Below, one piece after another: positions 1 to 64,000 of a stretch of 64,000 nt of DNA. The DNA comes from Dudresnaya verticillata. Lineage: Eukaryota. The stretch's first letter is position 1. The number at the start of each line of letters is the position of its first letter. The DNA lies in NCBI GenBank assembly GCA_977862235.1, contig OZ374565.1, positions 1,798,001 to 1,862,000 of the forward strand. The letters run 5' to 3'. The notes beneath the pieces are model-generated. The model ran no database searches. It saw only the letters and a list, made by a program, of their open reading frames with translations, and had not been told where the DNA came from. Both the position numbers and the translations under genes were made by a program.

Positions 1-265
1 TTGCCTCGCTAGGTTTTCCCCTTTCCTTTTCCTTTCCGTCGGCTTCGTGCTGCCCTTCGACAGGGACGCTGGGACCCGGCCGCTGCCTACCCGCGTACGG
101 TACGCCCCGTGCGCGGTCCGGCATCGACGCCGTCGATCCGCACCTGCGGGGCGCACGCCGCCGTCACCGCTCTACCAACCCCAACAGCTACCCATCGACG
201 GGTCTGTGTGGCGGCTTCGGACCAGCAATTATCAGACGTCGGATCGACCCGAGCTCTATACTACA
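1..265 (+). repeat. 3' part of an LTR, truncated by the window start
   Basis: Ends in ...CTATACTACA. It is a diverged reverse complement of 3417-~3700 and abuts the 3' region of the LINE at 266. Confidence 0.65.
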
Positions 266-2809
266 GCCCATTTGCAGGAACACGTTCGGGCTGTGGTCTA
301 TTGAGGCGATGTCGAGTGCTTGTGCGGGAGGGGAAGAGGTAACTCTTCTTGGCAGGCCGCTCGGATCAGGTTGATGGCTTCCGTTATTTCTTGGAGATCT
401 TGAGGGGTTCGTTCGCGTAGCATGATATTGTGTAGAGTAGCAGCGGGTTGGTGGAGGGTAGCGCGCTTGGATGGGTATTTGGGGAGTATCGGGAAGGGGT
501 CGAGGTGCCACCGAACTGCCAGTTTCCGATCTTAGTGGTCCGACAGGAGTAGTGATGGTGGGAAACGGTGGGATGGGTAGATTGGTGCGGCTCTCCTACC
601 GCTGAGCGCATCGCTCCACGCTCTGTGCTGCTCGGACAGGTGTGCCTGGGGCTGGGATGGGAGCGGAGGACTCTGGCCTGCGCTACGGAGCGAGACGCTC
701 GGGAACTTTGTGAGGACCTGTAGTGTATGGCCTGCGTGCCACGATGCGGCTGTGTCTTTTGATCGTTCGGTCCTTCGGAGGCTTCGGATGAGCTGATGTT
801 GTAGGCATGTATGGCGGACCTTCGAGGGCTCCATGCAATAGAGCGCGCGTAGTCTACGTAGCCGGGGTGCAAACATGCATTACGATTTCTGCCCTATTAA
901 TACACGGAAGAACTGGGAGTCCAGGGTGTCGAGAGCGGTTTCCAAATCACTCGTTATGTTGCCCAGGGCTAGGCCATATTCGTAGATCGGTCTGACAAAC
1001 GCGTTGTAAAAATATGTTACGGAGGCGGCGGGCATTGTAAAGGAGAGTGAACGCAAAGATTGCAGTGCGCCGAGGGCCCTTTTGGCAGCAGAGATGCGCG
1101 CGAGTACTGTAGCAGCCCCGGCCCCGTGGAAGTTACTTTCAACAACAAGGTACTGAAAGGTGCTCCGAAGAGGGATTGGTGCACCGGCGATACTGAACGC
1201 TGCTGTGTTGGGTCTTATTCTGTGGCGTGTTGGGCGTATGGCTGTGCACGTGGCCGGAGACCAGGTATAGCAACTCTTCTCTCCCTCCGGTACGCCTGTC
1301 GCGCCGTCTCGTACGGCCGCATGACGTGCCCGCATCTGCAAAGTATCAATCTCCCCAAACTACTAAAGCTAGGCCGGTATGATACTCGGAATGGACAAGG
1401 CACTGCCTCGGTGCACTGCGCAGTGTTCGCCTCCGCCCCGGAAGAAAACACCAGGACTGCTGTGACCGTGCAAAAACCGGACCTGACGCCTGAAAGCACT
1501 GCGCGCCGCTATCCCTCCATCACCACAAAGCCACCTCCCCCCGAGGGGAGCAGCGTGACGCTGGACACTCCATGATGATCCTTGCGATCCAGAGGCACCT
1601 TTCACTCTGTTGACCATCGCGAAGTGAGGTCCGGGCTCACCCACGACAAATCAACCAAGGCCATTGGGCAACCTACCAAGGGAGCCTCCACAAGCCTCCA
1701 CGTGGCCCGACCTACGACCACATCAGCAGGTACGAATGTGCGGCCCATCCCAAGGTCCCCCGGGCCACACGACATGAAAAAATTACATCACCCGGCTCCC
1801 AGATCAGGCCCGACCAGTGTGGCAAGCAGCACCCCAAACGCAAGCCCGCTCTAGCCCTGGAAAGACTTCAGGATTTGTCAACGCAACCCGCGCTACGTAT
1901 ACGCCTGACAGCCCCGACCTACCCTCCAACGATGCCAACACCGACGTTACTGTCGATCCGATCCCACCCACACCCGACACCCCCACTCCGACAAAGGCGC
2001 ATCGCCCCCCGGTCCCGACCATCCCCCACCACTCCAACCCCGCAAGAATCTCCCCGCCTTTGGCCACCACCGCGACTGAATCCGTCCTACCTCCCAAGCT
2101 CCCCTCACTCGCAGCACAGCACACCCCAGACTGTTCACCGCGCAGACGAGGTACTACGCGCTCTGCCCTTCCTATGTCACCCCACACCCAGGCTCCAGGT
2201 TTGGTGATGTATTGTCTTAGCTGCCTGGCTGGTGGGCCGTCAGGCTCGAGCGGTCTTGTAGCCGCACTGCTCTGTGTTTTTACATCGACAAGCACTGAGC
2301 GTGGTCACTGGCCCCATCCCAACTTCCAAGTGGGACGTAGGGGCGCAAGGTGTCACCAGAATTTAACAGGCAAAGTTCTATGGTGCTGCATCCTGTGCCA
2401 CCGTTGTGGCTGTAGAATGTTGGTTCCTTTGGTGCAAAGATGGAGAGGGCAGACTTGGCGCAGCACTGGGTGAGTGTGATACCTTTCGTGTTTCTTGCAG
2501 TGCACCAGTGCGCGTACCGAGCGTTAACGTCTCTAAGAAGCAACGTTGTGGAAGGTTCACATGCTTTTACTGCATTGAGGGCTTCAATGAGTTGCTCCTT
2601 TGACGCTCGACGGCTGACGTATGTCCCAACAAGGTCACCAAGGCCCGGTATGTGTATGCAAAGGAGTTGATATAATGAAGGATGGAGATGGGGGTGGGGT
2701 GTCACTGTGAACTTCTTTCGGGCTCTTACTTCTGGTCGGGGGATGATGGAGACTCAACCGAGCCAGGGTCCAGAGGGGCCGACGCGGACAGCCGGGATGG
2801 AGGAGGTGA
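266..2809 (-). mobile_element. Degenerate APE-RT non-LTR retrotransposon (LINE copy 1), 5'-truncated
   Basis: APE motifs (LLLRDVNAR, EPTF, SDHA) at 2280-2705. RT pieces at 880-1644 (FVRPIYEYG) match the LINE at 27344-32218 (FVRPVYQHG). Both share the 3' sequence GCCCATTTGCAGG (266 vs 27392). Confidence 0.85.
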
Positions 2810-3410
2810 TGTGAACCGTGGTGTGCATGCGGCGCGCCGACGGCGATCCAACCGTAACGGATGATGTTGCAACGCGCCACGCTGATGATTTGGCAACGTG
2901 TAACCGTGTCGGTGTTGTGCGCATTACTGTGCGCTGGTACTCATTTCTGTACTGTAAATAGAGCGCACCAACCCTAGCGGAGTATTTGTAGTGTTTATTC
3001 TCTAATTTTAGTGAGTATCTGTTAAGTGTGTTGAGTAGTGCATCAGCCAATGCGAATGCTGCGCATGTCCATGTCGGAGATTGGGACCACCAGGGCCGAT
3101 TCCACCACGGGTCCAGACCCTTAGGGTCTGACCCACACGGACCGGACCGCTCAGTGCCACCCTGACTTGTACATCAGGGCGGCATCGCAGCGGATGCTAA
3201 GGTAAACGGGCAAGCAACCCTTGGGCCTCAATCCCACTGTAGCTCTTTCCTTTACGGTTTTCCCCGCGCTGAGCCCGATGCGGTCTACCACCACCACCGT
3301 TTTGGGTCCGTACCGCCAGTTGTACCACCCCCTTGTCTATTGCTTCACAATATCCGTCTCGGTTAGCCCCTCGCTGTTCTCCCGTAAAGGTGCGAACTGC
3401 TTTACCACGC
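2810..3410 (+). repeat. Degraded solo LTR related to the Gypsy C LTR
   Basis: 3063-3150 aligns by eye with the reverse complement of ~45690-45785 (CCAGACCC..GGGTCTG.CCCACACGGACCGGACCGC). No clear TSD. Confidence 0.6.
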
Positions 3411-3416
3411 CGTGGA

Positions 3417-4046
3417 AGTAGTATCGCTCTCGTCCCGGGCATAGACGTCAGGTCGAACTGACGTCTAGCTGCGGTGGTCGATCAGTCGCACCCAGACCCG
3501 TCGAAGGGTGGCAGCTGTGGTGGTAGAGCGGGGGTGTCGGCCGCGCGCGCCGTCGACGGTCGCGGATCAACGGCGTCGAAGCCTGAGCGCGCACGGGGCG
3601 TACCGTACGCGGGCGGCAGCGGCCGGATCCCTGCGTCCCCGTCGTGGGGCGGCACGAAGCCGACGGTAGGGAAAGGAAAAGGAAAGCCTAGACGGCTAGG
3701 AAAAGAGGGAAGGCGTAGGGCGAAGGACTGGGAAAGAAACCCAAAGCAGAAAGGGCAAGCCTGGCGTAGGCTGGCTTGCCTGGTTTACTGCAGCCCAGAG
3801 GGGCGACTACTAGATATAGTACAGGGCCTGCGGCGGCACCAACCCGGGAGGTGCGCCGGCGCGCCCCAACACGCGTCGACGCGTACGGGTAACGGCAACC
3901 CGGGGGCGCGCGTGGGCGAAACGGTCCACACGTACTCAACGGCTCGACGCCGGAGTGCGCGCGCGCGTGTCACGCACTCAACGGCTCTGCGCCGGAGTGC
4001 GTGCGCGCAGCGCGCAGGACAGCAGGGCGTTCGACCGCCGCTTACA
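3417..4046 (-). repeat. Solo LTR, same family as 1-265
   Basis: Minus strand starts TGTAAGCG and ends ..ATACTACT. It has a short internal tandem duplication at ~3930-4002. No TSD found. Confidence 0.6.
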
Positions 4047-4062
4047 CCTAGACGGTACTGTA

Positions 4063-4435
4063 CACTACAAAACAATAAACGTAGAAATTACATGGGAGTT
4101 TCAGTGTCACACGTGTACGCGTGCGCACGCTAGCGCCACTGCGCACTTCCTTACAGTTCAGCAGGGCTTCGGCGCCACCGGCTGACTGCGCACGCTAGCG
4201 CCACTGCGCACTTCCTTACAGTTCAGCAGGGCTTCGGCGCCACCGGCTGACAGCGTGTGCGTACAGCAGTGCACACGTGGCGCAGCTGGTCTTACGGCTG
4301 CGCGCGCCACTGCGCACTCCCTTACAGTTCACCGGGGCTTCGGCGCCACCGGCTGACAGCGTGCGCACAGCAGTGCACACGTGGCGCAGCTGGTCTTACA
4401 GCTGCGCGTGCGTGGCACAGCTGGTCTTACAGCTA
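4063..4435. repeat. GC-rich tandem repeat array (about 65-bp unit plus variants) preceded by CACTACAAAA
   Basis: GCGCCACTGCGCACT(T/C)CCTTACAGTTCA..GGGCTTCGGCGCCACCGGCTGAC occurs three times between ~4133 and 4357; CAGCTGGTCTTAC occurs three times. Confidence 0.75.
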
Positions 4436-4518
4436 TGCCACACAACCCCCCCTGAAGCGCGAACGCCTCGGTCGCGACCGCTACGACGCGCACGCTGTGG
4501 GTTGGCCAAGACGGCGCT

Positions 4519-5448
4519 GTTGTCTCGGATCGTGACCCGAAGTGTACATCAAAGTTCTAGGTGCAGTTGATGAAAATACTCCAGATAGACCTGAAAATGT
4601 CAACTCACGCTCACCCACAGACCGATGGACAATCTGAGGTCAGGAACAAGATGGTCGAAACCTATGTTCGTCTATTCTGTAACTACAATCAGAACAATTG
4701 GGACGAGCTCTTACCAGGGGCAGAATTCGCCTACAGCTCGTCTCATCATGATGCTACCAGTTTCACACCATTCTTTCTCGATCTGGGTTGGGAGCCTCGA
4801 AGCCCCCTCTCTGTCATTTCCGGACAAGAAGATACAAATGTAGGAGCAGTGGAAGACTTTCAGACAATCCTTGCCACATCATTCCAGGACGCCAAACATG
4901 CCTATACTATTGCCCAAGAACATCAGTGTCGTCAGAGAACCCCGCATTTCCGTGTGCCGCGTTTTGCGATTGGTCAGCATGTTATGATGAGCCGCAAGAC
5001 GCTGTCCGACCCATATGGAAAAGGCCAGGCGTCGGTCAAACTTCAAGCCAAAAGAATTGGTCCGTTACAGATTGTTGAGTTGGTTGGCAAGAATGCAGTG
5101 AGGCTGCAGTTACCTCAACATTTTAGAGCTCATCCAGTCGTCAACATATCATTCATTGAGCCTTATCTTCGACAGCCAGAGGACATTAGCAATCCATTAC
5201 CAGAACCTGAACCGCCGGTCGAGCTTGATGCCGGACCCGAGGAATATGTGGAGAGTATTCTGAAGCATAGACATCGTGGTCGTGGATGGCAGTTCCTTGT
5301 ACTATGGAGAGACCAACCATTGCATGAAGCTACGTGGATCCCTGCTCGAAATCTAGTCGATAGTGATGATACTATTAACGAAGCTTTACTAGCATACGTC
5401 CAAAATCAAGAGGATCTTTCCATGGACAAGGTCACTCGGTTAAGGTGA
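4519..5448 (+). pseudogene. Gypsy A integrase C-half with chromodomain
   Basis: SDRDPK..KF*, HPQTDGQSE, HPVVNIS, then chromodomain YVESILKHRHRGRGWQFLVLWRDQPLHEATW. Confidence 0.92.
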
Positions 5449-5454
5449 CTATAG

Positions 5455-5727
5455 TGTAACAGTACACATTGTATCCGGGGGCCACGGATGCCGATATTCC
5501 AGAAGGGATTCGATATGCCATATCGAGGGAGCATTCGTTCCACAGTAGCGATAGATAGATGATAGAGAAGTAGCGAGGATGTAGCAAGTTGGATGGGTAT
5601 ATGTAGCCCATCTGATGAATGACCAGGAAAGGGGGGCATCTTGATGCTAATTTCAGTTCCAGAAGTAAAGTCCGGTATTCCGTTCCTGTTCTACTCTGTT
5701 TTCCCGTTCTATCTCGCTACTGTTTCA
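5455..5727 (+). repeat. Gypsy A 3' LTR (273 bp), followed by TSD CTCAT
   Basis: TGTAAC...TTTCA. Reverse-complement copy at 25913-26185. CTCAT at 5728-5732. Confidence 0.92.
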
Positions 5728-5990
5728 CTCATGATTGGCTTGGTCAACCGGTTACCCGGTCTGCAACGAGCGGCTCTGCGCATGGTTGGCACTGCTTTCC
5801 ACGTCGAGTTCATCGTAGTATTGCATTGAGCTTATCGTAGGATGTCTGGGCCCTGCAAACGGCTATGTCATCGGTTGAGGCCCAAGGCAACCTACGATCC
5901 TCCTGCACGAATCCTACAGGGCCTGTTTCGGAATGACTTGACCTAAACATAGTGCAGTCCAATTGTGACATAATTATGTTGAGCGTAAAT
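5728..5990 (+). mobile_element. Fragment of old Sola-family copy (small coiled-coil ORF homologue), inverted
   Basis: Frameshifted LQRAALRMVG / RVHRSIALSLS matches LQRAVLRMVGSVFHRVHRSITLALS of 16470-16739(-). Confidence 0.8.
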
Positions 5991-8269
5991 TGCCTAGCAA
6001 GCTTACAATTTACGCCCGTGTAGTAATAGAAAGGGCAACAGTGTGGTTATATCTCGGAAATGGGCGCCGCTGTGGCGTTGCTGCGGAATCGTCAGGATCT
6101 AGGATCTCAGCAGTGCCCACTACAGGGTTGAAGATACAAAAGCCGATTCTCCAGCCATTGCTGTATTTTTGGTTCAACTGGATGTGCTTGTATTAGAGGA
6201 GTTGCGAGGATGGTCTGCGGGAGTCAGGGACGTATTTGTATGGCGAATTTGGTCGGGGGACAACATAGGCTAGGGCTGTACAGATCTCAACGACCCCGAT
6301 GCGGACAGTGTGCAAAATTGAGGCTGCGAAGCCGGAATATAGACATATCAGGCTCGCGATACGGGCAGCGATGGATTCAGAATGAACAACTATTTAAGAA
6401 ATTCCAGAACCTGACTTTTAAAACAGACTGGAGTCGAATAGCCAATTTATGATATCGTTGAAAATAAGAGCGTCACGTGAGTACGGCGGTGAGGCCCCAT
6501 TGCCCAACTGTCCATTTGTCCAAAGTTATGCCGGTTTGCATGCATTTACCCAAGATATTTCCAGGTTCGCCAAATTACAATTTCTTTGCGTCGTTTCGGC
6601 CCGCCCGGTCCACTCTATGGTTCGCACGGTGCCAAATCGGAACACCCGGTCCCCACCTTCCCCACGCGCTCGCCCCTCACGCCTGGATGCCACATCACGC
6701 CCCCATGGCAAACAAATCCCTGATTGTACCGTGCCACCCCGCGCAAAGCCCTGCAGATGCGTAGGCAGCGCAGTTTTTCCAGCCCGTAACCCCTTCTCGG
6801 CGCACCGGCTGCGCAGTACTGTGCGCGAACGTGCGCCCAATTGTTTGGACCGTCCGGTCCGGAACGCATATAGACTGACTCGCCACCTGCTTCACGCAGT
6901 CGCCCCGCGATGCCCATGACCATTGCTAACTGTACTATTGCGGGTGCCCACCCGCGCGCACTCTCTGATAACCACTACCGACGCCCCGTCGGCTCGCGCT
7001 GCCCATCGCGCCCCAGCCGCGCTGCACTCCCCCCATCGCCCGATGCCATTTATCTGTAAACGTTTCGGATTCTGTTCTTAACAAGCATTGCCAAGCGCCT
7101 ACGGCCATATGAGTCACGAAATACCCCTTCTTCCGCGCCATCTCAACTGCGCTTTGAAACGAATAAAATAGTTGAACACTGATAGCTGGCGAGCCGTACG
7201 CTTACGACACTTGCAAATTTGATAATTGCCGCAAGATTGTGAACGGTTTTGTCGAGAGAGACAAACCTGTAAACGTCCTTCGTTTAGAAGACAACCCCTC
7301 CGCTTGCTGAGCAGTTCTCTCATCGCGCGCAGTACCGACTCTGGAAACACCTACAAACAAGACGGGGTCAACAACAAACACAAAGTTTCGTTTAATACCC
7401 TTTACATCGAAACCCACTCAAGCCTCTGATTCAGCATCTTCCACTGCCCAATCTAATGCGACCTCCCAGCCCAGCAACCCTAACACATCCCTAGCTTCCC
7501 TCATGACCCCCTCTCCAACCTGCCCAACTCTCGCTATCATATGGTGTGCCCATCGCATGAGCTGGTCCCGGAGCCAGAACGTCGTATCCAGCCCAACCAG
7601 GCCAACTGCACGCGTCTCGATGACTTCAGCGCGGCGTGACCTGAGTTTCTCTGCTAGGCTTTCCGGAGCTTGTGGGAAGGTACTTTTTCGTCACGGTGCT
7701 GCAAAGTTGGTCCGGGATCATCGCGAGATATCATGTCCTTCATATACACTTCGCAGGTATGGTGCTGTTTGCAACGCGTGCATAGGCTGCTATTTCAGGC
7801 TGGTGCACATGATACTGGCCTCGTCATGCACAGAATATAACCCACACGGCAATTTTCAAAGCTTCTCGGTTGTTTACGACATTGTCTCGTAGGCCATGCG
7901 GCTGAATAGGCTTTGTTTCCAGCTCGTATCTTGATGCTTTCATGCGTTGAACAAAATTTGGCCGGTATAAGATGAGCTCCAACCTCAAGGACCAGTGTCC
8001 CAACCATGGTATTCTCAGAGACTCAGTGCTGGATTTCATAATACACAGCGGTACACAGAAGAATCGGCATAGATGCGTCCATGACAACAGATGGTGTCCG
8101 GTTCTCCGAGATTTCGACTGCGAAGCTTTCCTTGAGGCTCTTCGTATCTCATTGCAATAATCTTGTCACAGCTATACAGCACTACTACTAAATGGGCCAA
8201 TCTTCGGATCTGCCTCATCGACGTGCATCTCCGCATTCTAGACCAACAGTAACGCAGCAGCATTGCAAT

Positions 8270-8515
8270 AGACGTGCCCATGTGATGAACCGTATGTTGT
8301 GCACTCTGCACGCCCCGGAGACAGCCCTGTCGCCGTCAATTGCGGACACCACACAGAGTTTCTTGCGTGCTCATTTCAAGTTGGTCATCCACGGGGCAGG
8401 CCGACTGGACTGCGAGCTGCTCAAGGATTTTGCATTGTCTTGGTTTCATCACATCCACGTGAGTGATCTCGACGCATCGACGGCACCAACTTGAACAACC
8501 AGTTCCTGTTCCGCT
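8270..8515 (+). pseudogene. Fragment of a ubiquitin-like E1 catalytic subunit (UBA3/UBA2-like ThiF domain)
   Basis: KLVIHGAGRLDCELLKDFALSWFHHIHVSDLD, then after a frameshift IDGTNLNNQFLFR. This is a decayed form of LVIGAGGLGCELLK.LAL.GF..IHVID.D.ID.SNLNRQFLFR. Confidence 0.8.
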
Positions 8516-9054
8516 TATCATCAATGAATTACGCGATCTGCCACGCTTATCTTGTTGTTAAATTATCTATGAAGAGGTCTTGTTCCTTCTCGGCGCCGAT
8601 TCGATGAGACTGGAATTTTCTCAGTCGCAGTTGCACCCATGATACGTTTGTCTTCTATAGCCGGTTTCCAGTATGTTCACAATACAGTTCTGCAAAACAC
8701 ATGTGACCGGGGCAAGTTTGAAGCTTAAATATAGAGTCGCCAATGCCAGACAGCGGCGAATGTTTGATACCACAGTCTTCAATGTTTTGAATGGGACTTT
8801 CAAGATTTTTAGAATGCAATCCATAACCGTATATTCGAGGCCGTGCCGCTCGAAAAGGGAAGCCCATAACTGATGCTCATATAGCCACTAAAGTAGCTGA
8901 GGAATTCTTGATGTTCCGATTGGTAGGTGCTGATATTGCCAGCCAAGAACCTCAGGTTCTGAAGATTGCAGAAATAGTGGCGTTCCTGGCTGTCCAACTT
9001 CCTCTCCGTGTTCATTCAGCTCAACGAGTGAGCCTGCATTGGATGGTACCGCAG

Positions 9055-9161
9055 CTCCAAGATCCCCCGATGGGGGATCTTGGAGTCAGGGTCAATGAGA
9101 ATCTCATGATCCACTTTCCCCGCTGGAGGTAATCCATCCGGTAACTCGGATTTAAATACAT
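9055..9161 (-). pseudogene. Gypsy A pol fragment just upstream of RT, continuing across the Sola insertion
   Basis: DVFKSELPDGLPPAGKVDHEILIDPDSKIPHRGI joins in frame to ...NILESFQ at ~23801 when the insert and one CTTG copy are removed. Confidence 0.88.
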
Positions 9162-9165
9162 CTTG

Positions 9166-9790
9166 AACACAGATTTCCGGGTTTTCAGAATCTATGTTCC
9201 GAATCAGTCTGAAAAAATGTTAATGGAATGAAGATTTCTATATCGCGTTAGACTGGGGAGAGGGAGCTGAGAAGAATGGTGTAATCTGTTTCGCGATAGC
9301 ACGCGCGGTTGCGGAGCTACAGCATGCCGCATATACGGGTAAATGTCCCCGAAACTTTCGTGAAAGTTTCGAAACTTTCGGAATTTCAGAATTAAAATTT
9401 ACCCAGAAATTGCACTGCCGCCTGCTGCCCTCCCGGGCGCGCCTTGCAGCGCACCGACGCTCGTGCTTCAGCACGCTTGGCCCCGCCCGCCGCATCCCGA
9501 GCCCGCCCTGAGCTGTGTTCAAGGGCACAGTGCCGCCCTGCACGACTGGTACTGCCTAACTGCCAGGGTAAATCTGCGGTAACCCAGTCGTGCGCGGCGC
9601 TCACGCATTCACGTGCTGGTACCAGCACCACCCCTTCCCATGCCCATCATTCCACTCCAAGGTCCACTGCGGCGCGCACCTCGCGCAGCACCTCCTCCCC
9701 GCCTGCCATATCGCATCGCGCATCAACCCCAACACGCCCCGCCGCTGTCAACATCCCCACCCCGCTTCGCACCTCGCGCACGAACTCTAC
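9166..9790 (+). repeat. Left terminal inverted repeat (about 600 bp)
   Basis: Reverse complement of ~23185-23799 with scattered substitutions; ORFs 9238..9543(-) and 23491..23727(+) give near-identical translations. Confidence 0.93.
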
Positions 9791-9910
9791 TGCGCATCAT
9801 CGCGCATCAACCCCAACACGCCCCGCCGCTGCCAACGTCCCCACCCCGCCGCACACCTCGCGCACGAGCTCTACTGCGCATCATCGTGCATCAACCCCAA
9901 CACGCCCTGC
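9676..9910 (+). repeat. Subterminal tandem repeat, about 81-bp unit, about 3 copies
   Basis: CGCACCTCGCGCA...CATCG(C/T)GCATCAACCCCAACACGCCC is repeated; the right TIR has only about one copy. Confidence 0.85.
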
Positions 9911-9929
9911 AAGCAGAAGTCCCTCGAGT

Positions 9930-10794
9930 TGCGCAACTGATGCATTGACATGGGGAGACCACAACTCGATGCAGGTACAGGTGTGACAGCATAACGGTAT
10001 GTTGTATTGTTCTGCGTAAGTTAGCCACGCCCTGTCGATGATATTGTCTCGAGCACAGGTTTGGAATGAGGGCTAGTGAGATGAGTGAGATCTTCTGGGA
10101 ACAGGTTGAGTGCTTCATAGAAGCAGAAGGGCATTTGCTAACAGCGTTCAGGATGGGGCTGTTAGCGACAAAGGCACCCGATTACGCGGCTGCAATTACA
10201 GCAAAAGGTGCCCCTCTGCCGAGCTGCGTGGGTTTCATAGATTGCACAAACATAGACATGTGCAGGCCAGGAGGAGATGGAAGCTTGCAGCGTTGCTGCT
10301 ATTCTGGTCCACAAGCGCAAGCATTGCTTGTCCTATCAGACCATAGCAACCCCTGATGGGTTGATCTTTCACCTACATGGTCCTGAAGAAGGACGCCGTC
10401 ACGATCTCACACTACTCCGGAAGAGCGGTATAGGAACAATTATGGGGAGTAACATGGTCATAAATGGCGTGCAGTACTATATTTATGGCGATGCGGTGTA
10501 CATTATACGTCCCTAGCTACAAACCGCCTTTCCGCTCATAACGGCGACGACCGAGCAGGTCTCATACAACACTAGCATGAGTGTTTTGCGTGAAGGGGTG
10601 GATTGGAGTACAAGGATATCAAGCAAATGTGGTCGTCGCAAGATTTCAGGCGCATGCTGAAGGTCCGCGCCGCACCCATCGGACTACTCTACCAGCCTGC
10701 AGCCCTGCTCTGTAACTTGAGGTTTGTCTTAGACAGGGTGGACAAGTTGCACCTTACTTTGGTTGCAAAGCCCCATCACTGGACTCTTACGTAG
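9930..10794 (+). pseudogene. PIF/Harbinger-superfamily (DDE_Tnp_4 type) transposase remnant
   Basis: LRKLATPCR, CVGFIDCT, YSG.HKRKHCLSYQ, TPDGLI, GPEEGRRHD, IYGDAVY; interrupted by frameshifts and stops. Confidence 0.88.
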
Positions 10795-11082
10795 CATCAC
10801 CATAGGAAAAATAAAGTAAGCCGTACTACACTCCTCGACCGCCCGCGCGAAGCGCAAAAGGACGAGTAGTGAGGACCAAGTCCGCTCTCGCTCCGCTCGG
10901 CACTCGCCTCGCTCGGCGCGCGGACATGGGAAATCGCGGACGGGTGAATCGCGCGTTTTGGGGGTGACGGAGCGATTTGACACCACTTGCGGGACTTCAA
11001 AGGCGTTGGAAAGCCCACTTGCGACCAGAGTAGAAGCAGACACTTTACGGAAGCTTCGCCTCGAGTGCTGCAAGCATATCCA

Positions 11083-11338
11083 CTAAGCCTTTCCGCTCCT
11101 GCATCGATTGCTGCGTTCCTCTACCCCCACAGCGCCTTTCATCTCATCCAACTCGAGGCTGCGCTTCTGCAGGTGCAAAGACTCTGGAGCTTCGATCGGC
11201 TGCCGCTCCTCGCACTTCCGCTCTAGTTCGAAACGCTCTTCCTCCAACTTGAGCCGCATTGACTCCACCTCTCAACGTCGAACCATTTCGTCCATCATGA
11301 CCATAAAAGAGTTCATCAGCCTCAGTAAATTTACTCAA
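11083..11338 (-). pseudogene. E/R/K-rich coiled-coil fragment, possibly the Harbinger partner ORF
   Basis: RLKLEEERFELERKCEERQ; convergent to the Harbinger transposase; frameshifted. Confidence 0.4.
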
Positions 11339-11385
11339 CCCCTTTTTCTACTCTATCTATTCATTGCTATCACTTGACATTCTCA

Positions 11386-11700
11386 CTACACTATTAACTC
11401 CTCTTCATCTTCGCTGCTTAAGGGGTTCGTGCAGCTCCACAGCTCCGCGCATACCGAGCGCACAGCTCTGGCGACAGCCGTCCTAACCGCCGTCGCTTCC
11501 CGCCTCAAGTGGCTGTAGCAGTGCATGAGGAATTTGAATTCCTCCATGCACTCGCGAGCCTCCCTTAAACAGTCCTTCACGATGTCGCGCTGGGCGCGCA
11601 CATCGATGCGAAGTAGTACCACTTGTTCGTATGCTTGTCGGGTTGCGTTGCGGGTCATGGTAGGTGTTGGCTGTGCAGGGGAATACAGGTCGACTTCCAT
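11386..11700 (-). CDS. Small helical hypothetical protein (Sola cargo)
   Basis: ATG at 11700; amphipathic, protein-like composition with an acidic tail; no family recognised. Confidence 0.45.
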   Translation of the reverse strand: MEVDLYSPAQPTPTMTRNATRQAYEQVVLLRIDVRAQRDIVKDCLREARECMEEFKFLMHCYSHLRREATAVRTAVARAVRSVCAELWSCTNPLSSEDEEELIV

Positions 11701-12208
11701 CTTTAATTCTGTAGACTGTGGACTGTCGCAGACAAAGCCGGTCACCTGGTGGAGTTGGAGCAAGTATCTCAGCAGGGGTTGGGTGCGTCAAGTCAAGAGA
11801 TAAATGTCGACAGTAATGGAAATCCTTTACTGCTCATCTACATGGAAAAGTCCAAGTCCTTTTATTCGCTGTGACGTTCGCAAAAGGCAATGTGTCATGG
11901 CACCAATTCCTCAATCTGTGCACCTGGAACCATACGTTGCATTTGTTGGACCTCGTCTCGAAGTATTTTGGAATGCTCGTATGTCACGCGGATGTCGTCA
12001 CAGTTTACTTCTGGGGATGAAGGTACCTGTTGCTGGGTAAAAGTTGGACAATGCAGTGCCAGCAGTTTTCTTGCAGCCTTTAATGTATGGGAAGAGGAAA
12101 AGAACCCCTGAGCTCTCAAAGCAAGGAAACGACAGAGTATCCAATCGTTACTGCCTTTTTTTCATGGTGGTAGTAGTACTACTGCTGCTAATACCTTCAC
12201 GGAGCGCC

Positions 12209-12748
12209 TCATTCGTACATTCGAGTCAAATTGTTGACCTGAACTGTGAGATGCCTGACTTGCAGCAACCGCATCTCCCTTGCGGTGTTTTCATTCATCT
12301 CTACATATCTGGTCTTGAGTAATAGACGGAAGAACCGGTCCAAATGAAAAACCTCTTCTCCAGCCCCGTGGACTACCTCAGATATATAAGATTCCAGTAA
12401 CAGAGCATTTTCCCCTGCATAGCTTCCCTCCTTCACCATTCGGACTTTTCGGCGTAGTAGGCGATACAATTCGCTAAGAATCCTAGTCTCGTGTCTGTGG
12501 TTTCGCGCTTCAGCGTGCGACAGATTCTGGCAGAAACGTTGAAAAGCTTCACTGTCCATGCCCTCGACCAGTTCGATGCCTGATTCACTCAAAGCTTCGT
12601 GAGCCCACTGCCTCGACTTTCGGGCCATCTTCACGGACAAACTACCGTCAAATGTTTTGAACAGGGTATCAAGGCGATCCTCAATTGACTCGTCCTGGTA
12701 TTTTCCCTCGAATGGTGCCCCGTCGCGATCCACGCTAACAATAGACAT
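12209..12748 (-). CDS. Hypothetical helical protein (Sola cargo)
   Basis: About 180 open codons from ATG 12748 with protein-like composition; no family recognised. Confidence 0.5.
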   Translation of the reverse strand: MSIVSVDRDGAPFEGKYQDESIEDRLDTLFKTFDGSLSVKMARKSRQWAHEALSESGIELVEGMDSEAFQRFCQNLSHAEARNHRHETRILSELYRLLRRKVRMVKEGSYAGENALLLESYISEVVHGAGEEVFHLDRFFRLLLKTRYVEMNENTAREMRLLQVRHLTVQVNNLTRMYE

Positions 12749-12766
12749 GGTTGGTGAAATGTTTGG

Positions 12767-14360
12767 TTGCATAGACGAGAAGCGCATTGTGTAACATGCA
12801 ACAGTATCCTTGCTGCAGCAACTATGTTTTATATGACCCATAAAGATTACGACTGGAGTGCAAGATTCAGGGGGGTCAATTCCGATCAGGTAGCAACTGC
12901 TGGAAACAAGGACCATCCCTCTGATGGACAGATCGAACACGATGACGTTCCCTCTCCTCCTGTGAACGTAGATTCGTTACCTTGCAATCGAGACCTCGGT
13001 TCTACCGGAGACCATCACAATCATGATGCAGAAGATGTGCAGGAATCGGCTGTAAAATCTGCTGTGACGGTGAGCACGGAAAAATCGGAGAGGCTGGCTG
13101 TACGTGGGGATAAGAACGGACCTGAAGACCATTTGCAAGCTGATATCTTGAAGTCGTGCAGAATAACCTGCCATCAGATGCGGTGGCAGGTATACAATAA
13201 GAATATTCGCGAGGGTGTTGGTGACCTATAGGACATAGTTCTTACCGACAAACCGTATGGAACGCCTGAATCATAGTCTGGTGCACGGAAACAGTACGAC
13301 AACTATATGAGTGATTCTGAAATATCCGAGCTTGCAGAAATGTGCAGGGAATCCGTTGTACCGGGAGGGTGGGTGTTCATGTTCGTGTCCTACCAGACAT
13401 TCGAACCTATAAGGTAGGCTCTTCTGAAGGCCGGATTCACTTGCCCAACGTACGCCTTTTCGATTGCAAAGGATACAAACACGGTGCAGGAGAGGCGAGG
13501 AAATGACTGTCCCCAAAATGGCCACGAAATTGCCGTCATGGGAAGAGCCCCAGGACAACACCCCAATGGATTTAAAGTGGATCTTCGAAGCCCATATCAA
13601 TTAGTGAAGGCTTCGGAAAAGAGGAAGTTTGCGTGCATGTCTCAAATTCCCGTTTCTAAGAAGAAGCTCCTTAAACCGGGTACAAAATCCCCGGTGCTTA
13701 CTGAGGAGAAGAATGTTCAGCTGTTGGTGGAATTGTTGACGACCTTCTGCCCTGAGGGGGGGCATTTTGGACATGTACGCTGGAACGATGACAGCTGCAA
13801 TTGCAGCCGTGCAGACTGGTAGGAAATGCACCTGTATAGAGCAGAGCCTACAGACATACAGGCTTGCAGTTGCACGCCTGAAAAGGATAGCAAGTGATCA
13901 TCGCAAGTTGTCGGAAGGAATGGAAGGAACACCACTGTGCCATGGTACAGTGGAAGAGGCCCTGGGAGAAGACCAGGGAGCGGATGTGGAAAACCCGCAA
14001 CAGAAATTGCTCAGGAATGAGGCGAAGAAAAATTCGGATTGTATTACTGGCGGCGATGCAGTTGTTCTGTACGTTGGGAAGAACGCTGTTGGGAAGGCAA
14101 AAGTCCAATTCGGGGCAAGTTCTGATGAAAACTTTCGCAAGCAGATTCATCTGAAACCCCTGTCGGAATACGAAAAGCCAGGACAGGAACTCATTGCGCT
14201 GTATGCCTTCGAATGTGATTCATCCTTTGCCACCTCAGCATATCCGTATAGCTTTCATGTCCCGAACGGCCGCCCTTCCACGATTCTAAGTGAGCTAGAC
14301 GGATTTTTTGCATGGGATATCCATGCGATGAAAGTCCAGGAGCGGTGCGACCAGAAATGA
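12767..14360 (+). pseudogene. Beta-class DNA amino-methyltransferase (N6-adenine/N4-cytosine type) with extra C-terminal domain, disrupted
   Basis: Reading through TAGs at 13229, 13274 and 13415 and a frameshift at the G-run 13756-13762 gives DIVLTDKPYG...EMCRESVVPGGWVFMF...LLKAGF...HEIAV...EEKNVQLLVELLTTFCPEGG-ILDMYAGTMTAAIAAVQTGRKCTCIE...YRLAVARL. Motif IV precedes motif I. Confidence 0.85.
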
Positions 14361-14852
14361 GGGTAAAGCAGAGTTGAGCATAATAATCGTTCGCTTCACT
14401 AGTTTCCTACGCCATAGCGCAATATCTCAAGCCATATTCACATGCTACTCCTCGCTGGAGACCCTGTACTGCCACCGACAGCGCTATCCCGGTATAAGTC
14501 CACAGCGCAAAAGTTGCATCATCGCTCGGTCCCATTTCCGCAGCAACTTCTCTTTCACAATGTCGGATCTGCAGAGTTCCATCGAATTGTAGCTCTTGCA
14601 GAGCATGGGATGAATGTCGAGCGGCATGGAAGATCTGCCAACAAGCATCTACAGGAATGATGCATCCACGGCCCCGGAAGAGTAGTAGTAGCGAGGCGGG
14701 TCGGGTCACAGTACTGTGAGAATATCGAGAGCTTCGATTTGCAGGTAGGTGCACTCGAGCAATACACTAGCGTCTCATCGCGGGACGAGTGCCCGCAGTT
14801 CCGAAATTACTGTAATCGCGTGAAAACCTATCCAATATTATGGAGAATGACC

Positions 14853-14999
14853 AACAGCTTTTCGGAAAGCCGCACGTAAATTTCTATTAAACAGCATATA
14901 CACTGTACGAGATCTGAAAACCTATGATAGGTTTTCCGAAACGCGAGAGCTGATGTGCTGTTTAATAGCTTTTTGAATCTCACTGGTCGAAAAGATGTT
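14853..14999. repeat. Imperfect 147-bp palindrome centred on 14926
   Basis: Symmetric arms at 14916-25/14927-36, 14884-96/14956-68 and 14853-64/14988-99. Confidence 0.85.
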
Positions 15000-16469
15000 A
15001 TAAGTTTTGCGGTTGCCTCGGGCCAAACACCTTTTTGATAGAAACTACGTTTGCTCGACCCCAGGACCTATTCCATATTATGGAGAATGCAAGATAGCTT
15101 TTCAGGGCGCGCGGCATAACTCTCCAGGATTTTTTCCGCGAGATTTATCGCTGATTCCCTTCTAGGACTTTTCTTTCGGAACACCTGGGTCCCTCCACCC
15201 GTCCGGTTGTTGGCCAGCGCCCTCCCATATGAGATTGCGTTTGCAATCAGGAACAGGGTGCACCGTGGTGATACAGCTAAGTCTTGAACTTGAAGTGACG
15301 AACCGAAAAGTTGGCGGTGCCTGCGTTCCGTTACAGACTCCCGGATCTGCAAAGCGTAATACGGCCCTGTGTTCTTCCTGACCTGCCATTGTCTTCTCAA
15401 AATGGGGCACTCAACAGCAGCATATATATTTGAGATGTCTGTGAAGTTTCATGGGAATGTTCTGAGAGATTAGGGGACATTCCGGTCAGAGAGGGCAGAA
15501 AGAAGCTCGCCTCGAGAGCCGGCTTGACGGCCAGAGCCTGGTATTTCCATAAGTATGTAGTCCGTTTTGTGAGCAGCACTGCATTTCCAATCCCGGAGAA
15601 GAGGCCAATTGACGGAGTACGCTTCAACCTGATGCATGGGATGAGGCAACAAAAAATGCAGTTCTTCCCTCAAACGCAAGGCCGTCTGTGTGCTGTTGTA
15701 TCACAACTGTTTCAAGTGATTCTAGCCAGACAAGCTTGTCTGGACTTGTCTCAAGCAAAATGCTCTAAACGTATCGGTCTGTATCCGGGCACCACACGAA
15801 TCCTCTTCCGCTTCCCGCGAGGCTGCTGTGATGCTTCCTTCGTTGTTTGAAGATATCTCAGTTCTGTAGCTCTTGATGAAACAATTCGTGACGCATAAGG
15901 ACACGTAGGCTACCTATATTTGTTTAGAGCTGAAGGATGAGTCGTCGCGGACGACACCGATCAGGCAGTGGCCCATCTGGCAGCTGCGACTTCAGTTTCC
16001 ATACATAGTGACACTTGCATCGAGTCATTTTCACGCCATGGAGACTCTCGGGGCGTGGATACTTGTATCCATTGCATTTCCGAAGTGCTTCTTCATAATC
16101 CTGTGCCCATTTCGGTTGGTGCCAGTCCGGTTCAGACCCTAAACGTTCGTGGCGATCTGTCGCCCATCGCAGGACGAACTTAACTATTCGTTAACGTGCG
16201 CGTTGCTGAGCGCGTGTTGACTATGCAGTGTATAGTCTGCACTCTTGAGCAGTGTAGATAGAGTGTGAGTGTGTACTTGTGGAGCAAACACTGTTAGGTC
16301 TCGTTGGAAACGTACCAGTTTGCTCGCGAATGGCCGCACAATGCTCTTGGGGCTTGTTCCAGCGGAAAGGCAACCTAGATGGAGCGGGAAACGGCTCGGG
16401 TCGTGAAGTGCGCTCAGACATATTTACTAATGGCGGCTACCGTGCCATGGAGGTTCCGGAACAGATCTT

Positions 16470-16739
16470 CTAGGATTCGGAGCGAGAGGATCGTGGGCTG
16501 GATTGGGTCTCCACGGATGTCATCACAGTTTCCAGGGCAAACATAGCCTGCGATAAGGCCAATGTTATACTGCGATGGACCCGATGGAAGACACTGCCAA
16601 CCATGCGCAGAACCGCTCGCTGCAGACGGGCAACCAGCTGACTTAGCTCATGCTGAGCGCTCCTAAGTTGCTGGAATTCTTCTTCAAGCTCAACGAGTTG
16701 CGCTTCGACATCTTCAAGACTTATGTCATCCGTTTGCAT
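16470..16739 (-). CDS. 89-aa coiled-coil hypothetical protein (Sola cargo)
   Basis: Heptad pattern LEDVEAQLVELEEEFQQLRSAQHELSQL. A homologue is split between 26186-26271 and 5728-5920. Confidence 0.65.
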   Translation of the reverse strand: MQTDDISLEDVEAQLVELEEEFQQLRSAQHELSQLVARLQRAVLRMVGSVFHRVHRSITLALSQAMFALETVMTSVETQSSPRSSRSES

Positions 16740-17011
16740 TAGGCTTGTTCCGTGACTTCAGACTCCTCGTTTCTGCGCGCAAGGTGGCTCTGCAAAGCCG
16801 CGATATGTACCCTTGCATCTGTACGTTTCTCCTGGATGAAGACAAGCATACGGTTGATTCGACACACAACTGGCCACCCTAGTCGTTGAAGCTCACGCGA
16901 CAAGTACGATACCGTCTCCCGAATGGTCCTGATCTCCCCCTGTAGTGTAGCTATTCTCTCCTGAGCGGAATGCAGCCTCCCTTCTCTTGTCTTTTGATAC
17001 ATGTTGTGCAT
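16739..17011 (-). CDS. 90-aa coiled-coil hypothetical protein (Sola cargo)
   Basis: Its stop overlaps the next start (TAATG). A homologue is split between ~61991-62140 and 26271-26401. Confidence 0.65.
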   Translation of the reverse strand: MHNMYQKTREGRLHSAQERIATLQGEIRTIRETVSYLSRELQRLGWPVVCRINRMLVFIQEKRTDARVHIAALQSHLARRNEESEVTEQA

Positions 17012-17775
17012 AAGGTATAGTCTGGAACGTTTGTCTCACGGCTAACTTCAAATTTGCAGACTGGTACTTGATGCACAGGTTGGTGCATGTTCGCAAACTG
17101 GTGAAAAGCCAGCTGTAGCCCACGGTAGCTCATTGGATTGACTTGTCCTTCTTCTGCAAGAAAACTCACGGGGCATCGAGACGTAAACATCAACGCAGCC
17201 GGCAGCCGGGGTTGTACTTCTCGGCCCATTTCGCTGCTATTTCTTGTCCTTGACGTCCATCAATACTACCCGCTTGTGGTCGCATGGCGGAATAGAGCAG
17301 TCTGCACGGCGTACCCTTGCAATACCGAGTACTGCTTCTTGATTGACGGGGACTCCAGATTCGCGACTTGTCCGTTCTGATTGGTAATATGGCACGCTCG
17401 TCTCTCGAATCAGACTGTTTTGTTCGCACTGGCGCTATAGTGTATGCCGGAATGGAGTGGTGCATACAGAGCGAGAGGGAAGCCCTTCCAATACCAGTCG
17501 TTTTAACTGCGATCCGTAGCAACTCTGGGCATGCGCAAGCCTGTCATGCAGAACGCCCCACCGCCACTGGAACAGTATTATATCGGTGTCGTTTCAGAAG
17601 CGCCCTCGGCCCTCCCGAATATTTCAGCTCTTCAGAACAAGTAGCGCACAACTATCGCGCCCTAGCGGGAACATCGATTTTGTTGCTTCACTTCGCCCGC
17701 CCTGAGTGCAAAGAGAATATTGCACTAGTGAATTGCAAAAGGCTCAGACTCCCCTGCCGAAAGGGATAGTAGGAC

Positions 17776-18354
17776 ATGGCCCAAGCCTCATCTAGGCAGG
17801 TTTCGAAAGCAGCAAACGTTCCAGTTCAGAACGACGACGACTTCGGCGATGAGCTGCTTCCCGGAACAAAGCCCGGCGGACGAGTCATGCTCACACTCAA
17901 CGGGGAACACGTTACTATAGCAACCCTGCTACAACCTCATGATTTTAGGGAGGGTGCCGTTGATCCCAGTGGTGGATTCAGCACATACCTGCACGGGCGC
18001 AACCTTGGGCCTCAACAAAGTGATGGAGAAGTATGGGTTGTAGTTCATCTCGTGCGATGCCTCCACAACTGCAATTCCTACGACAACTCGTTCCAGTTCA
18101 AACCAGGCAGTACGCCTTGTCCGGAGACACTGAGTCGAATGCAGACTGGAAAACACGCCTGGGACCTATTCCAGATTGAGGATCTCGTAACCACCTACAA
18201 TACAGAGCAAAGAAAAAGCTCAGGTGCAACTGTCTCCGGAGTGGAAAAACGTGCGGTGGCTGACGCTAACCCACCAACACCCCCTCTGCTCAGGGTTCGC
18301 AAATCCGCTCCTCACCAAAAACGGCAGCATGGTGCGGAGAAATTGCAGCGGTGA
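17776..18354 (+). CDS. Probable N-terminal segment of the transposase gene (small beta-rich domain)
   Basis: Overlaps the transposase ORF by 4 nt. Conserved in the second copy at ~62890-63470. Confidence 0.6.
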   Translation: MAQASSRQVSKAANVPVQNDDDFGDELLPGTKPGGRVMLTLNGEHVTIATLLQPHDFREGAVDPSGGFSTYLHGRNLGPQQSDGEVWVVVHLVRCLHNCNSYDNSFQFKPGSTPCPETLSRMQTGKHAWDLFQIEDLVTTYNTEQRKSSGATVSGVEKRAVADANPPTPPLLRVRKSAPHQKRQHGAEKLQR

Positions 18355-20828
18355 AAAGCCCTTCAACACCACCGCCAGAGAAAGGCAATGAAGAGGAAGA
18401 AGTCACAAAACGTCTGCAATACACACCTGTACGCCGACCACCTATGCGTGAACGACCCCAGAAACCATCCAAGAATAACGTCCCGGACGCCTTACCAGTC
18501 TCTTCGGCCCCAGTGTCTCTTGAACCCACGACTACACCCATGGAAGAGAGAGGTCCTCGTGTAGGCGTGACAGACAGAGGCGATGCAGATCTGAAACAAA
18601 ACTCTGCTAGGGCTGTCGGATCTATTCCTTCTCGAGGAAAAGGAGGAAGCGACGAAGAGAACTATATCACGCCCCAGCCATGCCCTGCACCCAATGTCAG
18701 ACGTACGCCTGAAAGCAGTTCGGGTTTTAGTAGTGGCGCACCAGAACCCGACCCTGGTGCTACCCCGGCGTTGGCCGCGAGTACTAACACAAAGGGTGAC
18801 GTGGAACGAACGCCAGGTGCTGATGGCTCGGAAATAGAGCACGGTGAGGAGCAATCAGATGCTGCGACGTTGGATCTGGTGAGCGACGCAGAGGTGAAAG
18901 GTGGAAGTGATGGAATATTAGAAGACGAAGATACTGGAAGCGACCAGGAAATTGAGGACCTCACCAAGGACGCGGATTACGTGCCGAGTGCGACAATTTC
19001 ACGAAGACGCACGGCAGCGTATGAGGCTGAACGGGTCCCGCAAACGCCCAGAGCTGCTGAGGATGAGACCAATGGCTCCCGAAAGAGAAGGTACCGCTTC
19101 TACGCAACACAAAGAAAGAAGTTGAGGGTTGGTGATACTGCATTGCAAAAGCGTCGCAATGCTGCTCTGGAAAGGCTTGATGAAGAAGACTGGGGCTCCA
19201 AGGAGTGCTGTATGCGGAAGCAATGCTTCAAGAGGGTATCGATTGTGTACATGAAAGCCGAGATTCGCAAACTGTTGCGTATGGACGCCCATGATCGACG
19301 AAACTATTTGCACGGGTTGTTGCAGCGAGCGGGATGGAATTATGACTTCGACGGTAAGCCAGTATGCTACACGTTCCTGGAGAAGGCGTGTGGGTTTTCC
19401 AGGGACCTGAAATATTCAGTCAAGCAGTTTGGTGGAAGCCGGCCTATGGAGGGTGACAATGCCGTGCCGTATCAGCCTCCGAGTGAGGGCAGGGATAAGA
19501 TACTGAGTTACCTCAACCGGCTTGCTGAGATAACAGCAAGCTGCATGCCCGACGCAGATGAGAAGCATCTGCCGTACTTTGATAAGGCTGCGGTCTACGA
19601 GAACTTCCTTCTGGACCAGGAGAGACTGTATCCTGGAAAAGCCCCGCCTCGACTAAACTACTTCTACCACGTCTGGAAGCAGCACCGCAGTGACATAAAA
19701 GTCCGCAAAATCCAACGCTTCACAAAGTGTTCAGAGTGTGAAGAATTTCGTGCTGGACTTTCCAGGGCCGGTACAAACCGCAGACTTGCGGAGCCGTTCC
19801 TGCTCCGTATAAAGGAGCACTACAAGTTGGTTACAAAGGAGAGGGTGTACTACAGGGAGAATACGGAAAAAGCTACTTTGTATCCCTCCGAGCACTGTTC
19901 ACTGATAATTGATGGCGCGGACCAGAAAGCGTTCGGAGTACCAAAGTTCGTGGTCAGTACGAAGGCTACGCGTGGACATGCCATAGCAACCAAAGTTGTG
20001 GGCGCATTGGAACACGGTTCATTGAAGCACCTATCCCTATTCGTCATGACAGGAGAGTTTGAGACCGGCGCAAATCACATGATCGAAACAGTCCATCGCC
20101 TTCTCACAGTCAAGCATAACCATGGCACTCTGCAGCCTACGCTGTTACTGCAGCTAGACAACTGCACCTGGGAGAACAAAAATAAGTACATGCTTTCTTA
20201 TCTGGAGTGCTTAGTCGCGTGGGGTGTTCTGCATGAAGTGCAAGTTTCCTTTCTTCCAATCGGCCACACCCATTCTGACATCGACCAGGCCTTCAGTTGC
20301 ACAAGCAAGAGGGTCCGATCAAAAGACATGCCGACTATGTCTTGCTTTCTCCGCGAACTAAGCATGTTATACACGCCTCGTCCATCGGTAGCAAGGTTGC
20401 TGCAGGTAGCCAACTTCTCCGGGCTGTGTGACAAGTATGCGTGTATTGGAAAGAATGAAGCATTCTCACACTACAGATTCTTTCGTATTACTCGCCAACG
20501 AGGTAAGGGAATGGGCAGAAAAGCGAGATTACGCATGCGATGCCTCGTCAAGATTCAGTGTGGATATGAGTGGAAACCACTTGTAACAAAAGCACGTGGC
20601 AACTCTCTCAAACAGGAAGGCTTCATACTATTCACCACTGACCTCTTTAAGACGCCACAGACCATAGCGCGATGCCCACCTGATATGAAGGAGGTCAATT
20701 ATGGCATACGTTGCACCGAAGTGCGAGCGCTCAAGGCGTCGCAGATCGCCGAACTGGAAAATCTTAGGGATCACGTCTATAGAGATCGAAACGAACCTTT
20801 TCACTGGGACTTGGATCACGCCCCGTAG
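18351..20828 (+). CDS. Sola-like DDD transposase
   Basis: CCMRKQC..VCYTF and KCSEC cysteine motifs; putative catalytic motifs IIDGADQ (~19911), LQLDNCTWENKN (~20157) and FLPIGHTHSDID (~20280). Confidence 0.88.
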   Translation: MKSPSTPPPEKGNEEEEVTKRLQYTPVRRPPMRERPQKPSKNNVPDALPVSSAPVSLEPTTTPMEERGPRVGVTDRGDADLKQNSARAVGSIPSRGKGGSDEENYITPQPCPAPNVRRTPESSSGFSSGAPEPDPGATPALAASTNTKGDVERTPGADGSEIEHGEEQSDAATLDLVSDAEVKGGSDGILEDEDTGSDQEIEDLTKDADYVPSATISRRRTAAYEAERVPQTPRAAEDETNGSRKRRYRFYATQRKKLRVGDTALQKRRNAALERLDEEDWGSKECCMRKQCFKRVSIVYMKAEIRKLLRMDAHDRRNYLHGLLQRAGWNYDFDGKPVCYTFLEKACGFSRDLKYSVKQFGGSRPMEGDNAVPYQPPSEGRDKILSYLNRLAEITASCMPDADEKHLPYFDKAAVYENFLLDQERLYPGKAPPRLNYFYHVWKQHRSDIKVRKIQRFTKCSECEEFRAGLSRAGTNRRLAEPFLLRIKEHYKLVTKERVYYRENTEKATLYPSEHCSLIIDGADQKAFGVPKFVVSTKATRGHAIATKVVGALEHGSLKHLSLFVMTGEFETGANHMIETVHRLLTVKHNHGTLQPTLLLQLDNCTWENKNKYMLSYLECLVAWGVLHEVQVSFLPIGHTHSDIDQAFSCTSKRVRSKDMPTMSCFLRELSMLYTPRPSVARLLQVANFSGLCDKYACIGKNEAFSHYRFFRITRQRGKGMGRKARLRMRCLVKIQCGYEWKPLVTKARGNSLKQEGFILFTTDLFKTPQTIARCPPDMKEVNYGIRCTEVRALKASQIAELENLRDHVYRDRNEPFHWDLDHAP

Positions 20829-20875
20829 ACGAATGGGAGCTGTGAAGGGACAGTAGACAGCATAGAGACCCCGAA

Positions 20876-21256
20876 ATGCTTCCGGAGATACCAGAAGTGG
20901 AGCAACAACCCGCACAGGACATAACCTACAGCCACAACAGAATGGTGGCCGTCAATTATGTTCAGGCAACCGAGCAATGTCCTTTTTACGTGGCAAAATT
21001 GATGGAAGTTGTGACAGGGGACGATGGAAGGTTTCGAAATTGTTGTTGCGGTGGTATGAAGCCAAGCACACCGGTAATGTTTTCAGTGCAACTTACAAAC
21101 CTTCATTCTACAAAAACCAGGCGCGGGGTCGCAAAGGAATGGGAAGGAGACGTCACCGTTGATTGCGTACTTGTGGAGTTCGAGTCGCTCACCAGGAATG
21201 GCAGGCTACCAGTTTCTGTGCAGAAGAAGTTGCGCGAGTGCCTTTACAAGCAGTAG
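20876..21256 (+). pseudogene. Frameshifted transposase C-terminal beta-barrel (BAH/SH3-like) domain
   Basis: MVAV..PFYVAKLMEV../KLLLRWYE../W..DVTVDCVLVEFESLTRNGRLP, assembled across two frames. Confidence 0.6.
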
Positions 21257-21468
21257 CATCCACAACATTTCACGCCCGCAGCCAGATTGATAGCAACGAA
21301 TAGATAGAGTACTGAGAAGGTGTAAATCTAGGTGTGTAAATCTACTGAGACAGAATGGAAAGTTAACCTTATGTCTTCTGTAAGCTCACTTCGCACTTGT
21401 CTTCAGTCGCGATGCTATCCGCGAGGGGGCTGCTGCGGTGAGTGTCTCATGAACTTGTGCAACAAGCG

Positions 21469-21957
21469 CTAGAATATTGACTCGGTGTTGCTCGGCATCC
21501 TCCGACTTCGTACGTCCCATTTGCAGTCCAAGGAAGTTTCCTCTCGGCTCCGCAATCCATGCGCCTGCACGAAGAGGAGGGATGATGAGAGGTAGCGTAC
21601 TAGGCCGGTCGGTGCAACAGTGATGCGCATTAAAATGCCCAGCTCAGTGGCTGGTGGGTTCCTCCATGGAGGTGCAGTGCACTGAAAGAGGTGATTGAGG
21701 AATGGAATTCCCGCTTCCAACGCGGAACAAAGTTCCGCAAACCGCCCGATGGAATCCTGCACCCATTCAGTGTCGGAAGGTTCATCATCTTGTACGTGAT
21801 GCATGCGCTCGTTCGTGTCCATGTTTTCCTGAATGGCAGAAAGGGCTCTTGCTATCCATTTTCGCCCAAATTGGCTATCATTAGCTTGGACCGACTCTGC
21901 GTACCAGTTGACTAGTTGGGTATTCCGCTCGGCATGCGAGAAGAGCAGCAAGGTCAT
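21469..21957 (-). CDS. Hypothetical protein (Sola cargo)
   Basis: 162-codon ATG ORF with protein-like composition, convergent with the transposase; no family recognised. Confidence 0.35.
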   Translation of the reverse strand: MTLLLFSHAERNTQLVNWYAESVQANDSQFGRKWIARALSAIQENMDTNERMHHVQDDEPSDTEWVQDSIGRFAELCSALEAGIPFLNHLFQCTAPPWRNPPATELGILMRITVAPTGLVRYLSSSLLFVQAHGLRSREETSLDCKWDVRSRRMPSNTESIF

Positions 21958-23184
21958 GGAAACCTGTTGCTTTGTTGCTCTCCTCAGCGATGGGAAACAG
22001 GTAGTACTGGTATGTGCCGCGACTGACAGAAGTGGCGGAGATGACTCGTTCCGAATGAGTCCGTGTCGCCTGCGTAACTAAGGATGCGAATCTCTGATGT
22101 TTCCCGACCAACCATGACGGTTTCGGCTGCAGTATCCGAACTGACGCTAAGCTCTGAAACATGAGATTGCTGTGGTTGTAACTAGGGTATTACTTGACGC
22201 GAGCTACAAAAGCCCAACTGTACGCGGAGTTTGTGGGCAGCTACGATTTCCCCTGTAAGATGAGCCCAGTTGTTGCGCTTCTGCTGCTTTCTGAATTCGA
22301 GAAGGCTGAACAAAAGCAGCTACTGAATTTCTGTGAATTGCCGCATGAGCATACCCACGTATTGGGATAGGGTTGGGTCTTGCCGGATCCGCTTCACGCC
22401 CTTGGCGACAATTTCGGTAGATTGAACCTGCTCCCACATTCTCTTCCCAGCGAAGAACATATACCCCATTAATGGCTGCCTTCTTCTCAGGCTTTAGATA
22501 TATTTCAAAACGCCCATGACAGATGCGTGCGCGCATCAAGGCTGGTATCTCTGTCGTGGGCACATCTGCGACGGCCCCTAACCTTACGACATAACGATTC
22601 CTGCCAACCGCGGAAAAAGGACCTGGTACCTCTGGCTAAGGTAGAGATTTACCAAGTTAGGAAACAGATCACTGTGAAACAACGCATCTTGTAACTTGCG
22701 CCATCCCTATTGGCACTACCCATGCACTGAAAAGGCCGTCGCAGGCGCTAGCTCGCTGCAACGGCTTGGCTGCGCTTCCTCGCTTCTTCTGGAGATTCCT
22801 GGTTATCTGTCGCTCTGAACAGGTGGAGCCGTTCTGTTTGCAGTCCTGGAAGGCTGCTGATGCCTCGTACCCTACATCACGCCCGGTCTGCTCACGCATG
22901 AGCTCATCAAGCACAAAATATGCAACCGGGACACCCGCAACTGGTCCGATAAACGGGACGCAACGCAAAAAGGCATCCCATGGCACATATACAGCAGCAA
23001 TACCGCACTTGAGCGGTCCATAGTGATGAAAAGCCAAGACGTGGCGTTCTGCATAGCCAGGGAAGCCTGCCGTTCACGCGTGGTCATGATGGCGTAGTAT
23101 TGTGGTGGACTCACTGGCGCGCATGGCGGCGCGACTGGAGGTCGCAGTGAGGGCGGGTGGTAGATGCAAGAGGGAGTCGCCTAT

Positions 23185-23799
23185 TCGTACAGGCGCGGCG
23201 GGGTGGGGATATTGGCAGTGGCGAGCCGTTTTGGGGTTGATGCGCGATGCGATATGGCATGCGGGGAGGAGGTGCTGCGCGAGGTGCGCGTCGCACTGGG
23301 TCTTGGATTGGAATGATGCGCATGGGAAGGGGTGGTACTGGTACCAGCACCCAGAGTGGAATGATGGCCGCGCACGACTGGGTTACCCCAGATTTACCCT
23401 GACAGTCAGTCAGTATCAGTCGTGCGGGGCAGCACTGTGCCCTTGAACACAGCTCAGGGCGGGCGGGGGATGCGGTGAGCGGGGCCAGGCGTGCCGAAGC
23501 ACGAGCGTCGGTGCGCTGCCAGGCGCACCCGGGAGGGCAGCAGGCGGCAGTGCAATTTCTGGGTAAAATTTAATTCGGAAATTCCGAAAGTTTCGAAACT
23601 TTCACGAAAATTTCCGGGACATTTACCCGTATATGTGGCATGCTGTAACTCCGCAACCGCGCGTGCTATCGCGAAACAGATTACACCATTCTTCTCAGCT
23701 CCCTCTCTCCAGTCTAACGCGATATAGAAATCTTCATTCCATTAACATTTTTTCAGACTGATTCGGAACACAGATTCTGAAAACCCGTAAATCTGTGTT
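23185..23799 (-). repeat. Right terminal inverted repeat
   Basis: Inverted copy of 9166-~9790. Confidence 0.93.
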
Positions 23800-23803
23800 C
23801 TTG

Positions 23804-25912
23804 GAAGGATTCAAGTATGTTTCGCAATTTTGGGTCGGCCTCTCGTTCTTGCTCGGTGCTTCGGGAAAGGTTGGAAATGTCTCGGACCCCGAAAATGACT
23901 ACAGCCTTCTTTCTACGGAATCGTCGGAACTCCTTCACAGACATATTTGTTACTTGCACCGGTCGTTCCTCTGTCTTTCTTGGAGCGAACAAGACCGCAC
24001 CATCTATTTCTATACTCTTGGACTCATAATCCACCCTTGGATGAACATCTTGATGCCACGGCATACCCAGGATCACATCATGTCGTACGTCCGCAACTAC
24101 AAACCTAGAACGATATTTGTGGTGCTTAATCTTGACCTCGGCTTGCTCAACTACTATACAGCTTTCTTCGGATACCTTAGAATTAGAATGACGAACCGTA
24201 ATCTGTTGGTCAACTTGGACTCTCTTAAAGGCACAGCGATGTTGCTTCCAATAGGAATGCGAGATAACGTTCGTAGAACAGCCATCATCCTTGAGAATCT
24301 CCACTGTACGACCATCCAAACAGCCCCCAGTACGAATAATGGCTTCAAGGGAACCTCTTGTTTGTTGCCATGAAGTCGAGGGGGCTTTTGAACTGAATCA
24401 GGAACAGGAGTAGCACCAGAAATATCCGCGGTAGACTGGACGGAACGACGGTTGGACGTTGCAACAGCAAGGGCAGCATCAGCCCCGGAGGCAAGAACAG
24501 GATTTAGAAATGCATCAGTTAAGCCCACAGCGGCATCATACGTAGCATCACGCGCAGAACGAAGACAGACATCAGATTTTGTACGAGCAGAATAAACAAC
24601 AGAGCTGCTAGACTCAGACTCCAAATAAGCGTCCCGGGCAGATTGAGTCAGAGTTGGAGCAAATTCATCAGGGACAAGACTCGAGAAAGCCTCTCCAGGC
24701 TCAGAAAACGTATCACGAACACTATTAACAGTATTACTGCCAGCCTTGGGACCATCTTGAGACCCATCATTGGTGACATGTGCACCAATGTCAACGAGAG
24801 TTTCACAAACGGGATAAGAACACTTATCGACGGATTCTGGGTTTAGGTTAGCATGGAACATGGGAACGGAAGCATGCGGGAAAACGGGAAGAATCTCAGG
24901 GATTGTTATAGACTTGGCGGCTGCAGTCTCGATGTATAATTTACTATATCCCCCACCCAGACCATGGGTGGCGCTTGGGATATTGAAGGTTATGCGCCTT
25001 GGGGGGTTGCCTTTTTCCTGTCCCTGATCCAATTTAATCCCGGCATTGTTAATCTTGGCATTCGCAGCAGCCCTAGCAGAGCAGGTCGATATCCTACACC
25101 CAGCCTTATGACAATAGAAGCAGGTATTGTCTCTCAAATCTTGTTGGCGTTGGGCATCTCTCCTGGATTGCACGTTGGAGATATCCATTGGAACCGGCCC
25201 GTCAGAGCCCGAATTACTCTTCTGAGGACGGGTGCTGCTACCACTGGTGTTGAAGGAATGAAATTTCCTTTCGAGGCCTCCACCCTTAACGCGTCAGACA
25301 GAATTTGGTTCAGATTTTCAGACTCCTTCGTACATAGCTCTGTCCGAATGTATTTCTTGAGGCCCTGAAAGTATCGGTAAATCGACTCTTCAGCTGATAT
25401 ACTGGGAATGTCCATAATGATCTTCTGAAACACGTTGTTGAACTTCGAGACCGTGTCGTTTTGACGACATACTGCGAGCTTGTCTCGAGCTGCTTTTACC
25501 TTGTTAATAGGACTGAAGCGTTTCAACAGAAGGTTCCGTAGTTCCTCCCATGATTTGCACTCAGTGCTGGACTTCGTTACATGGTACCAATTGTAGGCGT
25601 CATTGATTAGGTAACTAACGGCCACGCCTAGCCTTTGATTTTCAGGGACCTGTTGTAGATACAGGTCCACATGGCCTACGAAGGATTCAAGAGATTCATC
25701 CTTTTCCCGGAGAAAGGGGACGGTTTGTTGAAGTAATTCTTAGAATGGGGCATCTGGGGAATCGCTTCTGAATTCTGCACTTGCAATCGTAGAGCACTCA
25801 ACTCTGAGTACATTTCTTCCATCTTATGAATCATTTCAGTTACTGAGGGGCCTTCATTCAATGAAGGGGGAGGAATACTCATGGTTCCTGAGACCAGTAG
25901 CGATGCTGCCAC
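23804..25912 (-). pseudogene. Gypsy A gag and aspartic protease, frameshifted; PBS at ~25894-25911
   Basis: Gag (AYNWY, SWEEL, RQNDTVSKF, FQGLK), degenerate knuckle CFYCHKAGCRISTC, protease LKDDGCSTNVIS..DVILGMPW. PBS reads TGGCAGCATCGC. Confidence 0.9.
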
Positions 25913-26185
25913 TTAAACAGTAGCGAGATATAACGGTAAAATAGAGTAGAACAGGAACGGAATACCGGACTTTACTTCTGGAACTGAAATTAGCATCAAG
26001 ATGCCCCCCTTTCCTTGTCATTCCTCAGATGGGCTACATATACCCATGCAACTTGCTCTATCCTCTCTAATTCTCTATCACCTATCTATCTTTACTGTGT
26101 AACGAATGCTCCCTCGATATGGCATATCGAATCCCTTCTGGAATATCGGCATCCGTGGCCCCCCGATACAATGTGTACTGTTACA
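25913..26185 (-). repeat. Gypsy A 5' LTR (273 bp)
   Basis: Inverted copy of 5455-5727, flanked by ATGAG (= CTCAT on minus) at 26186-26190. Confidence 0.92.
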
Positions 26186-26401
26186 ATGAGCGTCCTAAGC
26201 TGCTGTAATTCCTCTTAAAGTTCAACGAGTTGTGCCTTCAAGTCTTCGAGAGTATTGTCGTACATTTGCATCATGCTTGGTCGCTGAATTTGGAATCCTC
26301 GTGTCTGTCGAGGAGGTGGCGCTGCAAAGCCTAGGTATGTGCAATTATTTATGTACTTTTCTCCTGGATAAAGTTAAGCAGACGGTTGATTTGACACACA
26401 T
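26186..26401 (+). mobile_element. Fragment of old Sola-family copy
   Basis: Homologous to ~16655-16868 (VCQINRLLNFIQEK vs VCRINRMLVFIQEK). Confidence 0.82.
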
Positions 26402-27343
26402 ACAATTGGTCCTCTCTTAACGCTCTCTTCGCTTCCTTTGGTGCCAGGTCACCCCACTTCCCCATTCTGTGCTCTATTGGTAGCCCTTCGCCGGGTGCTT
26501 TCGCACCACTTTTACTACGCGGTGTCGTGTGCTCTACGGCCCGTGTGCTGCCGGGGGGTTTTGCATTTCGTTTCGCTTTCATCTTAACCGTGTTTCTTTT
26601 TCTTCTCGTTTTCCGCTGGCGCTTAGCTTCCACTACGACTCTTCGAAATCTCCCGAGTAAGATACCGTCGATTCCACTTGCCAAATGCCTCCCACAACTA
26701 TTCCGAAACGTTCCCAAAAACACTCCAAAAAGATATCGAACAAGATGCTTTCGTTACTCTTACGCCTGCTGCATTGGGCTTTATGGCTACGTCTGCTTCT
26801 CTATTGGGCCGGTGCTTGACCTTGGAGATGGTCAGGCTATACCCACCTTCCTCACATCAATCATTGACCTCCCCCGTGTCAAGGAGCTTATTTTCACCTT
26901 CCAACAGAATCACAAATTCCAATCTTTACTCAAACGCTTTCTGAATCTCTCTGCTGCAGGCCCGGACGTCATTTCTTCCCAAAAAGCCTCTATACCTCCC
27001 GTTACTGCTCCGTCGGCTGTTCTTGCCCCTGTTGATCCTATCTAGTCACCTTCCGCTGACGAAACCTATCTTCAAGCTGCTATTTCTCCCAAAAAACACA
27101 AGCCTATTTCTCACCTTCCCGTACTTGGGCGTGATGGCCTGCGTGAGCATTCAGATCCTTCTGATCTATACTGACAAGCACTTTCGTTGGCCATGCTAGA
27201 CGCACTAACTGCAGATGTTTCGGTGGGGATGAGAACCGTTTCGTTCGAGTTGAAACTACCTATTCCACTTGTGCTATTGGCAACCCTTCAGAGTTTTGCT
27301 GCACCATTCACCAGGGTGGCTTCCGGGTCCGTGCTGTATTGTG
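26402..27343 (+). mobile_element. Probable 5' part of the CRE-type non-LTR retrotransposon
   Basis: C/T-rich plus strand like 58317-61930; joined to it by the ATTGTG duplication; interrupts the old Sola copy. Confidence 0.6.
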
Positions 27344-30300
27344 ATGATTCATGTTTATTGTTGTTTCGGCGGCCCTGCGCAGGCAACAAAGGCCCATTTG
27401 CAGGCGCACCGGCTCTAGGGGCCAAGGTGTTAATGAAGGTCGGGCAAGTGGTTACGGGGGTGACAAGGAGAACGGGGGAGGGTGGTCCACTGAGCATCGG
27501 TCACGGATCACAGCAATCGATAATGAGACTGAGCGGATTTACGAGGGCTGGACGGCGTCGTGTGAGAGCTTCGTGAGCTCGAGGGCATGGGCGCGTAGCG
27601 CCGTACGAGAGGAGGGGCAACGGGGTGGGATTGGGAAGGTGCATAAGTGCCACCTGATAGCAAGCAGGCGGTCACGGTGGTCAGGGGGTATCAGCGCCGG
27701 GACAAAGCGTGATGTGGTGGGGACTGGGGCTTTGCGCGGACCGGGAAATGCAGAGCGCCATTGGGCAACGCAGTCAGCATGCAGGGTGGATGGGGTCGTC
27801 GGTTTTTGGATCGCGTTGCCCAGCATCGGGTTTCGGAGCTTCGGGGGAGCGAGTAAAGTTTGCCGAGCGTGCCATGATGCCAGGAGGTACGTGGAGCGCG
27901 CAGTGCGGCGGAGGGAAGACACGAACTTGCTTTGTAGAATACGCTGGCGCAGAAGCGGCGGGACGATGCGGAACATAGCTCGAAGCTTCTTGAGACGCGA
28001 GCTGGGCATGCGGGGCGTGCGTTGCGATATGAACAAGCGGAAGAACTTGGTGTCGAGATTGTCGATGGCCCGCGTGACAGTAGGAGTATAGTTGATGAGG
28101 GCACATCCATGCTGGTAGACAGGTCGCACGAAAGTCTGGTATACAAAGTTAACTGCCGTTTCTGGCGTCTTGGCAGACACAAATACCGTGCTTCACAGTG
28201 CTCGAAGAACATTCTTGGCAGACGCTATCCGTTGCAGGAAAGTACGGTCACCGGGGCCAGCAGGGGAAACGTCTATGCCAAGATAGCAGGCCGTCGCAGG
28301 GTTGGAGAGGGTCTGGCCCGCAAGTTGGAACTTGGTCGAGTTGGGACGACCTCGGTGTCGAGTCGGACGGATAATAGCGCACTTGGTGGCAGACCAGGTC
28401 ATACCCGAGTCCTTGACCCACTCGTCGCAAATGCGAAGCGCCTGTCGTAGAGCGTGGGGTGACTCGACGTGTAGCAAGCAATCATCGGAAAACAACCGGC
28501 CCGGCGGGTGGTGATCAGCGCGTCCAAGTTTCTCGAAGAGTAGGTAGGCAAGCGGGTCTATGAAGAGGTTGAAAAGGATCGGGCTGAGGGGAGAGCCTTG
28601 CACGCCTTGCACCACGCCCCGACGGATGTCCACAGTCGTGTTTGTTGCGTCCCCTGCTGTACGAACGGAGAGTGTGCCAAGCGTTGTGGAAATCATAGCG
28701 ACCAAATGCGGGGGTAGGCGGTCAGCGCACAACTGGAGGAGCTTGTGCCGGTCAACCATGTCATAGGCTCGCTTGCGATCCAGGACAGCTGTGTAAGCGC
28801 CGCCGGACGCATTCGAAGCGAGAGTGAGGGCAACGGCCATTCCGGTACGGAGCTTGCGCTGGAAAACAAACTGCATACGGTGTGGGGAAAAGACTGCCTC
28901 GACATCGTAGGCACTGGCGCGTTCTATCACCTTGCGTAGGTGGGAGAGCATGCACAGTGGCCTATAGTTGTTGGAGTCGTCCCGGGGGCCGTGCTTGTGG
29001 ACTGGTACGAGTAGACCCGATACCCAGCCACGGGGAAAGATCCCAAAATGGCCATAGCATCGCCAGATCGAGAAGAGGAGGTCTGCGGAGATCTCGGGGT
29101 GTAACTTAAGCATCTCGACGTGGGTTTGGTCAGGACCCACCGCTTTCCAGCTGCCCATGCTTGTGATGGCCCGAAGTAGGGACGCGCGGAAGGACGGGGG
29201 ACATAGAACTCCCGAGGCTCGGGGGTGGGGGCGTGGCCGCTGGCGAACGCATGTGGTTGGTAAAGCGTTTGAGCGAGAGCGCGGGCCCAGTGGAGTTGAT
29301 GAATGCCAGCTGGCGCCGTCGTTTCCTCTGCTGCGCTCGGATGGCATGGGCGATTTTGGAGTGCGGCCGTCGGAACAGCTCGTCGTCAGAGCGTTCTTTG
29401 CGTTTGCGCTTCAGCGTGCGGGCGCGGGAATGGATGGTTCGCTATAGGGTTCCGTATTCCAGTTCCGCAGCGGCATGGGCTGGCGCCCCGGCCGATCGCA
29501 GCATGCGTCGGAACGCCCGACGGCGAGCTCGACGTAGAGGGTCAAGTTCAGGTGACCAATGGGGCTTGTACCGGCGGGGGCGAGGTGAGGCGACGGAGGA
29601 CCAGGGATTGATCAAGAGGTCAGGTAGCTTGTCGAGGATACATCGGGCCTGCTCCAGCGTGGAGGATCGGTCGAGCTCAGCGATGAACGGCGGGACGGAT
29701 TCTTCGTATTCTTGTATGACCCGTTCGTAGTGTCTCGGGTTGGGCAAGGTCGTCTTTGTGACTCGCAGCCGTCCGGGATTGTGGAGCTCAGGGGCATCGG
29801 TGATGTCGTGGGCGGCGCTGGCCAGCTGTACGACGACAGGGGCGTGATCGCTTGGACCTTCCCACGCACCTTCCTTCACAGTGGGCTGCAGGACTTGGGC
29901 GTGGCTGGACACGCAGAGTTCGATAGTGCTGGTACCGCCGCCGCCGTTGCGGCTCAGGAAGGTTGGGTGTGGAGGGGCGGACATGGAGAACGGGTGTTGA
30001 CTACACTAAGCAGCGAGAGCCTGGCCGCGGACGTTGCGGGCGGAACACCATGTGGGATGGCGGGCGTTCAGGTCGCCCATGAGGAGAGTCGGGCGGGTGG
30101 AGCGAGAGTTAACCTGGTCGAGGATGTCCACGAGCGTTGCGGCGTCGACGCGGGGACTGATGTACGCACCCATGACATCGCCGAGCCCAGGGACGCGGAC
30201 GCAGAGAAGTTGGTAGAGGGCGGGATGCAGCGGTGGTGGGGGAACTAGGGTGAAACGTAGGGAGGCTTGGTCGGAGGGGCGTGTAATAATGGCGACGCCG

Positions 30301-32218
30301 GCGATCCAGGGGCCACGGCCGGACGCCCTGGCACCAGGGAGGTCGAAGGTATTATGAGGTAGGGAAAGGGATGAAAGAGGTGGGGCATGGGTCTCCGTTA
30401 GGATGGGGACGCCAGGATCAACGGCGCAAAGGAGGTCCATAACATCCGCAAGGGTGGAAGAGAGGCCAGAGACGTTCCAAGTCGCCACAATCATGCGGAG
30501 CGGGAATCAGGTTGTCCCACGGAGGTGGGTGGCGGCGTCTTGCGTAGGATGGTAGGGTACCAGCGGTGAGGCATGTCCTTGGAGGAGGAAGGAGGCAACT
30601 GGATATCCATGGAGTCAGCCAAGGGGTCGAGGGGCGCGAGCCAGCCGCGGAAGGTGGCAGCTGGTGGATGGGGGCATCCGCGCGAGCGGCGGCGTTAGGG
30701 TCGGGCATCGGGCGCTTTCAGGGTGGACCGGCGGCAGACCCGGCTGCAGGGCTAGCTTGAGCAAGAGCCTGGGTCGCATAAGAGGGAGGCGAAGTGTCCC
30801 AATGGAAAGCATGCACCACTTGGGGGTGGTCGGTGCGCTGGCGAAGGCCCAAGGCGTGTTCCACTCCAGCGTGGCTGATGCGGGCTTGGAGTCGATGGCG
30901 GACGGCCGGGTGCACAGCTGCCAGGGTACGGAGTTTTTTCTGGTACCAGCAGGCTGTAGGTAGATGTGGGGTGAGCTTTCCGTTGCGCCACCATCGGACG
31001 GCGACGTTGAGGACATGCGCATCCGGCGTGAGGGTTGAGGCTGCGCGGGCTGGAGGCGAGAGGGGGTCAAACCTGACGCTGACTGGCGACATAAAGCGTC
31101 TCAGGCGCGTGAGGACCTTGTCTCTGACATGCTCCTCGTATACCACTTATACGATGTAGGGCGCAGTGGTGGTGTGGTATGATATGTTCCGGAGTGCACG
31201 GCGGTCGCCGCCCATGACGTCCTGGAGGAGACAGCGATGCAGGTTGCTGAGCTGTAACCACTTGCTGTACTCGAAGTACGAGCCCGTAAGCGGGCTGCTG
31301 AGTTCCCAATGGCTGCTAACGGGCTGGCGGTCTGCGGGGTACAGAAGGTGAAGCGCATCCATGGTCATGGGAGGGGGGTTGAAGGCAGGAGGGGCGGCAC
31401 GGGCAGCGGCGAGGAATGTGCGGGAGCTGTCTCCCCCTTGTTCAGGCGTTGCAGCACGGAAGGCATGTGAGGGCGCATTGGCGACGAAAGGTTTGATGCA
31501 GGTGGCCGCGGCCTCCCGCGGGAGTTGGAGCTGTAGTGCACTAGCTTGCACGGCCGTCACGTTTCCAATCTCAGCCGGAGTAGCCGACGTCGGCACAGGT
31601 TGAAGGCGGGAGTTGATGAGGGCCGCTAGCGATGCAGTCTGTTCTTGGGACAGCCGAGCGGCATCGCGGCGAGTATACTCTGCCTTTTCGTCAATCTTGG
31701 TGGATACGCTCGTCGAAACCCCGTCGAGCATGGACCAGAAGACTGTACCATTCTCTTCAATCCGCGCGGAGAGCACAGATTTGGTCTCAACCAGGTTGGC
31801 TTCGATAGCAAACATCCGGTCACGTTGGTCAGAGAGCGTGTGGGTCTCCTGAAGCCCTGTCTCCTGGCGCTGAATGGACAGTTCAAGAGACGCAATGGCG
31901 CTGTCGGTGGCGCGTGCGCGCAGGTCGTGGCGGGGAGAACTCTTCGGCTTCTCAAGGAGCTTGGCCATAGCAGCAGAGGCGTGGCGGAGCGCGTTACCAG
32001 CGCATAGGACGCAGAGCAGAGAGGTCGCTTGGAAGACGGACTGGCAGGCGGAGCAGGCGTAGGAGGGAGAGGGGGTATCGCGTGGGTACAGTGTCGCGGG
32101 GCGGGGCGTGGGGCAACGGAAGCAGACGCAGAACGGGAGAGTGGCAGCACTGAGGAGCTCGGACTCGAATTGCGAGGCGAGAGCCACCAGGCCTGGTACG
32201 GATTTGCCGCCCGACTCG
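27344..32218 (-). mobile_element. APE-RT non-LTR retrotransposon (LINE copy 2): ORF1 3' part and frameshifted ORF2
   Basis: MIVATWNVSGL, LTETH, MGDLNARH, SDHAP (APE). NYRPLCM, QGSPLSPILFNLFID, LFSDD, YLGI (RT). AATAAA near 27355 on minus. TSD ATTGTG at 27338-43 and 58311-16. Confidence 0.9.
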
Positions 32219-32223
32219 AGAAG

Positions 32224-33128
32224 TGTGGTGCAAGGGGAGGTGAGCCCTTTTTCGCTGAAAGCGGGTAGCAACAAATACGTCGACCGACAGAGAAATCGCC
32301 ACCGGCGCTCACCACCGCCGTTGGCGCGCGAACACGTCATCGACGTATCACTAGGCGCGCGCGCACACTGCGCGCCACGCGGGCACTGTACGGTGATGGG
32401 CCGACATGGCGCCCCGGGGCAGTGTAATACGGATCCAGATGGGATCCGAATCTGGTATCCAGATTGGGTATCTGGATCGCCTCAGCTGTAAGATACGCGC
32501 CTGTAAGGCTGCGGGTGTTCGCATTGCTGGCCTAATCCGGATGGGATCGGGATCGGACAAGTATCGGATTAGATCCAAGGCGCACGCTCTACAGTATACG
32601 CGCGCGCACAGCTGTAAGGCACACGCGTCCACGTGTGTATGTAAGCACCCACACAGGGGGTTGCATGGCAACCAGTCAACCGCGCGGCTGCATGCGGTGG
32701 GTGATTTCTCAGACGCGCCTCGGGACGACATGTGTCCCGAGTTCCCGCGCTACGCACACGCACCGCCGCCGCCGCACCGCCGTACTATACTTAGGTAAGC
32801 CGTCCCAGACGTAGCAGTAAACGCACGGGCAAGCCGGCCTTGGTCCAGACTTCCCCGTTCCGCACGCGCGTGCCCTACCGCTGCCTACGGCTAAGCGTCT
32901 ACCTTCCGTGCTTCCACGTCTATACCCGTCCTTGACGTGTTTCCCTTTTGTTTCCTTTCTGTTCCCTTTTTCCTTCCTTTCCGCCTCGGGCGTCTACAGT
33001 CCGCTCAAGGCGTGTCCTCTGCTCTACCACAAGCCGCCCAAGGCGAGGCTACTCACCGCCACGGGCGCAACTACCCACCGAACCCCGAACTGCTCGGCGG
33101 TATACCGTCTACAGACGTTTGCACCACA
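32224..33128 (+). repeat. Gypsy B 5' LTR
   Basis: Direct repeat of 44938-45341 plus 57098-57578. Confidence 0.92.
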
Positions 33129-33225
33129 TCTGGTCTTCCGACCTAGAATTGTGCTACGTTTCAACGAGTTACTCCGTCGTGCGACGTCCGACTCTCCGTC
33201 TTCAGACGTTCGTCGCTAATCGTCC

Positions 33226-35815
33226 ATGACGTTCAAGCAACTCTACGACTGCATTATGGCCTCACGACCGCCACCGTCGCGAGGCCCAAGTTCAAGAAGA
33301 CCGTCTTCGACGCCTGGGAGTGTGCCCGCGTCAGAACGGTCGCTACAGCGGATGAAAACGAGGTCTGGGCGCCTCTTGAGCCCCGAGATCGCGTCAGCGT
33401 TCCCGACACTACTCCCGGGCCACGGCCGCGCAGGCTCCCACGCGTCGCTCAACGGAGGAGAGTTACCTCCCCCGCCGACGCGCGTACCCATTGTCGTCCG
33501 CACCTCAGTCCCCGAGGGATCGGCGCTCCGCACCTACCGCTCCTACGTTGACTCGGCTGATACAGTAAAAGCCGAGAAACAGGACGTCGTAGACGGAACC
33601 CAAGCCGACATCGTCGAGGGACAACTGGAACTTCCCGATCAACCAACCATCCACGTCAACGACGATCAAGGGCACTCCGCGGAGCGCAACGTCGCTGACG
33701 ACCCATTGACACCCGGGGCATGTTGCCCCACTCCCCACGGCAGTGCCGCTTGTTCGCCGGCTAAGCCGAAGTCGCCAAGCCAAAGGGCGCAAGGAACACC
33801 CGACCGGTCAAACCGCGAAAGCCAACCGCCAACGGCGCCACCCTCAGCCGTCCGCGTGAGTAACTTAACGATACCACGCGAACGGATCCGAGAGGTATGC
33901 GCCTCGGAAGACGATGCTATGCTCGCTAAGTTCGCCGGGTTGCTGGACGACAGTGTCGGAGGAATCGCAAGTCATCTACAGACGTTGGAGGAGAATCGGA
34001 ACGGCGCCCTGCAAGGGCTTCGCTCCGATCTCGACCGTCTATTGACGAACCAAAACGCCCAAGGCGAGGGTACACAACCACCGCCGGCAGTAACGGTTCA
34101 TTCGCATTCTGCGCTTAGCTCACGCGAACGCTTTCAGCGACTGGCGACTCGTTTAGAGCGTCTCGAAACCGCCAAGTGGCGCAACGGTCCACTGTTGGCT
34201 GACGAGAGCTCGTGCGAAGATCGTCATAGACGTAAGGATCGGAAGAGACGCCGCCGAAAGCTGCGTGAAAGACGGAAGAAGAACCGTCATCGACGTGGGG
34301 ATTCTTCCTCATCCTCTCTGGACTCTTCAAGCGACGGAGAGTCGTCAGACGTTTCGTCTGAAGACGACGACTTCCCAGCTCTCGGCAGTGCCGCAAGACC
34401 TCGCGGAAAGCGGTTCAAGGGGTTGAAGGAGCTACTCCCCTCCAACCCCTTTTCGATCATTTATTATCGTACAGGACTTACCGTCTCAACGACGTATGGC
34501 AAAAACGCTCAGGACGCGATACGGGTGAGGTCAAGGACCATATTAAGCGCTTGGAGCTGACCATGAAGGACGCCGCCTTCAACGGCAGCGACCCCGTCAT
34601 GGTCCTGGAGTTCCTGACGCGTTTCGCGGATGAAGCCGATACGCTGGAGATGAGCGAATCCCAAGCGTTCGTCGCACTGCCGTACTTCTTGCGAGGTACG
34701 GCAGCCACGCAATTCCGCTCCGTCAAGTCGGCGACTTCGCGCCATCGCGATGGGGTGTCCTCGAATGCGGAGGCGGTACAGTACCTCCTCCGTATGTATG
34801 CTACGCCAGCGGCGATCAGGGACGCTGTCCTCGCCTTACGGTCGATCGTCCAGAAGCAAGGCGAGGACGAGAAGACCTATGGGATGCGGCTAGCCAGCGC
34901 TTGTATCCGTTGCGGTAACGTATATCCCGATTGGGAAAGATGACGCTGTACATGGACGGATTAGACCCGTCGATCAGGTACCTGGTCGCTCGCTTCCGAG
35001 AAGAAACGCCAAGGGCGGAATTTTCATTCGAGCGGCTGGTTCACTTCGAGCAGGACGAAGGAGACGCCAACCGCGCACAACACGGCAGGGCCGGTTCCGT
35101 GTCAGCACGACGTGACCTACTGACACCGGCTCAAGCCGTACGCACACCAAGACCCGCCATCGGCGATGCCCGAGGTGTACTGCATCCACAGACGAGAGGC
35201 GCAAAGCCTGGAGCGCGAGCTATGATAGCGGAGTCCTCCGTCGAGTTCTGAGACATTAGCCGCCCTGTCGATGACATGGAAACACACGCCGAAGGCAACC
35301 TCTACTTGGCAGACGAGCAAACGTCGGTGCCAACTTCGGCTCTACCGACGGACAGTTACGTCGATAACGAAGACGCGAGGGACATGGACCCCGCTCACGC
35401 CTTTGCGCGCTCGGTCGTACCCGCGCCACGCGTTCCATATTCCGGTTATGCCCCTCAAGTTCACCGGGCAAGGCCCGTATGGCAGGACAGAGGTCCGCCC
35501 CGTCAAGACGCGCGTCGGCAGCTGGTGTGCCACCAATGTTATCATCGCGGACACATCGCGCCGGACTGTTTCCTCCGCATGAGCGACTTCATGAAGGTTA
35601 TTACCAACTATGAAGGAATAACCGAAGCCGAGAAGGCTGGTGTCCCTGCTGATGCGTATGTACGTTGCAAGGAACGCCCGACCCGCGACGCCGCTCGCCG
35701 TGCTGCACTACCACAATCGCCACGAGGCGGACCCATGCCGCTCGCGGCAGAACGTCATCCGACGATGATCAATCGCTTTGTAGCGCGACAACCGCCGCCG
35801 CAGGCGAAAAACTAA
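33226..35815 (+). pseudogene. Gypsy B gag, frameshifted
   Basis: FNGSDPVMVLEFL, QKQGEDE, YMDGLDP, and CCHC knuckle CHQCYHRGHIAPDC. Confidence 0.88.
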
Positions 35816-38800
35816 CTCGGGCACCAAATCCTGACACTGGGGTGTCGCACCGCGAAGAGAGGCCTAGGCCTTGGGTGCTGACACGGAAGGAGGGCCCGAA
35901 GTTAGTTACCGATGACGCCAACGGGCGGATAGAGTCTTCACAGACGTCATTAAAACGCCCATGGAGAAGGTACCAGCCCCCCAGGCGCGAGGGCAGTTGT
36001 TCGTAATAGCCAAGAGGAACTATAAGGTGTACGCCGATTTGGGCGCAACGTTAGTACCTTTGCACGTAAACGCACTGTCCTCGACACGGGGGCTGATCCG
36101 AATTTCATTCGCATTGACGACATTCCGCTGGAAGCGCGATCGCGCATCGTGGCAAAGAGCCTCCCCGTCATAGTCGACGCCAACAATAAGGCGATCCATA
36201 CAAGAGGCACCATCGACCTGGTCGTTCGTCTGGGACGGAGAGTCGTCAAGTTGGAACTGATCGTTTGCGAACGACTCGCTGCGCCGGTTATACTCGGCTG
36301 CCACTTTTGCGACCGCTTCGTCGAAGCAATATATCCGCAAAGTCGCGAGGTTGAATTGGATGACGGGACTCGTGTCCCTATAACGCGCCGTCCGCTGCGC
36401 CGACCCCCGTCGTATCCGCCGTTACCAACGGAACAGGAATACGGCAAGGCCGAAGGAAGGACGTCGCCCAAGATCCGAGTAACCGAGCGCGCGATCATCC
36501 CGCCTAAGGCACAGCAATGGGCATCGGTGACCACCGAACGCGCCGGCATCATCACAATTCAACCGTTCGGAACGCTGTACGACAAACAAGGTCTGGCCGT
36601 TACGAACGGGATTGCTCAAGTGGAGCTGCTAAAAGCGTTTCGGATTCTGGTTGCCAACTCCTCTCCCCGCCCGCAGGCGCTAGCCAAGGGCCAAGTCGTC
36701 GCGACGGCGTTACTACATCCGACAGCAGTGTTCCCCAGTCACATAAGTCTAGCCGATGTTTTGGGCCTCACAGAGGAACAGGCCGAGGAGGAGAAGGCAA
36801 ACCAAGATTTCCGTTTTCAAACGAACGATAACACTGCGGCACAGCCGGATACTTTCACGAAGTCTATCGAGGCAACCACTGCCAAGCCGCCGTCAGTAGA
36901 CGATTTGGACCTGGGAAATCTCCCCGTCGAGCATCAAGGCCGGCTTAAGGAGATGTTACGCAAGTATTCGTCTATGTGGGACGGTTAGTTGGGAGAAAGC
37001 TCAACCAAGGAGCACTACATCGACTTGCTTCCCGACTCTAGACCGATATCTTCCCCTCCTTACTGAGCGGGGCCGAATCAAAGACAACTCGCTCTAGCGG
37101 AAGTGGACCGCATGCTGCGTCAAGGGGTTATCGAACCCACACAATCGCCGTGGGCGTCACCAGTGGTCTTCGCCCCCAAGAAGGACGGGACCCTCCGCTT
37201 TTGCGTAGACTACCGTCGTTTAAACGCAGTAACCGTACGGGATACGTACCCGCTGCCGCGTATTGACGAATGCATTGACAGTCTAGGAGAAGAAAACGTC
37301 TTCAACACCCTAGACTGTAACAGTGGGTACTGGCAGGTGCCGATTAATCCGCGAGAACGCGATAAGACTGCGTTCACGTGCCAGGCCGGACTGTTCCGCT
37401 ATAAGCGTATGCCATTCGGTCTCACGAACGCACCCGCTACGTTTCAACGAACGTTGAACATACTGCCCGCTGGTTACAAGTGGCGTTCGTGCCTCGTCTA
37501 CCTCGACGACGTAATAATCTTCTCCAGCGATATCGACAGTCACTTCCGTCATGTTGACGAGATCCTTTCGACATTGCACCGCGCCGGGGTGACTCTGACG
37601 TTGACCGAGTGTGACTTCTTCACCCTGACCGTCAACTACTTAGGTCACGTCATTCATCCAGGACGGTTAGACGTTGACCGAACTGTCACTGCCGCGCTAC
37701 GCGAAGCCAAGCATCCACGGGATCAGGAGCTACGGAGCTTCCTCGGTCTTTGTAACGTCTACAGACGGTTCGTCTCGCGATACGCGCATGTCGCTGCCCC
37801 CCTCAAGAAGTTGCTGAGGAAGGAATAGGACTTACGGTTACAACCGTTTGATGAGACACAAGCTAAAGCGTTCAGTACGCTCGTCGAGGCCGTGATTCAT
37901 CCGCCTATACTGGCGCTACCACATCAGGATCTCCCCTATTCCGTCGACTGTGACGCAAGCGAGTATCAGGTCGGCTGCACTCTCTTTCAAACGCAGTACG
38001 ACGGGGAACGTAAGCCACTCGGCTTCTGGTCCCGCTCGCTCACCACTCCAGAGCGTAACTACTCGGTCTCCGAAAAGGAGTACCTCACGGTAGTATGGTC
38101 CGTCATGACGCTGCGACCTTACCTCCAAATGGAGTCGTTCACAGTACATACGGACCATTCGTCATTGAGGTGGCTGATGGAAATCAGCGACCCCTCCGGA
38201 CGGTTGATGCGGTGATGCCTTCGCCTTTCCGAGTTCGACTTTGTCGTCAAGTACAAAAAGGGGTACCTGAATACTCAGGCAGATGCCCTTTCGCGTCTAC
38301 AGACGAAGGGAGAAACCGTCGAGCCCATTGACGATGATATACCATGCTATCACGGAAGCTACGTCGAAGACGGCCATCAAACGTCACAAGACGATCTGTC
38401 AGATGCCGAAGGCGAGGTCGACTTCTCCGAACGAGAGTTCGAAGAGTTCAACTAGGTGTTGATCAACAACACGCCACCGGCAGATGAGGTAATCCTTCGT
38501 CAAGTGACGCATGAAGAGTTGGTACACGCCCAAGGCGATGAAAAATACTGTAACGATGTCAGGAAACGTCTGGATGACGGGATCATCTTACCGTTCGCAA
38601 CGGATGAACAGGGCCTGTCGGTCCGAACAGTGGAAGTCCGTCTGCAAGTGGTCGTACCCTCCGCGTTACGCGCTCGCTTACTCCACCTCCGGCACCACGC
38701 CAAGTTGGCAGGGCACCAAGGGGGGCGTAAGTTGTATCATACGCTCCGACGCGAATACTATTGGCCATCGATGCCAGTGGACTGCTATGCGACCGTCCGC

Positions 38801-40495
38801 AACTGCGTAACCTGCGCTAAGAATCGCGTATTGCTGCGAAAGAATACCAAGCAATTGAAGTTATTCCCGGCAACCGAGCCTCTGGAATTCGTATCGATCG
38901 ACATCCTGGGCAAACGCATACACACGAAGCGAGGAAACAAGTTCCTACTTGTCATTGTGGACCGCTTCTCGAAGCTGGTCCGGACGGTCCCACTGCGTAG
39001 TATTACGGCATTGGAAATCGCTAAGGCGTTTGTACGACATTGGGTTTTCGTGTACGGGCCTCCAAGAAACTGTTGTCCGACAACGCACCACAGTTTGTGG
39101 CTAAGCTGTTTCAGGATATCTGCCGTCTTTTGGGAGTGGAGAATCTCTTCACCATGACGTACCATCCGCAATGCAATGGCCAGGTAGAACGATTCAATCG
39201 AACTATCCTGGCCTCGCTGCGTCACTACGTTGCGGATCATCCGAGAGACTGGGACCTGTTCACGGATGCCTTGACGTTTGCATACAACACACAGTTGCAT
39301 TCGTCTACGCATCTTGCTCCGTTGAATTGGTGCTGTCCAAGTCACCACGGCCATTGTCGCTCGAAGCGGAACCGTCACTCGAAAGCGTACCCACCGCGGG
39401 GCAATACTACACCAAGTGGCGAACCTGGCTCGCCGCACTGATGGGAACCGCTAACGTGTCGTTAGAAAAACCGCAAGCATGTTACACCGAAACTTCGATA
39501 CCCGATTAAGGAAATCAAAGGACGTCATCGCCGTAGGCGACTTCGCATTAGTACGTAAGGAATACTTCGCCCGAGGTGGGAGCACGGATCGCGCAGAGCG
39601 TAAGCATAAGTTGGCGCCAGTGGCGGACGGACCATATCGGGTAACGCACGTTGATAACGAGACCGTAACCGTCGACAAGGGACGTGACGAGCGGGAAGGT
39701 TTGTCCCGAGACCGCGTGGTCTGGGCTCCGACCCCACCGGGTCAAGCGGCCCCTCCAATCTTCGTACCCCCAGGACCGCCCGCAGCGCAGGACGTAGTCG
39801 CCCCCACGCCACAAGACGAAGGGACGACTACCCCCGACACGCCACCAGCGAGCCCAGAGGGTGACGCAGAGACTTCGCATACTGCGGGAGATCCGCAGGA
39901 GCGTACAACCGCCACGTCACGCAGTCGTGGGTTGGCAGAGCTTTCGCCCTTCGCCGCTGACCCCGACGACCGCACTTCGCAATCCGTCTCCAACGACGAC
40001 AATACCCCAGGGGTTCGCACCCGTTTGGAACACGTCGCTACGGCACCGCCGAATGAGAACAATGACTCCGCTGAAAGCACGTCCGATAACGACGACGTTA
40101 ACCGTGCAAGCACAAAGCAAGGCGCTGCAAGCGATGGACTCGTCTCAAGACGCAGCAACCCACTGACCGCTGATCGAGCGTCCGAGGCCCAAGGCCAACG
40201 CCTTCGGCGATCAACTAGTCGAGTACGCTTCGCGGAAACGGAACAGACGCCCATCACGCAACGAGACGAACCGCCAAAGGCGCTGGAAAGCCCCACGTCC
40301 AATCCGAACGCTGTGAGAGGGAAGTAATACGTCATTGAACGCATCGAGTCGCACGCGTACGCAGATGATGATGAGATCCTCTACCGCGTCAAGTGGTTTG
40401 CAAACCCCGCTTCAGCGAACATCTGGGAGCCAGTCTCCAGTTTTCCGCGATCCCACGTCACGCGGCACCACCGTCGAAAACGTACGCCGCCGCCG
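35810..40495 (+). pseudogene. Gypsy B pol: PR-RT-RNaseH-integrase-chromodomain, disrupted
   Basis: LDTG..VILG, RFCVDYRRLN, YLDD, DASEYQVG, TDHSSL, HHCC, YHPQCNGQVER. Chromodomain YVIERIESH..LYRVKW..WEP at ~40328-40440. Confidence 0.92.
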
Positions 40496-42090
40496 CCAAA
40501 CGTCGACGACGCGAAGCGCTGCTAACCCTAATCCGGAAATACCGCTGGAAACGAATGGACGGACGATCGAGACCGCTTGCTCGACCTACGATCACCACAG
40601 GCGCGGAAGCTCAACCCATGGCCTGTGGACGCGGTTGCCAGAGCGACAGCGCCAAACACGTGTGCGCGCCAGGTACGAACGCGGGCGCAAGTCTTTGCGT
40701 AATAGACAGCCACGCGCACGACACCTCGCAGCAGCCCCCATACGGAACCACTGGATGGGTGCGCTGTTGACAGTGGATCCAGATCGCAAATCGAGATCCG
40801 CCGCCCGCGCCCCTCGGGTAATAGGAGGAAGTAATTGGTCAAATTTTAATTTCCAAACAGGGCAGCGCGCACCACCCCGCCGTCAACACACGACGAACAC
40901 AATCATACCAAGTGGCCGAGCAGGTGCTACGAGCCCAAGCGACGACAGGCGCAAGTGGCAGAGCGCAACCACCGTCTCCGACGTCGAGACGTGATCTCAC
41001 CCCACGGCCAAGTCCCTGGGACCGCCACACTGCCGGCCACGGTCTCGCGCGAAAGCACCCGTCGAACGTCTCCGACGTAACTCGCCGAAGAAGGGGCGCA
41101 CCGACAAACCCACCGCCGAAGGGGGGAAGGTGGTTGAAGACGCAGTTGCCGCGGGTTCCGTGCACGACGCGCCAACAAACCGCCAACGACTCCGCCGCTG
41201 CCCGCGGCCGCCGCGGTCGCAGTCGCGCGAGCGCGACCACCCTACCCTACCCCCAAGGAGGAGCGCTGAAGACGAAAGGGGCGGCAACGCCAAGGCGTCA
41301 ACACCTACCTCACCGCCTTCGCGACGTTCGTCGAGGACGCCGACAAACCGCGCCCAAGGCGCAGCGCGACACATGCATTACAAAAAAACGCTAAGTCCGC
41401 GGAGATACGCCAACAGCCCCGGATGGCAACGGGCAACACGACGAACAACGCTACTACAGTGGACCCTACCAGCCAAACACAGACAAGCGTCAACGCACGG
41501 CTAAGGGTAATGCCATCAGACGCCAACGGTACTGTAGCGGTCAATCACGAAAACGACGCAAAGTCGAAGTGGGACCACAGGGAAAACCTTAAGACCAACG
41601 CGAAACGCGACACGGGAAGACGCTGACCATGGCCGAAGTTTACGAGGCTTAAAACAGACGGGGACAACCCCTCGCCCTCGCTAACAAACGACCATTACAC
41701 TACACTAATCGTCAATGACGACGAGAGCAACGCCTCAGGCGCACTACACAACGCTAACGCAGACAGCGAGCAACGAGGGGAAGTACAACGCCTACACCAC
41801 GTCGCCACGACGAGACAAGGATTTCGCTAACGCGCCCGCAACACTCGTCGGCAACGACGCGACGGCAACGGTAAGACGAAAAAAACTACGTTACCAACGA
41901 TGCAATTTATTGGGGTAGGCAACGGGGAAGCCCCGCACCCAAACGCCAAGCCACGGCGGCTAACGACGCACGACATTCCACATTATTCATCAACGACGTA
42001 TGATCCCCTACCTGCCGACTCCGCAAGGGAGCCGACAAGGTACCAAAATGCTCTCACCACCGCCTTTCGCCCCAAACGACGCCGACTACG

Positions 42091-44436
42091 TCACGTCGCA
42101 GGCGGCTTCGCTGAGCCCACCGCACCATCGCCCTCGGCGGACGCCCTCAATGCCTCTTCATAGAGGTCATCTTCCGTCACCGACGGCACACCCACAGCAG
42201 TACCTGGGACGGACCGCAAAGGCACCGCCACCACTGTCGCTGAAGGAGTATCACGCGCCGCTGGCGAAGCGCCCGACTCATCGCCTGCCTTTGACGGCGA
42301 ATCCTCTTTGGCTTTGACAACCGCCGATGGCGTAGAACCAAGACGATCACTCGCATCCGGCGCTGCCACGACAATATCCGCCACAGGCGATGAAGCAACA
42401 ACATCTGCCATAGGCGCAGAGATCAAACTATCGTTTGCCTTAGGCGCGGGCACAGCCCCATCCGCTTTAAGCGCAGTCAACGACTCATCGACCGCCTTTG
42501 GCGTCAGTTCAGAAACCGCCTTGATTGGCGTCGCCTCTTCACTCGCCTTCGGCGTTGTTAACCCGACACTCGTCAATGACGCAGGAGCACCTGGCCCCTT
42601 CGGAGCCGTCAACGACGCTATTGCAGCATTCGCTTCGCTCGCCGCAGGCGGTACAGTCATACTCACGTCTTTAGACGCCGGACCATTCGCCTTAGGCGAC
42701 GAAGGCTTCTCTGCCACACCGTCCTTCGACGCAGAGCATACGACACTAGTCGGCTTCGGTGCGGGCCCACCCTGAGATGGAACCGCAGCCGACAAAGATT
42801 GGCTCATTCACTCGGCGGGTGAGCCGCTCAGATAGCTAGTAGCGACACCAGCAGCTCGCAATAACGCAAGCACGGTGCGGTGCTGTTCTTCGTTCCAAAC
42901 CGGAACCGAAGCGGGACTTCCTAAACCGTCTACGACGTTTGATACTTCGCCTTGAGGCGTTACGGTTGGCGGGGCCGACTCAAATATTGGCGTCGCCATC
43001 ACGGCATCGCCATCATCGTCAGCGACGGGAGCCGCAAGGTCCAGAGGTGCAACAGCTGGCAGGCCAGCTGGGACTCCACCACCACCGATAGAACCTGCGG
43101 GTAAAGCCGGTGGCGTGGGTGCAGCCTCGGCAGACGACTGAACCGCCATAGGCGTAGCGATATCCGTCCCAGACGGGTTCCCCTGTTCGCCATCGGCGTT
43201 AAATGCATCCTCCTCGGCCATTCGGGCCCTCAAATGCGGAGTAAAATCACCGACAAAGTCACAGCTCTTACGCAAACCACGCGGGTGATTACCCGGGGTG
43301 AAGCGGTCCGTTTTGCGATGGCGCTCCGCAACGTTCTTCGTCGTACGACGCTTAGTGCATGGATTACAATGGATCCAATCGGCACAGGTGGAGTGAGTAC
43401 GACTCATCGTGAATCGCGAATGGTTCGCCTTATGGCGATTGTTCGCATACGGTACCATCGCCGGGTCGTTCCAATCGATCTCATCCGCAACAGCGCGCAG
43501 GTTTCAGAACTCCTCGGAGTTACGAGAACAGCCAAATATTTCCCAAGTCGAGGCTACCAAGCTGGGCCACCACACGCGGGGGTAGGTGGTACATACGGAA
43601 GGTGTCATACGCCTCCCATAACCGCACATACGCCACGTTGGCGATCCACTCCGGGTAAAACACGATCCAATACCTGGAATACGGGTCGGTCATCAGCTCG
43701 GAACCAAGATACGTGACACACGGGGGAAGCTCTAAGGGGAAACCCTAGCATATCTCAAACCCTCGCCATACAGCCGGTACCTTCACGAAACAGAAGGGTA
43801 ACTTACTACGCTCAATGCGATCAACCTGCATGTCCTGGTAAGGTACGAATACGCCCTTTTGGCGACGCGCCTCGCACTACCACCGGATACAATGCTCCCA
43901 AAAGAACGTACCCGTACGATGCAAGTAACGGAAATCCGCTTTCAAGCGTACGCCTACTAGGTAAGCCTCTCCCTACACACGGGGCTCAATCGATACGCTC
44001 ACATGTTTGAGCGATAGCGCCCCGAGACGAGCACCATATTCGACTTCGCCGGCTGTGCGGTATTGCCCCGCATCATAATTGAACAGGGGCGGCGTTAACG
44101 TCGACCCCGGACAACGTGTGAAACGACGATACACGTCTGAGACGAACTGCGCGTGGACGTCCGCACGCGACTGTCCCGCTCGCACCCAAAGCGATTCCGC
44201 AGGAACGGCACAGCGCAAATTACATTCCAACGTTCAGACGACGCCAAGGGGCAGGCCTCCTGGCAAGAAACCGCTAGTAGCGTAATGAGAGACCAATTCC
44301 TCCTCGCGCAAAGCCTCCTGGTCAAACCAGGGGGCCCGCGCGAAGAAATGCGTGTGATCGCGAGGGTTCTTTCCGACGAAGTCGACCGGCGAATCGTACA
44401 CCGGCGCAGCCGAGGGCGCCGCCACCTGCATGCCAT
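42091..44436 (-). pseudogene. Gypsy B antisense extra ORF, disrupted
   Basis: Chain of minus-strand ORFs. The core at ~43450-43800 resembles the Gypsy C antisense ORF, followed by an A/P/S/K-rich tail. AATAAA on minus at 41906-11. Confidence 0.65.
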
Positions 44437-44937
44437 TGAACATCGTCATGACGTCAACGACGAGAATATGTTCGCGCCGGCGGCGATGCCTGTACAAACG
44501 TCAAAGACGACTCGTGTTCTGCGCCACTGGCGAAAGCTTCAAGAAGTGTGCGTCGAAGACGATTACTGTTGTAACGCCTCAGGCGAGGAAAAGAAACCCA
44601 CGTCAACGCCGTTCAGCTGCTGCGCCACTGGCGATGCCAAAGGCAAACGACGTCGATGACGATTAAGTTGCGACGCCCCAGGCGAGGGATATCTGATAGA
44701 CGTCAACGACGGAGATCGTTATGCGCCACAGGCGGTGATGTCGGGGCAGCGTCAACGCAGTCGCCCAGACACAAGCGCGCAACAAGAGCGAAGTTCTTAC
44801 GGCACAGCCGGGGTCGCAACGCACACGCGGGCGCACCAACACAAGACGCGAAGGCGCGAGAGTTGGCAGGAACGAAGCGGGACTGCGCACAGCAGTAGGT
44901 TGAAGGTCGGGCGTGTTCGCGTTTTGGAGGGGGGTCG

Positions 44938-45341
44938 TATGGTGCAAGGGGAGGCGAGCCCTTTTTCACTGAAAGCGGGCAGCAACCAATACGTCGACCG
45001 ACGGAGAAACCACCACCGGCGCTCACCACCGCTGTTGGCGCGCGAACACGTCATCGACGGCTCACTGGGGCGCGCGCGCACACTGCGCGCCGCGCGCCAC
45101 GCGGGCACTGTACGGTGATGGGCCGACATGGCACCCCGGGGCACTGTAATACGGATCCAGATGGGATCCGAATCTGGTATCCAGATTGGCTATCTGGATC
45201 GCCTGAGCTGTAAGATACGCGCCTGTCAGGCTGCGGGTGTTCGCATTGCTGGCCCGATCCGGATGGGATCGGGATCGGACAAGTATCGGATTAGATCCAA
45301 GGCGCACGCTCTACAGTATACGCGCGCGCACAGCTGTAAGG
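44938..45341 (+). repeat. Gypsy B 3' LTR, left part
   Basis: Matches 32224-~32620; preceded by PPT GGAGGGGGG. Confidence 0.9.
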
Positions 45342-46163
45342 TGTGGTGAAGTGAAAGGCACACCTGTAAGGAAAGCTGATCAGGCAATCCCAATAAGGAG
45401 TGGTCTCACACGGCACCGGGGTGGTAGAGCTTAGTTCGTAGACCGAAGGGAGTACCTCGAGCGGCAACACCTGTAAGGAGTAATGGGACGCAACAGACAA
45501 GGGGGACGGTACAGTACCAGGACAGCTACACCGGGACGAAGGTAAGAGGAACCCGTGCACGGGGCTGGCGAGGGGAAACCGTAAAGGAGTATGAGGGTAA
45601 GGCTTAGGGTAAGTCACTTTGCCCAGGGTTGCGTACCCGTTTACTGTAGGACTCGCGGTGGCCACCCATTAATATACTGGGAGATACGCCCCGCGGTCCG
45701 GTCCGTGTGGGCCAGACCCCAATGGGTCTGGTCCACCAGGTGGGTCCGGCCCTACTGGTCCCGGTCACCGTTGCGGACATGCTCGGCATTCTTATTGGCC
45801 GGCTGACACTACGTACTGTAAAGCATGATTATAATTACCTAATTACAAAAAATCAACTACTTGACTCCTATTGGTGGTGCGCGCAGACTCCAGCAAGGCG
45901 TACAGTGCCACTGTGTCGCTGCACTCCGTTCCGGCTTTTGGCGCCAGCTCACCACTGCGCCGGGCGCGGGGCGGCTCAACCGTCGTCGGCACTCCAAAAC
46001 GGCCGCTTCACCACAGACCCCCCTCCTTAAACGTCCTCGTGCGCCGCAGCACGTCTTCCACAACTCCACTCAGGTGTACCCATCCACGGAGAGAGCCACA
46101 TCAGTACACTCCACTTCAGGCAGGTCAACCAACGGACTGGTCCAAACCGGTGTGTCGCTAGCA

Positions 46164-48923
46164 ATGGCGGGCGGCAACACCGACCGCGCACGGAGCCCCT
46201 TCGAACCGACACGGCGTGCATCGTCGGTGGGAGCGGGTCCGGCGCCGGAGGCAGAAGAGGGAGGAGGCGGCGGGCATGCGGACACCATAGCAGGAGTTGC
46301 GGCGGTAGCGGGCGCCACACCGACGCTGCCAGCACGTGCGGGTAGCCCGAGGGTGCCGCGACGGCGCGATGACGGCGGGGCTCGAAAGGCGTCTACTCCA
46401 CTTCCGGATCGGCAGGTTGGGCCGGGGGCACAACGACCCGGTCCTCCAAAAAGCAACGCCGAGATGGAGTTTGGGAGTTATCGTCGCGGCACTCCGCATG
46501 GGCGCTATGAGGCTTACGCGCAAAGTCCCCAGGTTGGTCAGATCGGGGGTAGAGCAACCTCACCCCCACTCCGATTGGGTGTCGGCGCCGGGCCGTCGGG
46601 TTCGCTACCATACGCGCCGGGGACACCGGGGAGCTACCACGGGCGTGTGGGCTCAATGGGGTACACCGACGAGGGAACTTGGCCTGGCCGGGAGTATGAT
46701 CACCGCACCGGGCGGCGTCAGCGTACCGAGGAGGAGCGCGATATGGTGCGTCTCCCCATGCCCGTTTCGGTGTTTGTTTCCAACTATGGTGGCACCCTCG
46801 AAGGACGTCGCTACAGTGCTGTGACTGACGCCGGTGGGTTAATCAACAACAAGCCATTCCCGAATCGGCGTGAGGAGATGTGGAAAGCCAGATGGATCCA
46901 CTCGAACTGTAGAGTGCGAACTCCAACCGGGTGTGACATCATGTGGCTGAGGTGTCAGGAAGAAGAAGGATATCCCGATAAGGTGTGCCGATTGTTGGCT
47001 ATGGAACATCGACTGCGAGAGCATCCTGTTGGTGTCGAGTTCCTGTGCTATGAGAAGCCGTATGACCAAGGGGTTCACTGGTTTGCGAATCCGCGACGGT
47101 GGTCCGACGACGCAGCGAAAGAGCATCGCCTCCGGTTGCGGAGTGGAGATGGACTCCGGCTCGGAAGGGCGATACTCCACACTTGGAACACCAACGAATT
47201 CTTCCAGGTGCCGCCGGGGGCACACCGTCGCTTGTATTGCACCGCTCCGGATTGGTGGGCTGAGTATGAAGTCACCCGTTGGTTGTCAGTGCCAACGTCG
47301 ACGGTAGTGGCGTACTTCTCCAACCGGTTCATTCAGCATCGCGACTGGCAAGCTGCACACCCAGGCGGAGAGAAATCTGTCGACCATCCGCTGATGACGG
47401 TGTTGGGTCACATACTCTGATCGGAATGGGCCATGTTAGTCCTCTTTTCCTGGTTACAGGTCACCTATCGGGGTGTAAGAGCCAATACCAAGATGACCGA
47501 CTGGAGGGCGTACCCGTGGAGCAGAACGGATCCGGAAGGTGGCGAGTGCGGACGCATATTCAAGCTACCCGGGCCGGTGGTCACCCTTATACACCAAGTT
47601 GGAGTAGACCGGTTGGTTGAGGGGACCGAATACCCCTTGGCGCGTGTGGAGCGTCTCTTCGCGGCTCACGCAGACACCAATTGGGAGCGGACGCCGGGGT
47701 TCATCGGTTATCATTGGGATGAAGACCGCGTGTTGTCGGTGCCGCCGCTCAACTCCGGGTGTGGTATGGCGTATTTCCTATCGGAAGAAGATCCCGAGCC
47801 AGCGTGGTTGATCGACGAGAAAATGTCCAACTGGCTCGCGATGCGCTCCCGCACGAGGTTCTACCCCATGACGGAGGGGCCATCAAGGGCTCCGCCGTCA
47901 CGCGAGTGGGGTACTCCATCCGGTGTGCCTTACCAACAGGGGCGCCTCGACAGTCCGCCTGCCGACGAGATTACGCCGGTGGCGGTTGACGAGGTTGAGA
48001 AGGGGCGCCGGGACCCAAGAGTCCTCGTGCCAAGAGAATCCCCTGGTGGAGAAGCCATAAAGGCGTGGGGCGACCGCACGACTTCGTCGCCCAGGGGCGA
48101 CCGCACGACTTCGTCGCCCAAGAAGACCGTAACGGAGTCTCCTCCTGTTGGAGCGGAGATCGAGGCGCAGGGGGGCTTGTCGGGGGTAGCTGCAGCACCC
48201 ACACCAATCGGAACTTCGGAACCGGCTATCTCGCCGGCGGTCGACAAGAACACCAAGTTGGACAAGGCGGCGAATACCGTAGCGGTAGTTCGTCAGAAGC
48301 CCATGGCGGTAGCTGCGGCCGCGGCTAAGTTGGGTCCCGTCGGGGAGCACGACGACTCCGAGATGGAAGAGGACGCGACACCAGTGGGGACCGACCAAGT
48401 GGAGGCACTCGCGACGGCACGACCTGGAGTAGCAGTGAAGACCCCTACACCGAAGCGTGGTGAGGTTGCCAAACCGGTGTCGCCCGCGTCGAGTGATTCC
48501 GTCAAGTTTGTGGCCGCTGCGGGTCCAGGTGGAGGGCCGCCCCGTCATGTCAACCCCGTAACGGTGAAGCAAGAAGAGGGTGCCCCTAAGGAGACGACGA
48601 ATTGGACCGAAGCGGAGTTGCGCGTAGATGGAGCTGCCCTGCAGCGACTCCGCGAAGGGTGTAGAGATGCGGGTATGCCCCTTCCGGCGTCGGCGAACGA
48701 GGCCATTAACACCGCCGTGCTGTGGGTAGGGCGCCTGGTGCGCCTACGGCGTACCATTCGCGCTTTGCGTCGACGCATGGCAGACACCGGCAGGAGACTC
48801 ACCATGATTACCGCGAGGGTATATGGTGAAGATATTCCCGACTTGGAGGAGAGTGCGGCAAAAGAGGAAGATACGGAGACTGACCTGGCACCACCAACGA
48901 AGCGTCCCCGAAATGCGGTGTAA
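46164..48923 (+). CDS. Gypsy C antisense extra ORF (about 919 codons, one in-frame TGA at 47418), function unknown
   Basis: The 519-aa and 496-aa ORFs share a frame. W/Y-rich core, C-terminal coiled coil and PPTKRPR. AATAAA at 48944. Confidence 0.8.
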
Positions 48924-49119
48924 GCGTAGAAATGCCACTTGTCAATAAAATCTTGTGACTTTTGTTAGCCCCCCTTCCAGTGGCGGAGGGGAAGTGGAAT
49001 AACACCACTGTGGAGTGAGCTCCGCAGTGGCGGGGGTACCCTACACCCTACAAGTCTTTGCGTCCAGTGGGCGACCACTTCATACCAGAAGTGGTTGCTT
49101 GCTTGCCACCGATTCACCA

Positions 49120-49270
49120 ATATGGAGTAGAGCCCCTTGGGCAAGGGTTCTGTCGTTCCAGAGTCCAGGGGTCATGCCCGTTTTGTACCAACGCCAAGCC
49201 ACCGATATGGAGTAGAGCCCCTTGAGCAAGGGTTCTGGCCACACGGAGTCCACGGGTCATGCCCGATTTT
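49120..49270. repeat. About 85-bp direct duplication
   Basis: ATATGGAGTAGAGCCCCTTG.GCAAGGGTTCTG...GAGTCCA.GGGTCATGCCCG occurs twice. Confidence 0.85.
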
Positions 49271-52200
49271 TCCGAATCTCCTACCACACGGGTGAGTAGC
49301 GACTGGATATCGACGTGCGGGAGTTCTGCGACGTCGAGCTGCGGCGGCGGCCGTGCGCTTTCTATTCCAATAACGGTGTATGAAGTTTTGCGGCAACTCC
49401 TCAGCGGGTTCATACGTATCCTGGTCTGGTGGGTAGCCGTACCAACGCACCTTATAGGTCATGCCAGTGGGCTCTTCACGATGTCCCACGATCTGCTCGA
49501 TGACATACTCCGTGTCGGCATCAATTGTATCCGGCACGGGGGCAGAGATACCGCCTGGCGTTTGGGGCGTTACAGTAATACCACCTGGTGTTTGGGGTAC
49601 AACTGTGGTTCCTCCCGCCTGCTGGGGCACTGTACCGTCCATGTCTGTGTGGCGTAATCGGCGGAGCCAATAGCGGTGCCGGTTGCACGGGAACTCCAAT
49701 TGGTACCTTAGTGATGCGATCGATGCTGATGGGAATCAGAACACCATCCTTCTTGATAGTGACTACAGTATCCGTTGCGGTGTGTACCTCGTAGGGGCCC
49801 GTCGATCTTCGGAGGAGCTTCTTCATTTGCTCCGCAAACTCACCGACGTGGTCAGGGCCTTGACCCAATCGGTCGCGTTCCTTCCGTTCGGTGGGCCGTA
49901 AATTGCGCGGCGGGCGATCTACGTAGACTTGATCGCCACCACGAACCACCGGTCGGAAACGCACCTTTCGGTCGAATAGGGCCTTAGACTTCAACTGGGC
50001 TGTAGTCTGTTTGGTATGCGCCTGCTGTAGGGCATAGCGCAAACGCCGCATGGTTCCCCGTTTTTGCAGTACGGGCGTCATACGCCCCTCCGTAACGGTT
50101 TCTTCCAACTCCACAGGGGTGCCACGCACAATAATATCCGATGGGTGTCGAGTTAACACCAAGTCGAAAGGAGTAGTATCCGTGATCCGGTGTACCTGCA
50201 TATTGTAGGAGTAGGTTAACGGCTGTAGATATAAATCCCAATCGGTGTGGTGATCCTCGACGTAGTGTCGGAGGCGCTGCGCGATGGTTTTGTTAAACCG
50301 CTCGGCTTGCCCGTTGGTTTGCGGGTGGTATGCAGCGGTCAGCAAATGCCGTACTCCGAGTAGGGCACAGACAGCGTCGAAGAACTTCGCCGTGAACTGT
50401 CTTCCATTGTCGGTGAGTACAAATTTAGGTGCGCCATACGCATACACCCAATGGTCTAAAAATGCGTTCGCCACCACGACGGCTGTAATCGTCCGTAACG
50501 GAATGCACCGTGTTAGCTTAGAAAACCGATCGGTGATGACCAGTACAAAGACATATCCCCGTTTGGTTTTCGGCAGCGGGCCCAGTATGTCCGTAGCGAC
50601 AACCTCCAGTGGGCCACTCGCGGGAAATAGCTTCATGAACTTCTGATGCTTGAAACGCGTGCCCTTGGTTTTGAAACATGAGCGGCAACTCCGAACGGTC
50701 TCGAATACATCGTTAGCCATATGTGGCCAATAGTAGTCTCTCCGTAAGGTGTAGTACATCTTAATTCCACCAGGGTGTCCTGACATGAGGGTGTAGTGGG
50801 CAAGATACAGGACCCTGCCGCGCATCTGTTGCGGTACCACCTTTTGGAGTGCGCCGTCGAGGGCAGACTTGCGCACAAGAAACCCATGTCGGTCGTAGTC
50901 AAATTATGATCCGGGGGATCCCACCGATTCGGCTTTAAGCTTGCAGAAAGTATCTGTTGCTCGCGCGGATATGAACTCCTCACGGGTGAGGGTCTCATTG
51001 CGCATATCCTCCTGTTGGATGACCGTTTGCCGGAGTGGAGTGGATGGTACTGTCTCCTTTTCAGGCGTATTATCCGTTTCGGTGTCTCCACTTTCAACGC
51101 CTAGGACAAGGCTGCTTGCGGCATCAGGCTGCTGGGTCTGTTTCCAATTGGTTAGTCGCACACCATGTTGCAGTACACCATTAGGAGTCGATTCCATAAC
51201 GAAGCAAGGCACTTCATCATCCAATTCAGCTTTGTCAGCACCACCTGTTCGGAGTCTTGACATACCGTCTGCGAGTTGGTGCTTGATACCAGGGCGGTAT
51301 TGTACTTCGAACTCAAATTCCGATAGGCGTAGGCGCCATCTTGCTAAGCGTCCAGACGCATCGGCTAGACTCAATATCCAGCGCAATGCATCGTGATCCG
51401 TACGGAGTATAAACTTTTCACCGTAAAGGTAAGGGCCTAGCGTTAGCATACTCCAAACGACAGCAAGGCACTCCTTTTCAGTGGTTGTGTAATTCTTCTC
51501 CGCATCGGTTAGACTTCGGCTCCAGTAACCCACTGGTAGATTATCTCCACTAGGTTGCTCCTGGAGAAGGACACACCCAACTTGGTAATCACAAGCGTCG
51601 ATATCCAATGTATACTTGAAACCATGGCGGGGTAAAGCCAATATTGGAGGAGAGATTAGGTGTCTCTTTAACTCCTCAAAGGCGTTAAACTCCGTTTCGG
51701 TGAGAGTTCCAAACTCGAATACCAGACCCTTGCCCGTTTTCTTATTGAGTGGCGAAGCAATGCGTGCGAAATTAGGAACGAAGCGTCGATAGACGTTACA
51801 TAATCCTAGAAAAGAGCGCAACTCCGTTTGGTTTGTAGGTGGCTTAGCCTCCTTAACGGCGAGAATATTCTTCCGTTCTACTTCCAGTTGGCCCGGGCGC
51901 ACTATGTGGCCCAGATACTGTACGGAAGTGTCGAAGAAGGCACACTTCGATAATTTCAGAGTTACACCTGCGGAACGGAGTAGCGTGAGGACCTCAAGGT
52001 GTTCGAAGTGCTCCGTGACGGTGTTAGAATATACAATCACATCATCCAGGTAGACTAAGGCAAATTGCCATTTCACCGTAGCTAGGATGATGTCAACCGC
52101 CCGTTGGAAAGTAGCGGGTGCGTTCTTGAGCCCAAAAGGCATTCTCCGGAAGCGGTATAATCCATAATGACTGTAGTTTTGTCACGCTCCTCCTCGGGGA

Positions 52201-53667
52201 TCTCTACTTGCCAGTAGCCACTATTACAATCCAGAGTGGTGAATACTGTAGCTTCTCCAAGGGAGTCGATACATTCATCCATCCGGGGTAAAGGGTATGA
52301 ATCCCGAACGGTGACAGCGTTAAGACGTCGATAATCGACACAAAACCGCATGGAGCCGTCCTTTTTAGGAACGAAGACCACAGGGCTGGCCCACTCCGAA
52401 GCGGATGGTTCGATCACCTTAGCGGACAACATGCGATCCACTTCTGCCTTCTCCAGCTCGCGCTGTTTATGTCCTGCCCGATATGGCGCTTGATACACCG
52501 GTTTGGCACCAGGCACTAATTCAATACGGTGTTTCGCGGCAGTTATATTTCCTAACTCGCCGTTCCACATAGTGCTGAACTCCTCGAGGAGTGTAACCAC
52601 CTTAGCGCGGAGTTTTTCATCCTTGGCACCAATATGGATGTTATCTTTCCAATCGGTGTCAGGGGTTGTAGTTGATTCCGATACGGTGTTTCCTTTGAAT
52701 CCATCTTGGGGTGTAGCCTTGCTGCTTTCATTAGGAGGAGTAGGAAAGGAATTAATATTTCCTCCCCCCTCCTTAAATGGAGGTACACCGTTAACGGTGA
52801 ATATGGCAGAGGGAGCAGCAGTAGCGAGGCCCAGGACGGTAGACTTGGGTAACCGCACCGGTTTGGGGGGAAAATTAGTCAGCCACACCTTAAAGGGCTT
52901 GTTAGGGATTATATCCATAACTCCGTTGCCATAAGGGTGAGGTGCTTATGGATGGGTTTGGGATGGTTTTGAAGAAAACACAAACCACCGGTAGGAGTGG
53001 TGATCAATGCAAGGGATTGGGTCATAGGGGGGATAATAAGGGATTTTGCTAGTCGGAGCTTCTGCGATACCGAAGCGGATGACACAGGGGGGCCCTGAAG
53101 AGTTGAAGCAGCCACCGTGTTGGAGTGTTTGGTTTGTCCCATTAGAGAAACCGGAGAATGGTGATGAAACACAACTTTCCGTGCCGGTGGGAGGATCGCC
53201 TTGACATGGCGATCAATGAAGCTGGTTCCCAGAATACACGGAGCAGCGACGTTCGCGACCACCAGGAAGTGGACTCGAGTACGCAATTCTCCGATACGGA
53301 CAAAACGTTGAATGACACCAAGCGGGCGTATCGACCTATTGGACGCATCCCGTAAAGGTGGACTGGCAGCGGGGCGAATCAATGACAACCAGTGGCGTGG
53401 AAGCCGTCTGGCGTTAATGAGATTTGGCCCAGCACCAGAATCCAATACGGTGATGAGAGGTAACATGAGATCGTTACTCCTTCCCACGGTAATCTGGATT
53501 TTATAATTCTGCCGCTGTAGAACACAGACAGAATCACCGGGTGGTGGAAATGCAAGGGGGATTTCTGGAACAAAATCAAGGGGGTACTCCGTAATGGTGG
53601 CGGACTGACAGTCCGGCAAAGCCCGTATTGGTGGGCGTACCACGTCGCATTCAGGAGACGGGGACAC
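49172..53667 (-). pseudogene. Gypsy C pol: PR-RT-RNaseH-integrase-chromodomain with frameshifts
   Basis: LDSGAG, RFCVDYRRLN, VYLDD, DACDYQVG, GHPG..CRSC, YHPQTNGQAER, EYVIEQIVGH..YKVRWYGY..DTYEP. Confidence 0.95.
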
Positions 53668-53669
53668 CC

Positions 53670-56254
53670 TTACACGTCTCCTGCGACGTTTTCCGAGTCG
53701 GGGTGCGCCATGAGTGCCTCCTCCACCATTTCAGCTGGGGGCTCGCCAACCGCACCACCATCGACAGTCAGCACCCGCGCTGGGCGTTGGTAGTTGCCCG
53801 GTGGGCGATTTCCCATATTGGAGTTGGCGAAGGCCTGCCGCTTGAGGAGTAGCGCCTGATAGTTGCGCTCGCGCTCTTCCATCAGGGGACCCCTTTCGGT
53901 GTCGCTCAAGTACGGACAAATTACATGGTCCGGAGAGAGGCACAAGCGGCAGTAGCCGCTTCCATAGAGGCGTCGGACATCCGGTGAGGTGTGATCCGAA
54001 TGCTCTGCAGCAGGAGATTGTTTTCCAATGCGGTGTTCACCCTGTCCTTGACGGGGAGGCGTGTTGCCGTGGGGGTGACCAATATGGCTGGGATGCTGCC
54101 CGTTGGTTCCGTGACGGTGTGTAGCGGGGCCGTAGCGGCTATCCGCCGGTCCGTAGCGGGGTTGCCGGGGTAGTAGCATCCGTGGCGCTGGTGGGCGAAG
54201 GTTGGCAGTCCGAGGCGGAGTAGGGTAGACACTACTCGGTGGGGAAGAGTACGCAGTAGTAAACGTAACCCCCGACGAGGTGCCAGCGCTTCGACCAGCG
54301 CCACCTTCCAGAGCGAGCACGTGCTCCTCCGATTCAGCGGGATACTCCGAGTAGGTGTAATCCGATGGGGAACCAATTGACAGAACGCCGGAACGGCGTG
54401 ACTGACTCTTAGGTTTTCCGTCGAAGACGTGCACCGCTGAGGTTTGGTGTCTGGTCGCCCGATGAGATTCTCCAAGCCCTTTAGCGTAGCGGGTGATCGC
54501 TTGGTAATCCATATAGGGGTGTGTCGCCAGATAATTTCGCATCTGCTGACACGTTCCCGGTAGGAGTCCTTCCACAAACAGCGACTTGAGGGACCTGTCG
54601 GAGAATACTGTACTGCATCGGAGTGCCTTAATCCAAAGTTGTTTGGAGAATTGCTCTTCCGTTAAGGCCGACGTTTGTCGAAACGACGTTACGTCCGAAT
54701 ACCCTTCGACAATCACCTCATCGGTAGCATAAGTCCTTAGCAAAAAGTTCACCACTTCGGAGTAGGTGCGAAGCATCTCTGCTTGCTCCTCGTCGACCGC
54801 CATGGTGCCACCAGCGAGACGGGCTTGAAGCAAAGCTTCAGCCTGTCCACTTAGGAAAAACTGGAAACACCAAAGCGCGGTTCCTTCCGAAATGGAGTTG
54901 ATGTTACACGCATCCTTGAACTTCGCGAGAAATCCAAGGACCGTGATGGGGTCTGTACCGTTAAAGGAGTGGGACTTCATTTGCACCTCCAGCTTTTTGC
55001 GGATGCGTCCCATATTCTGGGAAAAGCTAGGAGCTGTAGTATGAGCGCTTTTTCTCCAGTCGGTATGTGCGGAAATCCAGCGCCTTCAAGAACCTATCGT
55101 TCAGGGGCCGGATCACCTTTGGGAGTGGCCTTTCGACCTCTCGGTGTTTGGCGTCGTGTTTTCTGGCCCGACGCCGCTCGTCCCTATCCGTATCGGAGTA
55201 GCTCGTATCAGAGCCAGAGGAATGGGAGGATTCATGCCCTTTTCGGCGCCTGTGGTGCGACTTGCGCTTGTTCTTCTTCTTATTTCGGTGTTGGCTATCA
55301 TCAGATTCCGTACCGGAGTGTTCTTTGTCCCGTCGCGAAGCGCGTTTGCTCCGTTGCGAACGGTCACGTTCCTTATCGGAGTGGGAGTCCTTGGCCTTTC
55401 TGTCAGCACTGTCTCTACCACTCCGTTCTTGGTTCTTCTTGGAGTCACCACCGGAGTGCTCACTGCCTCTACGCGAAACCACCGGCACGGTGATACGTTC
55501 CCCCGCAGGCACTTCTGCGGGTCCAGGGACCGTACTCCGATTCGGTTGGGGTTGCTGCGTTGGATCCAATTCGGTGTATTGAGGTTGGGTAGGTAACCCA
55601 GGGGCTGCCGCTATCCTTACCGGATCGGGCGGAAACACCTGAGTGGGGATTCTTGGCATGTACGTCGTTTCTCCCTTGACCGGGAAGTTGTTCCGTATCG
55701 GTGTAGGTCCAGAAAAGGGCTGATCCTTGGGTCCAGGTAGGGGTTGTCTGGGGATGAGCATCCGCTCGATCTCCGACGCCTGACGCTCCTGACGGATGAG
55801 CGTCTGTACCAACTCCGGAAGGTGTTTCTCCAAGTAGGAGCTGACAATTACCGGAACGGTGTCGGCGAGCGTGGTCTCAACCTCCTTGACCATGTTGGGT
55901 TGCACCTCTATACGGAGATGCTCCAACACCCGTGGGATGACTTCCGAAAGTATCCAATGGACACGATTGGAGTCACCTGACTTGGATACACCCTTGCGGG
56001 AAGTGTCGGAACCAGGTCGGGATCTAGCAAGCTTACTAGTTACACCTTTAAGGAGTTCTTCGGGGTTCTCCATACCGGGGTTCAGGTCGGCAGCATCGCC
56101 ACGGAGTTCTCGCGGCTGAAGCTACCTCCGGTTCGGTGGGCTCACTGCGGCGTGTTCTCGCAGTAGAGGGCACCTCCGGGACGGTGTTATCGTCACCGCG
56201 GCGTGATCCCGCGGTTGACGGCACCTCACCTTGATCCGATGCGGTAGGGTCCAT
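53670..56254 (-). pseudogene. Gypsy C gag, interrupted
   Basis: FNGTDPITVLGFL, FVEGL and a basic/Ser-rich tract, parallel to Gypsy B gag. Confidence 0.88.
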
Positions 56255-57097
56255 GTTTTCTTCTATTATTAGGTTACCAAAATGGATTCAACGAGTGTTT
56301 TGCCTTGTACTGCCTTTACACCAATACGGAGTTGTCACGAAGCTGACCTCCTACCGAAGCGGAGTCCAACGGAGATTCTTCTACCTTGACGGTCTTCTAG
56401 GTCGGGAGACCAAAAAGATGTGGTGAAGTGAAAGGCACACCTGTAAGGAAAGCTGATCAGGCAATCCCAATAAGGAGTGGTCTCACACGGCACCGGGGTG
56501 GTAGAGCTTAGTTCCTAGACCGAAGGGAGTACCTCGAGCGGCAACACCTGTAAGGAGTAATGGGACGCAACAGACAAGGGGGACGGTACAGTACCAGGAC
56601 AGCTACACCGGGACGAAGGTAAGAGGAATCCGTGCACGGGGCTGGCGAGGGGAAACCGTAAAGGAGTATGAGGGTAAGGCTTAGGGTAAGTCACTTTGCC
56701 CAGGGTTGCGTACCCGTTTACTGTAGGACTCGCGGTGGCCACCCATTAATATACTGGGAGATACGCCCCGCGGTCCGGTCCGTGTGGGCCAGACCCCAAT
56801 GGGTCTGGTCCACCAGGTGGGTCCGGCCCTACTGGTCCCGGTCACCGTTGCGGACATGCTCGGCATTCTTATTGGCCGGCTGACACTACGTACTGTACAG
56901 CATGATTATAATTACCTAATTACAAAAAATCAACTACTTGACTCCTATTGGTGGTGCGCGCAGACTCCAGCAAGGCGTACAGTGCCACTGTGTCGCTGCA
57001 CTCCGTTCCGGCTTTTGGCGCCAGCTCACCACTGCGCCGGGCGCGGGGCGGCTCAACCGTCGTCGGCACTCCACAACGGCCGCTTCACCACATAAGG

Positions 57098-57578
57098 CAC
57101 ACGAGTCCACGTGTGTGTGTAAGCACCCACACAGGGGGTTGCACGGCAACCTGTCAGGCGCGCGGCTGCATGCGATGGGTGATATGTCAGACGCGCCTCG
57201 GGACGACACGTGTCTCGAGTTCCCGCGCTACGCACACGCACTGCCGCCGCCGCACCGCCGTATTATACTTAGGTAAGCCGTCCCAGACGTAGCAGTAAAC
57301 GCCCGGGCAAGTTGGCCTTGGTCCAGACTTCCCCGTTCCGCACGCGCGTGCCCCAGCGTCTACCTCCCATGATTCCACGTCCCTCACCGTCCTTGACGTC
57401 TTTCCCTTTTGTTTCCTTTTTCCCTCCTTTCCACCTCGGGCGTCTACAGTCCGCCCAAGGCGTGTCCTCTGCTCTACCAAAAGCCGTCCAAGGCGAGCCT
57501 ACTCACCGCCACGGGCGCAGCTACCCACCGAGCCCCGAACTGCTCATCGGTATACCGTCTACAGACGTTTGTACCACA
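57098..57578 (+). repeat. Gypsy B 3' LTR, right part
   Basis: Matches ~32621-33128. Confidence 0.9.
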
Positions 57579-57583
57579 AGAAG

Positions 57584-58310
57584 TGCGTCGCAAGTGGGAC
57601 CTACGGCGCCGACAGTTGACCTGACAGTAGCGGTGACTCCGCGGGACGGTGCGCGTTCATTGGCGGATAACAAGTGGTCTGGCTTGGGTCCGGGGGGCAA
57701 GCGGAGAGTCACACGTGGCGGGTGCCGGATGCCATCGCAGCCTGCAATCTCTGAGATACCAAGGTCAGTCGAACGGAGCATGTCGAGATCACGGGCACCC
57801 ATCGGGAGCGCGCCTGTATCTGCGACGGCGGTTGGGGAATGGGGTGTGGGCCATGTGGCATGCTTGGGTGGTGAGACACTCGGTACAGTGCCACTCGACG
57901 GAGTTGGGATGACGTAGGGATGCGACGAAGACGTGGTGGGAGCGCGCAGAGGGCGTTCTGCGCCGTGCGGTCCGACAGTGGTTCCAATTAGGGAGACTGC
58001 CCAGTGTGCCGCGTCTGCCTTGGTCTTAGGGCCGCTGGGATACTCCTTACAGGTGGTGGCACTGCTGGAAGCCGGCACGGTAGCGACGGAGGTGAGAGAG
58101 GCGCCGGCGGCGGCGGTGGTTGAGGTGGCGGTGGCGGTATTGCAGACGGCGGTGGGTGGGAAGGGAGGTGCACCTAGGTTGGTGACGGTCTTGGGGTGCA
58201 AACAGCCAGTATGGAGAAGCTTGCGAGGGTGCGGTGGTGGTATATGCAGTAGTGCGCGGCGATGGCCGCCCCGGCGGGGTAGCCGCTTGTTGAGCAGGTT
58301 TGGTAGCGGC
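57584..58310 (-). mobile_element. 5' part of LINE copy 2 (5' end and ORF1 start)
   Basis: ...GPTCDALL joins LLESGGKSV at 32223 across the AGAAG TSD; bounded by the ATTGTG TSD. Confidence 0.75.
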
Positions 58311-58316
58311 ATTGTG

Positions 58317-61300
58317 CGAACTACTGATGCTGCTGTGATCTATATTGTGGCTGCAGCATGTGACTTGGAGTATCTGAAACCAGCATATATATTGTTTTCA
58401 GCGCTTGTGCAACGCACTGATAACTTCACTGTTCCACGCCTCGTCTTTCTCGAAATCCTCGACCTTCACTCTACTCTTTCCAATGTTGATTTTGTTATGC
58501 CAGTATTTTTACACTTTCGTTCTGATATTCTTCGACTTGAGTCAAATTCTATCGGTTGGCGCCCTGCAAAATACTTCGCTACTGCTTGACGTATTGAGTT
58601 CAAACTTCTCGCTACATGTCTAGAGAACCTTGGCTGCGATCAAGATACTTTAGCTCTTCCCCTGCGTCCTTTTCACATACAGATGTTGGTTGAAAACGTC
58701 GAAACGTTCAACCCTAGCTATCAATTCCGGACGCTGATAGCTTTATACCGGTACTGCTCTCTCGTAGACCTACTGTCCTTGCACAGGTCGCTCCTGTTTC
58801 TAGTCCTGCTATGCCCGCTTCTCCTGGTGTCGTCATGGACCCTGCTCAGTATTGACTCCACTGTGTTCAATTCCTTCCTCTTCTGCTTCCCACACATCGC
58901 CTCGCCCTACTGTTGCTTCTTGTGCTCAGTTCCATCCCTGTCTACATCCCGATACCCTCTTTCAATGCGCTATCCCATCTGTCAAGTTTATTCCGAATTG
59001 CTTGAAGGCTGATTGGGATGCCCTCCTCTACCACGTCTTTTCATCCTATCACTCCGCACCAGCTTCTGAACAAGAAGAACGCCTCTGCCATATTCGCTCT
59101 GGGAAAACTAGTTGTCCGTCGCAATGGTCATGGTGAGCCCAGAAAATCGCGCGCCACACTTCCTTAGCCCGATATCTACGGGAACGTATTCATCTCGCAC
59201 TGCACGGGGACTGGCACTCTCTTTGGGAGATAGCTGTTTCTGCTTTTCCTTCTCTACCAACTCGGGAACACCGTTCAACAGCTGATCCCATGCATAAATG
59301 TCGGCAGCTCATGTCTGCGGGTGCTGTTGGAAAAGCTTCTGCTGCCCTAAGCAGTACTGCCAATTGAGATCCGTTCTCCCCGCAATGGCTACTGATACTA
59401 CAAGAACTCCATCCTCCGTTACCCCCCGCCGTTCATAATCCTACTGATTCCTGTCTGTCGGCGTCATATAATTTGGCTGAATCGGAAGTTCGACGAGCGT
59501 TCCGGTCCATGTCTATTCATACCGCACCAGGCCCTCCAGGCCCTGATGGCCTTCGTTCTTCCCATCTTCAATTAGTTGGGCACACGCCTGGTGGGTCTGA
59601 ACCTGGACGTTCCTTTCTTCGCGTATTTTACATATTTGTGCATAATTGTGCTTCTGGTAGCCTTCCGAATTCTATGCGGAACTGGTTTAGTGCTGTAACG
59701 CTGCTTGGTATGCCTAAGCCTTCCTCTGGTATTCTTCGCCCTCTTTCTGTCGGTTGTATTGTTCGTCGATTCATTGTCGACTCTTGACCCGGCGTGCCTC
59801 TACTAATACGGCCGTGGTTAAATATATACAACCCACGCAATTGGCTGTTGCCTCTCACTCTGGTACGGAGAGTATTATTCACGGTCTGCGTACATTTATT
59901 GAGTCGCATCAGGATTCTCCACTTGTGCTGCTGCGTATAGATTCCCGTAATGCAATTAAGCGCATATACCGTGCTCATATCTTACAGAAGGATCATCGGC
60001 ATGTTCTTGGCATTATCAAGCTCTTCCAATACCTATATGGCAGTACCCCTAATCTTCTATTTGGAGCTTTTGTCTTGCCTAGGCGCACAGGTACACAACA
60101 AGATGACACTTTAAGCATGCTACTTCTCTGTATTGCTCCACACCCTCTACTGAACTCCACTCGATCTAATGTTCCCTCTATCCGTTTTCTGGCCGCTTAC
60201 GCAGACGATTTGTACATCATTGTACCTCATGCCGATGCTGCTGCTGTTTTGAAATGGTTGGGAGAGCACAGTCCTCGGTATGTTTTTAATCTCCAGTATG
60301 GTCCTCGAAAGAGTACTGGTTGGTGGCCTACTCTACCCGTCTTCGTCGTTCTTCTCTTTTTGATCTACCATATTCCGTCGACCGCTCTCCTGCCATTGAG
60401 GTACTAGGTGCACCAATAGGAACCGATGTTGTTTGCAGGGAACGTCTTCGTGCTAAACATACTTCTGTTCAAGATATCTGGGCTCGTCTGAAGCTACTTA
60501 TCGACTCCAGCTGGTTTTCCACATTCTACGGCACTGTGCTGGTGTGCGTCGTGTCACATATCTACTATGCACAACTCCTTCGCACTTACCCGCCTCCCTT
60601 GTCTCAGTACATGACTCGGGTTTGCGAAGTGTATTAGAGCGCACACATTTTCACTTAGCAATGCTTGCTGGCAGACTGCCACCCTTCCCCTCCAGAGTGG
60701 TGGTTTAGGTGTCAAGTTAGCATCTTCTCTCGCTGATATCAGTTATGTCAGTTCTGTGGGCAGCTCTCTCCCCCTAATTCGAGGTCTCTTCGCATCTACT
60801 AAATTCCCTGTCGAGAAAGTTCTTCACACCCCACTACAGCTTCTCCGAGCTGTCCTTCCCGATAGTTCTGGATTTATGTTCACGCTTACTTCCTTCCTAT
60901 AATTCTTGGTATCACGTTCTACCGATTGTGCCTGCTCTCTTCAGTTCAATTGGTTTGCTCCCATCCTGGCTCATATGGTTCGGCAGAATACCCCAACTGG
61001 TGTTTCTGCAGAGTCTATTCGATGTCTTCTACGTCTACAGTCCACGGCTACATCTAATTCATGTCTTCCGTTCACTTCCCTACCTTACTCTTCATCTATT
61101 TCCCGTGCTCAACCTGAAGATTGGGTTACAATGATCAAGCTACGTCTTGGAAATCCTATCTTTGCTGTCGATGACATCTGTCACCGTTATGCAGATGGTA
61201 CTACTCGTCCTGTGCCAATTCTTGACACCTATGGGCATCATGCTGCTATCTGCCGCCCCCGTGATGGATCCATTCGCCTTCATAACCTTCCTCGAGATCG

Positions 61301-61990
61301 GCTGGCGTCATTCTTTAAAAACATTGCGCGTCAGAATGGGGTGGGGTTACAGTGGCAATTGAGCACCGCTTTGATTATGCTAGCGAATATGGCAATGGAA
61401 AGCCAGTGCATGCATCCAATCGAACTTCGCTTGAATGTGCTCGTGATGATCGGCACTTTGCTCGTTTACATTCTGGAGAGTTTCTTTCTCGACGTAAAGA
61501 TATCCGCATGGATTTATATGTCGATGAAGCTGGCTTTGCACCTCGTCCACAAGGTTTCGATGTCTCCGTTATCAGTCCTCATTCTCTTCACCGTACTACT
61601 GGTACAGTGCCCGGTCAAGCTATAGCTCAACGTGAACGGGTCAAGCTTTCGCATTATCGGCCTGTGCGTGGAAGCCTAGGTATGGATTTTCATGCTATGG
61701 TTATTGATGTATACTGCCGTATTGGGGTCGGTTTTGACAGCGGTATTCACCATATCGCTGATTACATTGCTGTCAATGGGAGCTCCCCGATCGCTGGGAA
61801 GCTTGCTCCCTTAATGTCTCCTACTACGCTCATTCTTCAATGTGTTGCAGTTAGCGTGAATCACCGCAAACTCTCCCATCCTCCTGCAATGTGTCCTGGG
61901 ATTCAGACCCTTTCCCAGCTTTCTTTTTAGATTAAAATAAAGTTTGTGCCCACATCAGGATTCTTTCTAGATCAAAACAAAGGTTGTACC
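58317..61990 (+). mobile_element. CRE-clade-like non-LTR retrotransposon: RT plus restriction-like endonuclease, degenerate
   Basis: GPDGLR, LRPLSVG, QLAV..GTESIIH, GTQQDDTLS, YADD, LGAPIG, GHHAAIC..RLHN..RD, RMDL..FDVSV..ERVKLSHY. Confidence 0.88.
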
Positions 61991-64000
61991 CACATCTGTC
62001 AAATCTATTCGCTGCTGCTCAGGCGCAAAATACGATACCGTCAACCGAATGGTACCGATATCTTCCAGTAATGCAGGTATTCCCTCCTAAGCGGCATTCA
62101 GACTATAATATATTGTCTATTGATGGATGTTGGGCATAGGATAAAGTATGGAACGTTCGTTTCATTTCTAACTTCACGTTTGCAGACTGGTACTTGTTGT
62201 CCATGGTATTACCTGTTCAGAAGCAGGTGAATAGATAGATGTGGCCCACATCTGCGCATGTAATTGACTTGTCTTTGCATAGTTGAAGAACAATTGAGGG
62301 ATCTCTTTAGACGGTCGGATGCGCAATCCTCGGTCCCTCGCGATGCGCTCCCTTCTACTTGACGCTCATCAATATCACACGCTTGTGGGAAGACATTAGT
62401 TGTATGGTGGATTCAAGCAGTCTGCAGGGGGTACCCTTTCAATACCAAGGAGCGCTTCTTGATTGCCGGGGACTCGAGATTCGTGGCTGTTGCCCTTCTC
62501 ATTGGCGATCTGGCACGCTCGTCTCTCGAATCAAACTTTGATATTCACACTGCCGCTGGAGTATATGTAGGAGCGGAGTGGTGCATACAGAGAGAGCGGG
62601 AGCCTGTTTCAAGACGAGTCGATTCAATTGCCATCCGTAGGAACTTTGGGCATGAGCTAGTCTATTATGTAGATCCCCTGAGCCACTGAAATATTATAAT
62701 ACCGGTCCTGTTTCAGAAGCGCCCTCTACCCTCGCTAATATTTCAATTATTCCGAGGAAGTGCTCCACAAATATCGCTCTATAGCCGGAATATCGGTTTC
62801 GTGGTTTCGCTTGGCTGCCCTGCGCGAAAGGAGAACCTCGCTCTAGTGAATTGAAAAGGTTCAGGATCCCGTGGCGAAAGGGATACTGGGACATCGATCA
62901 AACCTAATCTGGACAGGCTTTGCGAGTAGCAAACGTTGAAACGCACAACGAAGATGAATTGGGCGAGGAGGTGCGTCCCGGAACAAAGCCCACGGCACGA
63001 GTCATGCTCACTCTCAACGGGTAATAAGTTACTACAACAACTCTGTTACGACCTCAGAATTTCTTGAAGGGAACCGTTGTCCCCAGTGACCGATCATGCA
63101 CCTTCCTGTATGGGAACAGACTCGGGCCTCAACGACGGGACGGAGAAGTACCGGTTGCAGTTCACCTCTTTCGTTCCCTGCACAACTGCAATTTCTACGA
63201 AAAACATTTCAGTACAAACCAGGAAGTAAGCCTTTCCCCGAGACACAAAGTCGAATGCAGACGGAAAAACGACCTGCAACCTGTTCCAGATTGAGGATCG
63301 CGTTACTATTTATGGTACAAGGCGCAGAAAAGGAACACATGCGCTTGTTTTTGCAGCGGAAACACTTACGGTGGCTCACGGTAACCCAAATTCACCCGCT
63401 CTACTCATCAATGTTGGCCAATCCGCTCCTCATCCAAAACACCAGAATCAGGTAGAAGAAAGCGCCGCGGTGAACAGCCCTTCTTAGCCATCTCTAAATG
63501 AAGAAAATGAAGATGAAGCGGACGCAAAGTTTCAATACACAGCTGTACGCCGGCCATATATGCGTGAAAGCCCTCATAAACCATCCAAGGAGAACATTCC
63601 AGACGCTTTACCAGTCTAACCAGCCCCATATGAAACGGGCGAAATTGATATAAAACTCGATCAGGGCTGTCGGAGTTATGCCTTCTGGGGCAAAAGGAGC
63701 AAGCGACGAATATGACTGGATCGCGCCCCTGCCACATCTTGAACGCAATATCAGACGTACTACTGCAAACAGTTCGGATTGTACTAGTCGTGCCCCAGAA
63801 CAAGGCCCTCAAGCTAATCCAGCGTTGCCCGCAGGTACTAACACACAAGGGGACGTGCAACCACAGCTCCAAATCAGCACAGGAGAACTTACAGCAACCA
63901 AACCTGATCTAGTCAAAAACGACCCTGCCCGACCTGATGTACAAAATACAGGTGTTGATGTATCGGAAATAGAAGAAGGCGAGGAGCAATCAGATGCTGT
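61991..64000 (+). mobile_element. Old degenerate Sola-family copy, runs off the window
   Basis: Colinear homology to ~16865-18866, e.g. CCCGGAACAAAGCCC..CGAGTCATGCTCAC.CTCAACGGG and GAGGAGCAATCAGATGCTG. Confidence 0.88.

Follow-up and report, generated by a model that had tools for sequence, protein, structure and literature searches.

Did the 14,634-bp segment at 9166-23799 of the 64,000-nucleotide stretch of DNA analysed here (the window) move as one unit, and if so, what kind of transposon is it and what are the other genes doing aboard? The segment begins with AACAC at 9166 and ends with GTGTT at 23799, and is bounded by terminal inverted repeats (TIRs) of ~600 bp, the left on the plus strand (9166 to ~9770) and the right on the minus strand (~23193 to 23799). 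The two arms (9166-9770 and 23193-23799) are identical in 558 of 602 aligned columns (92.7%) with 2 gaps, and no other inverted repeat in the window comes close to them in length; an 84-bp tandem unit (2.3 copies, 93%) lies at the inner end of the left TIR (9714-9910, plus strand). Copies of CTTG occupy 9162-9165 and 23800-23803, and these 4 bp are all that the two flanks have in common. The element interrupts a dead chromodomain Gypsy, whose protease-side frame (23756-24397, minus strand; Pfam RVP_2, E=1e-6) and reverse transcriptase-side frame, to the left of 9165, are colinear and continue in phase through the site if only one copy of the 4-bp repeat is counted. The ~600-bp TIRs, the CTTG on both flanks and the restoration of the Gypsy frame by excision, all claimed in a preliminary description of this locus, are thereby confirmed. 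The two ends were inserted together; the TIRs and the target-site duplication (TSD) alone do not imply that every internal piece was already aboard. A GC-rich end at ~6390-7060 was considered as a further copy of the TIR and rejected, its score lying within that of shuffled sequences.

The transposase gene (17773-21256, plus strand) is spread over three frames and matches DUF7869 with E=1.7e-42. At 3,484 bp it makes up 23.8% of the element, in line with the ~3.5 kb first proposed. It consists of an N-terminal β-barrel (17773-18354), a core (18270-20828) and a C-terminal domain (20846-21256), all on the plus strand; the core runs for 852 codons without a stop and contains the acidic residues D305, D387 and D427/D429 (codons at 19911, 20157, 20277 and 20283). 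Core residues 383-425 fit the published Sola1 HMM at columns 82-124 with no gap, scoring 47 bits before transition costs over the 43 of 124 columns compared. Compared over one part of each profile, the Sola2 and Sola3 motifs are absent: the window has VQVSFLPIGHTH instead of w-h-F-f-a-t-s-h before the third acidic residue (Sola2 HMM columns 135-160), and DNCTWENKN instead of d-n-a-G-c-Y at the second (Sola3 HMM columns 94-119). An EnSpm-type transposase is likewise absent. In an AlphaFold model (pLDDT 86), D305 and D387 are located at strand ends and D427/D429 open the next helix, a modelled placement that is the same as in RNase H-like transposases. The HMM match and the Sola2 and Sola3 mismatches support a Sola1-type DDD transposase, so that the proposed Sola membership gains support and can be narrowed to Sola1. 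Since the transposase is frameshifted, the copy is likely non-autonomous. In the transposase tree, clusters P0001, P0002 and P0005 fall in the subclade of the window transposase. None of 90 pattern matches in viral contigs was confirmed, and five short GTDB contigs with 29-37% identity are probably eukaryotic contamination of metagenome-assembled genomes. Complete ends with a clear TSD were sought in 85 fetched loci of relatives, where nothing clear was found.

Upstream of the transposase lies an accessory pseudogene (12881-14360, plus strand) of the ParB-methyltransferase type, comprising a β-class N4/N6 methyltransferase and a C-terminal β-barrel. Its ParB half is missing (no match to homologue residues 1-440 and no profile match), it has three stops and one frameshift, and its DPPY motif reads DKPY. 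It is 40-48% identical to P0090, P0091, P0092 and P0097 (E to 1e-84), and its closest intact relatives are ~1000-aa fusions of a ParB-like region with an N4/N6 methyltransferase. Four long homologues at 47-52% carry PF01555, and the full-length ones also carry a ParB-like DGxHR motif. The ParB-like region of the intact homologues gives weak matches to DndB (E=0.014) and DGQHR (E=0.069), and the label "ParB" is based on the DGxHR motif together with a study of Ectocarpus (PMC12477816). Against PDB sequences, the family profile matches best with DNA methyltransferases, some of the adenine-N6 and some of the cytosine-N4 type, and the family comprises 929 representatives at E≤1e-10. According to Pfam, no SET domain exists in the close relatives; one was seen at the distant locus L010 only. 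All three stops in the pseudogene are TAG, but an altered genetic code was rejected, because the stops that terminate or break up 18 long frames are mixed (8 TAG, 8 TGA and 2 TAA); the in-frame stops also line up with different residues in the homologues, which argues against such a code as well.

Is this methylase a regular part of the lineage? Eight of the 11 distinct methyltransferase contigs of at least 5.5 kb equal transposase contigs of P0001, P0002 or P0005 in length in bp and in source, a correspondence of sizes and sources rather than of contig DNA, compared with a mean of 0.18 and a maximum of 4 in 20,000 null draws; for cluster P0092, no transposase contig was matched. The eight lengths in common are 11,236, 11,185, 9,936, 8,748, 8,494, 7,875, 7,554 and 5,994 bp. 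In fetched metagenome loci, the methyltransferase directly adjoins the transposase in L009, L010 and L042 (PF01555 at 1.9e-18, 1.5e-7 and 1.8e-8, respectively), and a ParB-like gene does so in L015 and L017. Among the 14 metagenome loci with at least 1.5 kb upstream of the transposase, eight are without ParB or methyltransferase and two more are weak. Furthermore, a small β-barrel domain of ~100 aa is common to the C-terminus of the methyltransferase and the N-terminus of the transposase. Its model (pLDDT 91) reaches a best VIA Z of 4.6, among generic SH3, Tudor, PWWP and CAP-Gly barrels, and Foldseek returned no match to it at E≤0.001. The lineage probably has the methylase as an accessory gene, not as random cargo. 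The methylase may instead be a promiscuous passenger among giant algal transposons (Plavaka, Mutator, Zisupton and Sola) without specific benefit to the lineage, a reading that concerns function only, is compatible with the Sola1 identity and seems to us possible but short of even chances. PF01555-bearing accessory genes are reported to move among red-algal transposon families in a preprint on Bostrychia (bioRxiv 10.1101/2025.02.11.637652), the methyltransferase family is large, the gene is dead here, and the pairing label needs seven changes on the transposase tree. In contrast, the closest methyltransferases pair with the closest transposases, the two proteins share the ~100-aa domain, and the two genes are found together again with transposases of 28-33% identity and in a brown alga.

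In intact relatives, the ParB-like domain is predicted to attach to the DNA of the element itself, on which the β-class methylase would write N6-methyladenine or N4-methylcytosine. The putative role of such marks, most likely in sustaining the element's expression or in setting when it transposes, is put forward tentatively, at slightly less than even odds.

The remaining cargo is heterogeneous. A Harbinger-type transposase remnant with several stops and frameshifts occupies 10042-10800 (plus strand; DDE_Tnp_4 E=4.6e-7, or 1e-7 when read through with X). It is followed by two open reading frames on the minus strand: one of 133 codons (11386-11787), with no Pfam match and only a spurious-translation match in NCBIfam (E=0.025), and one of 255 codons (182 from Met; 12209-12976), which sits at the place expected for the ParB half of the methylase gene and has no significant Pfam, NCBIfam, PHROG or PDB-sequence match. 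Decayed cargo with a 240-bp-period repeat extends from 14361 to 16450 and contains an imperfect palindrome (14884-14968, 76% over 87 nt). The frames at 11386, 14330-15910, 16470-17035 and 17347 have no significant match in Pfam, NCBIfam or PHROG. A motif of ~58 bp occurs twice, at 11315-11372 (minus strand, with a 24-bp core) and at 21288-21354 (plus strand), just past the transposase stop; two matches were obtained against none in 100 shuffles, and the pair scores 60 against a shuffled maximum of 35. It is either a 3'-end signal or a relic inner TIR.

To the right of the transposase, a decayed and truncated fragment of a DUF639 (PH-like) gene (21431-23096, minus strand) covers residues ~194-814 of a 922-aa homologue. 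Its best segments are 50-66% identical in amino acids, and it has an internal deletion and four or more frame changes. The named matches are from Gracilaria domingensis and Agarophyton chilense; judging from these red-algal homologues, the piece is likely a captured fragment of a red-algal host gene. The cargo list in the preliminary description stands for the methyltransferase remnant, the Harbinger piece and the palindrome, but its right-hand "small ORFs" are pieces of the DUF639 fragment. Pack-MULEs also hold host gene fragments between long TIRs and are moved in trans, by a Mutator transposase and with a TSD of ~9 bp. The DUF639 fragment between long TIRs resembles this arrangement, but the element here has a Sola1 transposase remnant and a 4-bp flanking repeat instead of Mutator TIRs and a ~9-bp TSD. 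Both PMC12477816 and PMC6431247 refer to Pack-MULEs.

An older, fragmented copy (copy B), ~75% identical to the element, is scattered within the same window. The block common to both (16454-18864, plus strand; 2.4 kb, 73-77% nucleotide identity) includes the 5' part of the transposase and two coiled-coil-like frames (16470-17035, minus strand), and shows little codon periodicity. Copy B consists of three pieces: 5743-5933 (minus strand), inverted and matching 16454-16642 at 76.6%; 26187-26400 (plus strand), matching 16654-16868 at 76.9%; and 61988-64000 (plus strand), which matches 16862-18864 at 72.7-86% and runs past the window edge into the transposase. To the left of 16454, no similarity between copy B and the element was found. 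The suggestion of a cargo-carrying lineage is supported for the methylase, which accompanies related transposases, and for this internal block, which is common to copy B.

A normal-sized Sola1 might nevertheless have grown to 14.6 kb in place, by nested insertions and rearrangements after landing, with cargo that never moved along. The window indeed consists of densely nested repeats, among them an inversion and a nested block of 35.6 kb; moreover, the Harbinger piece is of foreign origin and the left cargo is absent from copy B. However, no ends or TSD of its own were found within the element for any internal piece, the Harbinger remnant included, the methylase goes with related transposases elsewhere, and 1.3 kb upstream of the transposase gene is common to the diverged copy B. 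In addition, decay has gone much further in the DUF639 fragment than in the stop-free transposase core, yet the LTRs of the host Gypsy are only 5.5% divergent. Growth in place is improbable.

The terminus, described earlier as ambiguous, is indeed so, as the 4-bp CTTG and the 2-bp TT readings yield the identical empty site. The one insertion site available is CTTG/CAAG and not AWWT, the preference cited as a Sola1 hallmark (PMC3845634); the 4-bp TSD of Sola1-1_Ec32 from Ectocarpus speaks for the 4-bp reading. The alternative, a sister lineage that ends in GAACAC and duplicates the 2 bp TT, combining a Sola-like transposase with a non-Sola insertion chemistry, would account for an inverted repeat one base longer (9165-23800), for the shared empty site and for CTTG in place of AWWT, but it is very improbable. 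An extension by one base arises by chance in 1 of 4 cases and necessarily with a symmetric target, AAC is likewise the start and 4 bp the TSD length of the curated giant Sola1 from Ectocarpus, and 4-bp TSDs are also found in Sola2 elements.

We conclude with good confidence that the segment is a broken giant Sola1 DNA transposon, likely red-algal and likely moved in trans by the transposase of another copy, from a lineage in which a ParB-methyltransferase is likely present as an accessory gene and host DNA is likely taken up. After binding to the 600-bp ends, the transposase would have excised all 14.6 kb and placed them in the Gypsy by cuts staggered by 4 nt. By then the element probably already had the Harbinger and DUF639 pieces, taken up immediately interior to the TIRs, and these would have travelled with it in decayed form.

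A giant Sola1 with a ParB-methyltransferase is already in print from one brown-algal family (PMC12477816). As described there, Sola1-1_Ec32 of Ectocarpus is 21.5 kb long, with AACCG-CGGTT termini, a 282-bp TIR, a 4-bp TSD and a ParB-methyltransferase; its target is characterised by no more than a bias towards a final A, and pseudogenised transposases in giant families are also reported (PMC12477816). By description rather than by sequence, the two elements are alike in a length above 10 kb, a long imperfect TIR, AAC...GTT termini, an N4/N6 methyltransferase accessory gene and extra genes, and, on the favoured reading here, a 4-bp TSD; the ParB-like domain of the Ectocarpus protein has its counterpart in the closest intact homologues of the methylase rather than in this copy. 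They differ in size (21.5 versus 14.6 kb) and TIR length (282 versus ~600 bp), and the methylase is on the opposite strand in Ectocarpus but on the same strand here. The element analysed here also has a dead and truncated methylase, a probable red-algal host and a fragment of a conserved DUF639 gene aboard. The Plavaka accessory genes PAG2 and PAG3 have been described from giant EnSpm, Mutator and Zisupton elements of red algae (bioRxiv 10.1101/2025.02.11.637652). These DNA transposons, too, are giant and carry a PF01555 methylase together with a ParB-like domain, and it has been proposed that they modify the DNA of the element itself. In that account, however, the transposase superfamily is another one, SET is the fusion partner of the methylase and a 2OG-oxygenase that of ParB, whereas the Sola1 lineage has ParB and methylase as one protein ending in a small β-barrel. 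Canonical insect Sola1 elements, as characterised in PMC3845634, share the Sola1-type transposase, the TIRs and, on the favoured reading here, the 4-bp TSD, but are below 3 kb, with TIRs of 19-36 bp, AWWT/AWDT targets and a single gene. New here are the probable red-algal lineage, the host-gene capture and the small β-barrel common to methylase and transposase.

Transposons that bind and mark themselves are hardly known, with only VANDAL named as shown in the Bostrychia preprint (bioRxiv 10.1101/2025.02.11.637652). Sola1 transposase and ParB-methyltransferase might form an old, co-inherited, self-marking m6A/m4C module of red algae, brown algae and other microbial eukaryotes, in whose red-algal clade the shared ~100-aa SH3-like barrel would direct the two proteins either to one common chromatin mark or to one another, while the same elements shuttle host gene fragments like Pack-MULEs; taken as a whole, this is a speculative and rather unlikely proposal. 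As the copy is dead and its kind published, the gain lies in range and testability. Conserved host-type genes can travel in pieces on such elements, the intact methylase proteins P0090 and P0097 are candidates that can be assayed, and with the window and its relatives the pairing of Sola1 and a ParB-methylase now takes in a probable red-algal clade as well as distant microbial eukaryotes.

The transposon occupies 9166-23799 (14,634 bp), and its TIR arms align with 558 identities over 602 columns and 2 gaps; counted by eye, 11 of the differences fall within the outer 300 columns and the remainder nearer the center of the element. CTTG immediately flanks the element at each end, and the frames of the flanking Gypsy are in phase across the site if one copy of the 4-bp repeat is left out. 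The arms, flanks, and frames bear out the preliminary description, in which the element was real with these limits and its target site duplication was ambiguous between 4 bp and 2 bp, an ambiguity that is real at a single site. From Sola biology and the flanks, cut-and-paste transposition with a 4-nt stagger is very probable. An AWWT target is given as a Sola1 hallmark in PMC3845634.

The ORF at 18270-20828 matches DUF7869 (E = 1.7e-42), with 62 homologues at E ≤ 1e-10 (33-52% identity) among the 7,996 candidates scored. Comparison with homologues places the C-terminal domain at 20846-21256 in a different frame and the N-terminal domain at 17773-18354 in a third, so the transposase gene is frameshifted at both ends; the element is likely non-autonomous. 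The Sola1/2/3 comparison drew on four stretches of the HMM file supplied with PMC5751038, including Sola1 columns 82-124 and one stretch each of Sola2 and Sola3. Core residues 383-425 align ungapped to the Sola1 columns (47 bits before transition costs), whose motif reads D-n-c-a-g-q-N-k-n ... I-e-l-k-f-l-e-p-g-H-s, and the motifs in the compared Sola3 and Sola2 stretches differ from the core. Judged by the sequence of its transposase, the element is a Sola1, which narrows the Sola assignment proposed earlier. In an AlphaFold model, the strands near D305, D387, and D427/D429 follow an RNase H-like order, the fold being named from secondary structure. In the Atlas, the transposase falls among eukaryotic DUF7869 clusters, and a quick tree of 92 cores from 148 candidates (the others had too little core), all rows being without named references, places it within a clade of 53 rows (SH-aLRT 100), beside P0001, P0002, and P0005, the clusters of closest transposases (support 88).

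Read through with X, 12758-13783 encodes a beta-class N4/N6 methylase with three TAG stops and DKPY as motif IV (DPPY in 24 and DPPF in 2 of the homologues fitting the motif pattern); motif I and the C-terminal domain lie past one frameshift. Its best solved relatives include both m6A and m4C enzymes. A longer-protein search gave 4 matches among 1,381 candidates (47-52% identity), and the full-length homologues, of 887-1010 aa, have an N-terminal DGxHR ParB-like region and PF01555, most of them also carrying the same C-terminal domain as the methylase here. Nothing in the window matches the ~440 residues at their N-terminus, so this copy has lost its ParB half. A domain of ~100 aa is located at the C-terminus of close methylases and the N-terminus of several close transposases, and the window has it in both genes (E = 1.5e-22 and 7.4e-8, using a profile from relatives only). 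It is confidently predicted to be a small β-barrel, and the structural neighbors of the model are generic SH3-like only (best Z 4.6, rmsd 3.2, 56 aligned).

A single gene, broken into pieces, takes up the right-hand 1.7 kb of the cargo; DUF639 is present in 17 of its 18 matches, two of which are named (Gracilaria domingensis and Agarophyton chilense). Relative to a homologue of 922 aa, it spans residues ~194-814 but has suffered an internal deletion, contains several stops, and changes frame at least four times; given the matches, it would be a captured gene of a red-algal host. The cargo described earlier stands in its methylase and its Harbinger remnant, a transposase scrap at the left end, but the right-hand small ORFs are pieces of this DUF639 gene. 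The assigned parts account for all but about 5 kb of the element. The palindrome is present, though imperfect, at 14884-14968, between two similar minus-strand peptide stretches arising from a 240-bp-period repeat (14826-15103). A ~58-bp motif occurs once per side (11315-11372 and 21288-21354), with the methylase and transposase between the two copies and the Harbinger and DUF639 pieces outside them. Since a stop codon precedes each copy, the motif may be a shared 3'-end signal; alternatively, it may be a remnant of the inner part of a longer TIR, in which case cargo was inserted immediately within the termini. The transposase core runs for 852 codons without a stop, whereas the Harbinger scrap and the DUF639 fragment are heavily interrupted, suggesting that both were already dead at the last move of the element. 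As to the transposase itself, it may have been broken already, the element being mobilized in trans, or it may have decayed after landing.

The host of the insertion, a chromodomain Gypsy, is itself wrecked. Domain search of the window recovered its gag (25137-25739, minus strand), protease (23756-24397, minus strand), and integrase tail with chromodomain (4561-5445), and detected no RT, RNase H, or integrase core between the pieces. Its LTRs (5455-5725 and 25915-26185; 256/271 identical) face each other, the integrase tail and 3' LTR being the wrong way round, which implies inversion of ~4530-8690. Nearby, 8330-8520 (plus strand) holds a decayed UBA3/ThiF E1 enzyme-like fragment (ThiF E = 0.013), possibly another captured host piece. 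The stretch at ~6390-7060, AT-rich and then GC-rich, has a long-TIR-like build; its sequence is unrelated to the TIR of the element, ruling out a copy, and it is probably one end of a different element. Inverted arms at 9-259 and 3441-3691 (80%) surround a LINE-type endonuclease fragment (2283-2753, E = 3.7e-9).

Region 16454-18864 matches three pieces of the window, 5743-5933 (inverted), 26187-26400, and 61988-64000, at 73-77% over most of its span. These are a single older copy split by the Gypsy and a 35.6-kb nested block (26405-61985, CACAT at either edge), so the young element landed in a retrotransposon inside an old relative of itself. The older copy has no detectable similarity to the element left of 16454; hence, either not every member of the lineage carries the left cargo or this copy has lost it. 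Nested in the block is a LINE (28193-30506), and two LTR elements lie there as well. A young chromodomain Gypsy (45338-57092; 678-bp LTRs, 99.3% identical) has apparently inserted in an older Gypsy's LTR (32223-33128; 44937-45341 plus 57093-57578), and its long plus-strand ORFs at 45843-48923 (525 and 500 codons) have no Pfam match. At the right end of the block is a weak RT (59718-60404, E = 9e-5), with a C-terminus resembling a CRE-type restriction-like endonuclease.

Two lines of evidence point to conservation of the methylase-transposase pairing elsewhere, an indirect one from equal-sized contigs and a direct one from neighbors in fetched loci. Among the matches listed, the four clusters of closest methylases gave 22 distinct contig sizes (15 of the 19 members of the largest cluster) and the transposases 88. 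At least 9 of the 22 equal a transposase contig in bp, whereas jittered sizes average 0.18 such coincidences and never give more than 4. Eight of these, from the 11 methylase contigs of at least 5.5 kb, share their source with the transposase contig and pair P0089 with P0001, P0090 with P0005, and P0091 with P0002; the sources of the ninth (3,394 bp) differ, and it was taken as chance. P0092 has no equal-sized transposase contig among the matches listed. The direct line draws on 80 metagenome loci among the matches listed, of 131 confirmed, and 5 from GTDB. Fourteen of the loci extend 1.5 kb or more beyond the transposase on its upstream side: a ParB-like and/or methylase gene is clear in four (L009, L010, and the near-copies L015 and L017), weak in two (L012 and L027), and absent from eight. 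Because L009, L010, and L017 had served as seeds for the profiles, independent support comes from Pfam PF01555, present on L009 and L010, and the tblastn match to L015/L017. L042 has a methylase piece downstream of the transposase.

The extra domains differ by locus, with SET in L010 and OTU in L015/L017. The OTU deubiquitinase domain precedes the ParB-like and methylase parts in an accessory gene beside the Sola1-like transposase (L017:711-4283, L015:3-1151); the methylase-SET gene (L010:1332-5743), probably intron-containing, shares the strand of the transposase, lies upstream of it, and resembles Plavaka PAG2. A compact 3.7-kb relative (L001:356-4099) has a ~30-bp inverted repeat with no clear TSD, on a contig binned as Bacteroidia whose DNA is probably eukaryotic.

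Sola2 elements carrying Fanzor are described in PMC3627910, and Sola does not appear in the accessible part of PMC6431247; PMC4738411, PMC12973397, PMC4455052, and PMC3985635 give context only. Among the matches listed, in a search that lay outside Repbase and most subscription journals, no paper reports a methylase-bearing Sola1 from red algae or host-gene capture by Sola1. With 929 representatives at E ≤ 1e-10, the ParB-methylase family is large and thus probably not confined to Sola. The element belongs to a recently described kind, of which this copy is a new example, and an intact methylase may allow self-marking, a published hypothesis that we tentatively share.

What the first reader, a model, noticed from the sequence alone, without database searches (positions are those of the whole stretch)
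12767..14360. Prokaryote-type beta-class DNA amino-methyltransferase carried by a eukaryotic cut-and-paste transposon
Seen: the ORF track fragments this gene and misses its catalytic motif. Reading through three in-frame TAGs and one frameshift gives the full beta-class layout: DKPY (13247-58; DPPY-like motif IV), VVPGG, HE, EK, then LDMYAGT..AA..GRKC.CIE (motif I, from 13767). It lies between the TIRs of a Sola-like element. Established: this layout is typical of bacterial and phage m6A/m4C MTases. Eukaryotic examples I know are DAM-like domains of DIRS retroelements and bdelloid N4CMT; I know of none in Sola elements. Inference: the family may have written its own m6A/m4C mark for self-regulation or silencing evasion. 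This copy looks dead.
Basis: partly seen in the sequence, partly recalled or inferred. Interest (0 to 1): 0.92.

Follow-up and report, generated by a model that had tools for sequence, protein, structure and literature searches.

The report
ParB-fused DNA methylase in Sola-like transposons
This is a broken copy of a bacterial-type DNA methylase gene inside a eukaryotic jumping gene; intact relatives are fused to a predicted ParB-like DNA-binding domain and recur beside the same kind of transposase, so the element likely marks its own DNA, an idea already proposed for other red-seaweed transposons but untested.

Summary
Observation confirmed. 12767-14360 (+) is a beta-class N6/N4 methyltransferase pseudogene: three TAGs, one frameshift, DKPY for DPPY. 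It lies between two nested pairs of inverted repeats together with a DUF7869 (Sola1-like) transposase.

Added here: the copy also lacks about 430 N-terminal residues. Intact relatives (about 50% identical, 890-1010 aa, DPPY) carry a ParB/Noc-like domain, the methylase, and usually a small C-terminal domain that also occurs on some of the transposases. The family is large (225 clusters at 50% identity, E<=1e-30). Only 33 of 90 keep a canonical motif IV.

The pairing is not a one-off. Two fetched contigs show it directly; one encodes ParB-like + methylase + SET.

The concept is not new: a 2025 Bostrychia preprint describes PF01555-SET and ParB-oxygenase accessory genes in red-algal Plavaka, Mutator and Zisupton elements. 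Not found in print: the ParB-methylase fusion and the Sola-like carrier.

Likely mechanism (inferred): ParB binds a palindrome in the element and the enzyme writes 6mA in cis. No activity or mark was shown.

The parts
12767..14360 (+). 5'-truncated, broken beta-class N6/N4 DNA methyltransferase gene (linker remnant, methylase, C-terminal domain); three TAGs and one frameshift
13247..13258 (+). Motif IV read as DKPY; DPPY in the 10 other members of its clade
13767..13787 (+). Motif I (LDMYAGT), downstream of the frameshift beside the G run at 13756-13762
14046..14333 (+). About 100-aa C-terminal domain of no known family
   Evidence: iE 1.8e-24
14824..15103 (.). Repeat cluster just downstream of the methylase: inverted repeat 14884-14968, perfect palindrome 14916-14936, direct repeat 14826-14863 / 15066-15103 holding the palindrome TCCATA-T-TATGGA; candidate parS-like site (inferred)
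17875..18180 (+). Second copy of the C-terminal-type domain, just upstream of the long transposase frame and probably its frameshifted N-terminus
   Evidence: iE 2.3e-11; same domain at the N-terminus of P0063, P0078, P0099
18270..20828 (+). DUF7869 transposase, 852-codon open frame with IIDGAD, LDNC and GHTHSDID motifs; Sola1-like
   Evidence: (E 1.7e-42)
20885..21256 (+). C-terminal domain of the transposase, cut off by a stop and a frameshift
11321..11372 (+). Inner inverted repeat, left arm (about 50 nt, imperfect); no clear target duplication (at best CAG with a terminal mismatch)
21288..21349 (-). Inner inverted repeat, right arm
9165..9765 (+). Outer TIR, left; target duplication TT (ends GAACAC) or CTTG (ends AACAC); inserted in a Ty3/gypsy pol gene
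23198..23800 (-). Outer TIR, right (92% to the left arm over 603 nt)
9901..10810 (+). Broken DDE_Tnp_4 (PIF/Harbinger-type) transposase gene, inside the outer TIRs and outside the inner repeats
   Evidence: E 3.2e-7, above cut-off
12209..12976 (-). 255-codon frame of unknown kind, lying where the methylase's N-terminal domain would be
   Evidence: no homologue at E<=0.001 among proteins of 188-599 aa

Best explanation
The window holds a broken, 5'-truncated copy of a methylase gene whose intact relatives fuse a predicted ParB-like domain to a beta-class methylase and recur beside Sola-like transposases, where they likely write 6-methyladenine on the element's own DNA. Shown: the lesions, the domain layout of relatives, the PF01555 match, DPPY in the closest clade, and adjacency to DUF7869 transposases on two contigs. 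Predicted: the ParB/Noc fold of the N-terminal domain. Inferred: five more family pairings from contig lengths; binding of the ParB domain to the palindromes beside the gene; methylation of adenine rather than cytosine; and a benefit to the element (keeping it transcribed, resisting silencing, or tuning transposase access). In sub-lineages that lost DPPY the protein would act as a DNA-binding or chromatin factor rather than an enzyme.
For: Homologues at 46-55% identity, intact at 887-1010 aa. Domains are conserved (N-terminal 53%, methylase 54%, C-terminal 33%) against linkers at 13-18%, as purifying selection would give. Best PDB matches of the methylase are m6A beta-class enzymes M.BceJIV, M1.HpyAVI and CcrM. 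N-terminal model pLDDT 91; its top 10 Foldseek rows and top 14 VIA rows are ParB/Noc/KorB/PadC/Spo0J, best Z 8.9, with 94 residues at 1.8 A to M. xanthus ParB. Nine same-source, size-feasible contig-length matches with DUF7869 transposases in 5 families; jitter mean 0.067, maximum 3 in 20,000. L011 and L013 show adjacency directly. The C-terminal domain is shared with three transposases and with window 17875-18180. An inverted repeat follows the gene in the window (the only 16-nt local inverted repeat in 64 kb) and in L013 (82-nt arms). Loss of DGxHR and of motif IV go together (14/8/6/23, Fisher p=0.003, rows not independent).
Against: No activity, methylome or expression data. 57 of 90 members lack a canonical motif IV. 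Only 5 of 11 families with contigs long enough matched a transposase, on a list of just 116 transposase records; two further matches were impossible by size, so coincidences occur. 87 of 90 fetched DUF7869 loci had no hit to any of the three domains and one (L021) only a weak one; most are short and distant. Co-divergence of methylase and transposase is weak: rho 0.47, p=0.07 for six pairs; 0.78, p=0.012 only with distant L013. ParB matches have Foldseek E 0.06-0.33 and Z under 9. The repeat cluster was picked after the fact and its sequence differs from that in L013. No TIRs were seen in L011 or L013. AMT1, the main eukaryotic 6mA writer, was not found in the one red alga named in the passage read (Pyropia; 10.64898/2026.05.21.726589), so a host reader of the mark is uncertain.
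Confidence: 0.5

Rival explanations
1. The protein is an element-encoded DNA-binding or chromatin regulator; the methylase domain is mostly a scaffold or SAM/DNA-binding module, as proposed for DIRS1 methylase domains, and catalysis is dispensable.
For: 57 of 90 members, many with long open frames, have non-canonical motif IV (EPPx, DPFQ and others), clustered in clades. The ParB-like domain is kept. PMC4738411 states that DIRS1 MTase domains are likely inactive.
Against: 26 DPPY and 5 DPPF are kept across several deep clades, including all 10 neighbours of the window copy. Motif I and E-K are kept with them.
Confidence: 0.25
2. The enzyme is active but acts in trans or on another substrate: it marks host or rival-element DNA, targets insertion sites, writes m4C, or methylates RNA.
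For: PMC8885841 notes that the N6_N4 domain repeatedly switched between 6mA and 4mC, and bdelloid N4CMT marks transposons for silencing. L013 adds a SET domain, pointing to general chromatin action.
Against: DPPY rather than SPPY in the close clade. A ParB-like module and adjacent palindromes fit action in cis.
Confidence: 0.17
3. The methylase is not part of the Sola-like element here. It belongs to the outer PIF/Harbinger-type element, or it is a separate nested piece or one-off capture.
For: A DDE_Tnp_4 gene lies inside the outer TIRs. The inner repeats have no clear target duplication. The second DUF7869 copy in the window shows no methylase. In the window 3.5-3.9 kb separate the methylase from the transposase.
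Against: The gene lies inside both repeat pairs. Close homologues pair with DUF7869 transposases in five families and two contigs. The C-terminal domain is shared with the transposase.
Confidence: 0.08

Closest known systems
Plavaka accessory genes PAG2 (PF01555 + SET) and PAG3 (ParB-like + 2OG oxygenase) of Bostrychia and other red algae (10.1101/2025.02.11.637652; section 8 read whole, methods as passages; supplements closed)
   Same: PF01555 methylase and ParB-like domain as accessory genes of cut-and-paste DNA transposons; inverted-repeat arrays beside the ParB gene; self-modification proposed; genes move among TE families (Plavaka, Mutator, Zisupton, Fanzor elements).
   Different: Here ParB-like and methylase domains are one protein. 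No SET or 2OG Pfam hit in the 7 + 52 relatives scanned; SET only in distant L013. The carrier is a DUF7869/Sola-like transposase; 'Sola' does not occur in that paper's main text. Sequence relation to PAG2/PAG3 was not testable, and its Supplemental Table 6 may list Sola elements.
Bacterial and phage beta-class m6A methylases (M.BceJIV 8URK, M1.HpyAVI 5HFJ, CcrM 6PBD; PHROG 67)
   Same: Permuted motif order, DPPY, fold (Foldseek E 6e-9).
   Different: 15-20% identity; embedded in a 1000-aa protein between a ParB-like and an unknown domain; no restriction partner seen; inside a eukaryotic transposon.
Bdelloid N4CMT (PMC8885841, passages read)
   Same: PF01555 beta-class enzyme in a eukaryote, fused to a targeting domain; structural match 8S9M.
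   Different: N4CMT is a host gene with SPPY and a chromodomain that marks transposons with 4mC; this one is transposon cargo with DPPY in its closest clade.
DAM-carrying DIRS and LTR retrotransposons (10.64898/2026.05.21.726589, first fifth and passages read; PMC4738411, passages)
   Same: Prokaryote-type adenine methylase carried by eukaryotic mobile elements; DAM-LTRs show raised 6mA and transcription.
   Different: Retrotransposons with a DAM-type domain; 'N6_N4', 'Sola' and 'ParB' do not occur in that preprint's main text.
VANDAL/VANC anti-silencing of Arabidopsis MuDR elements (as cited; primary paper not read)
   Same: Element-encoded protein that recognises its own element and changes its methylation state.
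   Different: VANC induces loss of 5mC; here a writer of a different mark is predicted.

Membership tests
Beta-class N6/N4 DNA methyltransferase (PF01555) | Motif IV precedes motif I | tested here: met
   Window pieces match profile 2-84 then 185-219; homologues 2-220 in one stretch.
Beta-class N6/N4 DNA methyltransferase (PF01555) | Catalytic (D/N/S)PP(Y/F/W) in the window copy | tested here: not met
   DKPY at 13247-13258, plus three stops and a frameshift: a pseudogene.
Beta-class N6/N4 DNA methyltransferase (PF01555) | Catalytic motif and Pfam cut-off in intact relatives | tested here: met
   10 of 10 clade neighbours have DPPY; 7 of 7 above cut-off. Family-wide only 33 of 90 are canonical.
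Beta-class N6/N4 DNA methyltransferase (PF01555) | Methylase fold | tested here: met
   P0011 model (mean pLDDT 46 overall, 77-88 in much of the methylase core) matches 8URK, 5HFJ, 6PBD at E 6e-9 to 7e-8.
Beta-class N6/N4 DNA methyltransferase (PF01555) | SAM-dependent methylation of A or C in DNA | not testable with these tools
   No assay or methylome available.
ParB/Noc CTPase superfamily (N-terminal domain of intact relatives) | ParB/Srx fold followed by a helical domain | tested here: met
   Top 14 VIA rows are ParB-family, Z 5.4-8.9, best unrelated row 3.7; top 10 Foldseek rows likewise but E 0.06-0.33.
ParB/Noc CTPase superfamily (N-terminal domain of intact relatives) | DGxHR-type nucleotide-binding motif (motif recalled, not from a call) | tested here: inconclusive
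   DG in 68 and DGxHR in 29 of 82 domains, 11 not parsed; domain absent from the window copy.
ParB/Noc CTPase superfamily (N-terminal domain of intact relatives) | CTP-dependent loading at a parS palindrome and sliding | not testable with these tools
   Only candidate palindromes seen.
Sola DNA transposons | Transposase motif at the end of the RNase H core | tested here: inconclusive
   Window VQVSFLPIGHT resembles the end of the published Sola1 profile (consensus ielkflepgHs) and not the Sola3 end (ytfsEaQnGK). Only 3 of 94 parts of that supplement were read; the profiles were not run, and Sola2's core motif was not seen.
Sola DNA transposons | Terminal inverted repeats around the transposase | tested here: met
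   Two nested pairs enclose it.
Sola DNA transposons | 4-bp target duplication (stated for Sola2 in PMC3627910) | tested here: inconclusive
   Outer pair reads as CTTG (4 bp) or TT (2 bp); inner pair shows none clearly.
Plavaka PAG2 | PF01555 fused to SET | tested here: not met
   No SET in the window gene or in 59 scanned relatives; present only in L013 (E 2.8e-4, 21.7 bits, cut-off 22.4).
Plavaka PAG3 | ParB-like domain fused to a 2OG oxygenase | tested here: not met
   The ParB-like domain is followed by a methylase in the full-length hits; no 2OG Pfam hit.
Plavaka PAG2/PAG3 | Sequence homology to the published PAG proteins | not testable with these tools
   Sequences are in closed bioRxiv supplements.

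The most novel reading that the evidence does not exclude
Sola-like transposons carry a bacterial-style parS/ParB addressing system wired to an epigenetic writer. A CTP-loaded ParB clamp loads at a palindrome inside the element and spreads a fused adenine methylase (plus a SET domain in one distant lineage) along the element's own DNA, giving it a private chromatin mark independent of the host; methylase-dead sub-lineages keep the clamp as a reader or blocker.
Probability: 0.25. Interest if true: 0.88.

Novelty: new variant of a known kind. Interest (0 to 1): 0.58.

Why it matters
It extends element-encoded adenine methylases from retrotransposons and Plavaka-type elements to a further cut-and-paste lineage. 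It also joins in one protein the targeting module (ParB-like) and the writer that the Bostrychia study found on separate genes. That makes a testable case of how a transposon could address an epigenetic mark to itself. Intact sequences exist for assay (P0003, P0011, P0016, P0150). The family has at least 225 clusters at 50% identity, and none of the full-length members looked up carries a name. A ParB-type clamp at work in a eukaryotic nucleus would surprise specialists. The window copy itself is a fossil.

Tried and rejected
No whole genome is held, so copies, a family consensus and dN/dS were not possible. Sequencing runs: none was listed (no evidence either way). Locus scans with the methylase found no relative in metagenome contigs or viral contigs; transposase scans of viral contigs found none. 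The 10 DUF7869 loci in prokaryote genome contigs are distant (23-43%) and carry no methylase domain; probably mis-binned eukaryote DNA (inference). TAG recoding rejected. The N-terminal domain is not displaced elsewhere in the window. The 255-codon minus frame found no homologue, so a link to PAG1 is untested. Atlas search of the N-terminal domain gave only unnamed and DUF3723 clusters at 0.94 with 144-162 shared features: a lead, not used. The C-terminal domain remains unassigned; its Atlas search and the wide structure search did not complete. The motif census was misregistered and was replaced. The tree is the quick one (81 of 90 domains, those over 180 aa). Earlier-findings look-ups by sequence, place and specific words were empty. 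The original Sola paper and Yuan and Wessler 2011 were not found under the ids tried, so Sola and ISL2EU end/TSD rules beyond one search are recalled.

Full report
1. Observation. Frame +2 reads DIVLTDKPYG, VVPGG, HE and TEEKN with TAG at 13229, 13274 and 13415; the frame shifts beside seven G (13756-13762) into LDMYAGT (13767) ... GRKCTCIE and ends at TGA 14358-14360. Read with X at the stops, each piece hits only PF01555, in beta order and below cut-off. A search among longer proteins gave 7 hits of 533 candidates, 46-55% identical; all 7 exceed the PF01555 cut-off. TAG is a real stop here: none in 2116 codons of four long frames.

2. What the intact gene looks like. Full-length relatives are 887-1010 aa: an N-terminal domain of about 410 aa with WYGVVDGMHR, a variable linker, the methylase with DPPY, a second linker and, in five of six aligned, a C-terminal domain of about 100 aa. 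Mean identities among the six are 53%, 18%, 54%, 13% and 33%. The window copy matches from the first linker onward; profiles of the N-terminal domain find nothing in the 64 kb, so the copy is also 5'-truncated. The methylase model matches M.BceJIV, M1.HpyAVI and CcrM, then N4CMT. The N-terminal domain folds confidently on a 94-sequence alignment (pLDDT 91). Its best PDB rows are Noc, ParB, KorB, PadC and Spo0J: Foldseek E 0.06-0.33, VIA Z up to 8.9 against 3.7 for the first unrelated row. Named viral rows are mostly ParB-like too. The match is consistent but remote.

3. Size of the family. A profile search of 1.84 billion representatives gave 3129 hits at E<=0.001 and 225 at E<=1e-30. Of 154 proteins examined, 86 hold both N-terminal domain and methylase, 18 of these also the C-terminal domain; the rest are single-domain or partial. 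Of 52 long members scanned, 44 hit PF01555 at E<=0.001 and none hit SET or a 2OG family. Motif IV is canonical in 33 of 90 (26 DPPY). The window copy falls in a clade of 11 (SH-aLRT 98, quick tree) whose other 10 members are all DPPY, so DKPY is a lesion of this copy. Loss of DGxHR and of motif IV tend to coincide (p=0.003, kin not independent).

4. The element in the window. An outer pair of 600-nt TIRs (92%) bounds 9165-23800 and interrupts a Ty3/gypsy pol frame exactly (…KLRNILESFQ on the right, DVFKSELPDG… on the left); the duplication reads TT or CTTG. Inside lie a broken DDE_Tnp_4 gene and an inner pair of imperfect 50-nt repeats (11321-11372, 21288-21349) without a clear duplication. 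The inner pair encloses the methylase and a DUF7869 transposase (852 open codons, E 1.7e-42) whose last domain is broken off. The transposase's FLPIGHT motif resembles the end of a published Sola1 profile and not Sola3's (supplement of PMC5751038, parts 60, 68 and 74 of 94 read); 'Sola-like' is fair, the subgroup is not established. I favour a Sola-like element nested in a PIF/Harbinger-type element, but one giant element is not excluded. Either way the methylase lies inside the same ends as the transposase. The host is not given; a red seaweed is my inference from the intron-poor genes and the literature parallel, not a result.

5. Is the pairing general? Exact contig lengths of 40 methylase records were compared with 116 transposase records. 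Eleven matched; nine are same-source and large enough for both genes, in five independent families, against 0.067 expected when lengths are jittered (maximum 3 in 20,000); two are impossible by size. In one case a 5994-nt contig leaves only 684 nt outside the two genes. Six of 11 families with long contigs had no match, on an incomplete transposase list. Among 90 fetched DUF7869 loci, two carry the gene, one has a weak hit and 87 have none. L011 has the N-terminal domain on the opposite strand upstream of a DUF7869 gene. L013, from a distant and apparently intron-bearing eukaryote, has YGVIDGGHR, a methylase with DLPF, and a SET domain upstream of a 907-codon DUF7869 frame. The C-terminal domain recurs at the N-terminus of three transposases and at window 17875-18180, tying the two genes together. 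Co-divergence is weak (p=0.07 for six pairs), which fits a cassette that also changes carriers.

6. Mechanism. Directly downstream of the methylase lies the window's only local 16-nt inverted repeat, centred on a perfect palindrome, with a second palindrome in a direct repeat (fold z -2.9, region chosen after the fact). L013 has an 82-nt inverted repeat with an inner palindrome at the same place, of different sequence. ParB proteins bind palindromic parS sites and spread along DNA (established; also stated). The likeliest reading (0.5) is that the ParB-like domain finds its own element through such repeats and the DPPY enzyme writes 6mA nearby. That could keep the element transcribed, as reported for DAM-LTR elements, or change transposase access. 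Rivals: a non-catalytic regulator (0.25), action in trans or another mark (0.17), no true link to the Sola-like element (0.08). Binding, catalysis, target base and benefit are all inferred.

7. Comparison with what is known. The Bostrychia preprint (10.1101/2025.02.11.637652; section 8 read whole) reports PAG2 (PF01555 + SET) and PAG3 (ParB-like + 2OG oxygenase) in Plavaka, Mutator, Zisupton and Fanzor elements, inverted-repeat arrays beside PAG3, and the self-modification idea. So the kind is known. Ten literature searches found no paper on a ParB-methylase fusion in a eukaryotic DNA transposon or on a methylase in Sola elements; 'DUF7869' gave none. Repbase reports, subscription journals and the preprint's supplements could not be seen and may hold it. 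PMC4738411 (passages) lists ParB-HTH-fused chlorophyte Dam and phage ParB-terminase loci, of other methylase groups or contexts. PMC3627910 (passages) notes methylases in virus-borne Mariner elements. An unchecked note from this scan describes ParB-like/methylase-like cargo with an Academ-like transposase; it fits cassette mobility but is not evidence.

8. Verdict. Real feature, dead copy, new variant of a known kind. Interest 0.58; the clamp-spread self-marking case has probability 0.25 and would deserve 0.88.

Noticed in passing
window 5743-5933 (-), 26187-26400 (+), 61988-64000 (+): A second DUF7869-type copy, 72-77% identical to 16454-18864, split by nested insertions; the first piece is inverted. 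No methylase was found with it.
   Followed up: partly
window 4561-5725 and 23801-26185, with 8700-9164: Ty3/gypsy chromovirus with LTRs 5455-5725 and 25915-26185 in inverted orientation (94%); with the split copy above this suggests an inversion with a breakpoint inside the retroelement.
   Followed up: partly
L013 1196-5746 (+): ParB-like + PF01555 (DLPF) + cysteine-rich + SET protein upstream of an intact-looking DUF7869 transposase in a distant, intron-bearing eukaryote; joins the PAG2 and PAG3 modules in one gene.
   Followed up: partly
window 14046-14333 and 17875-18180; P0063, P0078, P0099: Unnamed 100-aa domain shared by the methylase C-terminus and the N-terminus of some DUF7869 transposases; a possible interaction or DNA-binding module.
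   Followed up: partly
window 9165-23800: Outer element with 600-nt TIRs whose arms each run into an inward-reading frame; a broken DDE_Tnp_4 gene on the left and a long broken frame of unknown kind at 21400-23199 (-).
   Followed up: partly
window 11386-12976 (-): Two or more frames of unknown function inside the inner repeats (133 and 255 codons); no Pfam match above cut-off, no homologue for the longer one.
   Followed up: partly
window 20-210 / 3489-3682: Another inverted-repeat pair (arms 33-68 nt, 82-92%) about 3.5 kb apart, related in part to repeats at 45460-45725 and 56537-56802.
   Followed up: no
P0150-P0294: Whole clades with long open frames but EPPx, DPFQ or eroded motif IV: candidate pseudo-methylases.
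   Followed up: partly
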